Of a stretch of DNA of 64,000 nucleotides, positions 1 to 64,000 are shown piece by piece. The stretch spans positions 800,001 through 864,000 of the forward strand of contig OY970067.1 in the NCBI GenBank assembly GCA_963705305.1. The letters run 5' to 3'. The notes beneath the pieces are model-generated. The model was not told the DNA's origin. It ran no database searches and saw only the letters and a program-made list of their open reading frames with translations. This DNA is from an uncultured Methylomirabilota bacterium. Lineage in GTDB: Bacteria; Methylomirabilota; Methylomirabilia; Methylomirabilales; 2-02-FULL-66-22. Every line of letters starts with the position of its first letter. Positions within the stretch are counted from its first letter, which is position 1. Made by a program: the position numbers and the translations under genes.

Positions 1-861
1 GTAAATGCCTTTGATCAACAAGCCCTTGAAGATGACGTCATCCCAGTTGATGGTCGCTCCGCCCGGGAGGATGCCCAGGAGCGCGATGCGACCCCCGTGG
101 GCCATGTTGGCCAGCATGCCGGCCAGGGCGGCGGGGCTGCCGGACATCTCCATGCCGACGTCGAAGCCCTCGTGCATCCCCAACTCCCGCTGGATGTCCG
201 GCAGGCTCTCGCGCCGGGCGTCCACCATGCGGGTGGCCCCCAGCCGCCCGGCTAGCTCCAGCCGGTAGGGATTGAGGTCCGTGACGACGACATGGCGGGC
301 CCCGACGTGACGGGCGATGGCAGCGGCCATGCAGCCGATCGGTCCGGCCCCGGTGATCAGGATGTCCTCGCCCACGAGGTCGAAGGACAGGGCGGTATGG
401 GTGGCATTCCCCAGGGGATCGAAGTACGCCAGGAGCTCCAGGGGGATGCCGGGGGCCGCGCCCCAGACGTTCGCGGCCGGTATGCAGATGTAGTCCGCAA
501 AGGCTCCGGGCCGGTTCACGCCTACCCCGGCCGTGTGCGCACAGAGGTGCCGCCGCCCGGCCAGGCAGTTCCGGCAGAGGCCGCAGACGATGTGCCCTTC
601 GCCGCTGACCACGTCCCCGGGCTTGAAGCTCCGCACATTGGTCCCGACCGCCGCCACCGTCCCCGCGAACTCGTGCCCGATCACCAGCGGGGGCAGGATC
701 GTGCGCCGGGCCCAGTCGTTCCACTCGTAGATGTGGACATCGGTGCCGCAAATGGCGGTCTTGTGGATCCGGATGAGGACGTCGTTGACCCCTGGCTCCG
801 GGATCGGAACGTCCTCCAGCCGGAGGCCCGGCTCCGGCCGCACTTTCACGATCGCCCGCAT
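1..861 (-). CDS. tdh: L-threonine 3-dehydrogenase, 3' end cut off by window edge
   Basis: Manual minus-strand translation from ATG at 861: [13 protein letters not shown]...[19 protein letters not shown]...VIGHEFAG, a Zn-dehydrogenase with a Tdh-type N-terminus. Not in the ORF track because it has no stop in the window. Confidence 0.9.
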
Positions 862-1066
862 GCTCCCCATGTCCCGGCCTCCCCTGGTTCACGTTGCGGC
901 AGGCTCTCCCCCTGCACTCGAGTGCAGCTTCCGGGCACCCGGGGCAGCGTCCCCACCCGGAGGGATGGCGACCGGCCCCGGCCTCCTGCCCGCCTTGACG
1001 TCATTCCTTCCCGCCGCGCAAACGATGGCTCCACATGAAACGGATTGTCAAGGGGAATACAGGCCA

Positions 1067-1290
1067 ATGCCCCCCACCCATCTTTACAGGGGCGGCGTCA
1101 ACACCCAGCACACCCTGCCGTTCGGCACCCCCGACCAGGTGCGGCGAGAGGTCTTGGAGCGGTGCGAGATCTTTATCCAGGGGGGGGCGGGTTCGTGTTC
1201 AACGCCATCCATTGCATCCAGGCCGACACGCCCGTGCAGAATATCGTGGCCATGCTGGAAGCGGTCAAGGTCTTCAGCGGCGTGGTCTAA
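1067..1290 (+). pseudogene. C-terminal remnant of a uroporphyrinogen decarboxylase (URO-D)-family protein
   Basis: GGVNTQHTLPFGTPDQVRREVLERCEIF in one frame continues as GGGFVFNAIHCIQADTPVQNIVAMLEAV in another. The shift is near the G8 run at 1180-1187; no N-terminal part is present. Confidence 0.7.
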
Positions 1291-1414
1291 ATCGTCCGGG
1301 CGCCCGAAAAATCGCTAGAGGTTTTTCCGGCGCTGAGGTAACGTGGTGCGGACAAGGAGGGCAGCGGACACGGCGTCTCCCTCCTTTGCTGCGAGGATCC
1401 TGTAAGGAGGCGAT

Positions 1415-1633
1415 ATGGCACCCAGCTCTCGCCAGCACAAAGGCGTCAAGCGCCGCAAGGAGCTCGACCGACAGGCCCGCCAGAAGGAAAAGCGCGAACG
1501 GAGGGCGGAACGGAAGTCCGAGACAGTGGGCGGCGGTCCCCCCATCGACTGGGAGGCCGCCGAGGCGGGCCCCACAGCGGATGCGGCGCCCAAGCCCGCG
1601 CCCGAGGACTCGCAGGAGCCGCAGACTCCCTGA
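1415..1633 (+). CDS. small hypothetical protein, basic N-terminus and acidic C-terminus
   Basis: 72-aa ORF with AAGGAGG RBS just upstream. Confidence 0.65.
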   Translation: MAPSSRQHKGVKRRKELDRQARQKEKRERRAERKSETVGGGPPIDWEAAEAGPTADAAPKPAPEDSQEPQTP

Positions 1634-1731
1634 CGCGGGGGTGAGACGCCTGTCGCCTGGGCCGAATGCTCCCGCGCCGCCTCGTTGTGGACACGGCAGG
1701 GCCGGGCCTATCGGCGAAGGAGCAGTGGCCG

Positions 1732-2787
1732 TCAGGACCACACCCCCGGGATGGCCGCTCCGCAGCCCGGACAGCTGCCGGCCCCGGCCAGGCGGTTGGC
1801 CAGGACACGAAATCCCAGCCGTTCAATCAGAAGCAACCCGCAGGCGGGACAGAAGGTGTTTTCCAGCGAGCCCGTCCGCCCGGGGATATTCCCGGCATAG
1901 ACGAAGCGCAACCCCTCGGCCCGCCCGATCTCGGCAGCCGTCGCCAGCGCTCTGGCGGGGGTCCACCCCTGGTTGGTCATTTTGTAGTCCGGGTGGAATG
2001 CGGTTACGTGCCAGGGGATGTCCCGCGAGACTCCCGCCAGGAAGCGGGCGATCCCCCGGAACTCCGCCTCGCTGTCGTTCCAGCCCGGTACGATCAGGGT
2101 GACCACCTCCAGCCAGAAATCCTTCTGGACGAGGAGGCGGATCGTCTCCAGCACCGTCTCCAGCTTTCCGCCCAGCTTCCGGTAGTGCTTGTCGTCGAAC
2201 CCCTTCAGGTCCACTTTGTACAGGTCCACCCACGGCTTGAGGTAGTCCAGGACCTCCGGGGTGGCGTTGCCGTTGCTGACGTAGGCGGTCTTCAGGCCCT
2301 GCTCCTTGGCCGCCCTGAATACCGTGACCGCCCATTCGCTCGTGATCAGGGGCTCGTTGTAGGTGCTGGTGATCACCGGTGCGCGGGCGCGGACGGCGTG
2401 CCGGACGATCTCCTCGGCCGAGACCCGGGCCGGACGCGCGACGGCCTCCACATCCCGGATGGCCTGCGAGGTGAGCCAGTTCTGGCAGTAGCCGCAGTGA
2501 TAGTCGCAGCCCAGCATCCCGAACGAGAGGGTGGCCGCCCCCGGCAGGGCGTGGAAGAAGGGCTTCTTCTCGATCGGATCGAGCTGGAGGGAGGTGGCCA
2601 CGTAGCCGGCGGGAACGTAGAGTCTGCCCTCCCGGTTAAAGCGCACCTTGCATACGCCATCCCGCCCCTCCGGGATCAGGCAGCGGTGCCCGCAGGCAAA
2701 GCAGCGGACCCGCCGATCCGGAAGCCGCTCGTACAGCTCCCCCTCGGTCGTCCATTGATCCAGCAGGTCTTTCAAGGTGGTCGCCAT
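1732..2787 (-). CDS. amrS: AmmeMemoRadiSam system radical SAM enzyme
   Basis: N-terminal CFACGHRC...CKVR, DPIEKKP, radical SAM CxxxCxxC (CDYHCGYCQN), C-terminal CPAC/CPGC. Confidence 0.9.
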   Translation of the reverse strand: MATTLKDLLDQWTTEGELYERLPDRRVRCFACGHRCLIPEGRDGVCKVRFNREGRLYVPAGYVATSLQLDPIEKKPFFHALPGAATLSFGMLGCDYHCGYCQNWLTSQAIRDVEAVARPARVSAEEIVRHAVRARAPVITSTYNEPLITSEWAVTVFRAAKEQGLKTAYVSNGNATPEVLDYLKPWVDLYKVDLKGFDDKHYRKLGGKLETVLETIRLLVQKDFWLEVVTLIVPGWNDSEAEFRGIARFLAGVSRDIPWHVTAFHPDYKMTNQGWTPARALATAAEIGRAEGLRFVYAGNIPGRTGSLENTFCPACGLLLIERLGFRVLANRLAGAGSCPGCGAAIPGVWS

Positions 2788-2847
2788 GATGCTCCTCGCC
2801 CGGGCCCGACGCGCCTTCCTTCCGGAAGCGCACGGATCCCCAGGGCG

Positions 2848-3168
2848 TCACGAGACGGGCGGATCCTCGGTCGTGCGCCGGAGGTGCGGCTTCCCCGGCG
2901 GGTCGGTGATCTGGAGGAGGGCCCGCCTCGCCTCTTCCCGGCCCTGTCGCAAGAGCCGCCCCCGGGAGATGGCAAAGCGCAGGAGCCGCCCGTCCGGCGT
3001 CTCCCGCTGGAGGTGGTCGATGAGGTCCTTATAGCGGATGGTGGTGTCTCCGGAGGCGGCAAATACCCGGTCCGGGTCCACCCGTTCCACCTCCAACCAG
3101 CGCTTCACCTCCGCCACGGCCTCCTCCAGGCTTACCAGCGGCACCTCCTCCGGCTCTGGCTCTGTCAT
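2848..3168 (-). CDS. hypothetical protein
   Basis: 106-aa ORF with protein-like composition, co-oriented upstream of amrS. Confidence 0.65.
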   Translation of the reverse strand: MTEPEPEEVPLVSLEEAVAEVKRWLEVERVDPDRVFAASGDTTIRYKDLIDHLQRETPDGRLLRFAISRGRLLRQGREEARRALLQITDPPGKPHLRRTTEDPPVS

Positions 3169-3405
3169 CCTGGCCTCGTTTCCGGCTTCGGCCGACGGCT
3201 CGCGGTCTCGCCGTCTCTCATCCGCAGTTCGTCCGCCTGCGGGCGGCCCGCGGCATCCCTGCCCCTGCCCTCGACACGCGAGACCCCGTGGATTCTATTC
3301 TAGGAAGCCACGGGGGCCTGGGCAAGTGCAATTCCCACCTAGCCTTGGAAAGCCCTACTTGAGATGTTATAGTTCATTTCTAGCAACCTGCCGCTGGAGG
3401 GGGAG

Positions 3406-3645
3406 ATGCCGACCGCAGAGGAACTGGAGGAGGAAGATTGCCGTATCCGCCAGCTGCGGGTCGCAGTAGGTCTCGCCCTGAGCGCGATCGCGCAGAGCGA
3501 CATGAGCCTGGAGCAGGCCCAGGAGATGGTGACGGCCGCCCGCGGTCTGGCGCTCCGCCTGTTCCCGGGAAAAGATCTGGCATTCGACCTGATCTATCTT
3601 CCGCGATTCCGCCGACTCCTCGCCGAGCGGTACCGGCTGCACTGA
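3406..3645 (+). CDS. small helical hypothetical protein
   Basis: 79-aa ORF with GGAGGGGGAG RBS; C-terminus LFPGKDLAFDLIYLPRFRRLLAERY. Confidence 0.75.
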   Translation: MPTAEELEEEDCRIRQLRVAVGLALSAIAQSDMSLEQAQEMVTAARGLALRLFPGKDLAFDLIYLPRFRRLLAERYRLH

Positions 3646-3694
3646 CGGGTATCCGGAAGACGCGCCCGGCCGCGGCGGCCCGGGGCGCGGCTAG

Positions 3695-4696
3695 ATGGGT
3701 GGCCGGATGCGTGCGGAGCCCGCTGCAGGGCACCAGTCCCGCAATGCCTTGGACGCCGATCGGCGGCTCTCGCCAGGCCCCGCCGATGGAGACGTCATCC
3801 GGCCCGGCCCGGCCTCCCGTGCGGCCGTCCGACTGGGGGCCCACATGTCCATCGCCGGCGGGCTGGACCGGGCGCTGCTCCGCGGGCAAGAGGTCGGCTG
3901 CGACACCATCCAGGTGTTCACCAAAAGCAACCGGCAGTGGCGCGCCAAGCCGCTGGCGGAGCGGGAGGTGGCGGCCTTCCGGGCGGCGCTGGACGCCACC
4001 GGCATCCACCCGGTGGTGGCGCACGACTGCTACCTGCTCAACCTGGCCGCGCCGCGCGCGCCGGTGTGGAAGCGGTCCGTGGCCGCCTTTCGCATCGAGC
4101 TGGATCGGGCCGAACGCCTGGGCATCCCATACCTGGTCACCCATCCGGGCTCGCACGGCGGCGCCGGCGAGGCCGAGGGCGCCGCCCGCGTGGCGGAGGC
4201 GCTCAATGTGCTGCATGCCGCCCTGCCCCGGCACCGGGTGCAGGTCCTGCTGGAAACGACCGCCGGCCAGGGCAGCAGCCTGGGGCACCGGTTCGAGCAG
4301 CTGGCCGGCATCCTGGACGGGGTGGAGGAGGCGGAACGGGTGGGGATCTGCCTGGACACCTGCCACCTGTTCGCCGCCGGCTATGACCTGGCCTCCGATG
4401 CGGGATATCGCCGGACCATGCGGGAGCTGGCAGACTGTCTCGGCCTGTCGCGCGTGAAGGCTGTCCACCTCAACGACTCGCAGCAGGGTCTGGGCAGCCG
4501 CGTGGATCGTCATGCGCACATCGGCGAGGGGCGGCTGGGGCTGGGGGCGTTTCGCCGCCTCCTGAACGATCCCGGCCTTCGCGGCCTCCCCATGATTCTG
4601 GAGACCCCCAAGGACGGGGATTTCATCGCCGCCGATCGGCGGAACTTGGCGCGCCTGCGAGGGCTCCTGGGCGGGGCCCGGCGCCAGCGGGGGTGA
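3695..4696 (+). CDS. nfo: endonuclease IV; true start probably further downstream, near 3800-3840
   Basis: GAHMSIAGG, HDCYLLNL, HPGSH, LETTAGQG, CLDTCHLFAAGYD, HLNDS, DRHAHIGEG, ILETP motifs. Confidence 0.95.
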   Translation: MGGRMRAEPAAGHQSRNALDADRRLSPGPADGDVIRPGPASRAAVRLGAHMSIAGGLDRALLRGQEVGCDTIQVFTKSNRQWRAKPLAEREVAAFRAALDATGIHPVVAHDCYLLNLAAPRAPVWKRSVAAFRIELDRAERLGIPYLVTHPGSHGGAGEAEGAARVAEALNVLHAALPRHRVQVLLETTAGQGSSLGHRFEQLAGILDGVEEAERVGICLDTCHLFAAGYDLASDAGYRRTMRELADCLGLSRVKAVHLNDSQQGLGSRVDRHAHIGEGRLGLGAFRRLLNDPGLRGLPMILETPKDGDFIAADRRNLARLRGLLGGARRQRG

Positions 4697-5688
4697 TGAT
4701 GATCGAGATGCGGCAGGATCCCACCACGCGAAACTGGATCCTGATCGGACAGTCGGGGCAGGCGACCCCGCCCGACCCGCCCTCCGAGCTGTGCCCGTTC
4801 TGCCCCGGCAACGAGGCGCACACGCCGCCCTCCGTGGCGGTCATCACCGGCAGCGACGGCCTCTGGCGCGTCCGCGCCTTTCCCGACAAGCGGCCGGTCT
4901 TCCAGGTCGAGGGGGATCTGGACCGGGCCGGCGAGGGCCTCTACGACCGGATGCGCAATGTGGGCGCGCACGAGGTCGTGGTCGAGACCCGCGAGCATGC
5001 CGTGACCCTGCCCCACCTCAGTGTCGAGGATGTCTCCTGCGTCCTCCAGATGTTCCGCACGCGCATCCGGGATCTGAAGAACGACCTGCGGCTGCGCTAC
5101 ATCCAGATCTTCAAGAATCAGGGCCGGCTGGCCGGGTCGCGGATCTCGCACGCCCACGCCCACCTGGTGGCGACCCCCGTCCTGCCCCGCCGCCTGGAGG
5201 CCGAGCTGCGGTGGAGCAAGCAGCACTACGACCTGAAGGAGCGGTGTCTGTACTGCGACATGATCCGGCAAGAGCTGGAGCAGGGGGCGCGGCTGGTGGA
5301 GCGGACCGGGGACTTCGTCGCCTTCTGCCCCTTTGCCCCGCGCTTCGCCTTCGAGACCTGGCTGTTCCCGGTGTCCCATGCCCACCGCTTCGAGGATCAG
5401 GACGACGCGGCGCTCCTGCGGCTGGCCGCCATCTTCAGGCGGACGCTCGCCCGGGTGGAGCAGATGCTCCCCGACCACAGCGTCGTCTTGCACACGGCCC
5501 CCAACGAGCAGTCCCCGCCCATCTGGGGCCTCCCCTGGGAGTCCTTGCCGCTGGACTTTCACTGGCACATCGAGATCCTGCCGCGTCGGGCGGAGGTGGC
5601 GCGTCTGCACCGGGAGGAGGAGTTTTACGTCAATCCCGTCCCCCCGGAGGAGGCCGCAGAGCGCCTGCGCGGCGTGCTGGTGGACTGA
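4693..5688 (+). CDS. GalT-like nucleotidyltransferase/HIT-superfamily protein with variant active site
   Basis: CPFCPGNE, GAHEVVVET, FKNQG, CLYCD, HWHIEILP. The active-site motif reads HAHAHL instead of HxHxQ. Confidence 0.85.
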   Translation: MMMIEMRQDPTTRNWILIGQSGQATPPDPPSELCPFCPGNEAHTPPSVAVITGSDGLWRVRAFPDKRPVFQVEGDLDRAGEGLYDRMRNVGAHEVVVETREHAVTLPHLSVEDVSCVLQMFRTRIRDLKNDLRLRYIQIFKNQGRLAGSRISHAHAHLVATPVLPRRLEAELRWSKQHYDLKERCLYCDMIRQELEQGARLVERTGDFVAFCPFAPRFAFETWLFPVSHAHRFEDQDDAALLRLAAIFRRTLARVEQMLPDHSVVLHTAPNEQSPPIWGLPWESLPLDFHWHIEILPRRAEVARLHREEEFYVNPVPPEEAAERLRGVLVD

Positions 5689-5767
5689 GCGTTTCGCCGG
5701 GAGCGTCGGGCGCCGGCCCGGCCCCCGCGGCATTCACCGGATCGACGGCTAGTGACAGGAGACCATC

Positions 5768-6772
5768 GTGACACGTTCTCGCATCTCCCGCGTGCATCCC
5801 CGGGCCGGCGTCGAAGGCGGATGGGTGTCGATCCTGGGCGAAGGCTTGTGCCAGCCCGAGGTGGGCCAGCCGGTGCCGCGCTTCAACGGCGTCGAGAGTC
5901 GCCCCCGGATTGCCACGGCGGCCAGGATCGTGGCTCCCATCCCCGAAGGGGCGACGTCCGGGGCCCTCTCCCTGGCCTGGCCGGAGACGGTCGTCGGCGG
6001 CCCCAACGTCGTCATCGCGGAAAAGCTGGCCGACGAGCTGCACCCCGTGGCCAATCCGGTCCTGGACCCGCAGGGGAACATCTACACCACCTTCAGCGGA
6101 ACCCGGGGCCAGGCCGCCCCGGGGGGCGTCTCCGTGTTCCGGATCCTCCCGGAGGGCGGCTCCGAGCCCTACCTGAGCGACCTCATGAACCCTACCGGCC
6201 TGGCGGTGGATCCGCAGGGCGCGCTGTTCATCTCGTGCCGGAACGATGGGACCATCCGCAAGGTCGTGGCCCCGGGCCAGACAGAGCAGGTCATCGACGG
6301 CATGGGGATCGCCACCGGTATCACCTTCGACCGGGCCGGAACGCTCTATGTGGGGGACCGCAGCGGGGGAATCTTTGCCGTGGAGCCGCAAGGCTCCACG
6401 CGCCGATTCGCCAAGCTCCCGGCCAGCGTGGCGGCCTACCACCTGGCCTTCGGACCGGACGATTGCCTGTACGTCACGGCGCCGACTCTGTCCAACGACG
6501 ACCCCGTGTACCGGATTAGTCCGTCCGGGAACGTGTCGCGCTTCTTCGAGCATCTGGCCAGGCCCCAGGGCCTGGCGTTCGACCCGGAGGGGGACCTGCT
6601 CGTCGTCGCCATCTACCGCGGCGAGCGTGGGATCTTCCGGCTGGGATCCGATGGCGCGGCCGAGCTGGTCGTGGCGGGAGAGAACCTGGTGGGGCTGGCC
6701 TGCGACCACCGGGGCACCATGTACATCACCAGCGGAAACGCCATCTACCGCCTGCCCTGGCCCGCCAGCTGA
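5768..6772 (+). CDS. NHL/SMP-30-type beta-propeller protein with N-terminal IPT/TIG-like segment
   Basis: Repeated PTGLAVD/ATGITFD/HLAFGPD/PQGLAFD blades. Confidence 0.8.
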   Translation: MTRSRISRVHPRAGVEGGWVSILGEGLCQPEVGQPVPRFNGVESRPRIATAARIVAPIPEGATSGALSLAWPETVVGGPNVVIAEKLADELHPVANPVLDPQGNIYTTFSGTRGQAAPGGVSVFRILPEGGSEPYLSDLMNPTGLAVDPQGALFISCRNDGTIRKVVAPGQTEQVIDGMGIATGITFDRAGTLYVGDRSGGIFAVEPQGSTRRFAKLPASVAAYHLAFGPDDCLYVTAPTLSNDDPVYRISPSGNVSRFFEHLARPQGLAFDPEGDLLVVAIYRGERGIFRLGSDGAAELVVAGENLVGLACDHRGTMYITSGNAIYRLPWPAS

Positions 6773-6828
6773 TCCCTGCGCCGCCCGGAGAGCGCCCGGC
6801 GCCCGAAGATCCGGAGGAGGTTGCGTTC

Positions 6829-9726
6829 ATGCCCGATACGGCCGCCGCCGAGATGGCGGCGTTGACTCACGAGCTCACGAAGCACATCACGGGCGAGGTC
6901 CGCTTCGACCCGATGACCAAGGTGCTCTACAGCACCGACGCCAGCATCTACGAGATCGAGCCGCTGGGGGTCGTGCTTCCCAGGACGACGGAGGACGTCC
7001 TCGCCGCCGTGGAGATCTGCGCCCGCTACGGCGTGCCCATGCTCCCCCGCGGGGGCGGGACGGCCCTGAGCGGCCAATCCGTGGGCCGGGCGGTTCACCT
7101 GGACATGTCCAAGTACCTCAACAAGGTGCTGGAGGTGAACCTCGAAGCGCGCTGGGCCCGCGTGCAGCCCGGCGTGGTCTTGGACGAGCTGAACGCCGAG
7201 CTCCGCCCCCACGGCCTCTGGTTCGCGCCGGATGTCTCCCCCAGCAACCGGGCCACCCTGGGCGGCATGATGGGGAACAACTCGTCGGGGGCCCGATCCA
7301 TCGTGTACGGGAAGACCATCGATCACGTCCTGGAGCAGCAGGCGGTCCTGGCCGACGGGACCCGCATCGCGGCGCGCAGCCTCTCCGCCGACGAGCTCGG
7401 GAGGGCTCTGGAGGCCCCCACCCGCGAGGGGGACATCGTCCGGGCGGTCCGGCGTCTGGCCGACACCCACCGCGAGGAGATCCTGCGGCGCTATCCCAAG
7501 ATCATGCGCCGGGTGGGAGGCTACAACCTGGACGAGTTCGTCAACGGGAAGCCGTTCAACCTGGCGCGCATCCTGGTCGGTTCCGAGGGGACGCTGGCCA
7601 CGGTCCTGGAGGCCAGGATCAACCTGGTGCGGCGCCCCAGGCCCACCGAGACCGCCTTGATGGTCGTCCACTTCCCGGACATGTTCCAGGCCCTGGACGC
7701 CGGCCCCGAGATCCTGACCACGGGCCCGTCGGCGGTGGAATTCACGGACAAGTACATCCTCGACCTCAGCCGCTCCACGCTGGAGTACGCCCGCCAGCTG
7801 ACCTTCGTGGAGGGCGACCCCGGGGCGCTCCTGGTGGTGGAGTACACCGGGGAGACCCCGGGCGAGCTGGCGGCCAAGCTGGATCGGCTGGAATCCCGCC
7901 TCCGGCGCGAGAAGATCGGCATCGCCTATACCCGGGCCCTGACCGCCGAGGAGCAGCAGCGGGTATGGAAGGTGCGCAAGGTGGGTATGGGGCTCCTCCT
8001 GGGGATGAAGGGGGACCGCAAGCCGATCGCGGGGATCGAGGACACGGCCGTGGCGCCCGAGCGGCTGGCGGAGTACGTCCGCCGGATGGACGGCATCATC
8101 CGCGGCCACGGGGCGCGGGCCGCCTATTACGGACACGCCTCGGTGGGCTGTCTCCATGTCCGGCCCATCATCGACCTCAAGCAGGACCTCGAGGTGGAGC
8201 AGTTCCGCGCCATCTGCACCGAGGTGTGCGACCTGGTGATGGAGTTCGGCGGGGCCATGAGCGCCGAGCACGGGGACGGGCTGTCCCGCTCCTGCTGGAA
8301 CGAGAAGCTGTTCGGCCCCACGGTCTATCAGGCCTTCCGCGAGCTGAAGGCCGCCTTCGATCCCCGGAAGCTGATGAATCCCGGCAAGATCGTGGACGCG
8401 CCGTCCATGATCGAGAATCTCCGGTACGGGGGAAAGTACCGGACGCGCCAGCTCAAGACCGTCTTCAGCTTCGCGCGCGAGGGGGGCCTCGATCGCGCCA
8501 TCGAGATGTGCAGCGGGGCGGCCGTGTGCCGGAAGAAGCTGGAAGGGACCATGTGCCCCTCCTACATGGCCACGCTGGAGGAGGAGCACTCGACGCGCGG
8601 GCGGGCCAACGCCCTGCGGGCCGCCCTCAACGGCCACCTGCCGGCCGAGGCCCTGACCAGCCGGCGCATGTACGAGGTCATGGATCTCTGTCTGGAGTGC
8701 AAGGGCTGCAAGGCCGAGTGCCCCTCCAGCGTGGACATGGCCAAGCTCAAGTACGAGTTTCTGGCCCAGTACTACGCGCGCCACGGGACGCCCTTGCGGG
8801 CGAGGGTCTTCGGGAATGTCGAGCGGTTGAACCGTCTGGGCTGCGCCTTCGCCCCCGTGTCCAACTGGGTGATGGGCAGCGCGCCGGCCCGCTGGGCCCT
8901 CGATCGCTTCCTGGGCATCCACCGGAACCGGCGCCTGCCGCCCTTCGCCGCCCAGACCTTCGACCGCTGGTTCGCCTCCAGGGGCGGCCGCCGCCCCGCG
9001 GCGAGCCGGGGTCCGGTGGTCCTCTTCAACGACACCTACATGACCTACAACTACCCGGAGATCGGCAAGGCCGCCGTCAAGGTCCTGGAGTCCGCCGGCT
9101 TCGAGGTGATCCTCCCGGACAAGAAATGCTGCGGCCGCCCCCTGATCTCCAAGGGGCTGATCCGGCAGGCCAAGGCCAATGCCGCGTACAACGTGGACCG
9201 GCTCTTCCGGTACGCTTCCCAGGGCATCCCCATCGTCGGCTGCGAGCCGAGCTGCATCCTGACCTTCCGCGACGAGTACCCCGACCTCCTGGACGATCCG
9301 CGCGCCGGGCAGCTGGCCAAGCACGTCCTCCTGATGGAGGAATTTCTGGTGGGTCTGGAAGAGCGCGGGGAGCTCGACCTGCCGTTCGCCCGGGGCGTCA
9401 AGTCGCTTTTGGTGCACGGCCACTGCCACCAGAAGGCCCTGGTCGGGACCGCCCCCAGCCTGCAGGTGCTCCGCATGCTGCCGGGGGTCACGGTGGAGGA
9501 GGTGGATTCGGGATGCTGCGGCATGGCCGGCTCCTTCGGATACGAGAAGGAGCACTACGATCTCTCGCTGGCCATCGGCAGCCGCCGCCTGTTCCCCGCC
9601 GTCAAGGCCAAGGGCCCCGACTGGGACGTGGTGGCCGCCGGGATCTCCTGCCGGCAGCAGATCGCCCATGGCACCGGGCGGCGGGCCCGCCACCTGGTGG
9701 AGGTGCTGGCGGAGGCGCTGGCATAG
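6829..9726 (+). CDS. FAD-binding and Fe-S oxidoreductase (GlcD/YdiJ-like 2-hydroxyacid dehydrogenase fusion)
   Basis: YSTDASIY, PRGGGT, GSEGTL, AEHGDG, CLECKGCKAECP, CCG domains. Confidence 0.92.
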   Translation: MPDTAAAEMAALTHELTKHITGEVRFDPMTKVLYSTDASIYEIEPLGVVLPRTTEDVLAAVEICARYGVPMLPRGGGTALSGQSVGRAVHLDMSKYLNKVLEVNLEARWARVQPGVVLDELNAELRPHGLWFAPDVSPSNRATLGGMMGNNSSGARSIVYGKTIDHVLEQQAVLADGTRIAARSLSADELGRALEAPTREGDIVRAVRRLADTHREEILRRYPKIMRRVGGYNLDEFVNGKPFNLARILVGSEGTLATVLEARINLVRRPRPTETALMVVHFPDMFQALDAGPEILTTGPSAVEFTDKYILDLSRSTLEYARQLTFVEGDPGALLVVEYTGETPGELAAKLDRLESRLRREKIGIAYTRALTAEEQQRVWKVRKVGMGLLLGMKGDRKPIAGIEDTAVAPERLAEYVRRMDGIIRGHGARAAYYGHASVGCLHVRPIIDLKQDLEVEQFRAICTEVCDLVMEFGGAMSAEHGDGLSRSCWNEKLFGPTVYQAFRELKAAFDPRKLMNPGKIVDAPSMIENLRYGGKYRTRQLKTVFSFAREGGLDRAIEMCSGAAVCRKKLEGTMCPSYMATLEEEHSTRGRANALRAALNGHLPAEALTSRRMYEVMDLCLECKGCKAECPSSVDMAKLKYEFLAQYYARHGTPLRARVFGNVERLNRLGCAFAPVSNWVMGSAPARWALDRFLGIHRNRRLPPFAAQTFDRWFASRGGRRPAASRGPVVLFNDTYMTYNYPEIGKAAVKVLESAGFEVILPDKKCCGRPLISKGLIRQAKANAAYNVDRLFRYASQGIPIVGCEPSCILTFRDEYPDLLDDPRAGQLAKHVLLMEEFLVGLEERGELDLPFARGVKSLLVHGHCHQKALVGTAPSLQVLRMLPGVTVEEVDSGCCGMAGSFGYEKEHYDLSLAIGSRRLFPAVKAKGPDWDVVAAGISCRQQIAHGTGRRARHLVEVLAEALA

Positions 9727-9771
9727 GAGTCGCCGGGGGTGGCCCGCGGCCCGCTCGGGGAGGGGAACGTG

Positions 9772-10413
9772 ATGTGGTTCTTCACGCACAAGAGCGAGCG
9801 ACCCGCGACGAAGGAGGAGGCGCTGCCCGGCCGCGCCGAGCGCATGACCGTATCCGCGGCCCATACCGTGAACGGCCATCGGCTGGAGCCGCCCTTCCCT
9901 CAAGGGCTGGAAACCGCCCTGTTCGGCATGGGCTGCTTCTGGGGGGCCGAGCGGCTGTTCTGGCAGCAGAAGGGAGTCTATTCCACGGCGGTCGGCTACG
10001 CCGGGGGTTTCACCCCCAATCCCACCTACGAGGAGGTGTGCAGCGGCCGGACGGGGCATGCCGAGGTCGCGCTGGTGGTCTTCGACCCGGCGGCGACCGG
10101 CTACGAATCGCTCCTTCGCCTCTTCTGGGAGAACCACGACCCGACGCAGGGGATGCGCCAGGGCAACGACGCCGGCTCCCAGTATCGCTCCGCGATCTAC
10201 TGCAGTTCCGCCGCCCAGCGAGAGGCCGCCACAATCTCCCGCGAGAAGTACCAGCGGGCCCTCCGGCAGGCCGGGCTCGGGGCCGTCACCACCGAGATCG
10301 CCGACGCGCCCGAGTTCTACTATGCCGAGGACTACCACCAGCAGTACCTGGCCAAGAACCCCTGGGGGTACTGCGGCCATGGCGAGACCGGCGTCCGCTA
10401 TCCGGCGTCCTGA
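9772..10413 (+). CDS. msrA: peptide-methionine (S)-S-oxide reductase
   Basis: [33 protein letters not shown]. Confidence 0.97.
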
Positions 10414-11383
10414 TTCCATCAAGATCTCCGGAGACCGCCCGATCCTGGTCATCCGGGGCGGGGCTATCGGCGACTTCGTCTTGACGCTGCCGGTCCTGCG
10501 CGCCTTGCGCCGACGCTTCCCCGCCTCCCGGCTGGCGGTGCTGGGTCGTCCCCACATCGCCCCCCTGGCCGCCGCGGGCGGCCTGGCGGAGGAGGTCCGC
10601 TCACTCGACGCGCGGGCCCTGGCCGCCTTCTTTGTCCGCGACGTTCCCCTCGATCCCGCCTGGGTCGGCTTTTTCGGGGACTTCGCCCTGATCGTCTCCT
10701 ATCTGCATGACCCCGACGGCATCTTCCACGGGAACCTGCGCCAGTGCTCCGGCGCCGAGCTCATTCTCGGGCCGCACCGTCCGGACGAGTCCCGGCCGCA
10801 GCACGCCACCGAGGTCTTCCTGCAGCCTTTGGGGCGTCTCGGGATCTTCGGTGCGGATCCCATACCGCACCTGACCCTGCACCGGTCCCCGGGCGACGGG
10901 CCGGCACCTCGGGACCGGTGCGAGGCCCCGCCCACCCTGGCCGCACATCCCGGCAGCGGCAGCCCGCGGAAGAACTGGCCGGAGCATCAGTGGGCGGCGC
11001 TGCTCGACCGGCTGATCCGCTGCACTGACGTCAGGCTGCTCCTGATCGGGGGGGAGGCCGAGGGCGGCCGGCTGGAGCGCCTGGCCCGCGGGTTGCCGGC
11101 CTCGCGCCTGCAGCTGGCCCAGGATCTGCCCCTGGTGGAGCTGGCGGAGCGGCTGGCGGCCTGCACGGCCTTCATCGGGCACGACTCGGGCATCTCCCAC
11201 CTGGCCGCCGCCCTTGGCCTGCCCGGGGTGGTGCTGTGGGGCGACTCGGTCGAGGCCGTCTGGCGTCCTCTCGGTCCCCGGGTCATGCTGCTGCGCGATC
11301 CGGACGGGCTGGGCGGTCTGTCCGCCGAGCGGGTATTCGAGGGATTGCATGCGGTGTGGGAAAAGGGGACGTTGGAACATTAA
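10379..11383 (+). CDS. glycosyltransferase family 9 (heptosyltransferase-like); start uncertain
   Basis: [39 protein letters not shown]. Confidence 0.88.
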
Positions 11384-11771
11384 TTACCTTTTCGCAGTGG
11401 GAACCAATGGTTCCGAGACAACCCGCGTAATCTCGATCAACTCTCGTCTTCACTCAAGAGCTGGCCGCCGGGCAGAGCGAGGGGGCTCCCCCGCCGTATA
11501 CGGAACGCCGGCCCTCATCCGAGAATCAATGTCATAACCGAGGAGACGTTCTCCCTTCCCCCGGCTGGCCGTGTGCGGCCTGATTCTACGAGGGGCCTGT
11601 GGCATCCTCTGCCACAGAGTCGCCAACGGGACGCCAATGCACCCGGCGAACGCCACTGCCCACAGGATCAATGCCCCGCTCTAAGATCTCCTCCCTTATG
11701 GCTCTGCCAGGGAAAAACCCCTTGACAACCAGCGGGGGGCGGCGATAAGTAGTGTCCATATAATAAACTGG

Positions 11772-11787
11772 GTTCCAGATATGGAAC
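11772..11787. promoter_or_regulatory. candidate operator palindrome GTTCCA-N4-TGGAAC
   Basis: Perfect 6-bp inverted repeat in an AT-rich stretch, downstream of TTGACA (11722-11727) and upstream of the dehydrogenase gene. Confidence 0.5.
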
Positions 11788-11884
11788 AGGGCACGCAGGC
11801 AACTGAGCGGCGGTTTCTCGCCCATTTGCTCGGGAGAGGGATCGAGGTGTGACAACGCAGGCGAGGGGAAAAGGAGCTGAGACG

Positions 11885-12883
11885 ATGAAGGCAGCGGTCT
11901 GGAAGGGCCCCGAACAGCTCGACGTTGAAGAGATGTCGATTCCCTCGGTCAAGGATCCATTCGAGGTCCAGGTCAAGGTGGCTAGCTGCGGCGTGTGTGG
12001 CACGGACGTGCACATGCTGGATGGGAAATTCCCCATGTTCACGCCGCCCCGCGTGATCGGGCACGAATATGTGGGCACCGTGTCCGCCGTGGGAAGTGCC
12101 GTGACGAAATTCAAGCCCGGGGACCGAGTCGCCGTGGAGCAGGGCCTGCCCTGCGGTCGCTGCTACTACTGCCGCGACGGCCGGGAGAATCTGTGCGAAA
12201 GCCGCTTCGCCCACCCCGGCGGCTTCGCCGAGTACACTTGCGTCCTCGAGCGGATGTGCCACAAGCTACCGGATGGCCTCTCCTTCGATGTCGCGGCCCT
12301 GGCCGAGCCGGTGGCCTGCGCCCTCCGGGTCCTCGATATCGTGAAGGTCCGCTCGGGTGACATCGCCCTGGTGCAGGGCGGCGGGACGATCGGCTGCGTC
12401 ATGACGCAGCTGCTGCTGCATGGCGGCATCTGCAAGGTCATCCTGTCCGAGCCGGTTGCCCACCGGCGGGTCATCGCCAAGGAGCTGGGGGCCATCCCGG
12501 TGGATCCCAAGACCGAGGACCTGCCCGCCATTCTCAAGCGGGAGACGAACGGACTCGGACCGGAATACATCTTTGACTGCGTTGGAAACGCCAAGCTTCT
12601 CGAGCAGGGGGTCGATCTGGTTCAAAAGGGGGGGACGGTTTTTGTCGTCGGTGTGGCAGATCCGGAAGGCATCGCTTCGATCCGGCCGTACCGCCTCTTT
12701 GAAAAAGAGGTGAAGATTATGAGCTCAATCCTCCGGCCCTACACCTTCGCCCGGGCTGTCCGCTGGCTGCCGCATTTGAACCTCCAGCCGATCCTGGGCG
12801 TGGATTATCCGCTGGCCGAGACCAAGGCTGCGATTCAGGCGCTACGCGCGGGCAAGGGTGTCAAGATCCTGGTGAAGCCGTAA
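11885..12883 (+). CDS. Zn-dependent alcohol/polyol dehydrogenase
   Basis: CGVCGTD, GHE, structural CGRCYYC...C, GGGTIG. Confidence 0.92.
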   Translation: MKAAVWKGPEQLDVEEMSIPSVKDPFEVQVKVASCGVCGTDVHMLDGKFPMFTPPRVIGHEYVGTVSAVGSAVTKFKPGDRVAVEQGLPCGRCYYCRDGRENLCESRFAHPGGFAEYTCVLERMCHKLPDGLSFDVAALAEPVACALRVLDIVKVRSGDIALVQGGGTIGCVMTQLLLHGGICKVILSEPVAHRRVIAKELGAIPVDPKTEDLPAILKRETNGLGPEYIFDCVGNAKLLEQGVDLVQKGGTVFVVGVADPEGIASIRPYRLFEKEVKIMSSILRPYTFARAVRWLPHLNLQPILGVDYPLAETKAAIQALRAGKGVKILVKP

Positions 12884-13096
12884 GAGGCGGCTGAAAAAGG
12901 CCCATCTGTCCGCCGCAGGCGGATTGGCGCACTTGCGCACTCGCTGCGGCGTACCGGAAGTACGCCTTGACCCGCATGTGGCGGGTGCCCCGCCCCGGGT
13001 ACCCATCCCGAGGGATGGGTGACGCCGCCTTGCCGTTCGACAGGCTCACGGTCCCGAGCGAAGTCGAGGGACATCTGGACCCTTTTGACCAGCCTG
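12884..13096. repeat. MITE/REP-like composite palindromic element
   Basis: Imperfect terminal inverted repeats (AGGCGGCTGAAAAAGGCCCATCTG ... CATCTGGACCCTTTTGACCAGCCT) enclose hairpins TCCGCCGCAGGCGGA, CCCGCATGTGGCGGG and ACCCATCCCGAGGGATGGGT. It lies between convergent genes. Confidence 0.65.
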
Positions 13097-13200
13097 GGTG
13101 AAAATGGGCTTTTCGCCTTCCTGCTGGTATCCCGTCCCAGCGGCTCGCATCATAAGCCACAGCCCCGGGGGCGGCGAGACCGGCCGCCGCCTGCCGGGGG

Positions 13201-13968
13201 CTACATGCCCCGGTCGTGCCTGGCCAGCATCGATGGCGACAGTTGACTCGCCGCGTCCCGATCCAAGAAAAGGCAGACATCCGGGTGGGTCCGCAGAACT
13301 GAGGCGGGGGCCATCGGTCCGATCTCCCCTTCCAGGCACGCCTTCATCGCGCCGCTCTTCCGCCGCTCCGGCACCGTGCAAATGATCCGTTTGGCTTTCA
13401 GCACCTGCTTGATGCTCATCGAGATTGCGCGCGTGGGGACATCGTCGAAGGAGGCGAACCAGCCCTCGCCATACTGTTGGCGGCGACAGGCCTCGTCCAG
13501 ATTGACCAGAATGTAGGGCGCCTCAACGTCAAAGTCTGCCGGCGGATCGTTGAAGGCCAGGTGGCCGTTCTCCCCGACTCCAACGAACGCCACATCGATC
13601 GGGGTCGCTGCCAGGAGGCGATTCAGGCGGCCGACCTCCGCGGCAAGATTCCCCGCATCCCCCTGTATGAAGTGGACGGTGCCGATGGGCACACGCGTCG
13701 TCAACCGCTCGCGGAGGTACCGCCGAAAGCTGGCCGGGTGGTCGGCGGAAAGGCCGATGTATTCGTCCAGGTGAAACATTGTCGTCGCCTCCCACCTCAG
13801 ATCGGGCTCGGCGACGAGATCCTTGAGGAACTCGAACTGGGATGCCCCGGTCGCCGCGACAAAGGTCGCGGCCCCCTTTTGCCTGATCGCTTCTCGCAGG
13901 GTACTGGCGGCTCTCTCGGCCGCAGCGCGTGCCATCAGGTCGGCATTTTCGAAGACGCGCACTTGCAT
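13201..13968 (-). CDS. nagB: glucosamine-6-phosphate deaminase family protein
   Basis: ATGASQ, FHLDEY, HPASF, GENGHLAFNDP, PASVL. Confidence 0.85.
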   Translation of the reverse strand: MQVRVFENADLMARAAAERAASTLREAIRQKGAATFVAATGASQFEFLKDLVAEPDLRWEATTMFHLDEYIGLSADHPASFRRYLRERLTTRVPIGTVHFIQGDAGNLAAEVGRLNRLLAATPIDVAFVGVGENGHLAFNDPPADFDVEAPYILVNLDEACRRQQYGEGWFASFDDVPTRAISMSIKQVLKAKRIICTVPERRKSGAMKACLEGEIGPMAPASVLRTHPDVCLFLDRDAASQLSPSMLARHDRGM

Positions 13969-14054
13969 GGTCGCTCCTCCTCTCAGTCCGCATCGCTGAT
14001 CCCGTGCTCTGCACTCCCCTGCAGAGGCCGATCACCGGATGATTGCCGGGTCGG

Positions 14055-14200
14055 TCAGCGGGTGACCGGCCGGTGCTGCTCCCGGATATAGACGAGGTCC
14101 TCCTCGTTTCTGAAGAAGTCCATCCATACATAGTGCATGCGGCCCCCCCTGCCGGCCCGCACCCCGTGATGCGAGCCGGGAGGAATGTGCACGGAGCATG
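14055..14200 (-). pseudogene. possible C-terminal remnant of a cupin gene
   Basis: Minus frame reads CSVHIPPGSHHGVRAGRGGRMHYVWMDFFRNEEDLVYIREQHRPVTR*, resembling cupin motif 2. No N-terminal half is visible. Confidence 0.45.
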
Positions 14201-14232
14201 CGCCCCTCCGACGGGGGGACGGTCTCAGGCCT

Positions 14233-14739
14233 TCATCGTGCGTGCGCCGATTTCTTGAGGCGGCGGAAGAGGAGGATCCGCTTGGCGGGGCTCAGGCGGT
14301 CGACGAAGATCAAGCCGTCCAGGTGATCCACTTCATGCTGGAAGATGCGGGCGAGAATCTCCTCGCCTTCCAGCTCCACGGGCCGGCCGTGCCGGTTCAG
14401 TCCCCGCAGCCGGACCCGGCGGGGCCGGCGGACCGGCTCGTGAATGTCGGGCACGGAAAGGCAGCCTTCCTCCTCGAGGATCTCCCCCTCGCTGCCCAGA
14501 ATTTCGGGGTTGATCACGACCAGGAGCTGGTCCGGCCGCCGCTCGGAAGAGGGATTGGCGACGAACAGTCGCAGGGGGCTCCCGACCTGGTTGGCGGCCA
14601 GCCCCACCCCCGGCGCCGCGTACATCGTCTCCACCATGTCGTCGATGAGCTGCTGGAGCGCCGCGTCGACCTCGCCAACGGGCCGGGTCGGCTGTCGAAG
14701 AATGGGATCGCCATAGGACAGAATCGGTCGAATGGCCAT
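14233..14739 (-). CDS. def: peptide deformylase
   Basis: GVGLAANQ, EGCLS, QHEVDHLDG. Confidence 0.97.
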   Translation of the reverse strand: MAIRPILSYGDPILRQPTRPVGEVDAALQQLIDDMVETMYAAPGVGLAANQVGSPLRLFVANPSSERRPDQLLVVINPEILGSEGEILEEEGCLSVPDIHEPVRRPRRVRLRGLNRHGRPVELEGEEILARIFQHEVDHLDGLIFVDRLSPAKRILLFRRLKKSAHAR

Positions 14740-14746
14740 GGCGCTC

Positions 14747-15760
14747 TCAGGCCAGCGGCAGGCTGGCTGCGGCATTCAGGTCCCAGCCGGCGCGCTCGCC
14801 GCGGCGAAGCCGGACCGCCCCCGCGGCGGCGATCATGGCGGCATTATCCGTGCACAGGCCGGGCGTGGGGATGAACAGCTGGAACCCCTCGGCCTCGGCC
14901 TCGGCCTTGAGCGCCTTCCTGAGCGCCCCGTTACAGGCCACGCCGCCCGCCACCACGACCCGTCCCACCCCCAGATCCCGCGCCGCGCGCATCACCCGGC
15001 CTACCAGCATGTCCACGGCGGCCTGCTGGAAGCTGGCGCAGATGTCGGGGATCTTCTCGGAGGGGACTCGGCCCGGCTCGCCCAGACTGCGCAGGGTGTG
15101 GACCACCGCCGTCTTGAGCCCGCTGAAGCTGAAATCCAAGCTGCCGTCGCTGAAGGTCGCGCGGGGGAAGGCAATCGACTCAGGATCGCCCTCCCGGGCC
15201 GCCTGCTCGATGAGCGGACCGCCGGGATAGCCCAGGCCGAGCAGCTTGGCCACCTTGTCGAACGCCTCGCCCGCGGCGTCGTCGCGCGTCCGACCCAGCG
15301 GCCGGTATGTGCACTCGGCCGGCACGTGATACAGATGGGTGTGGCCCCCCGACACCACCAGAGCCACGAAGGGGGGCGTGGGGGAGGGTGACTCCAGCTG
15401 CGCGGCCGCGATGTGCCCCTCCAGATGGTTCACCGCCGCCAGGGGGAGGCCCCGGCTGTAGGCGATCGCCTTGGCCACCGAGACGCCGACCAGCAGGGAG
15501 CCCACCAGACCCGGCCCGGCCGTGACGGCCAGGGCGGTCACCTCGTTGAGCGTGATGCCCGCGTCCCCCAGAGCGCGGTCGAGGACCGGGGTGATCACCT
15601 CCAGATGCCGCCGGGAGGCCAGCTCCGGCACGATTCCCCCGTACGGGGCATGCACTTCCGTTTGGGAGGCCACCACGCTACTGCGGAGACACCGGCCGTC
15701 CTCCAGGACGGCGGCGGCCGTCTCATCACACGATGTCTCGATGCCGAGAATCAACTCCAT
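14747..15760 (-). CDS. tsaD: tRNA t6A threonylcarbamoyltransferase
   Basis: GIETSCDET, HLEGH, SGGHT, DDAAGEAFDK, TDNAAM. Confidence 0.97.
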   Translation of the reverse strand: MELILGIETSCDETAAAVLEDGRCLRSSVVASQTEVHAPYGGIVPELASRRHLEVITPVLDRALGDAGITLNEVTALAVTAGPGLVGSLLVGVSVAKAIAYSRGLPLAAVNHLEGHIAAAQLESPSPTPPFVALVVSGGHTHLYHVPAECTYRPLGRTRDDAAGEAFDKVAKLLGLGYPGGPLIEQAAREGDPESIAFPRATFSDGSLDFSFSGLKTAVVHTLRSLGEPGRVPSEKIPDICASFQQAAVDMLVGRVMRAARDLGVGRVVVAGGVACNGALRKALKAEAEAEGFQLFIPTPGLCTDNAAMIAAAGAVRLRRGERAGWDLNAAASLPLA

Positions 15761-15841
15761 CGGAATGGCGCACCGGTGCGGAGTCATCGCCGCACCCCTG
15801 CCGGCGCTCGCCCGCCGCGCGCGCCGGCAGGGAGGCTCAGA

Positions 15842-17182
15842 CTAGCTCTTGGCCTGCCCCTCGGGCTTTTCCAGGATGCGCATGGCCTTCAGGAGCTCGA
15901 TGGCCCGCTGCAACTGGATGTCCTTGGCGGGATTGGCCACGTCCTGAGGGCCGATCTCCACTCCCTGGCCCTCCTGCTCGCCGATCTTCGGCTCCTGCGG
16001 CGGTTTGCTCTCCAGGAGCTGCTCTCCGGTCTTCTGTTCTCCCGCTTGCTGCTCCCCCGTCGCGGGAGCCGTGGCTGCAACTTTCGGAATCTCCACCTCG
16101 ATGTCCGGCGTGATGCCCACCCCCTGGATGGAGCGTCCCTTCGGCGTGTAGTACTTGGCCGTGGTCAGACGCAGTCCCGAGCCGTCGGAGAGGGGGATCA
16201 CCGTCTGCACCGACCCCTTGCCGAACGTCTGGGTCCCCAGGATCAGGGCGCGCTGCCAATCTTGCAGGGCGCCAGCGACGATCTCCGACGCGCTGGCCGA
16301 GCCGTGGTTGACCAACACGACCATGGGCAGCCTGGGGAGGTCGCTATTGTGCTCTGCGGTAAACCGCAGGTCCTGGTTCTGCTGGCGGCCCTTGGTATAG
16401 ACGATGAGCTGCCCTTTATCCAGGAACATATCGCTCACTGCCACCGCCTGGCTGAGCAGGCCGCCCGGGTCGTTCCTGAGATCCAGAACCAGGGCATTGG
16501 CCCCCTTCTTCACGGCGGCGTCCAGCACGCTCTCGAGATCCTTGGAGGTGCGCTCCTGGAAGGAAGTGATGCGAGCGTAGAAGATCCCGTCGCCCAGATC
16601 CTTGCTGCGGACGCTCTTGATTTCGATGACCTCGCGGACCAGCGTAACATCCATGGGCTCCGCGTGGCCTTCGCGGAGGATGCTGATGGTCACCTTGGAT
16701 CCCGTGGGCCCGCGCAGCCGCCGTACCGCCTCCATCAGGGTCATGTCCTTGGTCGGCTGGCCCTCGATTTTGACTATTCGATCGCCCGGCTGGATGCCGG
16801 CCTTATCGGCCGGCGTGCCTGCGATGGGTGCGACCACCGTGAGCATTCGGTCCTTGACCGTGATCTCGATCCCCAGCCCCCCGAAGCTGCCCTGCGTCTC
16901 GACCTGCATCTCCTTGAACATGTCCGGGGGCATGAAGGAGCTGTGTGGATCCAGGGTCTCCAGCATGCCCCGGATGGCCCCGTACATCAAATCCTTGGGG
17001 TTGACCTTCTCCACGTAGCTGGACTCCACGAGGGAGAGAATCTCGGTGAAAACCTTGAGATTCTCGTAGGTGCCCTCGACGGCCGTGGTCCCATGCTGGA
17101 CCCCGCCCGTGAGCAGAAGCAGCACCAGCGTCCCGACGATGAGGAGCCCTTTCGACTTCCCGCCGCGTCGCGTGGGGAACAT
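15842..17182 (-). CDS. ctpA: S41 carboxy-terminal processing protease
   Basis: LDPHS, PDZ domain, DLRNDPGG, SASASE, TFGKGSVQ. Confidence 0.95.
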   Translation of the reverse strand: MFPTRRGGKSKGLLIVGTLVLLLLTGGVQHGTTAVEGTYENLKVFTEILSLVESSYVEKVNPKDLMYGAIRGMLETLDPHSSFMPPDMFKEMQVETQGSFGGLGIEITVKDRMLTVVAPIAGTPADKAGIQPGDRIVKIEGQPTKDMTLMEAVRRLRGPTGSKVTISILREGHAEPMDVTLVREVIEIKSVRSKDLGDGIFYARITSFQERTSKDLESVLDAAVKKGANALVLDLRNDPGGLLSQAVAVSDMFLDKGQLIVYTKGRQQNQDLRFTAEHNSDLPRLPMVVLVNHGSASASEIVAGALQDWQRALILGTQTFGKGSVQTVIPLSDGSGLRLTTAKYYTPKGRSIQGVGITPDIEVEIPKVAATAPATGEQQAGEQKTGEQLLESKPPQEPKIGEQEGQGVEIGPQDVANPAKDIQLQRAIELLKAMRILEKPEGQAKS

Positions 17183-17286
17183 GAATCTTCTCCCTCCTCA
17201 GAAGAGCTGTCGACTCCGGGCAGGCGACCCTTCCCGCCCGGAAATTTTACCGCGCCCCATGCCCACCGGCGGACACTCGGCAGGGT

Positions 17287-18573
17287 CTAGCGGGGCATGA
17301 ACCAAACCAGCGGATCCTCCGGTTTCCCCTTGTAACGCAGCTCGAAATAGAGCTGCGGACCTTCCAGCGAGCCGCTGTCGCCCACTTTTCCGATTACGCG
17401 CCCGCGCGCTACCTCCTCCCCGGCCTTGACCAGGATCTCGGCCGCGTGGGCGTAGAGCGTGAAGTACCCTCCACCGTGGTCCAGGATGATCAGGCGACCG
17501 TACCCCTTGAACCAGTCGGCGTACAAGACCGATCCGTCTGCAACCGCCTGGATATCTCGGCCCTGGGGCGCGGTGATCTCGATCCCCCGGTTGAACGTCA
17601 CCGTATGAAACCGCGGATTCTCCTGCCGTCCGAACGTGGAGGCCAGCGTCCCGTCGGCAGGCCAGGGCAGCTTCCCTTTCCACTGCGCGAATCGCCCGTC
17701 CTCGCGAATGTCGGGCGTCACCCCGCCGCCGGGTGCCTCCCCGCGGGGGGTCTCCCGGCGGGGCGCCGGACGGCTGGCGCGCCGCTGCCGCTCCTCCTCG
17801 CTCTGCAGCCGGACGATAAGAGCTTGCAGATCCTTGGCGGCCTTGTCCAGCTCTTTGATAGCGGCCAGATGGCCCGCTTTTTCCTCTCGGGTGCTGGCCA
17901 GGAGGACCCGCCGCTGGCGCTGCTCCTCCTCTATCTGGGCGCGGGTCGCCTTGGCCGCCTCCGCGGCGTCCGCCACCTCCGATTTGTACCGCTCCAGCTC
18001 CGCCCGCTTCTGGGACAGATCCGCCAGGGTGGCGCTGTATGTCTTCATGAGGCGCTGGTCTTCCCCGGCCACGGCGGAGAGATACTTGATGCGCCGGCCC
18101 GCGCTGGCGAAGTCCTCGGCCGAGAGCAGCATCCGCACATACCCGAACTGGCCCTGTTTGTACATGGCCCGCAGTCGCCGCTTGAGCAGGCTGCGGCTGC
18201 GCTCCAGTCGGCCATCGGTGGCACCGATCTCCCGGGAGAGCGCGGCGATCCGCTGGCTGCTCCCGTTCAGCTTCCTTTCCAGTGTCTGGAGGGCGGCCGT
18301 CTTGGCCTTGAGGTCATTCTCCAGCTTGGTCAGCTCCTTCGTCAGCGACGCCTCTCTCCGCCCGGCCTCCTGCGCCTTGGCGCGCTCGCGGCCCAGCTCG
18401 CGCTGGACCTCCTTGAGCTGCTGGCGGCTCTGCTGGGCCTTGCCCTCCCTGTCCGCCCCCAGACCGGCCCCGGGCCCGATCAGAATCGCGACAAGGCCCA
18501 CCCCAGCGCCAATCCAACGGAGCAGCGGGAACCCGGGTCCCCGGTCGCGGCGGCTGTCATCCAGCCGAGACAT
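17287..18573 (-). CDS. envC: murein hydrolase activator (coiled coil plus M23 domain)
   Basis: Signal/TM segment, long coiled coil, degenerate LytM domain (NRGIEI...LYFE); follows ftsX. Confidence 0.9.
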   Translation of the reverse strand: MSRLDDSRRDRGPGFPLLRWIGAGVGLVAILIGPGAGLGADREGKAQQSRQQLKEVQRELGRERAKAQEAGRREASLTKELTKLENDLKAKTAALQTLERKLNGSSQRIAALSREIGATDGRLERSRSLLKRRLRAMYKQGQFGYVRMLLSAEDFASAGRRIKYLSAVAGEDQRLMKTYSATLADLSQKRAELERYKSEVADAAEAAKATRAQIEEEQRQRRVLLASTREEKAGHLAAIKELDKAAKDLQALIVRLQSEEERQRRASRPAPRRETPRGEAPGGGVTPDIREDGRFAQWKGKLPWPADGTLASTFGRQENPRFHTVTFNRGIEITAPQGRDIQAVADGSVLYADWFKGYGRLIILDHGGGYFTLYAHAAEILVKAGEEVARGRVIGKVGDSGSLEGPQLYFELRYKGKPEDPLVWFMPR

Positions 18574-18585
18574 TCCTCCGGCACC

Positions 18586-19479
18586 TCACACGCGCAGGAA
18601 CCGACCAACCGAGATCAGGCTGCCAGCCCCCCCCACAACCGCCCCGGCCAGGATCAGGGCCGCAGCCCAATGGGGATCCAGGAAGCTGCCGACCCCCATG
18701 CCGAGGATCTGGCCCGGGCTGACCCGCAGCTGCCAGAGCGTGGCACGGTAGGCCCCGTACAGGGCCAGCAGGGCGAGCCCCGCCCCCAGCGCACCCTGGA
18801 TCAGTCCTTCCAGCAGGAACGGCGCACGGATGTGGGTCTTGGTGGCCCCCACGAGCCGCATGACCTCGATCTCTTCCGCCCGGGCGTACACGGCCAGCCG
18901 AATCGTGTTGCTGACGATGAGGAGCGAGGCAAACCCCAGCGCCAGTCCCACCCCCAGGCCGACCAGCCGCAGCAGCCGAATGATCGCCGTCAGCCGATCC
19001 ACCCATTCCTGTCCATACTGGACATCCTCAACCCCTTCCAGTCTGCCGAGGAACGCCGCCAGCTGCCGGAGGGCTTCCGGGGTGTGGTAAGCCTCGTCGA
19101 TTCGGAGCTGGAAGGAAGCCGGCAGGGGGTTCTCTCCCAGGCCCTCCAGTAGAGCCTCCTTGCCGCGCAGCTCGCGCTTGAACTGCCGAAGGGCCTCCTC
19201 CTTGGAGGTGTACGTCATGGCCGTGACCGCCCGTTCGCTCTCGATGCGCTTCTTGAGCAGGGCCAACTGCTCGGCGGTGATCCCATCGTCCAGGAAGACC
19301 GTGACCTGGAACTGCTCCTTCCACTCCGTCACCACCGCCCCGAGATTGCCGGTGATGACCAGGAAGATCCCCACGATGACGAAGGAGACCGCGATCGTTC
19401 CGATGGAGGCCAGCCCGCCCCAGCCGCTTCGCCGGATGCTGGTCAGGGCGTCCTCGAGGATGTATCGAAACCGATCCAT
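18586..19479 (-). CDS. ftsX: cell division permease
   Basis: 4 TM segments, NPLPAS, NTIRL...EIEVMRLVGAT...PFLLEG. Confidence 0.95.
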   Translation of the reverse strand: MDRFRYILEDALTSIRRSGWGGLASIGTIAVSFVIVGIFLVITGNLGAVVTEWKEQFQVTVFLDDGITAEQLALLKKRIESERAVTAMTYTSKEEALRQFKRELRGKEALLEGLGENPLPASFQLRIDEAYHTPEALRQLAAFLGRLEGVEDVQYGQEWVDRLTAIIRLLRLVGLGVGLALGFASLLIVSNTIRLAVYARAEEIEVMRLVGATKTHIRAPFLLEGLIQGALGAGLALLALYGAYRATLWQLRVSPGQILGMGVGSFLDPHWAAALILAGAVVGGAGSLISVGRFLRV

Positions 19480-19529
19480 GCCGGCTCTCTCCCGGGTAGC
19501 CCACCCGCCTTCGGCCACCCCGCAGGCGC

Positions 19530-20192
19530 CTAGAGACGCTCCTCCACGATCCGACCGGCCTTCAGCACGATGGTCCGGCGGCCCATGTTTCGGACCAGGT
19601 TGGTATCGTGCGTGGCCACCAGGACCGTCGTCCCCTTGGTGTTGATGTCGACAAGCAGCTGCATCACGTCCATGCCCAGATCGGCATCCAGATCGCCGGT
19701 GGGCTCATCCGCCAGGAGAAGCAAAGGGTCGCTCATCAAGGCGCGCGCGATCGCCACCCGCTGCTGTTCGCCGCCCGACAGCTTGTACGGGGTCATCTGC
19801 GCCTTATGCGTCAGGCCCACCAATTTCAGGGCGGTGGCGACCTTGCGCTTGCCGGCGGCCGGCGGGATCGCGAGAACCCGGTAGACCAGGGCCAGGTTCT
19901 CCCAGACCGTCCGATCCCGCAGCAGCTTGAAATCCTGAAAGATGACCCCGATGCTGCGCCGGAGCTGTGGGATGGCGCGGCCGGGGAGCTTCACCACGTT
20001 CCTGCCGTTGACCAGGATCTGGCCCGAGGTGGGCAATTCGTCACGGAAGATCAGGCGAAGAAGGGTCGTTTTCCCCGCCCCACTGGGCCCGACGATGAAG
20101 ACAAATTCACCCTTCTGGATTTGGAAGTTGATGTCAACGAGGGCTTCAACGTCCCTGGCATACGTCTTGTGGACGTGGAAGAGCTGGATCAT
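19530..20192 (-). CDS. ftsE: cell division ATP-binding protein
   Basis: [30 protein letters not shown]. Confidence 0.96.
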
Positions 20193-20775
20193 GTCCGGTT
20201 TGCCTGGACACCTGGCACGGCCCCTCGCATATCTTTCTCCCCCAGTTCCCCAGGCATCTGGCCGTAGAGCCTAACGACTTTTGTCCCCCTTTGCAACGGG
20301 AAATGCGGGGAATCCACAGCACATGAGAGGGCAAGCGGCCTTGGGATTCGGACGGGAACTCGACAGAGCGGCCGCCGGGCGCCGCCCGTCTCATTGCGGG
20401 CTCTCACTCGTCCACCGGATCGCCGCTCTCGAACGGGAGAGAATCGCTCTGGGTGCTCTCGGAACGCGGCGGGTATTGCTTCTCCTCCTTGACTTCGGGT
20501 CGATCTCCCCGATACACTTTGTCACACCCCCGGAAAAGACACCCACCTCTGGACGTTTTCCTCGAACCACCGAGGAGGATCAGGATTTCTGGAGAGCACA
20601 CAATATCCCATGGGCGTAGTGGTTGAGTGTGGCCCTGGTCCGGGGCAATGCTGGATCTTGCCGTGCTCTCTTTCGTGGACTCTCTGCGGCAGCGCCGCCA
20701 GGCGGCCAGGCGAGCGGCTGCATCCGTGGGTGAAAAGGATATCGAATTCTAACCGGAAATGAACCGCGGGGATCC

Positions 20776-21204
20776 ATGCCTCCTGACTTCCTCCTCCAGT
20801 GCACGGCCTGTGGTTCCGAGACGGTCTGGGACACGGAGGCCCTGCCTCCGGTGGGCACCCCCGAGGTCGGCCATCCCGTCCTCTGGCCGTGCGACACCTG
20901 CGGCAAGGAGATACGCCACACGATCCTCGATCTCTATGTCATTTTCGACAAGCTCCATCGGGACATCTGCCTGGCCACCGAGCTGGATCGTGAGACGGTG
21001 GACCGTGTCATGAGCGAGGTCTATCGTCATCGCCAGCACGTCTCCCAAGAGGCGCCCACGGCGGGCATGGACCCCGCGCTGGAGGTCGAAGAGGTGGGAG
21101 CGGCCGCCGGCGTCCCCCTCGAGGCCGTGGAGCAGATCGCCGTCGCCGAGACGAATTGGCTGCTGCGGCGCGGCTACATCGTCGATACCGCCGTGGATTT
21201 ATGA
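20776..21204 (+). CDS. hypothetical protein with N-terminal zinc ribbon
   Basis: CTAC and CDTC pairs followed by two similar helical segments. Confidence 0.75.
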   Translation: MPPDFLLQCTACGSETVWDTEALPPVGTPEVGHPVLWPCDTCGKEIRHTILDLYVIFDKLHRDICLATELDRETVDRVMSEVYRHRQHVSQEAPTAGMDPALEVEEVGAAAGVPLEAVEQIAVAETNWLLRRGYIVDTAVDL

Positions 21205-21338
21205 CCCCCCTCCGCAGAAGAGCGTCCCTCCGGGGATCGGCCGTCCGACTGCTTGACTCCTGCCGGAATTATTGTTAGCAGTAGAGCGGGCGAGGCTGAC
21301 GGGGAGATCCCGCCGCCGGGCCTCCGTGCAGGATTGCC

Positions 21339-22754
21339 ATGGAACCGAACATCCGCAACCGACAGTGCCGACAGTGCGGCGATGCCATCCACTGGAGCGC
21401 GGTCCGTCTGGTGGGCGCTCGCACCTTCTGCAGCGAGTCCTGCGCCATCACCTGGATCGCCGAGGAGGCCTCCCGCTCCGCCTGGAACCTGACCGCCCTT
21501 CGCCTCCGGCGAGGGGCCCGCGGCCCGCGCCATCGAGGCCGGCTGGCCCTGGCGTTCGCTCAAGCCTGGGTGGCCCAGCGCCGCCTGGACCGGCGCCTGG
21601 AGGCTGGACCCCATGCCGAGAATTTGCCCTGGCTCTGGCTGCCGCCCCGCCGGGCTGCCGCCGGGCTGCTCCTGGCCGTGGTGGCCTGCGGATTGGTGGG
21701 GGGTCACTCGCCCGAAACCCGGGCCATGGTATCGCCCGAGCGCAGGCCGGTCACCCTTCCGCGCCAGATTGCCCTGACCCCTCCACCCCGGCCGCCAGAC
21801 TTTTCCAACCTGACGGAGCCGACGCCGCCGCCGCGGTTGGATGCGGATCGGCTGCTGGTCTCGCCGCCCCCGCCCTTTCCGGGCGCCCCGGAGGTTCGGC
21901 CCCATCCCGCAGTCCCCACCCCGCCCGCCGCCCCGGTGCTGCCCACGAGCGACTTCACGCGGGGAAACACCGCGCTCCGGGAGATCGCCTTCACCTTCGA
22001 CGGCGGCAGCGAGGCCAACGTCGCCAGCGAGATCCTGGACATCCTGCAGGCGCGAAACGTCCACGCGACCTTCTTCCTCACGGGGCGGTTCATCCGGACA
22101 TTCCCCGACATCGTCCGGCGCATGGTGGCCGAGGGCCACGAGGTGGGAAACCACTCGGACACGCATCCCCACCTCACGACCTATGCCCAGAACCACCGAC
22201 AGGAGACCCTCCCCACCGTGACGCGGGACTTCTTTGTCGGGCAGCTCCGCCGGGCCGACGCCAGCTTCCGCGCCTTGACCGGCAGGCCGATGGCCCCCTA
22301 CTGGCGCGCCCCCTATGGCGAGCACAACGCCCAGATCCGCGCCTGGGCCGCCGAGGCCGGCTACCGGCTGATCTCCTGGACCCGCGGGGCGGGCACTGCC
22401 GAGGATCTGGACACCCGCGATTGGGTCGCCGACCGCTCGTCCCGCATCTACCACACCCGTCAGGAGATCGCGGCACAGATCCTGGCGTTCGGGCGGGGGC
22501 GGCCCGAGGGCTTGAACGGCGGGGTCGTCCTCATGCACCTCAATTCAAACCGCCGGACCGATCGGCCCCACGAGGGCCTGCCGGAGGTCCTGAAGACCCT
22601 CCAGGCGGAAGGATACCGGATCGTCACGATCTCGGAGATGCTGGCGGGACTCCGGCCCTCGTCCGCATCTACGGCACCTCAGCCCGCACCCGAGGCCAGA
22701 GGGCGTCCGGACGCCCGGGAAGCCTCCCCCGCCCCCCGACCGGCAGCCCCCTGA
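21339..22754 (+). CDS. membrane-anchored polysaccharide deacetylase (CE4/NodB)
   Basis: TFDGG, HSDTH, RAPYG, DTRDW, VLMH motifs; N-terminal Cys cluster, TM segment, Pro-rich linker. Confidence 0.88.
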   Translation: MEPNIRNRQCRQCGDAIHWSAVRLVGARTFCSESCAITWIAEEASRSAWNLTALRLRRGARGPRHRGRLALAFAQAWVAQRRLDRRLEAGPHAENLPWLWLPPRRAAAGLLLAVVACGLVGGHSPETRAMVSPERRPVTLPRQIALTPPPRPPDFSNLTEPTPPPRLDADRLLVSPPPPFPGAPEVRPHPAVPTPPAAPVLPTSDFTRGNTALREIAFTFDGGSEANVASEILDILQARNVHATFFLTGRFIRTFPDIVRRMVAEGHEVGNHSDTHPHLTTYAQNHRQETLPTVTRDFFVGQLRRADASFRALTGRPMAPYWRAPYGEHNAQIRAWAAEAGYRLISWTRGAGTAEDLDTRDWVADRSSRIYHTRQEIAAQILAFGRGRPEGLNGGVVLMHLNSNRRTDRPHEGLPEVLKTLQAEGYRIVTISEMLAGLRPSSASTAPQPAPEARGRPDAREASPAPRPAAP

Positions 22755-23133
22755 ACCGGAGAGTTCCGTCGTCCTCCGCTCGCCGGTCTGGTGTGATAAC
22801 CTAGGGTCCATTCCCAATAGTTCGCATCACAAGTCAAAAGCCCCCGGGGACGACCCGAGAGCCCGGACCGCACCCAACCTGGCGGTTGGGTACCCGTCGG
22901 CCGGTTCCGGGGCGCCGTGGCCGCCTGTGGAGCGCCGTCAGCAGCCCTCCCTCGCCCACGGCGCGACGCGCCCGTCCGCGGGCGGCGCACATATCGCACA
23001 ATTCTCGTGGACGGGACACTAGGGCGGGTCGCTTTTCTTGCGTTTCAGGACGGGCAGGATCCAGAAGCAGTGATGCCGTCCACCCGGCTCCCCGGACGGA
23101 CGGCATCACCGGCGGCCCTTGAACTCGCCTCCG

Positions 23134-24999
23134 TCAGAGCTTTTTGGCCCGGGCGATCTCGACCCGCTGCCGCCGGCTGGCCGCCACGACCTTCCGGTTC
23201 GCCGACACCTCGGCGGTGCCCACCCGCCACCACGACGCATAATCGTGCGTCATCGACTTCGGCGTGACCTTGATGTCGATGACCGTCGACCGGCCCTCCC
23301 GCAACGCTTCCCGCACCGCACTGCGCAGCTCCTCCACCGTGCGGACGGTGAATCCCCGGGCCCCATAGCTGTCCCCGTTCCGCGCGAAGTCGATCGGGAC
23401 GTACCCGCCGGTCAGCCGCCCCGTCCGGCGGTCGCGAAACCGCCATTCGTTGCCGAATCTCGTGATGCCCTGACTGACCTGAAGGTTATCGATACACTGA
23501 AAGCCGTTGTTATCGAAGACCAGGATATTGATCTTCAGCCCCTCCATGATGCTGGTGAGGATCTCCGAGTGGAGCATCACGTAGCTGCCGTCGCCGACCA
23601 GTGCGAACACCTCGCGATCCGGCTCTGCCATCTTCGCCCCCAGGGCCGCCGCAATCTCGTATCCCATGCAGGAGAAGCCGTATTCCATGTGGTAGGTGTC
23701 CGTCGCGCGGGGCCGCCAGACCCGCTGGAGGTCCCCCGGCAGGCTGCCGGAGGCCCCGATGACGATCGCGCTCTTGGGCAGCAGCCGCTCGTTCAGCTCG
23801 CCGAGGCAGCGGGTCTGGGACAGGCCCGCGGGGTCATCCTCTGCGTATAGGCGATCCACCTCCGCCATCCAGGCCGCCCTGGCGTTCCGGATCTGGCGGG
23901 TGTAGGCGGATGCATATCCGACCCGGCGGAGCGCCCTGGTCAGCGCGGTGAGCGCCGCCCGGGCGTCGCCGATCACAGGGATGGCGTTCATCTTGTGGGC
24001 GTCGAAGCCGTTCGCGTTGATGTCCAGAATTTGCACAGTGGGATTCTGGAACAACCACTTGGAGCTGGTCGTGAAATCCCCCAGCCGCGTCCCGACGGCC
24101 AGGACCAGATCGGCCTCCCGGGCGATGGTATTGGCGGCGAGCGAGCCGGTGACCCCGATGCCGCCCAGGTTGAAGGCGTGGTCCCAGGGCAGCGACCCTT
24201 TGCCCGCCTGGGTTTCGGCGAACGGGATGTTGAACGCCGCGCAGAACGTCCCCAGGGCGCGCTCCGCCCCCGAGTACCGCACGCCGCCCCCGCAGATGAC
24301 GAGCGGCTTCTTCCGCCGTGTGATGAGCGCGACCGCCCGCTCGATCTCCGCGGCATCGGGGACGCGGCGCAGCAGATGGTGCACGCGTTTCCGGAGGAAT
24401 GACTCCGGATAGTCATATGATTCTCCCTGGACATCCTGGGGGAGGGCCAGGGTGACTGCCCCGGTCTCGGCCGGATCCGTCAGAACCCGCATGGCGTTGA
24501 CGCAGGCGCTCATGAGCTGTTCCGGCCGGGTGATCCGATCCCAGTACTGGCTGACGGCCTTGAACGCATCGTTGGCCGTGACATTGGGATCGTAGAACTG
24601 CTCCACCTGCTGGAGCACCGGATCCGGCTGGCGGCAGGCAAAGGTGTCGCCGGGGAGAAACAGCACCGGGATGCGATTCACCGTGGCCGTGGCCGCGGCC
24701 GTGACCATGTTGAGCGCCCCCGGCCCGATCGAGCTGGTCACGGCCAAGATCTGTCGGCGCCTCAGCTGCTTCGCATAGGCAATGGCGGCGTGCGCCATCC
24801 CCTGCTCGTTGTGCCCCTGGTAATACGTGAGCCCATGCGAGCCGTCCGCCAGCGCCTCGCCGAGCCCGACCACATTGCCGTGGCCGAAGATCCCGAACAC
24901 CCCCCGGACGAACTTCGTCTCGACCCCGTCCGCCTCAAGATATTGACGGTCGAGGAATTGCACCAGCGCCTGCGCCATGGTCAATCGCACCGTGTTCAT
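23134..24999 (-). CDS. iolD: 3D-(3,5/4)-trihydroxycyclohexane-1,2-dione acylhydrolase
   Basis: [40 protein letters not shown]. Confidence 0.95.
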
Positions 25000-25183
25000 C
25001 CCACACCCCCTCGCGGGTCGCCTCTCCGCCCGCGGAGCTGCCGCCGGACGTGTCCTCCGTGCGCCCGGAACCGCCGGGAGGCCGGACGCCTCGCCCGTCG
25101 GGTCGAGGCGGCCAAGCATCGCGCGGGCGGTTTTGCGGTGTCAAGGCCAAAGCCGGACCGCACCGGCCGCCGCCCGGGGCGGC

Positions 25184-26581
25184 TCAGCCCGCCTGGGCAA
25201 GGTGGCGCGCGAAACGCCGCGCGACCCAGACGTGCACCCGGGCCTGCGTCAGCTCGTAGAGACGCCAGGGCAGCCGGGGCCGATAGTCATGAATGGCGAG
25301 GATGAGACAGGAGCCATGCAGCAGCTCGCGGAATTCCAGGCGCGGGCGCTGGGTGGCGAGCTCGACCTTCCGAGCCAGAAGACCCCCGGTGATATAGAAG
25401 ACCTGCCGATCGGAAGACTGGCTGCGGTCCCGCGCGAACTGATGCTCCAGCAGGGTAATCCGCGGGAAGACCAGCACGATCCGGACGTTCTTCTCCGCAT
25501 CCGTCTCGGCCCGGATGACCCGCTGCAGGAGGCGGGGCAGCCAGGCGCTATACTCCTCCGCGGCCCAGCGGGCGCTCCTCCCCGCCGGCAGCGGCAGGCG
25601 CTGGACGGACCGGACGTGGAACGCCCCTCCTCGCCGGACCCCGGAGGCCCTCCATGCCGGGGTCGTCCCCCCGCCTCTCTCCGTCAGCGCCGCTCGGACC
25701 GCGGCGTCAAAGTCCATGCCCGGCACACCCGCCGCCTCCTGGAAACGGCGATCGCGGACGACCATCGGGTGCCGCAGGCTCTCGAGCAGGGGGCCGACGA
25801 GCTGCGGCGGGACCCCCGTGACCTGCGCGACCCAGTACCGGCACCACCGCGTCCCGCGCAGCGGGAGCTCGAGGAAGGTGCGCGGCAGGCCGCAGAGCGC
25901 CGCGACTCGCTCGAGCATGCGCCGGTACGACAGCACCTCACGGCAGCCCACGTCGAAGTGCCGGCTCTCGCCGCCGGGATGGTCGAGGCAGTAGGCCAGC
26001 AGGTCCAGCACGTCGCCCAGGGCGATGGGCTGCGTGGGGGTGCGGGCCCAGCGGGCGCAGGGGATGACGCGAAGGCGTCGCACCAGCCGCACCAGGATCT
26101 CGAAGGAGGAGCCCCCGGCTCCGACGATAAGGCCCGCGCGCAGCGTGGTCACGGGCACCCCGCGCGCGCGCAGCGTCTCCTCAACCTCCAGTCGGCTCAC
26201 CAGATGGGAGGACAGGCCGGGGATGTCGGGCGTCAGCCCCCCCAGGTAGACGATCTGGCGCACGCCGGCCTGGGCCGCAGCCCGGGCGAAGTTATCGGCG
26301 ATGACGAGGTCCAAGTCCTGGAAAGCGCCCTGGGTCAGCGGAGCCGAGGGCAGCATGGAGTGGACGAGGAAGACCGCCTGGTCCGCGCCGTCCAGCGCCG
26401 CCTCGCACTCCAGGAGAGAGAACAGGTCGCAGCGCCGCCACTCGATGCCGGGATGCGGGGGCGGCGCGATCGGCGACCGCGTCAGGCCGATGACCCGGCA
26501 GCGGCCGGCCAGGCGCGCGGCCAGCGACCGGCCCACGAAGCCCGTGGCCCCGGCGATGAGCACGGTGGATGTGCGGGCCAT
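25184..26581 (-). CDS. atypical SDR / NAD(P)H-binding protein (YbjT-like)
   Basis: GATGFVG, LVHSM, HLVSRLEVE, GSSFEIL, TQPIA. Confidence 0.85.
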   Translation of the reverse strand: MARTSTVLIAGATGFVGRSLAARLAGRCRVIGLTRSPIAPPPHPGIEWRRCDLFSLLECEAALDGADQAVFLVHSMLPSAPLTQGAFQDLDLVIADNFARAAAQAGVRQIVYLGGLTPDIPGLSSHLVSRLEVEETLRARGVPVTTLRAGLIVGAGGSSFEILVRLVRRLRVIPCARWARTPTQPIALGDVLDLLAYCLDHPGGESRHFDVGCREVLSYRRMLERVAALCGLPRTFLELPLRGTRWCRYWVAQVTGVPPQLVGPLLESLRHPMVVRDRRFQEAAGVPGMDFDAAVRAALTERGGGTTPAWRASGVRRGGAFHVRSVQRLPLPAGRSARWAAEEYSAWLPRLLQRVIRAETDAEKNVRIVLVFPRITLLEHQFARDRSQSSDRQVFYITGGLLARKVELATQRPRLEFRELLHGSCLILAIHDYRPRLPWRLYELTQARVHVWVARRFARHLAQAG

Positions 26582-26631
26582 CGGCACCCTCGGAAACGGG
26601 GGACACCCGCAAAGACAGGAGACGGAGGGAA

Positions 26632-26662
26632 ACGGGGTGAGGGGAATTTCCCCCCACCCCGT
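26632..26662 (-). terminator. GC-rich hairpin downstream of gltA
   Basis: ACGGGGTGAGGGGAA / TTCCCCCCACCCCGT inverted repeat; no clear U tract. Confidence 0.45.
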
Positions 26663-26695
26663 CCATCACGCGGCCCGGCGGCATCCCCGCCCCGG

Positions 26696-28015
26696 CTAGG
26701 CCTTGACCGTCCGCTTTTCGATGGGCTCGAAGTCGCGGATCGCCGTCCCCGTGTAGACCTGCCGGGGGCGGGCGATCTTCTGCTCCGGATCGTTCATCAT
26801 CTCTTCCCACTGGGCCACCCAGCCGGCCATGCGGGGCACCGCGAAGACCACCGTGAAGTACTCGCTGGGCATGCCCATGGCCTCGTAGATGATCCCGGAG
26901 TAGAAATCCACATTCGGGAACAGCTTTCGAGAGACGAAGTAGTCGTCCTCCAGCGCGATCCGCTCCAGCTCCATCGCCAGGTCGATCAGCGGGTTCCGCC
27001 CGGTGACCTCGAAGACCTCCTCTGCCAGTCTTTTGATCACCTTGGCCCGGGGGTCGTAGTTCTTGTAGACCCGGTGGCCGAACCCCATCAGGAGCGCCTT
27101 GCGCTCCTTCACGTCCTTGATGAACTGCGGCACGTTCGCCTTCGAGCTAATCTGTCGGAGCATCCGGAGCACCGCCTCATTGGCCCCGCCGTGAAGCGGC
27201 CCGAACAAAGCGGAGGCGGCGGAGGCGGCGGCACAGTAGGGGTCCGACTGGGCGCTGGCCACGACCCGCATGGCGTTGGCGCTGCAGTTCTGCTCGTGGT
27301 CGGCATGGAGGATAAAGAGCACATCCAGGGCCTTCTCCAGGACGGGGCTCGGGGTGTACTTGCACTCGGCCATCCGCCACAGCATGTTCATGAAGTTCCC
27401 GACATAGCTCAGATCGTTATCGGGCATCACGTACGGCAGACCCTTGGTGTGCCGGTAGGCCATGGCACCCAGGGTGGCCACCTTGGCGATGAGGCGGTAA
27501 ATCTGTAGGCGCCGGTTCTCGGCGTTCTGCACTTCGCGCGCGTCGGGGTAGAAGCTGGACAGGGCTGCCAGGCTGCTGACCAGCATGGGCATGGGATGGG
27601 CATCGTAGTGAAACCCGTCCAGGATTTTCTTCACGTTCTCGTGCACCATCTCGTGGGTGATGATGTGGTGCACCCAGTCGCCGTACTGGACTCTGGTGGG
27701 CAGCTCGCCGTGCACCAGCAGATAGGCGACCTCCATGTAATTGCTCTGCTCCGCCAGCTGCTCGATCGGGTAGCCCCGGTAGCGCAGGATGCCCCGCTCC
27801 CCATCGATGAACGTGATGGCGCTCCGGCACGAAGCGCTGTTGAGGAACGCGGGATCGAAGCTCATCAGGCCAAAGTCATCATCCGACACCTTGATGTTCC
27901 GGAGATCGGCGCCCCGGATGGACGCACCGTACGTCGGAAAGGTGCCGTAGTGGATGGGAACCTCGTAGGTCTTGCCGGTACGATTGTCGGTAATACTCAC
28001 GCTGTCCTTGGCCAT
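26696..28015 (-). CDS. gltA: citrate synthase
   Basis: YRGYPIEQL, HADHEQN, GPLHGGANE, MGFGHRVYK, PNVDFYSG. Confidence 0.98.
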   Translation of the reverse strand: MAKDSVSITDNRTGKTYEVPIHYGTFPTYGASIRGADLRNIKVSDDDFGLMSFDPAFLNSASCRSAITFIDGERGILRYRGYPIEQLAEQSNYMEVAYLLVHGELPTRVQYGDWVHHIITHEMVHENVKKILDGFHYDAHPMPMLVSSLAALSSFYPDAREVQNAENRRLQIYRLIAKVATLGAMAYRHTKGLPYVMPDNDLSYVGNFMNMLWRMAECKYTPSPVLEKALDVLFILHADHEQNCSANAMRVVASAQSDPYCAAASAASALFGPLHGGANEAVLRMLRQISSKANVPQFIKDVKERKALLMGFGHRVYKNYDPRAKVIKRLAEEVFEVTGRNPLIDLAMELERIALEDDYFVSRKLFPNVDFYSGIIYEAMGMPSEYFTVVFAVPRMAGWVAQWEEMMNDPEQKIARPRQVYTGTAIRDFEPIEKRTVKA

Positions 28016-28444
28016 GAGCCCCCTCCTTCCCGGTCCATCCGGGGTCGCACAAGAAAATCGAAACCGTCCGTGAACAACCGCGGCAGGCTAAAAGTAGGAT
28101 ACCCCAACGACCCTGCGAGCGCCAAGGAAACTTCCATTCTTCGTCCTGAGTGGCGATCCTGTTCCAGCCAGAGCCGGCGTGCGGCTCACGGAGCGTGGGC
28201 GGCTGCCCTCCCGGGGCTTCTCCATCGAGCTCCGCCCATGGCTTTCCATCCGATTCGCGCGCCGACCCAAAGAATGGAGGGGCCGGTTCGACAACATCGT
28301 CGAGGCTCTCGAATATTTCGTCGAGGTCATGCGGCTGCCCTCGGTCAGGAGGCCAGGATCGGTGGGTGAATCAGGAGGCGTAACCCATTGAATACGCAAT
28401 GATGATCGCAAGTCCCTGTGGCATGGGGCGCGGCCGAAGGCCTC

Positions 28445-28459
28445 TGGCACGCGGATTGC
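28445..28459 (+). promoter_or_regulatory. sigma54 -24/-12 promoter
   Basis: TGGCACGCGGATTGC matches TGGCAC-N5-TTGC, about 80 bp upstream of the 28537 gene; a sigma54 activator is encoded downstream. Confidence 0.85.
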
Positions 28460-28536
28460 CCTTCTCTGTGTGCAGAGCGAGCTTTCACGAGAATGGCCGA
28501 TCACTGGCCTCGTTCACGAAAGGAGGAGGATTCGAA

Positions 28537-29004
28537 ATGAAGAAAATCCTGGGTGTGGCGCTGGCGGCGGTATTGGTGCTGGGTGCAGGCGGAGCAGCCA
28601 TGGCATGGTGGGGAGGGCCAGGAATGGGCTACGGCTATGGGCCGGGAATGATGGGCTACGGTTTCCCGGAGCAGGGCGGCGGGTGGGGCCCCGGCGCAAT
28701 GGGTCCGCGGGGCGGCTGGGGACGCGGTGGATATGGTCCTGGGGGCGGCCCGTGCTGGGGCGGGAATCAGGGGGCTGCTGGGGTGAACGCCCCCGCCATC
28801 GACGAAGCCAAGGCCAAGGAGATCGCCTCCGACTACGTGAGCAAGAGTCTGCCCGGTTACACCGTCGAGAAGCTGGTCCGCTTCGAGCGGCCTCGCGGTC
28901 CGATGTACCAGGTGGAGGTCAAGGGCCCCAAGGGTGAGGTAGGCTACCTCACCATCAATCCCTTCGGGTACGTGCTCCCCATCGGGATGGGCCGCGCCCT
29001 GTGA
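28537..29004 (+). CDS. exported Gly/Met/aromatic-rich protein with C-terminal PepSY-like domain
   Basis: Strong RBS, Sec signal ending AMA, GMMG-type low-complexity tract, IDEAKAKEIA...YQVEV...INPFG. Confidence 0.85.
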   Translation: MKKILGVALAAVLVLGAGGAAMAWWGGPGMGYGYGPGMMGYGFPEQGGGWGPGAMGPRGGWGRGGYGPGGGPCWGGNQGAAGVNAPAIDEAKAKEIASDYVSKSLPGYTVEKLVRFERPRGPMYQVEVKGPKGEVGYLTINPFGYVLPIGMGRAL

Positions 29005-29015
29005 GGCCGAACTCC

Positions 29016-29046
29016 GCCGGGGGCCGATGACTTTCCGGCCCCCGGC
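29016..29046 (+). terminator. hairpin after the exported protein gene
   Basis: GCCGGGGGCCG...CGGCCCCCGGC 11-bp stem. Confidence 0.5.
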
Positions 29047-29201
29047 AGCCACGCCTTGCGAGCCTGGCCTCCTCGGTCCGCGGCCGCCACGCCGTTGCGT
29101 CACCGCCAGCGGACCCTGTCATCCGTCCCGGCCGCGTCCCCGGCTGGTGAGACCGTGAAGAGTATGTTAGGCTTGGTGGCCGGCACGCTCTGGAGGTCTC
29201 C

Positions 29202-31133
29202 ATGGCCGCTCCAACACATCCCCGCCTCCGATCGGCCCTGGCCTGGCCGGCCTTGCTGGCCACCGTCCTGCTGCTCATCCTTCTTTTCGGCGGCTATACC
29301 CTTGTGGAGTCGCGCCGGCTGCAAGCGAGTCTCGCCCACGAGCTCCAGAACCGGGCCGTGGCCCTCATCGGGGTCCTCGAGGCCACCAGCAAGAACGCCA
29401 TTGCCAGTAACGCCCTCCTGGAAGAGCTCCTCGCCCAGCGGCTCCTGGACAACGCCCGGTTCGTGGATTTCCTGCTCGGTAGAAGCCCCCGGGCTCCGGA
29501 GCTGATCCAGCGCCTCGTCGCCGAGAACCGGCTTGCCAAGGTGGAACTGCTTGATGCCGAGGGGCGTCCCGTTCCCATTTCCCGCATCCAGACCTCCCTG
29601 GCCCGACCCTGGGCAGGGCAGGGCGGCCCCTTTTCCAGGGGAGGCTTCGGGCGGGGACATGGTGGCGCGTCGGAAGGCGGGCCGGCTTCGGTCCCTCCTG
29701 GCTTCCGCGGCGGCATGGGACAGATGATGCAGGGCGGGATGATGGCCCCACCCGCGGAAGGCGGGCCGCGCGGTCCGGGGGGGCCGCGGGCCGGCGGGAT
29801 GCCCTTCATGTGGGGGGACCGCTGGTGGGGTGGGATGCACGCCGATCCCTCGGTCCTGTTCCCCTCCCTTCCCAAAGGGGCGAAGATCCGGCGCTTCTGG
29901 GAGGGCAGCGGATTCGGAGTCGCCATCCCGGCCCAGAGCTTCCGGGGGATCATCGCCGTCCATGCCGATGCCGATGACTTGGTCAACTTCCGCCGCCAAG
30001 TAGGGGTCGAGCACCTCATCGAGGAGCTGGGCCACCAGTCCGGCGTGGCCGGTGTGGCGCTCTTGGATCGGGATTTCACGGTGCTGGCCAGTACCGATTC
30101 TGCCGTGGTGGGCCGCCGCGAGGACGACCCCTTCCTGCGCACGGTCTGGCAGGCGGGCGCCGTGCGGGGACGGCAACTCCGGCTGCCGGACGGGCGTGAG
30201 GCGTACGAGGTCGTGAAGCCCTTCACGCTGCAGGAGGGCCACGCCGGCCTCATCCGCCTCGATATGAGCATGGCCGGCCTGACCGCCGTGGCCCGGCAGG
30301 CTCAGCGCAGCATCCTCTGGTACAGCCTCGGACTCCTGGCGGTCGGGGTCGTCGGCGCCGCGGGAATCTTTTGGGTCCAGGCGCGCCACCTGGCGGAGCG
30401 CCGCGCGCTGGAGGGGGCCATGGCACGGGAGCAGCGCCTGTCGGCCGTGGGGAACCTGGCCGCCGGGGTGGCGCACGAGATCCGCAACCCCCTGAACGCC
30501 ATCTCCATCGGCCTGCAGCGTCTGCGCCTGGAGTTCGCCCAACCGGACCCGGAGACCCAGGCGGAGTATTCCCGGTTCACCGAGATCATGCAGGCCGAGG
30601 TGGCGCGCCTCAACGGCATCGTGGATCGTTTTCTCGCCCTGGCGCGGCCGTCGCGTCTGACACTGGCGGAGGAGGAGCTGGCGCCGGTCCTGACCGATCT
30701 TTTGACGCTGCTGTCCTCGCAAGCGGAGGCCCAGAGGGTCACGGTGGCGCCCGATCTCCGTCTGGGGCCGGCCCGCGTCCGCATGGACCGGCAGGCCCTC
30801 GTCCACGCGCTGATGAACGTGCTGCTGAACGCCCTTCAGGCCATGCCGAACGGCGGGACTCTCGGGATCCAGGCCGCGGTCGAGCCCGCCTCAAATGCTC
30901 CGCAGCGGCAGGCCTGCATCCGGATCTCGGACAGCGGAGCGGGCATTTCGCCGGAACATCTGGAGCGGATCTTCGAGCCCTACTTCACCACCAAGGAGGG
31001 GGGAACGGGCCTGGGTCTGGCCCTGGCCCGGAAGGGCATCCTGGAGCACGAGGGCAGCATCCAGGCGGAGAGCCGGCCGGGAGGCGGCGCGAGCTTCACC
31101 ATCCGTCTGCCGGTGACACCCGGCCAAGTGTAG
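29202..31133 (+). CDS. sensor histidine kinase (ZraS/AtoS-like)
   Basis: 2 TM segments, AHEIRNPL, NALQAM, DSGAG, FTTK, GTGLGL. Confidence 0.95.
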   Translation: MAAPTHPRLRSALAWPALLATVLLLILLFGGYTLVESRRLQASLAHELQNRAVALIGVLEATSKNAIASNALLEELLAQRLLDNARFVDFLLGRSPRAPELIQRLVAENRLAKVELLDAEGRPVPISRIQTSLARPWAGQGGPFSRGGFGRGHGGASEGGPASVPPGFRGGMGQMMQGGMMAPPAEGGPRGPGGPRAGGMPFMWGDRWWGGMHADPSVLFPSLPKGAKIRRFWEGSGFGVAIPAQSFRGIIAVHADADDLVNFRRQVGVEHLIEELGHQSGVAGVALLDRDFTVLASTDSAVVGRREDDPFLRTVWQAGAVRGRQLRLPDGREAYEVVKPFTLQEGHAGLIRLDMSMAGLTAVARQAQRSILWYSLGLLAVGVVGAAGIFWVQARHLAERRALEGAMAREQRLSAVGNLAAGVAHEIRNPLNAISIGLQRLRLEFAQPDPETQAEYSRFTEIMQAEVARLNGIVDRFLALARPSRLTLAEEELAPVLTDLLTLLSSQAEAQRVTVAPDLRLGPARVRMDRQALVHALMNVLLNALQAMPNGGTLGIQAAVEPASNAPQRQACIRISDSGAGISPEHLERIFEPYFTTKEGGTGLGLALARKGILEHEGSIQAESRPGGGASFTIRLPVTPGQV

Positions 31134-31161
31134 CCGCGTGCCGGAGCGAGGGGCCACAGCC

Positions 31162-32529
31162 ATGGACAGCCTTCAAATTCTGGTGGTCGACGACGAGACA
31201 TCCCAGCGCGAGCTGATCGGCGGCTTCCTGCGCAAGCAGGGGCACGAGGTCCTCGCGGCCGGCGGCGGCGAGGAGGCCCTGCACCTGATCCGCCAGCAGC
31301 GGGTGGACTTGGTCCTGAGCGACTTCAAAATGCCGGGGATGTCGGGGGTCGAATTGCTGCGGGCCGTCAAGGCGATGAATCCCGAGATCCCCTTCCTCCT
31401 GATGACCGCCTATGGCACGGTGGAGACAGCCGTCCAGGCCATGAAGGACGGCGCCGCGGACTACCTCACCAAGCCGCTGGACCTGCAGGAGCTTCTCCTC
31501 CGCATCGGCCGGGTCGCGGAGCAGCTGTCCCTGCGCACCGCCGTGCGGGACCTCCAAGCGCAACTGGCCGAGAGGCACCGCGTGGAGGGGATCGTCGGCG
31601 AAAGCGGCCGCATGCAGGAGGTCTTGGCGCTGGTGAGGCAGGTGGCCCCCGCGGATGCTACGGTCCTCATCCGTGGGGAGAGCGGCACCGGCAAGGAGTT
31701 GATCGCCCGGGCGATCCATTTCAACTCGCCGCGCGCCAAAGGGCCCCTGGTCACCCTGAACTGCGCCGCCCTCCCCGAGCACCTCCTGGAGAGCGAGCTG
31801 TTCGGCCATGAAAAGGGCGCCTTCACCGGGGCCGCGGCCCAACGCAAGGGCCGCTTCGAACTGGCGGATGGGGGCTCCATCTTCCTGGACGAGATCGGCG
31901 ACCTGTCGCTCCCGCTCCAGGCCAAGCTGCTGCGGGTCCTCCAGGAGCGCCGATTCGAGCGGCTGGGGGGCACCCGGACCCTCTCGGTGGACGTGCGCAT
32001 CCTGGCCGCCACCCATCGGGACCTGGAGCAGGCCCTGCGGGACGGCGCCTTCCGCGAGGATCTCTACTACCGCCTCAACGTCGTGACCATCCAGATCCCG
32101 CCCCTCCGCGAGCGGCGCGACGACATCCCCCCGCTCCTGGACCATTTCCTCCCGAAGTTCGCCCGGAAGAACCACCGCGAGGTGACCGGCCTCACCGCCG
32201 CCGCGCGCGACGCCCTGCTCCGGTACGATTACCCCGGCAACGTGCGCGAGCTGGAGAATTTCGTGGAGCGGGCGGTGCTGCTGTGCCGGGGCCAGGTCAT
32301 CGACCTGGGCGACCTCCCGGTGGCTGTCCGGCCCCGCGAGGGATCCGCGCCGGAGCCGGAGCCACGCAGCCTCCCGGAGGTCGTGGCGTCCATCGAGCGC
32401 CAGGCCATCCGGGCCGCCCTGGACCGCCACGAAGGGGTGCAGACCCAGGCCGCCGAAGAGCTGGGGATCAGTGAGCGGGTCCTGCGCTACAAGATGAAGA
32501 AGTACGGGCTGGAGGGCCGGTCCTTTTGA
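31162..32529 (+). CDS. sigma54-dependent response regulator (ZraR/AtoC-like)
   Basis: REC domain, GESGTGKE, GAFTGA, FLDEIG, Fis HTH. Confidence 0.97.
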   Translation: MDSLQILVVDDETSQRELIGGFLRKQGHEVLAAGGGEEALHLIRQQRVDLVLSDFKMPGMSGVELLRAVKAMNPEIPFLLMTAYGTVETAVQAMKDGAADYLTKPLDLQELLLRIGRVAEQLSLRTAVRDLQAQLAERHRVEGIVGESGRMQEVLALVRQVAPADATVLIRGESGTGKELIARAIHFNSPRAKGPLVTLNCAALPEHLLESELFGHEKGAFTGAAAQRKGRFELADGGSIFLDEIGDLSLPLQAKLLRVLQERRFERLGGTRTLSVDVRILAATHRDLEQALRDGAFREDLYYRLNVVTIQIPPLRERRDDIPPLLDHFLPKFARKNHREVTGLTAAARDALLRYDYPGNVRELENFVERAVLLCRGQVIDLGDLPVAVRPREGSAPEPEPRSLPEVVASIERQAIRAALDRHEGVQTQAAEELGISERVLRYKMKKYGLEGRSF

Positions 32530-32565
32530 AGAAGCCGGCAGGCGGCGAGCCAGGCCCGTCCTTCG

Positions 32566-33231
32566 TCAGAAGGGGCTGTATTCGGCCCCCCCGTTCGGAC
32601 GGCCGGTGATGTCCGCCAGGTATTCCTCTTCCTCCCGGAGATGTCGGTCCAAGCTGTCCGCGGACGGGGCTCGCTCGGCCCGCTCCAGCCAGAAGGCATT
32701 CAACGCCGCGTCGATCGCCGCCGTGTGAATGCCGTCAACGTCGGCGTCCCGCCGGCAGGTCAGATACGCGACGATGGCCTTGGCCTCCTCCCGGCTGAAG
32801 ACCGACAGACGGAAGCGGGCATGATCCTCGCAGGTGATCGCCCCGTAGCGCCGCGGATTCACCGGGACGGCCCCGCCGGCCCTGCGAACCACGACGCGGG
32901 TTTTGGTCGGGACCCGCACCGACACCTCATGGAATCCGCCGGTCAGGTGGAAGAGCGGATCGGCCGACTTCAGCATCCCCAACAGATCCGCGACGAGGAA
33001 GGCGGGAAGGAAGAAGCGGAATCCCGCCTCGGAGAAGAAGCCGAGCGCGGAGGAATGGGCGTCCAGCAGATCCGCGCCGATCGCGCGCCAGTCCCGCTGC
33101 CCCCTGAAGGGGATGACCTCTTCGGCGGGCTCGCACCCTTCGGAGCTTCCCAGAAGAGAGGCGTCGCCCGGATACGGGGCTCCCTCGAAGGCCCGGCGGA
33201 TCTCCTCGATAACACCTTCCCTATCGGTCAT
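32566..33231 (-). CDS. hypothetical protein (DUF6714-like)
   Basis: IRRAFEGAPYPGD...FFSEAGFRFFLPAFL pattern; family label from recall only. Confidence 0.65.
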   Translation of the reverse strand: MTDREGVIEEIRRAFEGAPYPGDASLLGSSEGCEPAEEVIPFRGQRDWRAIGADLLDAHSSALGFFSEAGFRFFLPAFLVADLLGMLKSADPLFHLTGGFHEVSVRVPTKTRVVVRRAGGAVPVNPRRYGAITCEDHARFRLSVFSREEAKAIVAYLTCRRDADVDGIHTAAIDAALNAFWLERAERAPSADSLDRHLREEEEYLADITGRPNGGAEYSPF

Positions 33232-34489
33232 AGCGGACCTCTCGCCAGGGCTCCGCCACCGCGCGGGTGTGCTCTACGCTCAATCTGCCGCGCTTCACCA
33301 CCAGCCGGGGCTGGGCCAGCGCCGTGATGATCTCCTCGACCCGCTGGGTCTCCCACACGACGAGGTCGGCCTGCGCCCCGACGCGCAGCCCGTAGTCTGC
33401 GAGGCGCAGGATCCGCGCCGGGTACTCAGTCAGCATCGCCAGAGCCTGCCGGATCTCCGCCGGCGTGCCCATGTGGGCGGCGACCGCCAGCAGGTATCCC
33501 ATCAGGGGCAGGTGGGCCGTCCCTACCGGCGTGAAGGCGTTCCGCACGTTGTTCGAGGCCGCAGCCACCGGCACCCCGGCTTCCAGCAGCCGCTTCACGG
33601 GCGCCAGGCCGCGGCGGATGTTCCGCACATCCTTTCGCCCCATCAGGTAGAGATCGGTGGCGGGCAGCACGATCACCCCGATCCCAGCCTCCCGCAGCCT
33701 GCCGGCGATGGCCTCCTGCTCCTCCGGCGGGAGGGCGGCCAGCTCCGTGACGTGCCCCACCGCCACCCGCCCCTGCCAGCCGTGTCGCAGGGTTCGCTCG
33801 GCGATCTCCCGCACGTGCAGGTGGGTGGGCTCGTCGAAGAAGTCCACGTGGAAGTCGGCGTCCACGTCGAAGCGGGCGGCCAGACGGAAGACGATGTCGA
33901 TCTGGGCGACGGGATCCGAGTCGTTGTACGGGCAGCCCCCCACCAGGTCGGCGCCCCCCTGGAGCGCCTCGACCAGGAGCGCCTCGGTGCCGGGCGCCTG
34001 GAGGATCCCCTCCTGGGCGAAGGCGCAGAGCTGGAGGTCCAGGGCCGCCGCGTATTCCCGCTTCAGGGGGAGCAGCGCCTCCAGGCCTTTGAGGCCGACG
34101 ATCGGGTCCACTTCCACGTGGCTTCGCATCGCGGTGGTCCCGCATTTCACGGCCATGTCCAGCACCGCGCGGGCCCGCGCCCGGATGTCCTCCACGGTGA
34201 AGTGACGCTTGGCCTCGCCGGTCACCCGGATGGCCTCCTGGAGCGTTCCCTCCGTCCCCGGGGCGCGCTCGGTGAGCAGCCCCTTGTCCAGGTGCAGGTG
34301 GGCCTCCACCAACCCCGGGGTCGCCGCCCGGCCGTCGCAGGCGATGAGGCGCTCGGCGGCGTGTTCGCCGGCTTCTCCAATCCAGGCGATGCGGCCCGCC
34401 CGGCAGCCGATATCGGCCAGGCTCCCGTCCGGGAGGCGGCAATCCTGCAGGAGAAGATCGAAGGGGTCGGGTTCCACCGGCTGGCTCAT
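33221..34489 (-). CDS. amidohydrolase, cytosine/creatinine deaminase-like
   Basis: EAHLHLDK, FAQEG, DFHVD, VGHVT, ADLVV. Confidence 0.9.
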   Translation of the reverse strand: MSQPVEPDPFDLLLQDCRLPDGSLADIGCRAGRIAWIGEAGEHAAERLIACDGRAATPGLVEAHLHLDKGLLTERAPGTEGTLQEAIRVTGEAKRHFTVEDIRARARAVLDMAVKCGTTAMRSHVEVDPIVGLKGLEALLPLKREYAAALDLQLCAFAQEGILQAPGTEALLVEALQGGADLVGGCPYNDSDPVAQIDIVFRLAARFDVDADFHVDFFDEPTHLHVREIAERTLRHGWQGRVAVGHVTELAALPPEEQEAIAGRLREAGIGVIVLPATDLYLMGRKDVRNIRRGLAPVKRLLEAGVPVAAASNNVRNAFTPVGTAHLPLMGYLLAVAAHMGTPAEIRQALAMLTEYPARILRLADYGLRVGAQADLVVWETQRVEEIITALAQPRLVVKRGRLSVEHTRAVAEPWREVRYDR

Positions 34490-34561
34490 CCGCTTCACCT
34501 TCCGTCAATTCGAAAAGACTCCTGACGCTCCCGGATCCGACGAAGGGTCCGGAGGAGACGC

Positions 34562-35794
34562 CTACCTGACCGCAAAAGCCTCCAGGGCCTGGATGAAGCA
34601 GGCGAGCGGCGCCCGGGCCACTCCCGCGCCGATCTGGCCGACGCCCGGCTGCCTGCTGGCGATGCCCGTATTGATCATGGGCGTGATTCCCGTCTCGACC
34701 ACACGCCGGATATCGATGCCCACGGGAGTGCCGCGCTCGTCCAGGGTGGGGATCTTGAAGTGGGGATGCTCCCCCAGGCAGATCTCCGCCATCTCCTCGG
34801 TGGCCTTCACCGCATCCCGGTACCCCCCCGCGCCGACGAAGCGGACGACGGCGGGGGAGGCCGCCATGGCGAATCCCCCCAGGCCGATGGTCTCCACGAT
34901 GGCCGAGTCGCCGATGTCGGGGTTGGCATCCTCCGGCCCGAAGCCCGGGAAATAGAGCCCCTTGGGCATCTCCACCGGCGCGCTGAACCACCGGTCGCCC
35001 AGGCCGGCCACGCGAATGCCGAAGTCCGTGCCGTTGCGCGCCATGGTCGCCACCAGGGTCGAGTCGGCGACGGTCAGGCAGGGATCGGTTGCGGCCTTCC
35101 CCGCCGCCATGGCCAGGTTCAGGAAGAACTGATCGTTGCCGGCCACAAAATCGAGCGCGCGCGCGACGGCCGCCGCATTCGAGCCCGCGCGGGCCACGTG
35201 GGCGGCCAGCGCGCGCAGCATGAGGCCGGACGCCGCCACGTTCCGCTGGTGCATGTCGTCGCCCATCCGGACGGCCTGCGCCATCAGGCCACGGAGATCG
35301 ATCCCGCCGCCCGCCCGGACGGCCGCCCCCAGGAGGGGGCCCGCCTCGTCCCGCAGCCAGCGGAGCCGCTCCAGCACGCTGTCGTCGTTGGCCCCGAACC
35401 GCAGCACCTTGCCCATCCCCTCGTTGATGGTCACGCAGGCGCGGTTGCCCTGGGCCCGATTTTCCACGATGAACACGGGCATGGACGGCGTGATGATTCC
35501 CGTCATCGGTCCGACCGCCCCATGGTGGTGGCACGGGCCCAGCCGTATTTTTCCCGTGCGGACGAGGTCCAGCGCCGCGGCGTCGTCCGGGGCCCAGCCC
35601 TCGTACCGGATGGCGCACAGGATCGCCGCCCGCATGGTGGCGCAGGCCTGCTCCCAATCGAGCGGCGGCCCCGCATGCAGGACCGTGCGCCCGCCGAGGT
35701 CCATCGCCTGCCCGGCGGGAAGGCAGTCCACCAGGACCGGGTGCCCCTGCACCAGACGCTCCAGCGCCGCCTGATTGGCCGCCTTGATGCTCAT
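34562..35794 (-). CDS. DUF1116 protein (YlbE/AllG/YahG-like)
   Basis: LHAGPP, CHHHGAVGPM, LRFGA, MGDDMHQRN, RNGTDFGIR, PDIGDSAIVET, INTGIA. Confidence 0.9.
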   Translation of the reverse strand: MSIKAANQAALERLVQGHPVLVDCLPAGQAMDLGGRTVLHAGPPLDWEQACATMRAAILCAIRYEGWAPDDAAALDLVRTGKIRLGPCHHHGAVGPMTGIITPSMPVFIVENRAQGNRACVTINEGMGKVLRFGANDDSVLERLRWLRDEAGPLLGAAVRAGGGIDLRGLMAQAVRMGDDMHQRNVAASGLMLRALAAHVARAGSNAAAVARALDFVAGNDQFFLNLAMAAGKAATDPCLTVADSTLVATMARNGTDFGIRVAGLGDRWFSAPVEMPKGLYFPGFGPEDANPDIGDSAIVETIGLGGFAMAASPAVVRFVGAGGYRDAVKATEEMAEICLGEHPHFKIPTLDERGTPVGIDIRRVVETGITPMINTGIASRQPGVGQIGAGVARAPLACFIQALEAFAVR

Positions 35795-36567
35795 TCCGCT
35801 CCCTCGCGCCCGTTGGCTCTTCCTGATTCCCGTCCGGAGGGCCGCCGGGTTCGTCCCAGATAGGCCTGGATCACCGCGGGGTTCTGCCGGATGTCTGCGG
35901 ACGGCCCTTCCAGGGTGATGCGGCCGCGCTCCAGCACGTAGGCCCGGTCCGCGAGGGCCAGAGCCTGCGCGGCCATCTGCTCCACCAGCAGGATGGTGAG
36001 CCCCTCGCTCCGCAGGCGGCCGATGGCCTCGAAGATCTGCTGGATGAGCAGGGGGGAGAGGCCCAGCGAGGGCTCGTCCAGCAAGAGGACCCGCGGACGC
36101 GCCATGAGACCCCGGGCCAGCGCCAGCATCTGCTGCTGTCCCCCCGAGAGGCCGCCCGCCGGAAGCTCCAACCGCTCGCGCAAGGCCGGGAACAGGCCCA
36201 GGCCGCGCTCCAGATCCGCCGCCACGGCCGCCGGATCGCGGCCGTCCCGCCGCGCCAGCGCCCCCAGCAGCAGATTGTCCCGCACCGTCTGGTCGCCGAA
36301 GATGCCCCGGCCCTCCGGCACGAGGATCACCCCGCGTCGAGCGACCCAGTAGGACGGCCGGCCGCCGATGGGCTGGCCGTCCAGCAGGATGCGGCCGCCG
36401 GTCGGCGCGAGGACCCCGGCCAGAACTTTGAGCAGGGTCGTCTTGCCGGCGCCGTTGGCCCCGACGATGGCCACCGCCTCGCCCTCCCGCGCCTCCAGCG
36501 CCAGGTCGTGCAGGACGGGGACGGCGCCGTACCCCGCCGTGAGGCCGGTCACGCGTAGGACGCTCAC
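35791..36567 (-). CDS. ABC transporter ATP-binding protein (LivF-like)
   Basis: GTG start overlapping the upstream stop; GANGAGKT, LSGGQQQM, DEPSLGL. Confidence 0.93.
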   Translation of the reverse strand: MSVLRVTGLTAGYGAVPVLHDLALEAREGEAVAIVGANGAGKTTLLKVLAGVLAPTGGRILLDGQPIGGRPSYWVARRGVILVPEGRGIFGDQTVRDNLLLGALARRDGRDPAAVAADLERGLGLFPALRERLELPAGGLSGGQQQMLALARGLMARPRVLLLDEPSLGLSPLLIQQIFEAIGRLRSEGLTILLVEQMAAQALALADRAYVLERGRITLEGPSADIRQNPAVIQAYLGRTRRPSGRESGRANGREGAE

Positions 36568-38306
36568 GTGGCGGCCCCCAGGTACGCCTCGATCACGGCG
36601 GGGTCCCGCCGGACCACCTCCGGCGGCCCGCTGGCGATGACCCGCCCGTAATCCAGGACCGACACCTGATCGGAGACGGCCATGACCAGATCCATGTGGT
36701 GTTCCACCAGGACGATGGCCGGTCCACCCCGGTCGCGCAGGGCGGTCAGTTCGGCATCCAGCACCTCGATCTCGGCGGGGGACAGCCCCGCCGCCGGCTC
36801 GTCCAGGAGCAGCAGTCGGGGACGGGTGGCCAGCGCCCGGACGATTTCGAGCCGCCGCCGCAGGCCCGCAGGCAGCGACTCGGCCGGCCGATCCCCCCAC
36901 TCCGCCAGCCCCAGGCCCCGGACGAGGTCCCGGGCGCGGACCAGGAGGTCCCGCTCGCGGCGCCGGGCCGAGGGCGCCCCGACCAGGGCGGCCAGGACGC
37001 TCCCCAGGCGCCGCCCCGCCACGCCCACGGCCACGTTCTCTTGGACCGTGAGGTCGCCGAAGAGCTGGGCCGTCTGAAAGGTCCGCGCCACGCCGCGCCG
37101 GGCGATGGCGTACGGGGGGCGCCCGGCCACGGACTCTTCCCGCAGCCGGATGGCGCCGGCGTCCGGCGCATAGTATCCCGACAGCACGTTCAGCAGCGTG
37201 GTCTTCCCCGCCCCGTTGGGGCCGATGACGGCGTGAATCCCCCGGCTTGAAACCGTGAGGCTCACCCCCGCCAGCGCCGCCACCCCTCCGAAGGCGATGC
37301 TCGCCTCCTCCACGCGAAGGAGGGGCTGGTCGCCCGCCGGCAGGCCGGAGGCGCCGATCGCCTCCGCCGTCCCGGGCGCCGCCGCGGCCCCGGCAGGCGC
37401 GGGAGCGGACCGGCCGCGGAATGCCCGCGCGAACGCCCCCACCACGCCCGACGGCAGCCAATAGATCGAGACCAGGAGCAGGCTGCCGTACAGGATCAGG
37501 CGGTAGTCCTCGAGGCTCGTCAACAGCTCCGGCAGAACTGTCAGGACCAGGCTGCCGGCCACCGGGCCGCCAATCTCCCCCAGGCCGCCGAAGAGCAGCA
37601 CCAGCAGGAACACGATCGAGGTCTGGAGCGTGAAGCTGTCGGGCGAGACGTATCCGTTGAGGAAGGCGAAGAGTGCGCCGCCCGCCCCGGCGAACGCGGC
37701 CGAGACCGTGAAGGCCACGATGCGGACGTAGTAGGACGACAGCCCCAGCGACTCCGCCGCCACCTCGCTCCCCCGCACCGCCAGGAAGGCCCGCCCCCAG
37801 GCGGAGCGCCTCAGATTGGCCGTCAGCCACAGGGCCAGGGCCGCCGACCCGGCGATGATCCAGTACGAGCGCTCCAGGGAGAACTTGGGGATGTTGAAGA
37901 CGCCCCCGGGGCCGCCCGTCACCGAGACCCACTCGATCAGGACCCCTTCCACGATGATGCCGAAGGCGATCGTCACCATCGCCAGGTAGGGTCCCGAGAC
38001 GCGCAGGGCCGCCGCGGCCACGCCGGCCCCCACCAGGCTGCTGAGGAGAATGCCGAGCGCCGCCGCGGCCAGCGGGTGCCAGCCCAGTCTCGTCGCCGAC
38101 ACGGCCGCGGCGTAGGCGCCGATGGCGTAGAAGCCGGCGTGGCCGAGGGAGATCTGCCCGCTGAAGCCGACCAGGACGTTGAGGCCGGCGGTCACGATCA
38201 CCAGGAGGCCCACGCTGGCCGCGACATAGAGGTAGTACGTGTTGGCGGTGAGCAGGGGGAGGGCCACGGCGGCCAGCGCCAGGGCGCCCCAGCCGAGCTT
38301 GCCCAT
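36564..38306 (-). CDS. ABC transporter permease/ATPase fusion (LivM-LivG-like)
   Basis: GQISLGHAGF permease region followed by GPNGAGKT...DEPAAGL. Confidence 0.93.
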   Translation of the reverse strand: MGKLGWGALALAAVALPLLTANTYYLYVAASVGLLVIVTAGLNVLVGFSGQISLGHAGFYAIGAYAAAVSATRLGWHPLAAAALGILLSSLVGAGVAAAALRVSGPYLAMVTIAFGIIVEGVLIEWVSVTGGPGGVFNIPKFSLERSYWIIAGSAALALWLTANLRRSAWGRAFLAVRGSEVAAESLGLSSYYVRIVAFTVSAAFAGAGGALFAFLNGYVSPDSFTLQTSIVFLLVLLFGGLGEIGGPVAGSLVLTVLPELLTSLEDYRLILYGSLLLVSIYWLPSGVVGAFARAFRGRSAPAPAGAAAAPGTAEAIGASGLPAGDQPLLRVEEASIAFGGVAALAGVSLTVSSRGIHAVIGPNGAGKTTLLNVLSGYYAPDAGAIRLREESVAGRPPYAIARRGVARTFQTAQLFGDLTVQENVAVGVAGRRLGSVLAALVGAPSARRRERDLLVRARDLVRGLGLAEWGDRPAESLPAGLRRRLEIVRALATRPRLLLLDEPAAGLSPAEIEVLDAELTALRDRGGPAIVLVEHHMDLVMAVSDQVSVLDYGRVIASGPPEVVRRDPAVIEAYLGAAT

Positions 38307-39175
38307 CAGACGCGCCTCGCCGGGCGGGCGCCCAAGAGCCCCCACGGGCGGACCACCAAAACTAGGATCACCAGGCCGAACCCCACGATCTCCCGCACCC
38401 CGGTGGAGATGTAGCCGGACACCAGGGACTCCACCAGGCCGTAGCCCAGCCCGGCCACCACGATCCCCGGCGCCGAGGTCAGGCCGCCGATGATGGCCAC
38501 GGCAAAGGCCTTGAGGCCGATGATCGTCCCCATGGTGGCGGCCACGTTCAGGATCGGCGCCAGGAGGATCCCCGCCACGCCCGCCAGCAGGGCGGACAGC
38601 GCGTAGGCGGACATCACAGCGCGGGGAATGTGGATCCCCATCAGGCCCGCCGCCTCGGGATTGAAGGCCACGGCCTTGAGCTGCTTGCCGTAGGGGGTGT
38701 GGTGGTAGAAGAACTGGACGGCTCCCATGAGCAGCAGGCCGACGACGGGGATGAGCAGCTCCTGCGGGTAGAAGCCGGCCCCGCCCAACAGGATGGGCCG
38801 CTGGGTCAGGGCCGACGGAAAGGCGCGGGCGTCCTTCCCGAAGAGCAGCATGGCCGCGTTCTCGGCGATGATGCCGCAGGCGATCGTGGAGAGCAGCCAG
38901 GCCAGGGAGGCGGTGCGGAAGAAGGGCCGCACCGCCACCCGCTCGATGAGGATCCCCAGGCCCGCCAGGACCACCAGCGTCGCCAGACAGGACGGCAGGA
39001 ACGGCCAGCCCAGCCCCACGAAGAAGGCGTACGCCACCACCGCCCCGGCCATGACCGACTGCCCCTGGGAGAAGTTCATGGTGCGGCTGGTGACCCAGGT
39101 GATCTGGTATCCCAGGGCCACCAGCCCGTACATGCTTCCCAGGGCGATGCCGGTGACGATGAGCTGGACGAGCAC
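38306..39175 (-). CDS. ABC transporter permease (LivH-like)
   Basis: YGLVALG...NFSQG, KAFAVAIIGG, RPWGL. Confidence 0.93.
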   Translation of the reverse strand: MLVQLIVTGIALGSMYGLVALGYQITWVTSRTMNFSQGQSVMAGAVVAYAFFVGLGWPFLPSCLATLVVLAGLGILIERVAVRPFFRTASLAWLLSTIACGIIAENAAMLLFGKDARAFPSALTQRPILLGGAGFYPQELLIPVVGLLLMGAVQFFYHHTPYGKQLKAVAFNPEAAGLMGIHIPRAVMSAYALSALLAGVAGILLAPILNVAATMGTIIGLKAFAVAIIGGLTSAPGIVVAGLGYGLVESLVSGYISTGVREIVGFGLVILVLVVRPWGLLGARPARRV

Positions 39176-39176
39176 C

Positions 39177-40355
39177 CTACTGCATTCCGACGGGAACGAT
39201 CTTCCCGTGTTTCCAGACCACCATGATGTAGTCGTTGTCGGTCAGGGCGTCGTGCTGCTCGGCCGTGAAGGGCGGGTGGTAGGTCTTGACCAGCCCCACG
39301 TACTCCGCCTTGAGGCTTTCCAGGGCGTCGCGAACTTTGGGCCCCTCCGTGGAGCCCGCCTGCTGTATTGCCAGCGCCACGAGGTGCATGCCGTCGTAGG
39401 CGTCGGCCGTCCCCACGGGGGCGATGACGTCCTCCGGCCCCTTCACGCTGTACTTGTCCTTGAGGGCTTTGAGGACGGCCTGGCCGCGGGCGTTCTGCTT
39501 GCCGAAGAACGAGTAGGTCTGGAGGAACGCCACACCGTCCGAGAGGTCACCTGTCAGCTCGGCGAAGTGGCCGCCGGAGATTCCCCAGTGGGACACCATG
39601 GGGACGTTCCAGCCGATCTTGGCGCGCGACTTCACCACCTGGGCCCCCTCGGGGGCGTTGGCCACCAGGATCACCACGTCCGCCCCGGCCTCCTTCAGCC
39701 GCAGCAGCTGCGGGCTCATATCGGGATCGCCCCAGTTGAACTTCTCGATGCCCACCGGCTTCACGCCCTTCTCCCCCAGCCACTTGAGCAGGCCGACCTG
39801 GTTGGACTGTCCCCAGGCCGTGTTCTCCAGCAGCAGGCCGGGGTGCTGCTTCTTCAAGGTCTCCAGGGCGTAGCGGGTCAGAAACTTGTCCGCGTAGTCG
39901 TCGTTGGCCGAGACGCGGAAGGCGTAGTTGGGCTTCTGGCCGTTTTGCGTCACGTTGGTGGCCGCCGCCCAGGGGTCCATGTAGGGCGTCTTCAGCTCTT
40001 GCCAGACCGGGACCTCGGCCAGCGCCACGGTGGAGTGCAGGCCGCCGAAGACCACCACGGCCTTCTCCCGCTCGATCAGCTCGCGGGCGATGGTCACCCC
40101 TTTGGCCGGGTTCCCCTCATCGTCCCGGATCACCAGCTCCAGCTTGCGGCCCTGGAGCAACCCGCCCTGGGCGTTGATCTCGTCCATCGCTATCTGGATG
40201 CCCCGCTTGATCGCCTCCCCCGAGGTGGCGGAGCCGCCGGACATGGCCGCCGCCAGGCCGATCTTGATCGGCTCCTGGGCCCGGGCCGGGGCCGATGGGA
40301 GGAACGAGACCAGCGCGGCCAGCCAGACGATCAGCACTACCGAAACGCGTCGCAT
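39177..40355 (-). CDS. ABC transporter substrate-binding protein (LivJ-like)
   Basis: Signal peptide, PIKIG, INAQGGL, RDDEGNP. Confidence 0.93.
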   Translation of the reverse strand: MRRVSVVLIVWLAALVSFLPSAPARAQEPIKIGLAAAMSGGSATSGEAIKRGIQIAMDEINAQGGLLQGRKLELVIRDDEGNPAKGVTIARELIEREKAVVVFGGLHSTVALAEVPVWQELKTPYMDPWAAATNVTQNGQKPNYAFRVSANDDYADKFLTRYALETLKKQHPGLLLENTAWGQSNQVGLLKWLGEKGVKPVGIEKFNWGDPDMSPQLLRLKEAGADVVILVANAPEGAQVVKSRAKIGWNVPMVSHWGISGGHFAELTGDLSDGVAFLQTYSFFGKQNARGQAVLKALKDKYSVKGPEDVIAPVGTADAYDGMHLVALAIQQAGSTEGPKVRDALESLKAEYVGLVKTYHPPFTAEQHDALTDNDYIMVVWKHGKIVPVGMQ

Positions 40356-40512
40356 CAAAGCCTCCTTGGCGGGATGGCACCCGCAACCACAACACCCCCC
40401 AGGTGAGTCACACCGGCGATTTCTCGAAGGCAGGCGCACGACCGGAGTGGCTGTCTATTTACCACGAATAGCGCAAAAAGGAAATCATCTCGGTGGCGGG
40501 TTCGCGGCCCCC

Positions 40513-42102
40513 TCAATACGCCGCCACCACCCCGTCGCCGCGCGGATCCGCGGCGCCCTCGATCACGCCTGAGGGGTGCCGGACCAGCGCGCCGGCATGC
40601 CCCATGAGATCGCTGAAGTCGGCCATCACCTCGACGTCGTGCCCCGCGTGGCGCAACGCCTCCAGCAGGCCCGGCGCGAAGCGATTCTCCACCTTGAGGG
40701 TGGTGCTGGCCTGCCCCCACGTCCGGCCCAACAGCCAGCGCGGGGCGGTCACGGCGGCCTGAAGCTCCTGACCGAAGAGGACGTGGCGGCTGAACACGGC
40801 CGCCTGCGTCTGGGGTTGGCCCTCGCCCCCCATCGTCCCATACACCATGAGGCGGCCGTCCGCCAGGCGGGCCATGGCGGGGTTGAGGGTGTGGAACGGC
40901 TTGCGGCCGGGCCGCAGGACGTTCAGCGCTCCCTCCGCCAGGGAGAAGCTCATCCCCCGGTTCTGCCAGAGCACCCCCGTATCCGCCAGGACGACCCCCG
41001 AGCCGAACTCCCAGTAGATGCTCTGGATCAGGCTGACGGCCCGCCCCTCCCCGTCGATGACCCCCAGCCACACCGTGTCTCCGCCTTGGGCGGCAGCCGG
41101 CCAGGGGGCGGCCCTGTCCGGCCGGATGCGGCCGGCCATCTCCGCCAGCGCCGGCTCCGTCAGGTAGGCGGCGGGGTCCTCCCGCATGGAGGCGGGATCC
41201 GTGATGATGCGGTCGCGCACCAGGAATGCCTGCTTGGTGGCCTCGACCAGACCGTGGAGGTGCGCGAACCCTTCCGCCTCTTGGCAGCCCAGCCGGTCGA
41301 ATATGCCGAGGATGATCAGCGAGGCCAGCCCCTGGGTGGGCGGGGGCAGGTTGAAGACCGTGCCGCGCGCGAGGGAAACCGAGAGAGGCTTCGTCGCCAC
41401 GGCCCGGTGTGCCGCCAGATCCGCTGCCGTCACCGGACTCCCGACCCGGTGGAGCTCCGCGGCCACGGCCGCACCGATCTCTCCCCGGTAAAAGTCGTCC
41501 AGCCCGGCGTGGGCCAAGCGTTCCAGGGTGTCCGCCAGCCTGGGCTGCCGGAAGACGGATCCGGAGAGCGGCGGCTGACCGGCGGCCAGGAACTGGCCGG
41601 CAAAACCGGGCATCGCCTGGAGGCCCTCCAGCTTGGCCACCGTCAACCGGTGCTGGCTCCGGGTGAGCGGCACCCCCGCTCGCGCGTATTCGATCGCATC
41701 GGCGAGGAGCCGGGTCATGGGCAGGCGCCCTCCCCAGCGGCGGCCGATCTCGAGGGCGGCCTGCCAGCCCGAGACCGCTCCCGCCACGGTATTCGCAGCC
41801 AGGGGGCCCCGGGGAGGTATCGCGTCCAGTCCGTGACTCCGAAACAGCTCAACCGTTGCCTTCGCACCGGCCCCTCCGCAGGCCAGGATGCCGACCGGGT
41901 CCCGTCCCGGCTCGGCGATCAACCAGAAGTTGTCCCCGCCGACGCCGTTCATGTGCGGGTAGGCCACGGCCACGCTGGACGCGGACGCCAGCATGGCCTC
42001 GACGGCGTTGCCGCCCTCCCGGAGCACGGCCAGTCCCGCCTGCGCCGCGAGGTGGTGCGGCGCCACCACCATGCCGCGCATGGCTCTGGGTGTCTGAAGC
42101 AT
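40513..42102 (-). CDS. gamma-glutamyltransferase family protein, oxamate amidohydrolase HpxW-like
   Basis: [25 protein letters not shown] (Thr nucleophile), [29 protein letters not shown]. Confidence 0.9.
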
Positions 42103-42354
42103 GGAGCACTCCTCTCGATTACGAGAGAGAAACCGGTGGGGAACCGTCCGTTCGCAGGCCGCGTGTCCCGACACGCCGCTCCGAGGATCGCCGCGACGGC
42201 TGCCGGCTGTCAAGTCGGAGCCCGGCGAAGGTACGCTGCGGAAAACCTTCCTCTCCTGAAATCTTATTGCCAGAGGACGCTCCGCCGGATAGGATGCGCT
42301 CCCGGCATCGACGCTCCCGCCCCTGGAGCGAGACGGCCGAGAAGAGGAGTCGCC

Positions 42355-42972
42355 ATGACAAAGACGCTTGCCGGAATCGGAGCACTGTTCGCCTTTCTCG
42401 TCGTCCTGACGGGACCGGCCGCCACAGCCCAAAAGGAGAAGCAGACCATGCAGGGACCCCTCTACGCCACCTTCAAGACGAGCATGGGCGACATCGTGGT
42501 GCGCCTGTTCGAGGACAAGGCCCCCAAGACCGTCGAGAACTTCGTGGGCCTGGCTACGGGAACGAAGGAGTGGACCGATCCCAAGACGGGCCAGAAGGTC
42601 AAGCGGCCCCTGTACAACGGAACGATCTTCCATCGGGTCATCCCGAATTTCATGATTCAGGGCGGCGATCCCCTGGGAACGGGGCGGGGCGGACCGGGCT
42701 ATCGTTTTGCCGATGAATTCAATCCGGAGCTCCGCCACAACAAGGCGGGGATCCTGTCCATGGCCAATGCCGGCCCCAACACCAACGGCAGCCAGTTCTT
42801 TATCACCCTGGCCCCGACGCCGCACCTCGATGACCACCATTCGGTCTTCGGCGAGGTTGTCAAGGGGCAGGATGTCGTCGTCGCCATCGGCAACGTTCCC
42901 CGCGACCGGAACGACCGCCCCCTCAAAGACGTGGTCCTGAAGGAAGTCACCATCTCGCGGGGAAGCTACTAG
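42355..42972 (+). CDS. cyclophilin-type peptidyl-prolyl isomerase with signal peptide
   Basis: [32 protein letters not shown]. Confidence 0.96.
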
Positions 42973-43229
42973 CGTCGCGCGCTGCCATTTCGCCGACACA
43001 CCGGCTGTCCCGAGAGCCATGGGGAACTGAGGTGCTTTTTGCTTCTCCTTACTCAACGCAATACAGCGGACCCCGCGGCCTGTCCCCGCCAATCTGGCCG
43101 TCCACACCATCCTGCGCCTACCGCATTTTCTCGAACCGGCCGCGTGCAGGATGTCGGCCGGCCGGGCCCGCAAACGCCACAGGCCCCGACCGGCGCTCGA
43201 TCGAGGCCTGCGAACTCGCCTGGCTCTGC

Positions 43230-43274
43230 GGTGGGCGAAGGTGGTTTCGAACCACCGACCCACTGCTTGTAAGG
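43230..43274 (-). tRNA. 3' half of tRNA-Val(TAC); probable att site, not an intact tRNA
   Basis: Minus strand CCTTACAAGCAGTGGGTCGGTGGTTCGAAACCACCTTCGCCCACC gives anticodon loop, T arm and acceptor 3' strand. D arm and 5' acceptor strand are absent. Confidence 0.85.
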
Positions 43275-43391
43275 TAAAGCCAGAGCTTTCAGTCTCTTAC
43301 CGGATATTCCAGAATACTCAATGTTGTCAGGGAATTATGCGTTTACCCTTTCAGCCTGCTCAACCCCAATTTGGCCTGTTTTGGGCGCTCG

Positions 43392-43413
43392 TGTTTGCCA
43401 GATGTTTGCCAGA
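43392..43413. repeat. tandem 11-bp repeat TGTTTGCCAGA x2; candidate integrase arm-type site
   Basis: Exact tandem duplicate about 120 bp inside the tRNA fragment. Confidence 0.55.
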
Positions 43414-43610
43414 AATTTCGCCTGAGATGGGCGCACGCTCCTATTCGAACGCTCAGCGTGAGCCGCGCCGTTTCTCAGGCATCGGCTCCACGCGTTCGTT
43501 CGGCCCGTGTCAGTCATTGCACCTGTCCAAACGCCCTCTGCGAATCTCTATTTTGCTCGGCCTTTTCCTGTTCTTTAGACCGACCAGATGTGAGATTAGC
43601 CAATTCGTGG

Positions 43611-44624
43611 TTACGTCTTCAAGTGTGCAAAGTGCCTCTTCATTGTGCGCCGCGACGTCATTTCGAGAAACGCGGTTACATTGCTGAACTCCGGCCCGAC
43701 AGGCTCGGTGGCTTTGCCATCCGGAGTAACCAACCAGTACCAGTAATAGGTCCCGCCTCCCCAGAAGTAGCGGTGTTGCTGAACGACCAAATACCCCTCA
43801 AACTCGCCTGAGGCGACGACGTTCAGGGTAATCCCGGGACAAGTGAAGCTGACTTGACCCGTTCGAAAATCCAACCGGTGAATGGCGCCTGATGTAGCCC
43901 ACGCCTCGCTGAGGAAGAACAGGCTCACTCCGTCTGGTGAGAATTGAGGAGTCTGTAATCCCGCCAGGACCTTTTGCGGGTCTGAGTGTGCGGTACTTTG
44001 CACGAGACAGCGAGCGTTTCGCCCATCCACATCAACAATCCAGATGTCGTTCGCAACAGCCGCTCCGGCTCCCACATCTATCTTCGGACGCGCGCTGAAT
44101 AGCAAAAAGGCGACCTTCGTTCGGTCGGGAGAAAACGTAGGATGTGCGATCCGTCCATCAACCGAGATCTCGGTGCGGGCGTTGTCGACATTGGTCACGA
44201 AGAGACGTCCGTTTACCTCCGAAACCTCGGTTGCTCTTGGCAATTCCTTCTCGATAGGACGATTAACCTGATTCTCGTCGCATCTGGCGGATACAACGGG
44301 GAACGATACGTCCGTCGCGATCAGATCGGGGAGGGGGACGAGCTTCTGCATCTGTACAACCAAGGACCGCTTCCAGTATCGTACTTCCTCCGGCGTGAAT
44401 CCCTTCGATTGGCTCGTCGTGGAGTCGTACTCATCGTGATGCCGGAGGCACAACACAACAAGGTTGTCGTATCGGCTGTCATTTCGGTCTCTCGAAATAT
44501 GGGCAATCTGTACCTTCTTCGGACCATGGTCGCCGTCAAGAGAGAAGCACAGACAACAACGGCGTCGGCTTTCCACAAGAAGCCGTGTCTCAACATCCTT
44601 GTGAATGGATACTCGCTTCCGCAT
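43611..44624 (-). CDS. HNH-like nuclease domain fused to a TolB/PD40-like beta-propeller
   Basis: RRRCCLC...IAHI...NLVVLCLRHHDEYD, then PTFSPDRTKVAF, IWIVDVDG, PQFSPDG. Confidence 0.8.
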   Translation of the reverse strand: MRKRVSIHKDVETRLLVESRRRCCLCFSLDGDHGPKKVQIAHISRDRNDSRYDNLVVLCLRHHDEYDSTTSQSKGFTPEEVRYWKRSLVVQMQKLVPLPDLIATDVSFPVVSARCDENQVNRPIEKELPRATEVSEVNGRLFVTNVDNARTEISVDGRIAHPTFSPDRTKVAFLLFSARPKIDVGAGAAVANDIWIVDVDGRNARCLVQSTAHSDPQKVLAGLQTPQFSPDGVSLFFLSEAWATSGAIHRLDFRTGQVSFTCPGITLNVVASGEFEGYLVVQQHRYFWGGGTYYWYWLVTPDGKATEPVGPEFSNVTAFLEMTSRRTMKRHFAHLKT

Positions 44625-44874
44625 GCCGTTGTTCGTTCACTCAGCCGAGAGCAGCTTTAAGGACTAGCTCAAAGCTGCGGCGTCGTGAGACCGCGTATCC
44701 TCCCATTTGATTTCACCCAGAGCGCCGCGGGTTGAGGGACCCGGGAGAAACGAGACGTTGCCCATATTGAGGATGGGGGAAGCGAGCACGCCGCTTCAGC
44801 TTGCGCTTCAGCAAACTCCCAGATCCCTTGTCGCAGAAGGTCTTCAACCACAGAGGCGCCTCAAGTACTAGCAC

Positions 44875-44966
44875 CCCGCCGTGCCGCTGAGCCGCGGCGG
44901 GGAAACGGAGGCTTCAATCTAGTAAGCACGCGCATACCCGCCGACGGATCGAACGCCTTGTTGGGC
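44875..44966 (-). repeat. attC site 12 (degenerate, no GTT core)
   Basis: R'' GCCCAAC and internal inverted repeat present; R' end eroded. Confidence 0.6.
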
Positions 44967-44988
44967 AGCACCACCAAGTCCACGTCGC

Positions 44989-45510
44989 TCACTTCAAGAA
45001 CCTGACGAGATTGCCGAGCTGCCTGGTCCATTGTGCGAACGGGCTCTTTGGGTTCCTATCCGCAAACTCCCGGAACAAAGCAGCCGCTTCGTCGCGCATG
45101 AAACCGGGAGTCGTTTCAGGCGCCTTGTAGAAGGAAAGCTGCTCGCTCTTCTTCTCCCATTTCTGCACGATTTCCATGACCCCATCACCAGGCGACTCCA
45201 AACCATAGACGAGCCTTCCCAGATTCAGGTTCATGATCAAGCCGAAGCACATCATGCACGGCTCAAGAGTGACGTACACGCAGTGTTCCTGCCGCGCGGC
45301 GCGCTTGAGGTTGCAGATGGATGGGGCCGCAGCGCTTAAAACCCGGAACTCAGCGTGCGCGAGTAGGTTGCGGTCGCCGGCAACGCGATTGTGTGCTTCC
45401 TCTACCACGCGGTCGCCGGAGACCAGTACGGCGGCAATCGGAAGCTCCCCAAGTTCCAGCGCAGTTCGAGCGAGTTCAAGGGCTCGTCGCATGTGACGCT
45501 CGTCACTCAT
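44989..45510 (-). CDS. cassette 12: nucleoside/nucleotide deaminase (TadA-like fold)
   Basis: HAE and TLEPCMMC motifs. Confidence 0.9.
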   Translation of the reverse strand: MSDERHMRRALELARTALELGELPIAAVLVSGDRVVEEAHNRVAGDRNLLAHAEFRVLSAAAPSICNLKRAARQEHCVYVTLEPCMMCFGLIMNLNLGRLVYGLESPGDGVMEIVQKWEKKSEQLSFYKAPETTPGFMRDEAAALFREFADRNPKSPFAQWTRQLGNLVRFLK

Positions 45511-45539
45511 ATTCCCTCCGAGCTACATTTTGCTGTGCT

Positions 45540-45611
45540 GCCCAACGGGGCGGTGAGCAGCCGCGAGCGAGCGAATGCGAGCCCGCGGGCTGCTCGACTG
45601 CGAAGTTGGGA
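45540..45611 (-). repeat. attC site 11
   Basis: TCCCAAC...palindrome...GTTGGGC. Confidence 0.85.
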
Positions 45612-45617
45612 CGCGTT

Positions 45618-46220
45618 CTAGATGACAAATTCATACCTGACAGGTGCTGCGAGCTGCTGAGCGGCGCGATTCCAGGCCGCCACGCGGTCGGATTTCGGCC
45701 CCGCTGCAGCGAACTGATCGATCGACGCCTCGAGATCGTCGATGAGGCATACCGTCGAGACCGGCAACCAGAACCTACCGGCCTGGATCGAAGCGGCTGG
45801 TTCAAGGTGGGTCACAGGAATCTCACGACCCTCAACTTGGGTCAGAGCAACTCGCGGTCCCCTGTAACAGAGCCAGCCCAGGGACTCGCCCTTGCTGTTC
45901 GTGATGACCTTCGGATCGAACTCGTGCACGGAACCGCAGCGGTACATTTCGTAGATCTCTCCCGCCCGTTTGGCGTAGCGCCGGTCGATGCGCGACATCA
46001 CGTCGGTGAGGTAGTCGCGCGATCGCTGACCAACCTGTGCCTTGCCGGTGTAGAGGTGTCCCAGATGATCGACGTAGCTCAAGACCTCACGGCTGATCGC
46101 GAAGGGCGCGGCGCCAGTGGTCGCAAGAAGCGGCCGGATGTCGCCGTCCACGGTGCCCTTCAGACCCTGGAGGTATGGGCGTGCGTCCGCCCAAGCGGCG
46201 ATTATCGGAACGTCAGCCAC
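45618..46220 (-). CDS. cassette 11: hypothetical protein with Rx4H motif
   Basis: GGAGGAGG RBS, GTG start, YRCGSVHE. Confidence 0.8.
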   Translation of the reverse strand: MADVPIIAAWADARPYLQGLKGTVDGDIRPLLATTGAAPFAISREVLSYVDHLGHLYTGKAQVGQRSRDYLTDVMSRIDRRYAKRAGEIYEMYRCGSVHEFDPKVITNSKGESLGWLCYRGPRVALTQVEGREIPVTHLEPAASIQAGRFWLPVSTVCLIDDLEASIDQFAAAGPKSDRVAAWNRAAQQLAAPVRYEFVI

Positions 46221-46253
46221 GGCCTCCTCCCAGCCTCTTGAGCCTTGTTGTTG

Positions 46254-46315
46254 GCCCAACTTCCGGTTCAGCCGCCCCCGCTGTTTGCGGGACGGCTGGA
46301 ACCGGTGGGTTAGAC
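46254..46315 (-). repeat. attC site 10
   Basis: GTCTAAC...palindrome...GTTGGGC. Confidence 0.9.
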
Positions 46316-47038
46316 GCCTCCGTTCGAGCGGATCGCTTTGAGCGCAGAGATCAGTTCTGGTGCTACCTGTCGGACGAAAGCGACCTTGGCGTCGCTCACC
46401 GGCTCACCATGGACAGCAGGGGAAGCCACGGCATTTACCTCCCGCACTACATTGGCGAGGCGAGGATCGAGGAGACCTTCGTTTGCCAGCATACGGGTGA
46501 CGTGAAGGACAGGAATGGGCCGCCTTACCTCCTCTGCTTGGACGCGATCGGCCATGATGCGCCTGAGTTCCTTCTCAATATGATACCTGGCGCTGAAGAG
46601 AAAGGCGACGTCGTCTGAGACTGGAGGAATATCTGCTCTGGGCTGAGGGCGTTCGATGCCGTATTCTCGTAGCACCTCGGTCATCACACCGCGGAGCTGC
46701 CCTTCCAGTGCCGGGAGTTGTGAGTCGGGAGGTGGTGCAGGGGCATGGAATACTGGGTTAATCTGGGTGCGGACATCGACTGAACTGCGGATGTCGCTGC
46801 GGAGGCCAGATACCTCGTCTTTCAACTCCTTTATCTGCTGGTTCAACTTGAGACCGAAGAGATTCACTTCCTTGAACACCGGAGCGAGAAAGAGCGCGAC
46901 GAAAAGAAGGAGGACAACCAGGTCCATAGGAGCTGCCGTCCCGGAAGTAATGGCCGGCAATCTGAGGTAGAGAACCGACCCCGCGCTGGCGAGTAAGACC
47001 GCCCACCAAATCACCTTAAACCAGTTCGGGAAAACCAT
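46310..47038 (-). CDS. cassette 10: 2-TM protein with coiled coil and helical C-terminal domain
   Basis: Two hydrophobic helices; RYHIEKELRR...AVHGE; stop codon lies in R''. Confidence 0.82.
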   Translation of the reverse strand: MVFPNWFKVIWWAVLLASAGSVLYLRLPAITSGTAAPMDLVVLLLFVALFLAPVFKEVNLFGLKLNQQIKELKDEVSGLRSDIRSSVDVRTQINPVFHAPAPPPDSQLPALEGQLRGVMTEVLREYGIERPQPRADIPPVSDDVAFLFSARYHIEKELRRIMADRVQAEEVRRPIPVLHVTRMLANEGLLDPRLANVVREVNAVASPAVHGEPVSDAKVAFVRQVAPELISALKAIRSNGGV

Positions 47039-47063
47039 CAGACCAGTCCTTTTGCGTGCAGGC

Positions 47064-47153
47064 GCCTAACGCCACGTTGAGCCGCGCGGGGCACGAATAC
47101 AACAGGAAACCGCGCGCTGCTTCACCGCGTCGGCCTCGAACGCGAAGTTAGGC
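47064..47153 (-). repeat. attC site 9
   Basis: GCCTAAC...GTTAGGC with internal inverted repeat. Confidence 0.9.
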
Positions 47154-47162
47154 ATTTGCCTC

Positions 47163-47624
47163 TTAGTCGCCACGCTTTACGCGCTCCCATTCTGCCTTAA
47201 GTATCTTCTGGGTTTGTTGGATAACTGGCTCAGTCGCTTCATCCAGAATATTGGACAGGCCACGCTTTGTGTTTATGGCATTTAGTGCCTTTTTGCTCGC
47301 AGTAGACATTAGTGCAAGTAACTCTTGATGGTCCTTCTCGTTTGGATTAAGGAGTAGCTTTACTACTTGCTCCTTTAAAGTGATTTCCCCATGCTTCTCA
47401 ATTGCCTGTTCAACGGTGATTGCATCTGCTGAATACGCAGAGGGAACATGTTTGACCTCCTGTACAAAGCTTGCGATCTCGTTTCGTAAACGATTTATCC
47501 ACTCTTGCCGGTTTGCAGAGACAACCGACGATTTAATCTGTTTTCTTGCTACGTAAAGCGTAACAATTGGGCCAACTAATACTGCTACCAAAACAGTGAC
47601 TGCGCTGATAAGTGCTGTATTCAT
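47163..47624 (-). CDS. cassette 9: AT-rich single-TM helical hypothetical protein
   Basis: N-terminal TM segment, RQEWINRLR...LLLNP...LKAEWERVK. Confidence 0.85.
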   Translation of the reverse strand: MNTALISAVTVLVAVLVGPIVTLYVARKQIKSSVVSANRQEWINRLRNEIASFVQEVKHVPSAYSADAITVEQAIEKHGEITLKEQVVKLLLNPNEKDHQELLALMSTASKKALNAINTKRGLSNILDEATEPVIQQTQKILKAEWERVKRGD

Positions 47625-47632
47625 ATTCAAAT

Positions 47633-47710
47633 GCCTAACGTTGTGGCTAACCGGCGCGCGAAAGGGGGCGAAGCCGACTGAAGCGCGTCCGGTTGAGCCG
47701 CGTGTCAGGC
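47633..47710 (-). repeat. attC site 8 (variant R'' GCCTGAC)
   Basis: Palindrome ending GTTAGGC. Confidence 0.85.
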
Positions 47711-47738
47711 CCGACCGTGGTAGATGTCGGGCCTGAGC

Positions 47739-48083
47739 TTACTCTTGCCTGACTATATCGACCGAGATCTCCACCGCCGGAATCGTTCCTCTGTTCTCAA
47801 GCCAGTGTGTGGTGTTCCTATCCTCGGGCCAGCCCACTCCCGGCCCATAGTCCGTAGCGACTCCATTTCGATGGTCAGTGATTGTTCCTTGCAGTATGTA
47901 GACGGTGCCTGGTCTGTCTTTATGGTCGTGAATCGGGCCGAAGACGCCTCCAGGCTCGATAGTCACCATACGCATTCGAAGTTGGCGCCCTGCCATGCCC
48001 TCGATCTCAGGGCCAAGGTCAACTGTTGCAAGTAACTTCACCGTAACACCTTTCGTCTCAGGTGCCACCTGTTCGCTGCTCAT
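47739..48083 (-). CDS. cassette 8: cupin domain protein
   Basis: IEPGG..IHDH..PGTVYILQG...HWLENRG. Confidence 0.9.
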   Translation of the reverse strand: MSSEQVAPETKGVTVKLLATVDLGPEIEGMAGRQLRMRMVTIEPGGVFGPIHDHKDRPGTVYILQGTITDHRNGVATDYGPGVGWPEDRNTTHWLENRGTIPAVEISVDIVRQE

Positions 48084-48109
48084 CGTGCTCTTTTCTCTGT
48101 ACTTCCAGG

Positions 48110-48170
48110 GCCTAACGTTTGAGCTCAGTGGCGGCCCGTCAGGGCCGTCCACTGCAACGAATTGTAAGGC
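48110..48170 (-). repeat. attC site 7 (variant R'' GCCTTAC)
   Basis: Palindrome ending GTTAGGC. Confidence 0.85.
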
Positions 48171-48229
48171 AAACCGTTAAGAAGCATGACATATAAATGA
48201 CCACACGCGGGGCCGACAGCGGCGCCCAC

Positions 48230-48787
48230 CTAACCCACCAAAGAGTACACACCACCTGGAAGCTTCGACTGCATCATTTTCCTTCGATTCAACTTGCGCC
48301 CATCCACCACGAAGGTGCCATCACCAATTGCGTGTATGGTTCGCTTCTCTTTTCGTGAACTATCGAAGTACGCAGCGACGCCTTCGAGCACAACGATATT
48401 GTGCTTTTTGACGATATCGATAACTCTGCATTCGATATTTGCCAGGCATTCCTTAATCAGGGGCGACCTGACATGCTTTCCCTTCACAGGAGTTAGTCCA
48501 AACGTTTCACATTTGTCTGTGTCGGCGCCGGAACATGTTCCCACACCAACGACTTGATCAATTAGATCCACCGTGGGAATTGCAATTACGCATTCTTTAG
48601 ATTTCCTGAGTGCGGTGTAGGAATAGTTCCAGGGGCCTGTAGTTATGGCAAATATCGGCGTAAAGTCCACCACCATGGTCCATGATATAGTCATTATGTT
48701 GTTCTTCTCTCCATCATTTGTCGTAATGAAGACAACTGGGCCTGATTCCATCAAAGTGAATGCTTTGCTGATCTGCATCCTTTTCAT
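48230..48787 (-). CDS. cassette 7: flavin reductase family protein
   Basis: GPVVFITT, NIMTISW, GTCSGADTDK, PLIKECLANIEC. Confidence 0.9.
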   Translation of the reverse strand: MKRMQISKAFTLMESGPVVFITTNDGEKNNIMTISWTMVVDFTPIFAITTGPWNYSYTALRKSKECVIAIPTVDLIDQVVGVGTCSGADTDKCETFGLTPVKGKHVRSPLIKECLANIECRVIDIVKKHNIVVLEGVAAYFDSSRKEKRTIHAIGDGTFVVDGRKLNRRKMMQSKLPGGVYSLVG

Positions 48788-48809
48788 CGCCGCAGCCCTC
48801 ATACTGTTT

Positions 48810-48872
48810 GCCTAACGCCCCGCCTAACCCTTCGGCGCGATAGCGACGAGAGGGTTCAGGCGGTTGTTCGCA
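48810..48872 (-). repeat. attC site 6
   Basis: TGCGAAC...palindrome...GTTAGGC. Confidence 0.85.
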
Positions 48873-48978
48873 TCCCGCTCGCCATGCGTCCAGCCAAAAG
48901 ATCGAAGGTCCAGCCCGGCTCCCTCTTGCCACAGAAGCCGGCGGCCGCGGACGGCGGGGAACCCTCACGCGCGTCCCG

Positions 48979-49419
48979 CTATTTCCGGCCCGCCGCCGCC
49001 AGGGTCTTGCCCAGCGCCTTGAGTTGCGCCGCCGCGGCCTTGTCGGGCCGGTTCTGCACCAGCACGGGCGCCGCCACCACCTTGAACCTGAATGTGGCGC
49101 AAATGCTCTTCACACTCTCCACCGCCTTCCCGCCGCCCCCGTGCGTGACGAAAATGCCGCATGGCTTGTCCGCCACCTGCCCCTGCGTTGGGTAGAACGA
49201 GCGGTCAAAGAAATCCTTCACGCCGCCCGCCATGTACGAGAAGTAGTCCGGGGTGCCTATCGCAATCGCATCGCAGGCGCGGAGGTCCTTCGGACCCGCT
49301 TGCAGACCTTCCTTGAGAATGGGCTCAGCGCCGCCCGCTTTCGCCCCCTCGGCCACGGCTTCCGCCGCCGCCTTCGTGTTCCCGCTCAAGGAGTGATACA
49401 CAATCAGCACTCTGGCCAC
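48979..49419 (-). CDS. cassette 6: flavodoxin/WrbA-like protein
   Basis: VYHSLSGNTKAAAEAV, GTPDYF, KDFFDR; GAGGAGG RBS. Confidence 0.9.
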   Translation of the reverse strand: MARVLIVYHSLSGNTKAAAEAVAEGAKAGGAEPILKEGLQAGPKDLRACDAIAIGTPDYFSYMAGGVKDFFDRSFYPTQGQVADKPCGIFVTHGGGGKAVESVKSICATFRFKVVAAPVLVQNRPDKAAAAQLKALGKTLAAAGRK

Positions 49420-49511
49420 ACTCGCACCCTCCTCTCGGTTTGCCGACACACCGCCCCTCTCCGCTTCGCCCCTCCTCCCTCCGCGTGTCCGCATTCTTCC
49501 TGCGCCTTCTC

Positions 49512-49569
49512 TGCCAACGTTTAGGGTGAGAGGCGCGTCCGCGCGTCCTTCTCAACCCGATGGTTAGAC
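49512..49569 (-). repeat. attC site 5
   Basis: GTCTAAC...palindrome...GTTGGCA. Confidence 0.88.
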
Positions 49570-49575
49570 CGTCAC

Positions 49576-50412
49576 TCAAGAAGCAACTGATTCAATCCAC
49601 CTGATCGCCTGATACACAGCGTCGTGCGCCCGTTCCGCGGCCCCCCGATCGACCGCTATTCTTTCCCCGTGCGCTAGGCGATTGCGTATCTCGCGTACAT
49701 ACCTGTCCCATGGCTGGTACACGTCATCGCGCTCGGTCAACCGACGACCAACTGCGAGCTGCAGAAGCTCCTTGCAACGGTCTTCGATTCGCCATATGCG
49801 CCGCAGTAGGTACTCGGACAGTTCGCTGTCGTACCGCTGCCCCAAGCGCTCGGCGAGAAAGCTTTCAATAAAAGTCTCGAAGGATACCGCGTAGTCAAAC
49901 AAGCCGGTTTTGTACAATCCGTTGCTCACTTGCGTGATAGCGCTATAGAAGTGAATATACCAGGTGGGCAGAGCTTCGATGTCGATGAGACCATAGATGA
50001 GCCAATTAACCCTTACGGGTTCAGACGTAAGCGATCGCCCAGGCCACATCGAGGACACCACTGTCATCTGATTGCCTTGCAGGAATACCTCCTTAGCCAC
50101 AATAGGCGAACCCACGGGCGTAAAGTACACTTTGCACGGAAAGTCGATCCGCCGGCTGAACTTCACCTCGGCCGCCGTCCCGGGGAGTAGCGCCAAACTC
50201 CCCCCTTCCGAATAGTTCGAGGCAGCGCCAAGGCGAACAAACTCGTTGCCCGAAAGGATCTGTTGATCGCGGGGCGACTCGACCGCGAACTTATGTTTGC
50301 ACTCGCAGTGCACGAAGACCTCTCCACCCTCCATTGATGACTGGAATCCCTCCTCTCCTGGGCGGCCCCTTCGACCACAAGAGCTACATTGTAGCGGCTC
50401 AATAAACATCAT
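49576..50412 (-). CDS. cassette 5: zinc ribbon, beta-rich middle and HEPN-like domain protein
   Basis: CSSC...CEC; C-terminal FETFIE...RNRLAH. Confidence 0.8.
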   Translation of the reverse strand: MMFIEPLQCSSCGRRGRPGEEGFQSSMEGGEVFVHCECKHKFAVESPRDQQILSGNEFVRLGAASNYSEGGSLALLPGTAAEVKFSRRIDFPCKVYFTPVGSPIVAKEVFLQGNQMTVVSSMWPGRSLTSEPVRVNWLIYGLIDIEALPTWYIHFYSAITQVSNGLYKTGLFDYAVSFETFIESFLAERLGQRYDSELSEYLLRRIWRIEDRCKELLQLAVGRRLTERDDVYQPWDRYVREIRNRLAHGERIAVDRGAAERAHDAVYQAIRWIESVAS

Positions 50413-50428
50413 GTCTCCGCCTGTTGGC

Positions 50429-50527
50429 GTCTAATGCTGCGCTTCACCCGCGGCCCGCCCGATTGAAACCGCAACCCGACGGAGTCGCGCGTCAGCGCGG
50501 GCCGTCGGGTGCAAGCGTGAGTTAGGT
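50429..50527 (-). repeat. attC site 4 (R' core ATTAGAC, G to A)
   Basis: ACCTAAC...long palindrome...ATTAGAC. Confidence 0.8.
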
Positions 50528-51244
50528 TGCCGTGTGGGCCTCTCGCTCGATCAAAGCCCGAGGGCCCACGAGGGCGAAGACGAATAGCGGCACTATCTTC
50601 CTTCCGCGCGGGGCGGCCAGCTGAGGCCCATCGTAGAAGGCGAGCTCCCACATCGATAGGGCTGGGCTGTCCTTGTTACGCGCGGCCGTGTAGACGAACC
50701 CACCATCCGCGTATCGTCGAATCACGGTGTACTCTAGCCCGCAACTCAGGAGGATGGGCCGAAGACCATCCCTCCCCTCCGGCGGAACCATCCCCACGCG
50801 GACGTCATAGTCTTTGGGGATGAAGGCCCGCCATTCGTGCCAGCTGAGCCCGCGCACAATGAGATCGAAGAGCTCCTCGAACTCCTCGCCGTGACCTGGA
50901 AACATCCCGCTAGGCAGGAGCAAACCGCTCGGCATCTCCCGCCAGATTGGTCGCATGCTATCGAACACGCTTCGGCGAAGGGCCGCATTCTTCGCAAGGC
51001 GGTTGGTCAGGGCCCGGGAGCTGATCTCCACCGCTACTGGATGGTCTGATGCCAGCGGGAGCAGCGCTGTGAACACCGTCTCGAGCCGACCCTTGCGGGA
51101 GTTGCAGGCATCGCACGCCGGGACCTGCGGGAGGTTTGCCCGCCGGCGCTCGGCGAAGAACTCACGGGCGATCACGTGATCCCGTCCAGTCGCGAGCGCC
51201 TCGACGCAGTACACGCAGATTTTACCCTTGTACTTCTTACTCAC
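50522..51244 (-). CDS. cassette 4: HNH endonuclease domain protein
   Basis: CVYC...DHV...VPACDACNSRK. Confidence 0.85.
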   Translation of the reverse strand: MSKKYKGKICVYCVEALATGRDHVIAREFFAERRRANLPQVPACDACNSRKGRLETVFTALLPLASDHPVAVEISSRALTNRLAKNAALRRSVFDSMRPIWREMPSGLLLPSGMFPGHGEEFEELFDLIVRGLSWHEWRAFIPKDYDVRVGMVPPEGRDGLRPILLSCGLEYTVIRRYADGGFVYTAARNKDSPALSMWELAFYDGPQLAAPRGRKIVPLFVFALVGPRALIEREAHTAT

Positions 51245-51268
51245 ATGGTGCCCTCGGTGCGATGTACA

Positions 51269-51379
51269 ACCTAACGTCGCGGCGCTCTGCTGCGGCGTTC
51301 GCTAATAACGGCGGCAGGCGGCCGCAGGCCGCCAGCCGCTTCCGCACCCAACGCCATCAGCAGCAGCGCCTCGTTAGAC
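51269..51379 (-). repeat. attC site 3
   Basis: GTCTAAC...GTTAGGT with internal inverted repeat. Confidence 0.88.
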
Positions 51380-51886
51380 ACCCTGCGGGCGAAGCTCAAG
51401 CTGCGAACGCTCACGGCCGGCACGTACCGCATCGGAATCTGCACGGGTCTGCTGGCCTTCAAGCAATTGCACGTAGGAGCTCGGCAAGCGATGCCACCGC
51501 GCCCCCGCGATTACCAGGTCCCGATACCAATCGTACGGTAGAATGTCGGCGCTGATCGACGTGGCCTTGTAGGTCGTGGCCTCAACCTCGGTGCCGTCAA
51601 TCTCGACAGTGACGGCGGAGCGTTCGTAACCCATCCCCGCGCCTTCAATCCTATCGAGAATTGGGAGCTTCGAGGCATCGAGTTCATATAAGATGCCAAA
51701 GACCTCGCTTCCATCTTTGCGAACGATGTCGCATTTGCCCGAGCCGTCCTCCGACCGCTTGTGCCAACGCAGTACGTACCCGCCCAGTCGGGCGACGCCG
51801 ATCGGGCGAACGCGGCCAACCCGGCATTCCAGGCGCGGCTGCCATAGATTCGAACCGTACGCGAAATAGTGCACCGAAAGGTCCAT
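51374..51886 (-). CDS. cassette 3: gamma-glutamylcyclotransferase family protein
   Basis: YFAYGSNL, LDRIEG, Y...GA...LP..Y. Confidence 0.9.
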   Translation of the reverse strand: MDLSVHYFAYGSNLWQPRLECRVGRVRPIGVARLGGYVLRWHKRSEDGSGKCDIVRKDGSEVFGILYELDASKLPILDRIEGAGMGYERSAVTVEIDGTEVEATTYKATSISADILPYDWYRDLVIAGARWHRLPSSYVQLLEGQQTRADSDAVRAGRERSQLELRPQGV

Positions 51887-51891
51887 GGTGT

Positions 51892-51954
51892 GTCTAACGT
51901 GCTTAATCAGCCGCCGGCCGCTCTTGGCCGGTCGGCTGCATTAAGGGGTTAGAT
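51892..51954 (-). repeat. attC site 2
   Basis: ATCTAAC...palindrome...GTTAGAC. Confidence 0.9.
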
Positions 51955-52841
51955 GGCTGTTGCGCGTTCATCCGCGAGGCCAAGAATTCCTCGTGTAGGT
52001 GTACGAGTCGTTGGACGCGCTCATGCAGGTCTGGAAGCTTTTCTGCAACGGCGTTTCCCGCGGGCCCGATAATCTCGGAGAAGAATTCACCAAGGGTGAC
52101 GATCGTTAGATGGGCTACGGTCGTTAGTAACTGGGGACGGGGCGGGTGCCACTCGAAATCCGGTAAGAACCCGTCATCCTCAGCCTCAAGGTGGTACTCA
52201 AGCAAGTCTCGCCAGTTCCCATGAACGGAATGAGACGGACCCGCGAACGCACCTAAGTACGCCTCCTCAAAGCCCACATCCTGCGCCTTCTCAAACAGGT
52301 TTTTTCCTGCCCAGTTCTTCGGCGGATCGATACGATCAAGATCCACGCCGGAATCTTTCGCTGATCTGTCGATAGAGGCCAGCATCCTTTTCTCGATCGG
52401 CCATACTTCACCGCCTCGCGCAGCGATATTCGCGCGAATCCTGTCGCGGAGCCGTTTCTCGTGCCCCATTGAATGTTCAATATAGGACTGTACGATCTCA
52501 GGCCGATCGTTCTTGATGAGGAACATCGTGTTCACGATGCATTCAAAAGCGAGCCGCGCAAAAATGAACGAAGTCTCTCGTCTGTGCTGACACGTTTGGT
52601 CCAGTAAAGCCGAAATAAGCTTGTATAAGCGGACCAGATGCCCTACCAGAACGGCCTCGTGTCGATTCCAAACCTTCCGTGCCGGCGGGACGATATTCGC
52701 GGCGATGCACACATATGAGCCTGCCTCAATCAAGAGCTCGACACTTAGGCCGATGTACTCGTGCTCGCTCTTGAAGGTGCGAACGACAGACGGGTCCACT
52801 TCGACCTTTTTGACCGCCGGTACGTTGCTAGAAACGGTCAT
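51903..52841 (-). CDS. cassette 2: helical hypothetical protein (DUF5677-like)
   Basis: ARLAFE and SHSVHG patterns; ORF reads into attC2. Confidence 0.75.
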   Translation of the reverse strand: MTVSSNVPAVKKVEVDPSVVRTFKSEHEYIGLSVELLIEAGSYVCIAANIVPPARKVWNRHEAVLVGHLVRLYKLISALLDQTCQHRRETSFIFARLAFECIVNTMFLIKNDRPEIVQSYIEHSMGHEKRLRDRIRANIAARGGEVWPIEKRMLASIDRSAKDSGVDLDRIDPPKNWAGKNLFEKAQDVGFEEAYLGAFAGPSHSVHGNWRDLLEYHLEAEDDGFLPDFEWHPPRPQLLTTVAHLTIVTLGEFFSEIIGPAGNAVAEKLPDLHERVQRLVHLHEEFLASRMNAQQPSNPLMQPTGQERPAAD

Positions 52842-52864
52842 GTTGCAGAGCCTGAATCACAGCC

Positions 52865-52927
52865 ATCTAACGGGAAGTTGAGCGGGAGCCCGCAGTATGG
52901 GCGATCCGCTCCAACACCTAGTTCGGC
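52865..52927 (-). repeat. attC site 1
   Basis: GCCGAAC...palindrome...GTTAGAT. Confidence 0.9.
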
Positions 52928-52929
52928 AA

Positions 52930-53241
52930 TCATCTTTTCTTGATCTCTTCCGAGGACGGAAAATCCTGGTATCCGGCGTACATCGCGTAGCCGACATAAT
53001 CCACGTATGGGACGAAGCCAACCCGATTGGCGTACGAGGAGAATCGACCTTTCCGCCATGACTTCTTGCTTAAGCACGTGATCAGCCGATTGTCACTCTT
53101 GATCTCGCCCAAGTACCATCCATCAGGTCCATAGACCTCGTCATCATGAAAATGGCCGACATGCTGACCGTCGTGGGTCCAGAGTTCGTCCCCGTCACGA
53201 TGGCCAAAGAAGGTGCCACCCCATGTCCACAGATGTTTCAT
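52930..53241 (-). CDS. cassette 1: small beta-hairpin repeat protein
   Basis: Repeats LWTWGGTFFG / LWTHDGQHVG / VYGPDGWYLG; GAGGAG RBS. Confidence 0.85.
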   Translation of the reverse strand: MKHLWTWGGTFFGHRDGDELWTHDGQHVGHFHDDEVYGPDGWYLGEIKSDNRLITCLSKKSWRKGRFSSYANRVGFVPYVDYVGYAMYAGYQDFPSSEEIKKR

Positions 53242-53259
53242 GTCGTCTCATCTCCTCTT

Positions 53260-53411
53260 GCCGAACAATGAGTAGGCTGTTTCAGCCTAGCACCCCAAAT
53301 GTGACTGCCTGTCAGCCTAGCGCCCCCAGGCCACATTGCCGCGACACCTGCCGTAGCGGACAGTTAGCATACGGGACTGGGGCGGGGATAATTATAGGCT
53401 GTTTCAGCCTA
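53260..53411 (-). other. candidate attI region
   Basis: GTTCGGC core at 53260-53266 is complementary to R'' of attC1. It is preceded by two copies of the palindrome TAGGCTG-N3-CAGCCTA (53273-53289, 53395-53411) and a partial copy near 53305-53320. Confidence 0.7.
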
Positions 53412-53429
53412 AACTGCCGGCTCAACCCC

Positions 53430-54590
53430 TGCAGGGCATCCATAAGGCTCCGGACCCCCAGCCCGCCCCGGTTGAGCACATGGGTGTAGATCATGGTCGT
53501 CTTGACATCCTTGTGGCCGAGGAGTTCCTGCACGGTCCGGAGGCCGGATCCCGCTTCCAGCAGGTGCGTGGCAAAGCAGTGCCGGAACGTGTGGCAGGTG
53601 GCACGCGCTGGACTCCCGGTCTTGCGCACCGCGGTCTGCACGGCCCGCTGGACGAGGGATTCATCGACATGATGGCGGCCCTGCTGGCCGGTGGCCGGAT
53701 TCCTCCAGTGCTGCTCCTGGGGAAAGACCCACTGCCAGCCCCACGTGGCAGTCGCATTCGGGTACTTCCGCGCCAAGGCGTAGGGCATGGCCACGCGCCC
53801 ATATCCCTCGGCGAGATCTCGCTGATGGATCTGGCGCACACGAGCGAGATGTTCCTGGAGCGGAGCCTTCAGGGCCTCGGGCAGCACCGTGCGCCGGTCC
53901 TGGAGCTCCTTTCCATCGCGGACCGTGATCTGACCGGCGGCGAGGTCGACCTCCTGCACCCGCAGGCGGAGTCACTCCAGCAGGCGGAGCCCCGCGCCGT
54001 AGGTGAGGCTGGCCATGAGCCACTTGTCGCCGGTCAGGTTCCCAAGGATGGCTTTCACTTCCGCGCGGGTGAGCACCACGGGGAGGGCGCTTCGGGCTCC
54101 GCGCCCGAACGACGTCCCCCAGGTTCCCGATCGGTCGGCCGAGAACATGGCGGTAGAGGAAGAGCAGCGCGCTGAGGGCCTGGTTCTGCGTCGAGGCGCT
54201 CACCTGCTCCTGTACGGCCAGATGCGTCAGGAAGGCGTTGATCTCGGGTTTGGCCATCTCGGCCGGGTGGCGGACATGGTGGAAGAAGATGAACCGCTTC
54301 ACCCAGTGGCAGTCGCTCTGCTCGGTCCGCGGGCTGTAGTGGCGGGCGCGCAGGGCCTCGCGCAGGCGGTCGAGGAGCTTGGGCTGACGACTGGGCGGGG
54401 GGGCACCGACAGGGGCGAGAACGAGCGGCGAGACGGTTACACCGGACGTCGAGAACACCCCTGAGGCTCGGGACGGCACTGCGGGCACGAGGCCAGAGGG
54501 GGGAGGGGGCTGCATGTGGGCTGGTGAGGGCGGGCGAACCGCGCCAGTGGCTCGATTCCGGTCCAGAACGCTGTCCTTGACCGCCGCCAT
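53430..54590 (-). pseudogene. intI: integron integrase, frameshift plus premature stop; ends approximate
   Basis: [36 protein letters not shown], IntI-specific ALARKYPNA...WQWVFP insertion, [28 protein letters not shown]. Extra C near 54087; TGA at 53972-53974. Confidence 0.93.
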
Positions 54591-54634
54591 CTGGCCTCCT
54601 CCATCGGGCGTCCCGGGGAGGTGTACTGGCCAGG

Positions 54635-54664
54635 AGCGTACCTCCAACGCGGGCCAGCTGTCAA
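54635..54664 (-). promoter_or_regulatory. candidate sigma70 promoter upstream of intI
   Basis: TTGACA-N18-TACGCT on the minus strand. Confidence 0.5.
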
Positions 54665-54704
54665 GGTACAGAGCGACAAAGGATTGATCGAAGTATTGAT
54701 CTCG

Positions 54705-55005
54705 TCAGGTGGCGCTTTCAGGGTCGACGTTCTCGGTGGGCTTGGGTTCGGAGTCGGTGGCGGTCCTCGCACCGGAATTCGTCTTCCGCTCGACCGGGAC
54801 AGGCGCAGGGAGTGCCCGGGCTGCCAGTGCCTCAAACCGCGCCTCCTGCTCCTGGGCCAACGCCATCGTCCCGGCGATCTTCGCGTACACATCCACCGTC
54901 AACCCGATGGTGCTGTGGCCCGCCCGTTCCTGGGTGAGCTTGGGGTGGGTGCCCGCTTCGACATGGATACTGAAGCTCCGGTTAAAATCATGCTGCCGGA
55001 CCCCC
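54705..55005 (-). pseudogene. 3' remnant of a tyrosine integrase paralogous to 57173-58702
   Basis: RQHDFNRSF..HVEAGTHPKLTQERAGHSTIGLTVDVYAKIAGTMALAQEQEAR nearly matches the C-terminus of the intact integrase. Confidence 0.9.
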
Positions 55006-55255
55006 TATAACTGGCCTGCCCTCCGAACATTGGTCCAGTGGTAAAGTGGTGCTGTCAGAGCCTAAGCAAGGCGCAACGCGACTGCCTGTCTAGTGGCAGG
55101 ATCGAGAATATTATGCAGCATGTCCCTGAATTGGGTTCGCGTTAACCCAATTTTCAGATTCCCGTTGAGGCCCTCTACGTCATGAACGCGATTTTTGGCG
55201 CCAACCAAATATGCTCTGTCGGCTCTGCAACGAGCTATTCTTGATCAATCAAGAT

Positions 55256-56305
55256 CTAGCCCAACCACCCTTTCTCGTTGAGCGTTCGCCAGGCGAGCCG
55301 AATATGTTCGGGTCTCATCATGCGCCGTTTCCGCTCGTTCCAGGACTGTACTGCATGCACAGTATCTTCGGCATTTCTCGCCGCCTTATCGTGCCTTACG
55401 ATCCAGTGGACTGTTGCGAGAAGCTCCATTCCATAGGGTGACTCGAAACCTTCGATGAGATCTGTAACCCGCTGCATTCGGCCTTGGCTCTCCTTATAGC
55501 CTCCTTCACGCTTTTCAAGGAAAGCTTTGGCCTCTTCTGCGGTTTGCGGCAGCAATTGAATTCGAGTGTCTGGTTTATTCCTTCCATCACCGAAGCCCGA
55601 CGTGTAGTGCCCCTCAAAAAGATTCAACACATGGCGCAGGTTATCGGCATACGGGCCGTAAGTTCCCTTCTTAAATTCAAGTTTGAGCGGCTCACCTGCC
55701 TCCTGAAGAAAGTACAACAGCTTATGCACTTCTAGCAGCGTAAGTTCATAGCCCAGCACGCAATACTGAGCAAGGACAGTCAAGACACTTGCACGGCTTG
55801 GAGTCATATGTGGCCGTTCCGTCCGGTTCAACATTCGTGCAGCTTCAGGAGGAGACTGAGGCGGGTAGACGAACGCCTGAATTCCAGGAAGAGCCATGAG
55901 CGCCTTGTCAATTAGCGGGAACACATTCTCCCATTGCAGACCCCCATGCCCACAGCCCAATGGTGGTAGTGCAAGGGATCGAATATTACGGCGGCGAACT
56001 TCTTCAACCAAAGCATTCAACCCAATTTGAATATCAACTAAGCGCGAACGGCCTTTCCAATGCTTTTTGGTTGGAAAATTAATAATGTATCGAGGATTAG
56101 TAAGGGTGCGGCGCTCGAAGACATGCATCTGCCCTAACTTAACGTCACCGGCCTTACAAGCCGCCTTATACGCAGCAAACATGTCCGGGAATGCCTTCTT
56201 GAACTGAAGTGCTACGCCTTTCCCCATCACACCTTCAGTGTTGACGGTATTCACGAGAGCCTCGGCGTCTGCCTCCAGCAAATTGCCTTTCTTTAGTTCA
56301 ATCAT
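55256..56305 (-). CDS. darG: DarG antitoxin (macrodomain DNA ADP-ribosyl glycohydrolase)
   Basis: LVNTVNTEGVMGKGVALQFK, INFPTKKHW, PPLGCGHGGL, C-terminal KLLYFLQ...YGPYA...GFESPYGMELLATVHW. Confidence 0.95.
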   Translation of the reverse strand: MIELKKGNLLEADAEALVNTVNTEGVMGKGVALQFKKAFPDMFAAYKAACKAGDVKLGQMHVFERRTLTNPRYIINFPTKKHWKGRSRLVDIQIGLNALVEEVRRRNIRSLALPPLGCGHGGLQWENVFPLIDKALMALPGIQAFVYPPQSPPEAARMLNRTERPHMTPSRASVLTVLAQYCVLGYELTLLEVHKLLYFLQEAGEPLKLEFKKGTYGPYADNLRHVLNLFEGHYTSGFGDGRNKPDTRIQLLPQTAEEAKAFLEKREGGYKESQGRMQRVTDLIEGFESPYGMELLATVHWIVRHDKAARNAEDTVHAVQSWNERKRRMMRPEHIRLAWRTLNEKGWLG

Positions 56306-56317
56306 CGAAATCCCCCA

Positions 56318-56941
56318 TCAGTAGTACCAATCTGCCTTGACCGCCACAGGGGGGCAATACTGCTTTGTTTGCAGCATGCTGAGGACTTTTGCTTTCGCAT
56401 TGGTATTTAGCACGCCAATCCCTTGTACCCATTGCCAAGGGAAAAACTTATATACCAAGAATTCGGCTTGCTTTCGACGTTTGCGATCAATGTCGCCAGG
56501 ACGATCATGCCAGCTATTACTCTTGATTACATTCCAGTCCACATGGTTCAAATCCTCTACTTTCTCAAAAAAGTCTGTCATAGCTTGAACGGCGTGACCG
56601 TCAGTAAAGCACCACGCATCGGTTTGCTTGGCCACAGTCTCGACAGAAGAGGTCAGATGAATGACCTGTTCCTGCCCGCCAATGTATCCTTCTACGTAGC
56701 CAGTGTGAATTGCATAGAGCATGGGGCAGCGATTGGTGAAGTAGAAGGGAACGTAATCTGCCACCACCCCTCCCGGCGCGACCGGCACTTGCTTCTTCGC
56801 TCTCCTCTCTTTGATATGCGAATGGGCAATGCAGACGGGAGAGTTCCCTGCCGCCGCCATGATAGAATCGCATGCCAAGCCACCTGCTTTCAAGATGCTC
56901 GGCAGATTCTCTACATGAGTGATGTGGTAGATGGGCGGCAT
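56318..56941 (-). CDS. darT: DarT toxin (DUF4433 DNA ADP-ribosyltransferase)
   Basis: IYHITHVENL, DYVPFYF...PMLY, FTDGHA, RRKQAEFLV; directly upstream of darG. Confidence 0.95.
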   Translation of the reverse strand: MPPIYHITHVENLPSILKAGGLACDSIMAAAGNSPVCIAHSHIKERRAKKQVPVAPGGVVADYVPFYFTNRCPMLYAIHTGYVEGYIGGQEQVIHLTSSVETVAKQTDAWCFTDGHAVQAMTDFFEKVEDLNHVDWNVIKSNSWHDRPGDIDRKRRKQAEFLVYKFFPWQWVQGIGVLNTNAKAKVLSMLQTKQYCPPVAVKADWYY

Positions 56942-57086
56942 AGCCGACCGCAGAGCTGAAAAACATCAGACATCGGAATGAGACTCGTCGGCAGCAAGTC
57001 GCTGCCATACAACCGGAACGATCGGGGGAGCCCCGTGCATTCATAGAGGCAGAGCGTCTCCTGTTTGGGGCAGTTCCGTATCTGTG

Positions 57087-57116
57087 ATGTTACCCCAGAC
57101 AGGTTAGATGTGTCAA
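57087..57116 (-). promoter_or_regulatory. candidate sigma70 promoter for darTG
   Basis: TTGACA-N18-TAACAT on the minus strand. Confidence 0.6.
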
Positions 57117-57172
57117 GCATCCTTTGAGAATCAATGTCTTACCTCTGTTCTTGTCTCTCGTTACAGCACTTT

Positions 57173-58702
57173 TTAACGATCGGCATCCTTGGTGAGTTCG
57201 GCGTCGGGCCCTGCGGCGGTGTTCGTGCGGGAATTCGTCCCCGGCTTGGCCGGGACAAACGCTGGGAGCGCCCTGGCTGCCAGCGCGTCTAATCGCGCCT
57301 CCTGCTCTTGCGCCAACGCCATCGTCCCGGCGATCTTCGCGTATACATCCATCGTCAGCCTGATGCTGCTATGGCCCACACGCTCCTGCACGAGCTTGGG
57401 GTGGGTGCCTGCTTCCACATGGAAGGCGATGAAGCTTCGCCGAAAGTCATGCTGGCGGATCCCAGTGATCCCCAGCGCCCGCAACGCCGGGGCGAAGTGC
57501 CGGCGGCGGATGTTCTTTGGGTACAATGGAGTGCCTGTCTGGCTGGGGAACACCAGGTCAAGCGGGTTGGGTCCACGCAGATCTTCGAGGTGCGCGACCA
57601 GGAACGGGACCAAGGGGCCCCGGATCTCCACCACGCGTCTGCCGGCCCGCGACTTGGGCTCCGCGAGCTTCCAGCGCGGCTCCCCCGGCGGGCAGTCCTT
57701 CTTCGAACGCCAGATGACCTGCCGTTGGATGAAGACGCGGCATCGCTCGAGGTCGAGGTCTGCCCGCTGCAGTCCCGTGACCTCCCCGATCCGCAACCCG
57801 CAGAATGCCATCACGAGGAAGAGCACGCCGTAAAATGACCCGACCGCCTCGCAGCACTGCTTCAGCTGGTCGACACCGAGGTAGTGCAACTCTCGCTCGG
57901 GGACGTCAAAACGTCGGACCCGTTCCAGCGGGTTCACGAAGAGGTACCCCTTGGCCCGGGCATCCTCTAGGATCGTGTGCAGCACCCCCCGGACGATCTG
58001 CACGCTTCGGCGTCCCGGCTTGCCCCGGGACAGGAGGTCCGCCTGCCACCGCTCGATGCGGTCCGGCTTGAGGCTCTGGATGGGCGTCCGATTGAACGCG
58101 GGGATCAGGTAGCCGTTCACGGCCCACTCGTGCAAGGCGTGCGTGCTCGGGCTGACGGTCGGCTGGGTGCGCGCCAGCCAATCCGTCGCGTAGGGCTTGA
58201 ACGGCTTCGGGCGCGGGTCCACGTAGGTCCCCTGCCGGAGCTCCGTGCTCACGGTATCGCGGAACGCCTTCGCCTCCCGCTTGGTGGCGAAGTATTTCCA
58301 GCGCTGCTTCTTGGATTCTGGCTCGCGCCAAGCGACCCCGAACGGCTTGCGCCGGCCGGGGAACTTCCGGATGCTGGCGATGGTCGCTCTCCTTCCCGCG
58401 GCCGGCTGGATGGTCGGCCAGCGGGTGGGATGGTGGGGCCTCGGGGTGTTTGCTGGCGTTTGCCGGGCCCCGTGAAGCTGTTGGTATTGCGCCCCGATCG
58501 GGGTGTCCCCCTGCTGCGGGGGCAAGGGGTCCGCGGGCCGCCCATTCCCGCTGGCCCAGGATTGCAGCTCCGACAGTCGGAAGCGCCTGAACGGGCCAAT
58601 CTTGTACGAAGGCACCTTGTTCAGACGAACCATCTCGTACAACCAACTCCCCTTCACGCCCAGGTGGGCAGCCGCCTCTCGGATCGCAACGAATGGTTCC
58701 AC
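57173..58702 (-). CDS. tyrosine integrase in frame with an N-terminal excisionase-type HTH
   Basis: N-terminus IREAAAHLGV..WLY...VPSYKIG..RRF; integrase catalytic set GLRIGE, PKS, HDFRR, GHSS, DVY. Confidence 0.9.
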   Translation of the reverse strand: MEPFVAIREAAAHLGVKGSWLYEMVRLNKVPSYKIGPFRRFRLSELQSWASGNGRPADPLPPQQGDTPIGAQYQQLHGARQTPANTPRPHHPTRWPTIQPAAGRRATIASIRKFPGRRKPFGVAWREPESKKQRWKYFATKREAKAFRDTVSTELRQGTYVDPRPKPFKPYATDWLARTQPTVSPSTHALHEWAVNGYLIPAFNRTPIQSLKPDRIERWQADLLSRGKPGRRSVQIVRGVLHTILEDARAKGYLFVNPLERVRRFDVPERELHYLGVDQLKQCCEAVGSFYGVLFLVMAFCGLRIGEVTGLQRADLDLERCRVFIQRQVIWRSKKDCPPGEPRWKLAEPKSRAGRRVVEIRGPLVPFLVAHLEDLRGPNPLDLVFPSQTGTPLYPKNIRRRHFAPALRALGITGIRQHDFRRSFIAFHVEAGTHPKLVQERVGHSSIRLTMDVYAKIAGTMALAQEQEARLDALAARALPAFVPAKPGTNSRTNTAAGPDAELTKDADR

Positions 58703-59381
58703 GTCCGTTAACCTCCTCGTACAGCCCCGTCCCCATGCCCGCGTACGGGAGTGAGTGTCCCGTGTGCGTTCCCTGGAGCTATGTTCGTGTTATGCCTAAA
58801 GTCTGTCCGGTCCCGTTGGTGGGAATCCCAACGGTTGTGCTCGAAAAGAACAGCTTCCCTGTCGGTTCACCGCCAGGCGACTGTTCACGCTGATAGCCGC
58901 ATCGGCTTCGGAAAGGTCCCGCGGCGACCGCCCGCCCACCCGGTGCTTTTGGAGACCGGGATGACCGCGAGGACCTGCCGGAGTCGCAGAAGCGCGTTTT
59001 GGATCCCCACACCTTGCGAAGGTGGACCAAGATCCTGCGAGCACCCGTGACCCCCTTCCACCCCCGGGCGTCGCGCATCGGAACACGGCGGGATCGGGCG
59101 GGCGTTGTCCACCGCCATGAACTCATTGGCCAGGCTTCGCACGGCCGCGAGGCAGGTCTCGCGGGTCCGCTCGACCATCCCCCGGACGAGCATGTCGTTG
59201 TCCATACGTCCTAGGGGACGTAGTATCTTTAATTGCTTTATTTGGTCCGGGCGCTCCAACACACTTCATGGGCGCGACCAATGACGTTTCCGAGCGATCA
59301 ACGAATGTTGGGCTCCGGGTGTCAAACCGCGGAGGCGGGAGGACAGGCACGAGCCCGCCTGAAACATCAGGCGAGGGACGG

Positions 59382-61505
59382 TCAGCGGGCGCGGGCCAGC
59401 TCTTGCAGCAGGGCGGCGACCCGCCGCTCTTCGGCGGCCGTGAGGCGCTCGCCGCCGAATCGTACCCGCTCGTACAAGGCGGTCAGCTCTTCCACCGGCG
59501 CTTTGAGCTCGCGCCGGTCGGGGAGGCCGGTCGCGAACTCCCTGGCGGTGGCGGCGGGCGGCTTGGAGTGGCCGCGGCGGCGGAGCAGCCGCAGAGTCCG
59601 CTCATAGAAGGGAACACCGCTTTGCCGCAGCCGGGTGCGAAGGAACCAGGCCCCGGCAACTCCCCGGTCGCCGGCCCGCCGCAGCAGGATCGTTCCCGCC
59701 GCCGCGACGAGCGCCAGCAGGAATGCCAGGCCGCTGCCGTACTCCCGCCACAGCCGGCGCAGCCGGAGGCTCATCCGGAAAGACCAGGCGTCCCAGGTCG
59801 CACCGAGGCCCCGGCGGAAGGCTGCGGACCGCCGGCCAAGATTCATGGCGAAGACGGCCTGGTCGCTCAGGCTGTAGTCGATCACGTAGCGGTTCCAGCG
59901 CATCCGGAGGGCATCGAAGTATTTTCCCGCCCAACTGCTTTCCCCGAATAATCGGGCCTCAAACGCCGCCCGCGGCGACGGGTCGAAGGTGACCCATCCC
60001 GCCCCTGGGAAATACACCTCCACCCAGGAGTGGGCATCCCGCTGCCGGATGGCGAAGTACTGCCCCACCTCGTTCCATTCCCCGCGCTGGAATCCGTTGA
60101 CCACACGTACCGGAATGCCCACGGCCCTCAGCAGGATCGCCATGCTGGCGGCGAAGTATTCGCAGTTGCCTGCCCGCCGGACGAACAGGAAGTCGTCCAG
60201 CGGATCCTCACCCGACCCCGGTCGCAGGTCCAGGGTATACCGCAGGTTCTCGGACAGGTATGCCTCCACCCGACGGGCCACCCGGTAGGGAGTCTCCGCG
60301 CCGGCCGCCAGCTGGCGGGCCAGATCGCGCAGGCGCGGGGAGAGCGGAGGAACCTCCAGATATGTCTCCCGAATTTCCGGGGGGTAGTCGTCGCGCGCAA
60401 ACACGCGGTCGAGCATGGCTGTCCTGAAGGATTCCGGCTGGGAGACGGCCAGGTAGTGTAGGCGCGTCGACGGAGGGCCGGGAAGCGTGATCCCATCACC
60501 GGCATCCACCCCGAGACCGGCCAGCCGGCCCTGGATCGATACAATCCGCGGGAGCCCGAACAGGACGGAAGTGCCGATGGGCTCCAGGAAGACCTCGTAC
60601 GGCACGATCGGGAGGCCCGCCCGATACGGGGACACGACAAAGGAGTTCTCTCGGACCTGGCGGGCCGGCAGGGTTCTGGGGTCGGACAGGGACCAGGTGC
60701 GACCGTCGAAGCGATCGAAGGCCAGCCCGCGCCAGCGCAGGTTGGGGAGCTGGTCGGGATGACTGGGGCCCTCGAGAAAGCTCACCCGCATCACGATGGT
60801 GGGATCCTGCTGGATGGTCCCGTAGGCGCCCAGGTCGACCTGATCGGTGAAGCCGGTGGAGAGGGTGCCGATCTGGGCCCGGAGCGGCAGATAACTTAAC
60901 CCCACGCGGGGGATCACCAGAAAGATAGCCAGCGTGAGGACCAGCGAGCCGAGGGCCACGATCACGCTATTCAAGAGATAGGCGGGGGCCACCATCCGCG
61001 ATCTGGCCAAGAGCTCCCGGCTTCGCTCCGGGTACGCGGCCTCGGTCTCACGCTTCAGGTGCAGACAAAGGAGCGCCCAGATCCCGAGGATCATGTAGAG
61101 GCAGAAGACCAGCAGAAAGCCGAAGCTCACCGTCAAGGTGGCAGCGGCCACCAGCAGCAGAAACGTGAGGACGACGATCTCCATAAGGTCGCGATGGTGC
61201 CGGGCATTGTACAGCTTGTACGCCAGGAGGAAGAGCAGCAAGTGAATGAGGGCGGCGATGAGGGACTCGGCCAGGAAGAAAAGGTCCAACACCGCGTAGA
61301 CCAGGAAGATTCCGGTGAGGACGTCCCACAGGCGGCGGTAGTTGGGAATGCGGGGACGGAGGTCGTCGGCCCACCAGCTTCCCAGGACGGCGGCCAGGGT
61401 CAGCGCCAGGACCGGTCCGGCGAGGATGTGGGTAAGGTACAGGGCGTCGAAGACGTCCAGCACCAGGAGGTAGATGATCAGCTTGAAGAACAGTCCGAAG
61501 AGCAC
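59382..61505 (-). CDS. membrane transglutaminase-like protein (TgpA/DUF3488-like)
   Basis: Multi-TM N-terminus, GNCEYFA, AHSWVE, FDPSP. Confidence 0.93.
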   Translation of the reverse strand: MLFGLFFKLIIYLLVLDVFDALYLTHILAGPVLALTLAAVLGSWWADDLRPRIPNYRRLWDVLTGIFLVYAVLDLFFLAESLIAALIHLLLFLLAYKLYNARHHRDLMEIVVLTFLLLVAAATLTVSFGFLLVFCLYMILGIWALLCLHLKRETEAAYPERSRELLARSRMVAPAYLLNSVIVALGSLVLTLAIFLVIPRVGLSYLPLRAQIGTLSTGFTDQVDLGAYGTIQQDPTIVMRVSFLEGPSHPDQLPNLRWRGLAFDRFDGRTWSLSDPRTLPARQVRENSFVVSPYRAGLPIVPYEVFLEPIGTSVLFGLPRIVSIQGRLAGLGVDAGDGITLPGPPSTRLHYLAVSQPESFRTAMLDRVFARDDYPPEIRETYLEVPPLSPRLRDLARQLAAGAETPYRVARRVEAYLSENLRYTLDLRPGSGEDPLDDFLFVRRAGNCEYFAASMAILLRAVGIPVRVVNGFQRGEWNEVGQYFAIRQRDAHSWVEVYFPGAGWVTFDPSPRAAFEARLFGESSWAGKYFDALRMRWNRYVIDYSLSDQAVFAMNLGRRSAAFRRGLGATWDAWSFRMSLRLRRLWREYGSGLAFLLALVAAAGTILLRRAGDRGVAGAWFLRTRLRQSGVPFYERTLRLLRRRGHSKPPAATAREFATGLPDRRELKAPVEELTALYERVRFGGERLTAAEERRVAALLQELARAR

Positions 61506-62592
61506 GCTTGGCCCTCCGCCGGGGCAGGGGGCGGCGCCCCCAGCAATACCCGCACCGTCCGCCCCACGTCCGCGGGCAGTTCGAGGGCGCGCGGGCCGGA
61601 GGCAGTCTCGTACAGGGCCAGCCGCTCCAGGACGCGGTCCAGATGGGCCTCGCCCTGCCCATACTCGACCGTGCCCTCGGCGGTGATCAGGCGGAGCGAG
61701 ATCTCCCGCCGGATGGCATGGGCGGCCAGCGAGGCCGCGTAGCTCAGGTTTGCCTCCACCAGGGCCTCGGTGGCGCCCGGCGGCGGATCCTCCAGCAGCA
61801 GGCTGATCCGCGGGCGATCCTCGTCCTCCAGCTCCTTCACCATGAGATCGCCGGTCTTGGCCGAGGTCTTCCAGTGGATCAGGCGGGGATCGTCCCCCGC
61901 CCGGTACGGGCGCAGGTTATGAAGGCCGGCTCCCTGGCCGCGCCGGTCCCGCGCGCGCCAGCCGGGATCCAGGGCCGCCGGGACCTCGGCCGCCGTCAGG
62001 GGCCGAATGGCAGGGTACACCAGCACGGGATCGCGGAGAATCGGGCGACTGATCTTGGTGAACAGGCCGAAGGGAAATCGCGTGAGGATCTGCAGCCCGG
62101 GCAGCCAGTGCCGTCCGCGGCGGGGAAACGTCAGGGAATACTGCCAGGCCTCGCGCGCCTGGGGACCCAGGTGGAGGAAGAAGTGGCTCTGCGGGGAGCC
62201 ATCGCAGGGATCCGCCTCCGTCACATGGAGCGCATAGGAGGGCAGCCGGCGTTTGGCGTTGAACAGCCAGACGCCGAAGGTGGCCGGCACGCCCCGAAAC
62301 AGCCGGCGCGGGACCTCCCGCCGCACGATCACCCGTCGCATGGTCTGCTCGGACAGCATGCCCGAGATGGCCAGGAACGACAGCAGCATTGCTAGGATCA
62401 TGTAGAGCAGGTTATTGCCGGTATTGGTCGCGGCCAGTCCGATGGCAAAGGTGGTGCCGATGAACCACCAGCCTTCCCGTGTGAGACGGATCGTGCGAGG
62501 CAGCCAGTAGCGGGTTCGGGGCGGTGGGGCGGTGGGCGGGGTCCCGGAGAAAGGCTTGGGCGTCTCGGATCTGGGCTGTCGGCTGTCGGCGT

Positions 62593-62596
<4 letters not shown>
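61478..62596 (-). CDS. DUF58 protein
   Basis: TGNNLLY, TRFPFGLF, LRPYRAGDDPRLIHWKTSA. Confidence 0.93.
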
Positions 62597-63531
<935 letters not shown>

Positions 63532-63750
63532 CGGTACGAACCAACCTCCCGCCCCGGCCGCCGACGGCGCCTCGCCGGCATCCCCGGCGAATCCGCGGGC
63601 GGCGGCACAACCACGCGCCGTGATGCTAGCGCCCCATTTTTGGACTGGCAAGGGTTTTCGGTCCGTGCGGACCCCCTTGAAAGGGCCGTCGTTCAGAAGG
63701 TTCGGGCCACGGGGGGGACAGGAGGGGAGGCCCTGCCGAGGGACCGGAGA

Positions 63751-64000
63751 CTACGGCTCCCGCAGGACGGCTGCCAGGTGGGCTCGGACGGCCCCGGCCG
63801 TCTCCGGGCGGCGCAGGGCGAAATCGATGAAGCACTTGGCGTACTCGACCCGGTTGCCGATGTCGTACCGCCTGGCCTGCCATGCCAGGGCGTACATGGG
63901 CTCTCGCTGGGCCAAGAGATTCATGGCGTCGGTGAGCTGGATCTCCCCGCCGACGCCCCGCCCTGTCGCGTCGATGCACTCGAAGATCGCCGGCGTGAAG
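63751..64000 (-). CDS. galU: UTP--glucose-1-phosphate uridylyltransferase, C-terminal part (5' end outside window)
   Basis: Manual translation: FTPAIFECI...GGEIQLTDAM...RYDIGN...FAL. Confidence 0.88.
   Translation of the reverse strand, partial: FTPAIFECIDATGRGVGGEIQLTDAMNLLAQREPMYALAWQARRYDIGNRVEYAKCFIDFALRRPETAGAVRAHLAAVLREP

Follow-up and report, generated by a model that had tools for sequence, protein, structure and literature searches.

The locus examined here raises the question of whether an integron whose integrase gene (intI) is co-oriented with its cassettes, and which lies inside the remains of an integrative element, still collects cassettes or has become the fixed cargo of its carrier. 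In the window, i.e., the whole stretch of 64,000 nucleotides that was analyzed, intI, the attI site, and 13 attC-bounded cassettes are all found on one (minus) strand, and the locus is an integron. The first-pass annotation had described twelve minus-strand single-ORF units within positions 44875..54590; these twelve are present at that place, but the array comprises 13, as cassette 13 sits outside those coordinates and was missed.

The attC sites were compared with a covariance model (R1), for which 28 sites in other genomes had served as the training set, a covariance-model comparison being the kind of refuting test that had been named beforehand. The model recovered 12 of the 13 sites as R''-L''-L'-R' bottom-strand hairpins at 25.9–47.2 bits (E ≤ 4e-4), with the plus (bottom, expected) strand scoring best at each of the 12 recovered sites, while the best non-site match within the 64 kb reached 13.1 bits and two controls outside the training set, aadA1 and aac(6')-Ib, scored 57.2 and 34.5 bits, respectively. 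The twelve sites originally described do measure 58–111 bp, and the claim that a hairpin attC follows each unit holds for 11 of them; the exception, attC12 (44966–44874), has no GTT core, scores 15.6 bits (E 0.11, model R1), and folds no better than shuffled sequences (z -0.6). Altered core triplets occur at three more sites (attC4 R' ATT, attC7 R'' TAC, and attC8 R'' GAC). The attC sequences are mutually unrelated, with a median identity of 0.53, and a search of Rfam gave no match for them. The reported agreement between each cassette's 5' core and the R'' of its own attC was reproduced, being 7/7 for cassettes 1–4, 9, and 12, and 6/7 for cassette 5 (at the crossover base) and for cassettes 6, 7, 8, 10, and 11. 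This agreement is far above chance: of the 48 comparisons possible at those four core positions that vary, 45 agree, against a mean of 30.3 and a maximum of 43 for permuted pairings (100,000 draws).

The cassettes nearest to attI carry an unknown 103-aa ORF for which searches of Pfam, TIGR/NF profiles, PADLOC, and PHROG gave no match (cassette 1, 52871..53265; attC1 52927–52865, 29.0 bits), a DUF5677 protein (PF18928; cassette 2, 51898..52870; attC2 51954–51892, 46.4 bits), and a gamma-glutamylcyclotransferase-like protein (PF13772, PF06094; cassette 3, 51275..51897; attC3 51379–51269, 30.4 bits). Cassette 4 (50435..51274; attC4 50527–50429, 43.3 bits) encodes a predicted HNH-like protein, based on weak PHROG HNH and PADLOC PtuB matches (E about 1e-4), and cassette 5 (49518..50434; attC5 49569–49512, 25.9 bits) an unassigned 278-aa ORF. 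Redox-type functions follow in cassette 6 (48816..49517; flavodoxin/FMN reductase-like, PF03358; attC6 48872–48810, 26.3 bits) and cassette 7 (48116..48815; flavin reductase-like, PF01613; attC7 48170–48110, 47.2 bits), succeeded by a cupin (PF07883) in cassette 8 (47639..48115; attC8 47710–47633, 39.6 bits). Cassette 9 (47070..47638; attC9 47153–47064, 43.4 bits) bears an unassigned ORF, as does cassette 10 (46260..47069; attC10 46315–46254, 32.6 bits), whose 242-aa product has a hydrophobic N-terminus and gave no match in the family searches.

Cassette 11 (45546..46259; attC11 45611–45540, 30.8 bits) encodes a 200-aa protein predicted to be a HEPN-like RNase. It found no family in Pfam; Arg94 and His99 of an R-x4-H motif are invariant across 54 homologues, and in a comparison of its structure model (pLDDT 92.8), the best five VIA rows are HEPN-type, although weak (Z 5.3–5.6, rmsd 3.7–5.7). 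Cassette 12 (44880..45545) carries a nucleoside deaminase-like gene (PF14437, PF00383). Cassette 13 (43450..44879; attC13 43504–43444, 40.8 bits) has lost its 5' cassette end and contains an ORF (44624–43611) for a 337-aa HNH-like protein with PD40, which has full-length homologues at 71–73%; co-oriented attC matches occur at 8 of 39 related loci. Cassettes 4, 11, and 13 are putative defense genes, called from weak matches, and no resistance gene was recognized among the cassettes.

The array had been described as lying at the 3' end of a co-oriented intI, and the position of attI confirms this. The attI core (53260..53289, minus strand) comprises box C, an L box, and the G/TT crossover with its G at 53266; it follows the intI 3' end, about 165 bp past the conserved end of the gene, and matches the R'' of attC1 at 7/7 positions. 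The same rule relating the attI core to the first attC holds in 11 related loci, at 7/7 in eight of them. Comparison of related loci also delimits a middle box B at 53312..53319, in a DR2-like position; judged by position, the boxes at 53289 and 53319 may correspond to DR1/DR2 of T. denticola. Farther upstream, distal box A (53395..53411) repeats the 17-bp module of attI without a mismatch, 122 bp from the proximal one, and is possibly the one new feature of the locus. A distal module is present at 14 of 26 clade loci, the window included, mostly at 122–124 or 133–136 bp.

Two readings of this copy can be weighed. We give an even chance to its being the operator of a promoter, or the product of an old local duplication, rather than a recombination accessory site: 12 of the 26 loci have no significant distal copy, the phasing signal is broad (periods 9.5–12.5), a matrix built from relatives misses the window's own boxes, and many of the loci are kin. 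Against this, rows from Chlorobi, Omnitrophota, Desulfuromonas, Lentisphaerota, and the host genus have all retained the copy, with a preference for two spacings that differ by one helical turn, and both copies in the window carry an identical diverged sequence (17/17). A more speculative proposal, which we consider rather unlikely as a whole, is that the reverse integrons of this clade would use an extended attI of ~160 bp, in which a distal IntI-binding module right behind the intI stop, 122–124 or 133–136 bp upstream of the core module and co-varying with it, would permit a looped, phage-attP-like complex unlike the compact attI1, and that the genus platform would shuttle between tRNA-type islands and a chromosomal home linked to lexA, all copies in this genome being switched off. 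The attI sites outside class 1 are described as poorly characterized in the part of the literature consulted (PMC9024848). The aligned attI regions of the clade, whose crossovers were verified at 11 loci by comparison with the first attC, make it straightforward to test whether reverse integrons require a helically phased distal site for IntI.

The integrase gene itself is a pseudogene (53432..54590, minus strand; ATG at 54590), with an extra base near 54085, an in-frame TGA at 53974–53972, and drifted conserved residues. Its family is clear: TIGR02249 scores 317.8 bits on the read-through (cut-off 265) and 109.6 bits on the 5' piece, the C-terminal piece scores 253.6 bits as IntI versus 84.2 as XerC and 72.7 as XerD, the best solved relative is IntI4 (2A3V, E 2e-43), and an IntI-specific insertion of about 29 residues is seen relative to the host XerD-like protein. 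In trees with XerC/D, a check that the first-pass annotation had proposed, the protein groups with IntI. It falls into a 23-row clade with Treponema/Spirochaete and Chlorobi IntIs (support 97/100; a Treponema MAG, two other Spirochaetes, and two Chlorobi are among the rows), in which all 11 labelled rows are co-oriented, and an equivalent 31-row clade appears in a second tree (SH-aLRT 98), neither tree including the IntI of T. denticola itself or the marine clades of IntI. A single origin of the layout is possible: it changes 1–2 times among 35 labelled rows, versus about 12 times on shuffles, although the position of the root differs between trees. At conserved IntI columns (alignment including G008 and G014), the protein shows nine deviations in 108 versus a median of three; a relative (L009) has ten, and nine is therefore high but not unique.

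These breaks could in principle be assembly errors, with an intact intI in the cell and an active integron. The assembly is a single contig in which the extra base falls within a run of C, the frameshift and the TGA are both outside all aligned contigs, and none of the catalytic residues (R, K, H-x-x-R, H, and Y) has been lost. This explanation is nevertheless very improbable, as the stop is a substitution, five of the nine deviations fall within an identical short-read contig, four attC cores are decayed, and two other integron platforms of the same genome have lost intI too. One sequencing run (X1) may represent the source sample of the assembly. Given the broken intI, the four decayed cores, and the fact that no intact intI was found elsewhere in the genome, the array is likely frozen, as judged from sequence. 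A predicted intI promoter, read by eye, lies at 54635..54664 on the minus strand (TTGACA, 18 nt, TACGCT), and similar hexamers precede intI in three relatives (G020, G014, and G008); it is under the threshold of the consensus scan, in which no minus-strand promoter, Pc included, passed in 52800–55300.

The surroundings of the integron are those of a decayed integrative element. A 16.4-kb insertion between tgpA and ppi carries, on the minus strand, an island tyrosine integrase (57173..58702; 509 aa with an N-terminal excisionase-like HTH; PF00589, PF12728, TIGR01764, phrog_1 E 3e-53), the DNA ADP-ribosyltransferase toxin gene darT of a toxin–antitoxin/defense pair (56318..56941; NF048013, 263.9 bits, cut-off 150; PADLOC DarT), its antitoxin gene darG (55256..56305; NF048014, 465.1 bits, cut-off 250), and the 3' end of a remnant second island integrase (54716..55004; 77.7% over 292 nt to 57172–57463). 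Beyond the array, tandem arm-type repeats of an att arm (43392..43411, minus; 65% across 177 nt when compared with the arm after a homologous integrase in G024) precede a tRNA-Val(TAC) 3' half, the att core (43231..43275, minus), which has no 5' half and, across 44 nt, shares 97.7% identity with the intact gene located at C1:1744941–1745013, 0.9 Mb from the island. The term 'tRNA-anchored' is thus only partly apt: the att arm and the tRNA-Val 3' half are kept, but there is no intact tRNA and a single att junction, ARAGORN finding no tRNA gene at the island and the tgpA-side end bearing neither another att junction nor an intact tRNA nor any shared or terminal repeat longer than 10 nt. The comparison with related genomes that had been suggested was run, and three of five (G005, G010, and G013) have an empty tgpA–ppi site (within 300 bp) that holds no tRNA, while in the others tgpA lies beside ggt (G006) or apart from ppi (G020).

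The view that the integron is cargo of an integrative element is likely right; the integron lies within what is left of an element with a tyrosine integrase. Homologous integrases (59–69%) in G024, which has two, and G019 have the att arm and tRNA 3' half within about 200 nt, and the arm and tRNA 3' half follow the gene at three of four homologous loci. The competing view is that the integrase–DarTG block, the integron, and the tRNA-Val remnant accumulated separately at tgpA–ppi, or that a rearrangement or a misassembly brought them together. The tgpA side without attL, intact tRNA, or terminal repeat would agree with this, as would the five tRNA-Val halves in the genome (several far from the gene), the duplicated integrase 3' end, which shows at least two events, and an assembly contamination of 6.5%. 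However, the integron occupies precisely the interval from the integrase 3' end to the att arm, which is near-empty in three homologous elements, its last attC ends 33 nt short of the arm repeats, and three relatives have none of the island at the site; the competing view is consequently improbable. It is quite probable instead that a co-oriented 13-cassette integron, its intI now broken and its array likely frozen, was captured into the integrase–att end of a tRNA-Val-type element which later decayed.

For this captured integron, a plausible history can be outlined. By analogy with established integron biochemistry, the once-intact IntI would have joined double-stranded attI at G/TT with the folded bottom strand of circular cassettes, so that cassette 1 would be the newest and cassette 13 the oldest. 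The platform may have inserted into the short stretch that separates an integrase 3' end from its att arm and been carried along as cargo, after which the element would have lost its tRNA-side end, to lie now between tgpA and ppi. Its genes were presumably kept as fixed accessory cargo, partly for redox/stress metabolism and partly as likely anti-phage functions, predicted to comprise DarTG beside the array and the HNH-like, HEPN-like, and deaminase cassettes, with transcription via a putative Pc or read-through from the predicted intI promoter.

Works on reverse, unusual, or inverted-integrase integrons reportedly include Boucher 2007 and Coleman 2004. The parts of the literature consulted describe this layout for the Treponema denticola type (PMC3607928, PMC4889954, PMC7691350, PMC6557892, PMC4909258), and one source terms the group paraphyletic (PMC4889954). 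While the inverted-integrase assignment stands, its qualification as less studied must accordingly be tempered, the type being published (PMC3607928, PMC4889954, PMC6557892) and common in the host genus. The locus is a well-preserved yet ordinary case of this known layout, because co-orientation is already known and the unit likely arrived as mobile-island cargo. As in the T. denticola type, so far as described in those sources, intI is transcribed toward attI and the cassettes with about 200 bp to the first gene, the S1/S2 core is accompanied upstream by two further boxes that may be equivalent, and the IntI shares a clade with Treponema and Chlorobi rows. Unlike that type, with its long array, the present locus has a short array with unrelated attC sites, a broken integrase, a mobile-element remnant, a host that is likely Methylomirabilota, and a distal duplicated module of which no description was found in the reverse-integron literature consulted.

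Tyrosine-integrase islands that target tRNA genes feature an integrase with an excisionase-like HTH, arm repeats, a tRNA 3' half, lower GC, defense cargo, and absence from relatives. The present island shares the HTH integrase, arm repeats, tRNA 3' half, lower GC, DarTG, and absence in relatives, but differs in having no intact target tRNA, no second att end, and a site without tRNA in relatives. Class 1 integrons are carried by Tn402. Their IntI1 belongs to the same recombinase family (51% identity), and the attC structure is the same; heterogeneous cassettes and mobile-element carriage are also common to both (class 1 attI1 with DR1/DR2 is treated in the consulted part of PMC3146285), whereas class 1 is divergent with resistance cargo and the present locus is co-oriented. 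A frameshift plus stop in intI, as reported for nearly a third of intI genes, and an array without its enzyme recall intI pseudogenes or pseudo-integrons (PMC2426708, consulted in part) and CALINs (PMC4889954, likewise); as the locus retains attI and the complete sequence of intI, it is not a CALIN by definition. A sedentary chromosomal integron was rejected, the locus not being shared with relatives and the attC sites not being homogeneous. The locus is a clean record of a reverse integron that probably reached a phylum with little prior study aboard a mobile island and then froze and decayed, which widens the known range of reverse integrons and changes no concept.

In the host genus, an intI match is present in 13 of 20 genomes, all six relatives with attC matches near intI are co-oriented, and a shared lexA-linked locus exists elsewhere. 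The suggestion of many donors is borne out only in part: it is in keeping with the unrelated attC sites and a cassette GC of 0.47–0.67, but two of the sequences, cassette 8 and the type of attC11, are in circulation in the host phylum. That the cassettes came mostly from a pool shared in the phylum and habitat of the host, rather than from numerous distant donors, is a tenable alternative on which the balance tilts to the negative. Cassette 8 occurs at 93–98% in four same-genus genomes (G006, G013, G009, and G010) and at 95% in one genome of the class, the attC11 type occurs at 88–97% in 12 genomes of one family (f9), behind other genes in 11 inspected loci, and cassettes 5 and 8 are found in sediment runs; however, apart from a 73% match to the cassette 7 gene, the other cassettes have no DNA match among 250 other genomes (two candidates scored per genome), and cassettes 7 and 9 have a GC of 0.47–0.49 versus 66% in the host. 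The unnamed families of cassettes 5, 11, and 13 are candidates for anti-phage screens of a type already successful in Vibrio (bioRxiv 2024.07.02.601686, consulted in part).

Two cassettes were caught as free-moving units, with exact ends from G/TT to G/TT and other neighbors elsewhere, and no mobile-unit copies of the remaining 11 were found. The entire cassette 5 unit is present in run X2 with 15 differences and other flanks. Cassette 8 lies directly behind a same-type attI in G009, and the R'' of its attC, AAC in the four same-genus copies, is intact both there and in contigs of runs X2–X4.

The integron is real and well bounded and belongs to a kind already known, its integrase gene and cassettes both lying on the minus strand. 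It is found in a genome consisting of one contig (5.65 Mb, 66% GC; window at C1:800001–864000), within a region of the window (43–59 kb) where the GC content dips to 0.50–0.67 as compared with 0.64–0.76 around it. The host is probably a member of Methylomirabilota: of three homologues of the flanking cyclophilin that carry an organism name, one (87%) comes from Methylomirabilales and the others from Terriglobales and Binatia, and the cluster of a further homologue (88% identity) includes a Ca. Methylomirabilota protein. The first-pass annotation described twelve minus-strand single-gene units, and twelve ORFs are indeed present at 53241–44989, each followed by a site of 58–111 bp containing R'' and L boxes; however, a thirteenth cassette had been missed, and the twelfth attC has no GTT. 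Every cassette comprises one uninterrupted ORF, the length being compared with relatives only for cassettes 8, 11, and 13. The reported agreement between the 5' core of each cassette and the R'' of its own attC holds just as described, with 7/7 positions matching in cassettes 1–4, 9, and 12 and 6/7 in the remaining six. At the four variable core positions, 45 of 48 comparisons agree, while permuted pairings (100,000 draws) gave a mean of 30.3 and a maximum of 43 matches, and a control pairing of each R'' with its own downstream R' gave 30. The sites therefore bear the signature of inserted circles, rather than that of plain palindromes.

A covariance model of attC was built from an alignment of 28 sites of other genomes, which were chosen by a strict geometric scanner. 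Pairing holds for 93% of the cells in this alignment, and both sides vary in 13 of its 16 pairs; since the sites were selected for pairing, these figures describe the training set and are no test. Among sites outside training, aadA1 scored 57.2 bits and aac(6')-Ib 34.5 bits. Scanning of the window with filters off returned 12 sites at 25.9–47.2 bits (E-values are rough), each best on the plus strand, whereas the top match away from any site scored 13.1 bits. The strict scanner, used solely for choosing training sites, found only two sites within the array, as compared with an average of 0.08 in shuffled sequence; a loose geometric scanner fired everywhere and was useless as a specificity test. 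Rfam gave no match anywhere in the window. A single change within a core triplet is present in each of attC4, attC7, and attC8.

The thirteenth cassette lies beyond the stretch first annotated and consists of a minus-strand ORF at 44624–43611, encoding a 337-aa HNH-like/PD40 protein, and a textbook attC at 43504–43444 (40.8 bits). The protein has full-length homologues at 71–73% identity. Of 47 related metagenome loci fetched, 39 were searched and 8 showed co-oriented attC matches; nearly all of the loci fetched match the HNH part only, and two pairs are apparently redundant. The 5' core of cassette 13 is lost (3/7), and the GTT-less attC12 scores 15.6 bits with a fold z of −0.6 versus shuffles; thus, a deletion likely joined cassettes 12 and 13.

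Evidence of cassette traffic was obtained by a DNA search of 250 other genomes of the phylum, in which two candidates were scored per genome. Copies of cassette 8 at 93–98% identity occur in G006, G013, G009, and G010, running from G|TT to G|TT with differing flanks; the cassette is first after a same-type attI in G009, follows an attI-like sequence, recognized by eye, in G006, and follows an attC in G010. Its AAC is kept in all four copies but lost in the window. The attC11 type recurs at 88–97% identity in 12 genomes of family f9; at the 11 loci examined, it follows other genes. Cassette 5 was found in a 2105-nt contig of sediment run X2, exactly over 49516–50434 and with 15 differences; runs X2–X4 contain only a small share of the sequence and contributed nothing but these contigs.

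The cassette products include DUF5677, cyclotransferase-like, flavodoxin, flavin reductase, cupin, and deaminase families, along with weak HNH matches for cassettes 4 and 13 and a weak Abi match for cassette 5. Family searches with cassettes 1, 9, 10, and 11 gave only weak or unnamed matches. For cassettes 5 and 11, the Atlas matches fall in clusters without a name, cassette 5 having in addition a sub-threshold DUF4145 lead and, predicted without an alignment, a poor fold (pLDDT 37). The cassette 11 family (114 matches, about 200 aa) has an invariant R94 and H99 among 54 aligned sequences, and its predicted structure reaches a pLDDT of 92.8; Foldseek returned no match at E ≤ 0.001, and the top five rows from VIA are HEPN-type with weak Z scores of 5.3–5.6. 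No resistance gene was recognized. Defence cargo in cassettes is known (bioRxiv 2024.07.02.601686 and 2024.07.02.601719).

The intI gene spans from the ATG at 54590 to about 53432, and its read-through product scores 317.8 bits against TIGR02249 (cut-off 265), to which the 5' piece adds 109.6. The protein is an IntI and not XerC/D, in line with the first-pass annotation: its C-terminal piece scores 253.6 bits as IntI versus 84.2 as XerC and 72.7 as XerD. The closest solved structure to this piece is 2A3V, and the IntI insertion and catalytic residues are retained. The frame is broken by an extra base near 54085 and a TGA at 53974–53972. At 108 columns with 90% conservation, 9 deviations are observed versus a median of 3 in other rows, one relative having 10. 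Five of the nine fall inside a short-read contig of run X1, possibly the source sample, that is identical over 53515–53822; none of the contigs covers the frameshift or the TGA. The IntIs of the clade bear unrelated N-terminal extensions, proline-rich in the window (54590–54380), whereas in G029 and G009 (L003, L022) the extension looks like an additional folded domain. A promoter scan located no minus-strand cassette promoter Pc; a promoter-like site 5' of intI is common to the window and three relatives. A search for RNA runs containing the sequence listed none. No lexA-operator-like palindrome was found near intI or attI in the window.

A profile search of the genome detected no intact intI, and two further platforms are present outside the window. 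In G004, G005, and G014 (L042, L046, L048), intI is located shortly behind lexA; at the lexA-linked locus of the genome under study (C1:2496100–2498100), intI is deleted, and an attI core is left with one cassette, whose R'' matches the core and whose product, judged by sequence, appears toxin–antitoxin-like (MazEF/PemK-like). An 18-bp palindrome overlapping the lexA promoter in this genome, G005, and G020 is a candidate LexA operator of the lineage. The third platform, also co-oriented (C1:5451276–5453862; L054:6277–8863), contains attC sites and a three-box attI along with a 3' fragment of intI. All three platforms lack a working integrase; pseudogenes make up almost one-third of intI genes (PMC2426708). 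Further attC matches are scattered in the genome (150 of 3496 candidates scored), among them L055:8480–10816, C1:2519051, 5397436, and 323636, which have no intI match nearby and one of which is of the attC11 type.

For phylogeny, IntI rows were taken from an alignment scan of named genomes as the best 80 loci of at least 600 rows; because only these were kept, the set is biased toward the window query and contains no marine or class 2/3 IntIs. The first tree comprised 96 rows, omitting six short rows, one duplicate IntI1, and one outgroup fragment, and the second comprised 49. Orientation was labelled from attC model matches on 100 sources (L139 and L140 left out), giving 18 co-oriented and 17 divergent rows. 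The clade of the window IntI is supported at 98 in the 96-row tree and 97/100 in the 49-row tree, and includes a Treponema MAG, two other Spirochaetes, two Chlorobi, Coriobacteriia, Desulfuromonas, Omnitrophota, Lentisphaeria, and Nitrospirales. All 11 labelled rows of the clade are co-oriented, the Treponema and Chlorobi rows being unlabelled with no model match, and the label requires 1–2 changes on the trees versus about 12 on shuffles. Co-orientation as the ancestral state was rejected, since the root differs between the two trees, and no claim on ancestral orientation is therefore made. Among tree rows, the nearest to the window IntI is that of G008 (85%). An intI match is present in 13 of 20 same-genus genomes, and all six relatives with attC matches near intI are co-oriented; a Ca. 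Methylomirabilis MAG (L125) has the divergent layout. On plasmid 1 of Gemmatirosa kalamazoonensis (L057:9190–16459; record unannotated), a co-oriented integron with 15 similar attC matches was seen.

Published reverse integrons include those of Treponema, Chlorobium, Blastopirellula, and one Acinetobacter (PMC6557892, PMC3607928, PMC4909258). The type has been named as a group (PMC3575428), called paraphyletic (PMC4889954), and mentioned beside archaeal IntIs (bioRxiv 2022.02.06.479319). A literature search on integrons and Methylomirabilota found only unrelated papers.

The island is a 16.4-kb insertion between the stops of tgpA (59382) and ppi (42972), genes that lie <300 bp apart with no tRNA between them in G005, G010, and G013; tgpA adjoins ggt in G006, and tgpA and ppi lie apart in G020. 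It contains an integrase with an excisionase-like HTH, darT-darG, a second integrase 3' end (78%), the integron, arm repeats, and the 3' half of tRNA-Val(TAC). The tandem arm repeats lie 33 nt past attC13. In three of four homologous integrase loci, the arm and tRNA 3' half follow within about 200 nt of the gene, and one homologous arm is 65% identical to 43240–43411 over 177 nt. The integron occupies a gap nearly empty in the relatives of the element, which supports its being cargo of an integrative element. Of the tRNA anchoring initially proposed, the tRNA-Val(TAC) 3' half stands; the island contains no tRNA gene, the intact one being at C1:1744941. No direct repeat >10 nt joins the island ends. 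Four further tRNA-Val(TAC) 3' halves are scattered at C1:1630029, 1634534, 4031066, and 4042568; two of these enclose 11.5 kb of sequence remote from the gene, and behind one lies a further integrase 3' remnant. Comparison of tRNA-Val neighbourhoods among relatives revealed no synteny. Simple integration at a secondary site was rejected, as the tRNA half would then sit at the inner left end of the element, not behind the arm. The island represents the right-hand end of a tRNA-type element that has probably been displaced and is unlikely to excise. The recombination steps would be those of established integron biochemistry (PMC12614218, PMC8618304); the integron was probably captured into the element, and presumably displaced with it and retained for its function.

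Within 54716–57173, darT-darG has an integrase 3' end on either side, the two ends being 78% identical, an arrangement that suggests its introduction by recombination between related elements. An AT-rich motif at 59205–59240, possibly a regulator site, has similar copies at C1:2328516, 4383316, 4391808, and 4799075. With the GC-skew minimum at 1.28 Mb and the maximum at 4.14 Mb, the attC bottom strands fall on the leading-strand template, an orientation reported for 25 of 30 sedentary integrons (PMC5371416). ARAGORN calls an 87-nt tRNA-Gly(GCC) at 25145–25231, which may be false; a 76-nt one exists elsewhere.

The attI crossover G|TT lies at 53266, and the same position rule compared with the first attC in 11 loci gave 7/7 in eight, 6/7 in two, and 5/7 in one. 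One attI box is located at −22 to −25 upstream of the crossover and another 30–33 bp beyond; by position, these boxes would fit the DR1/DR2 reported for T. denticola (PMC7691350). In the window, a palindromic module of 17 bp at 53289 has an identical copy 122 bp upstream, at 53411. Of 26 clade loci, 14 (window included) have a distal copy of the proximal module that outscores shuffled sequence (p ≤ 0.05), at spacings of 77, 86, 90, 113, 122, 123, 123, 124, 133, 134, 134, 134, 135, and 136 bp; this is a self-similarity test with crossovers set by eye, and several of the 26 loci are kin. It replaced an attI position matrix, which found at least two boxes downstream of intI in 16/31 clade loci (12 of them seeds), 0/25 other rows, and 0/38 divergent-clade rows, and was dropped since it missed the window's own boxes and passed only 5/19 non-seeds; two boxes also occurred in 4/38 regions upstream of divergent-clade loci. 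Helical phasing of the distal modules is suggestive only, the Rayleigh p of 0.004 at 10.5 bp not being sharp, as p stays below 0.04 over all periods examined between 9.5 and 12.5. IntI probably binds the module, given that the motif recurs across phyla and is similar to the GTTRRRY box. No published description of the distal module was found, although Coleman 2004, Boucher 2007, and the supplements of PMC4889954 and PMC7691350 may bear on the point; it is absent from the available portions of PMC3146285, PMC8876359, and PMC9024848, which treat attI diversity and regulation. That reverse integrons of this clade use an extended attI is rather improbable in our estimation, and it is the part of the locus worth an experiment. 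A very short, ORF-less cassette-like unit is present behind attI or cassette 8 in G005, G004, and G010 (L001:1300–1480, L002, L146).
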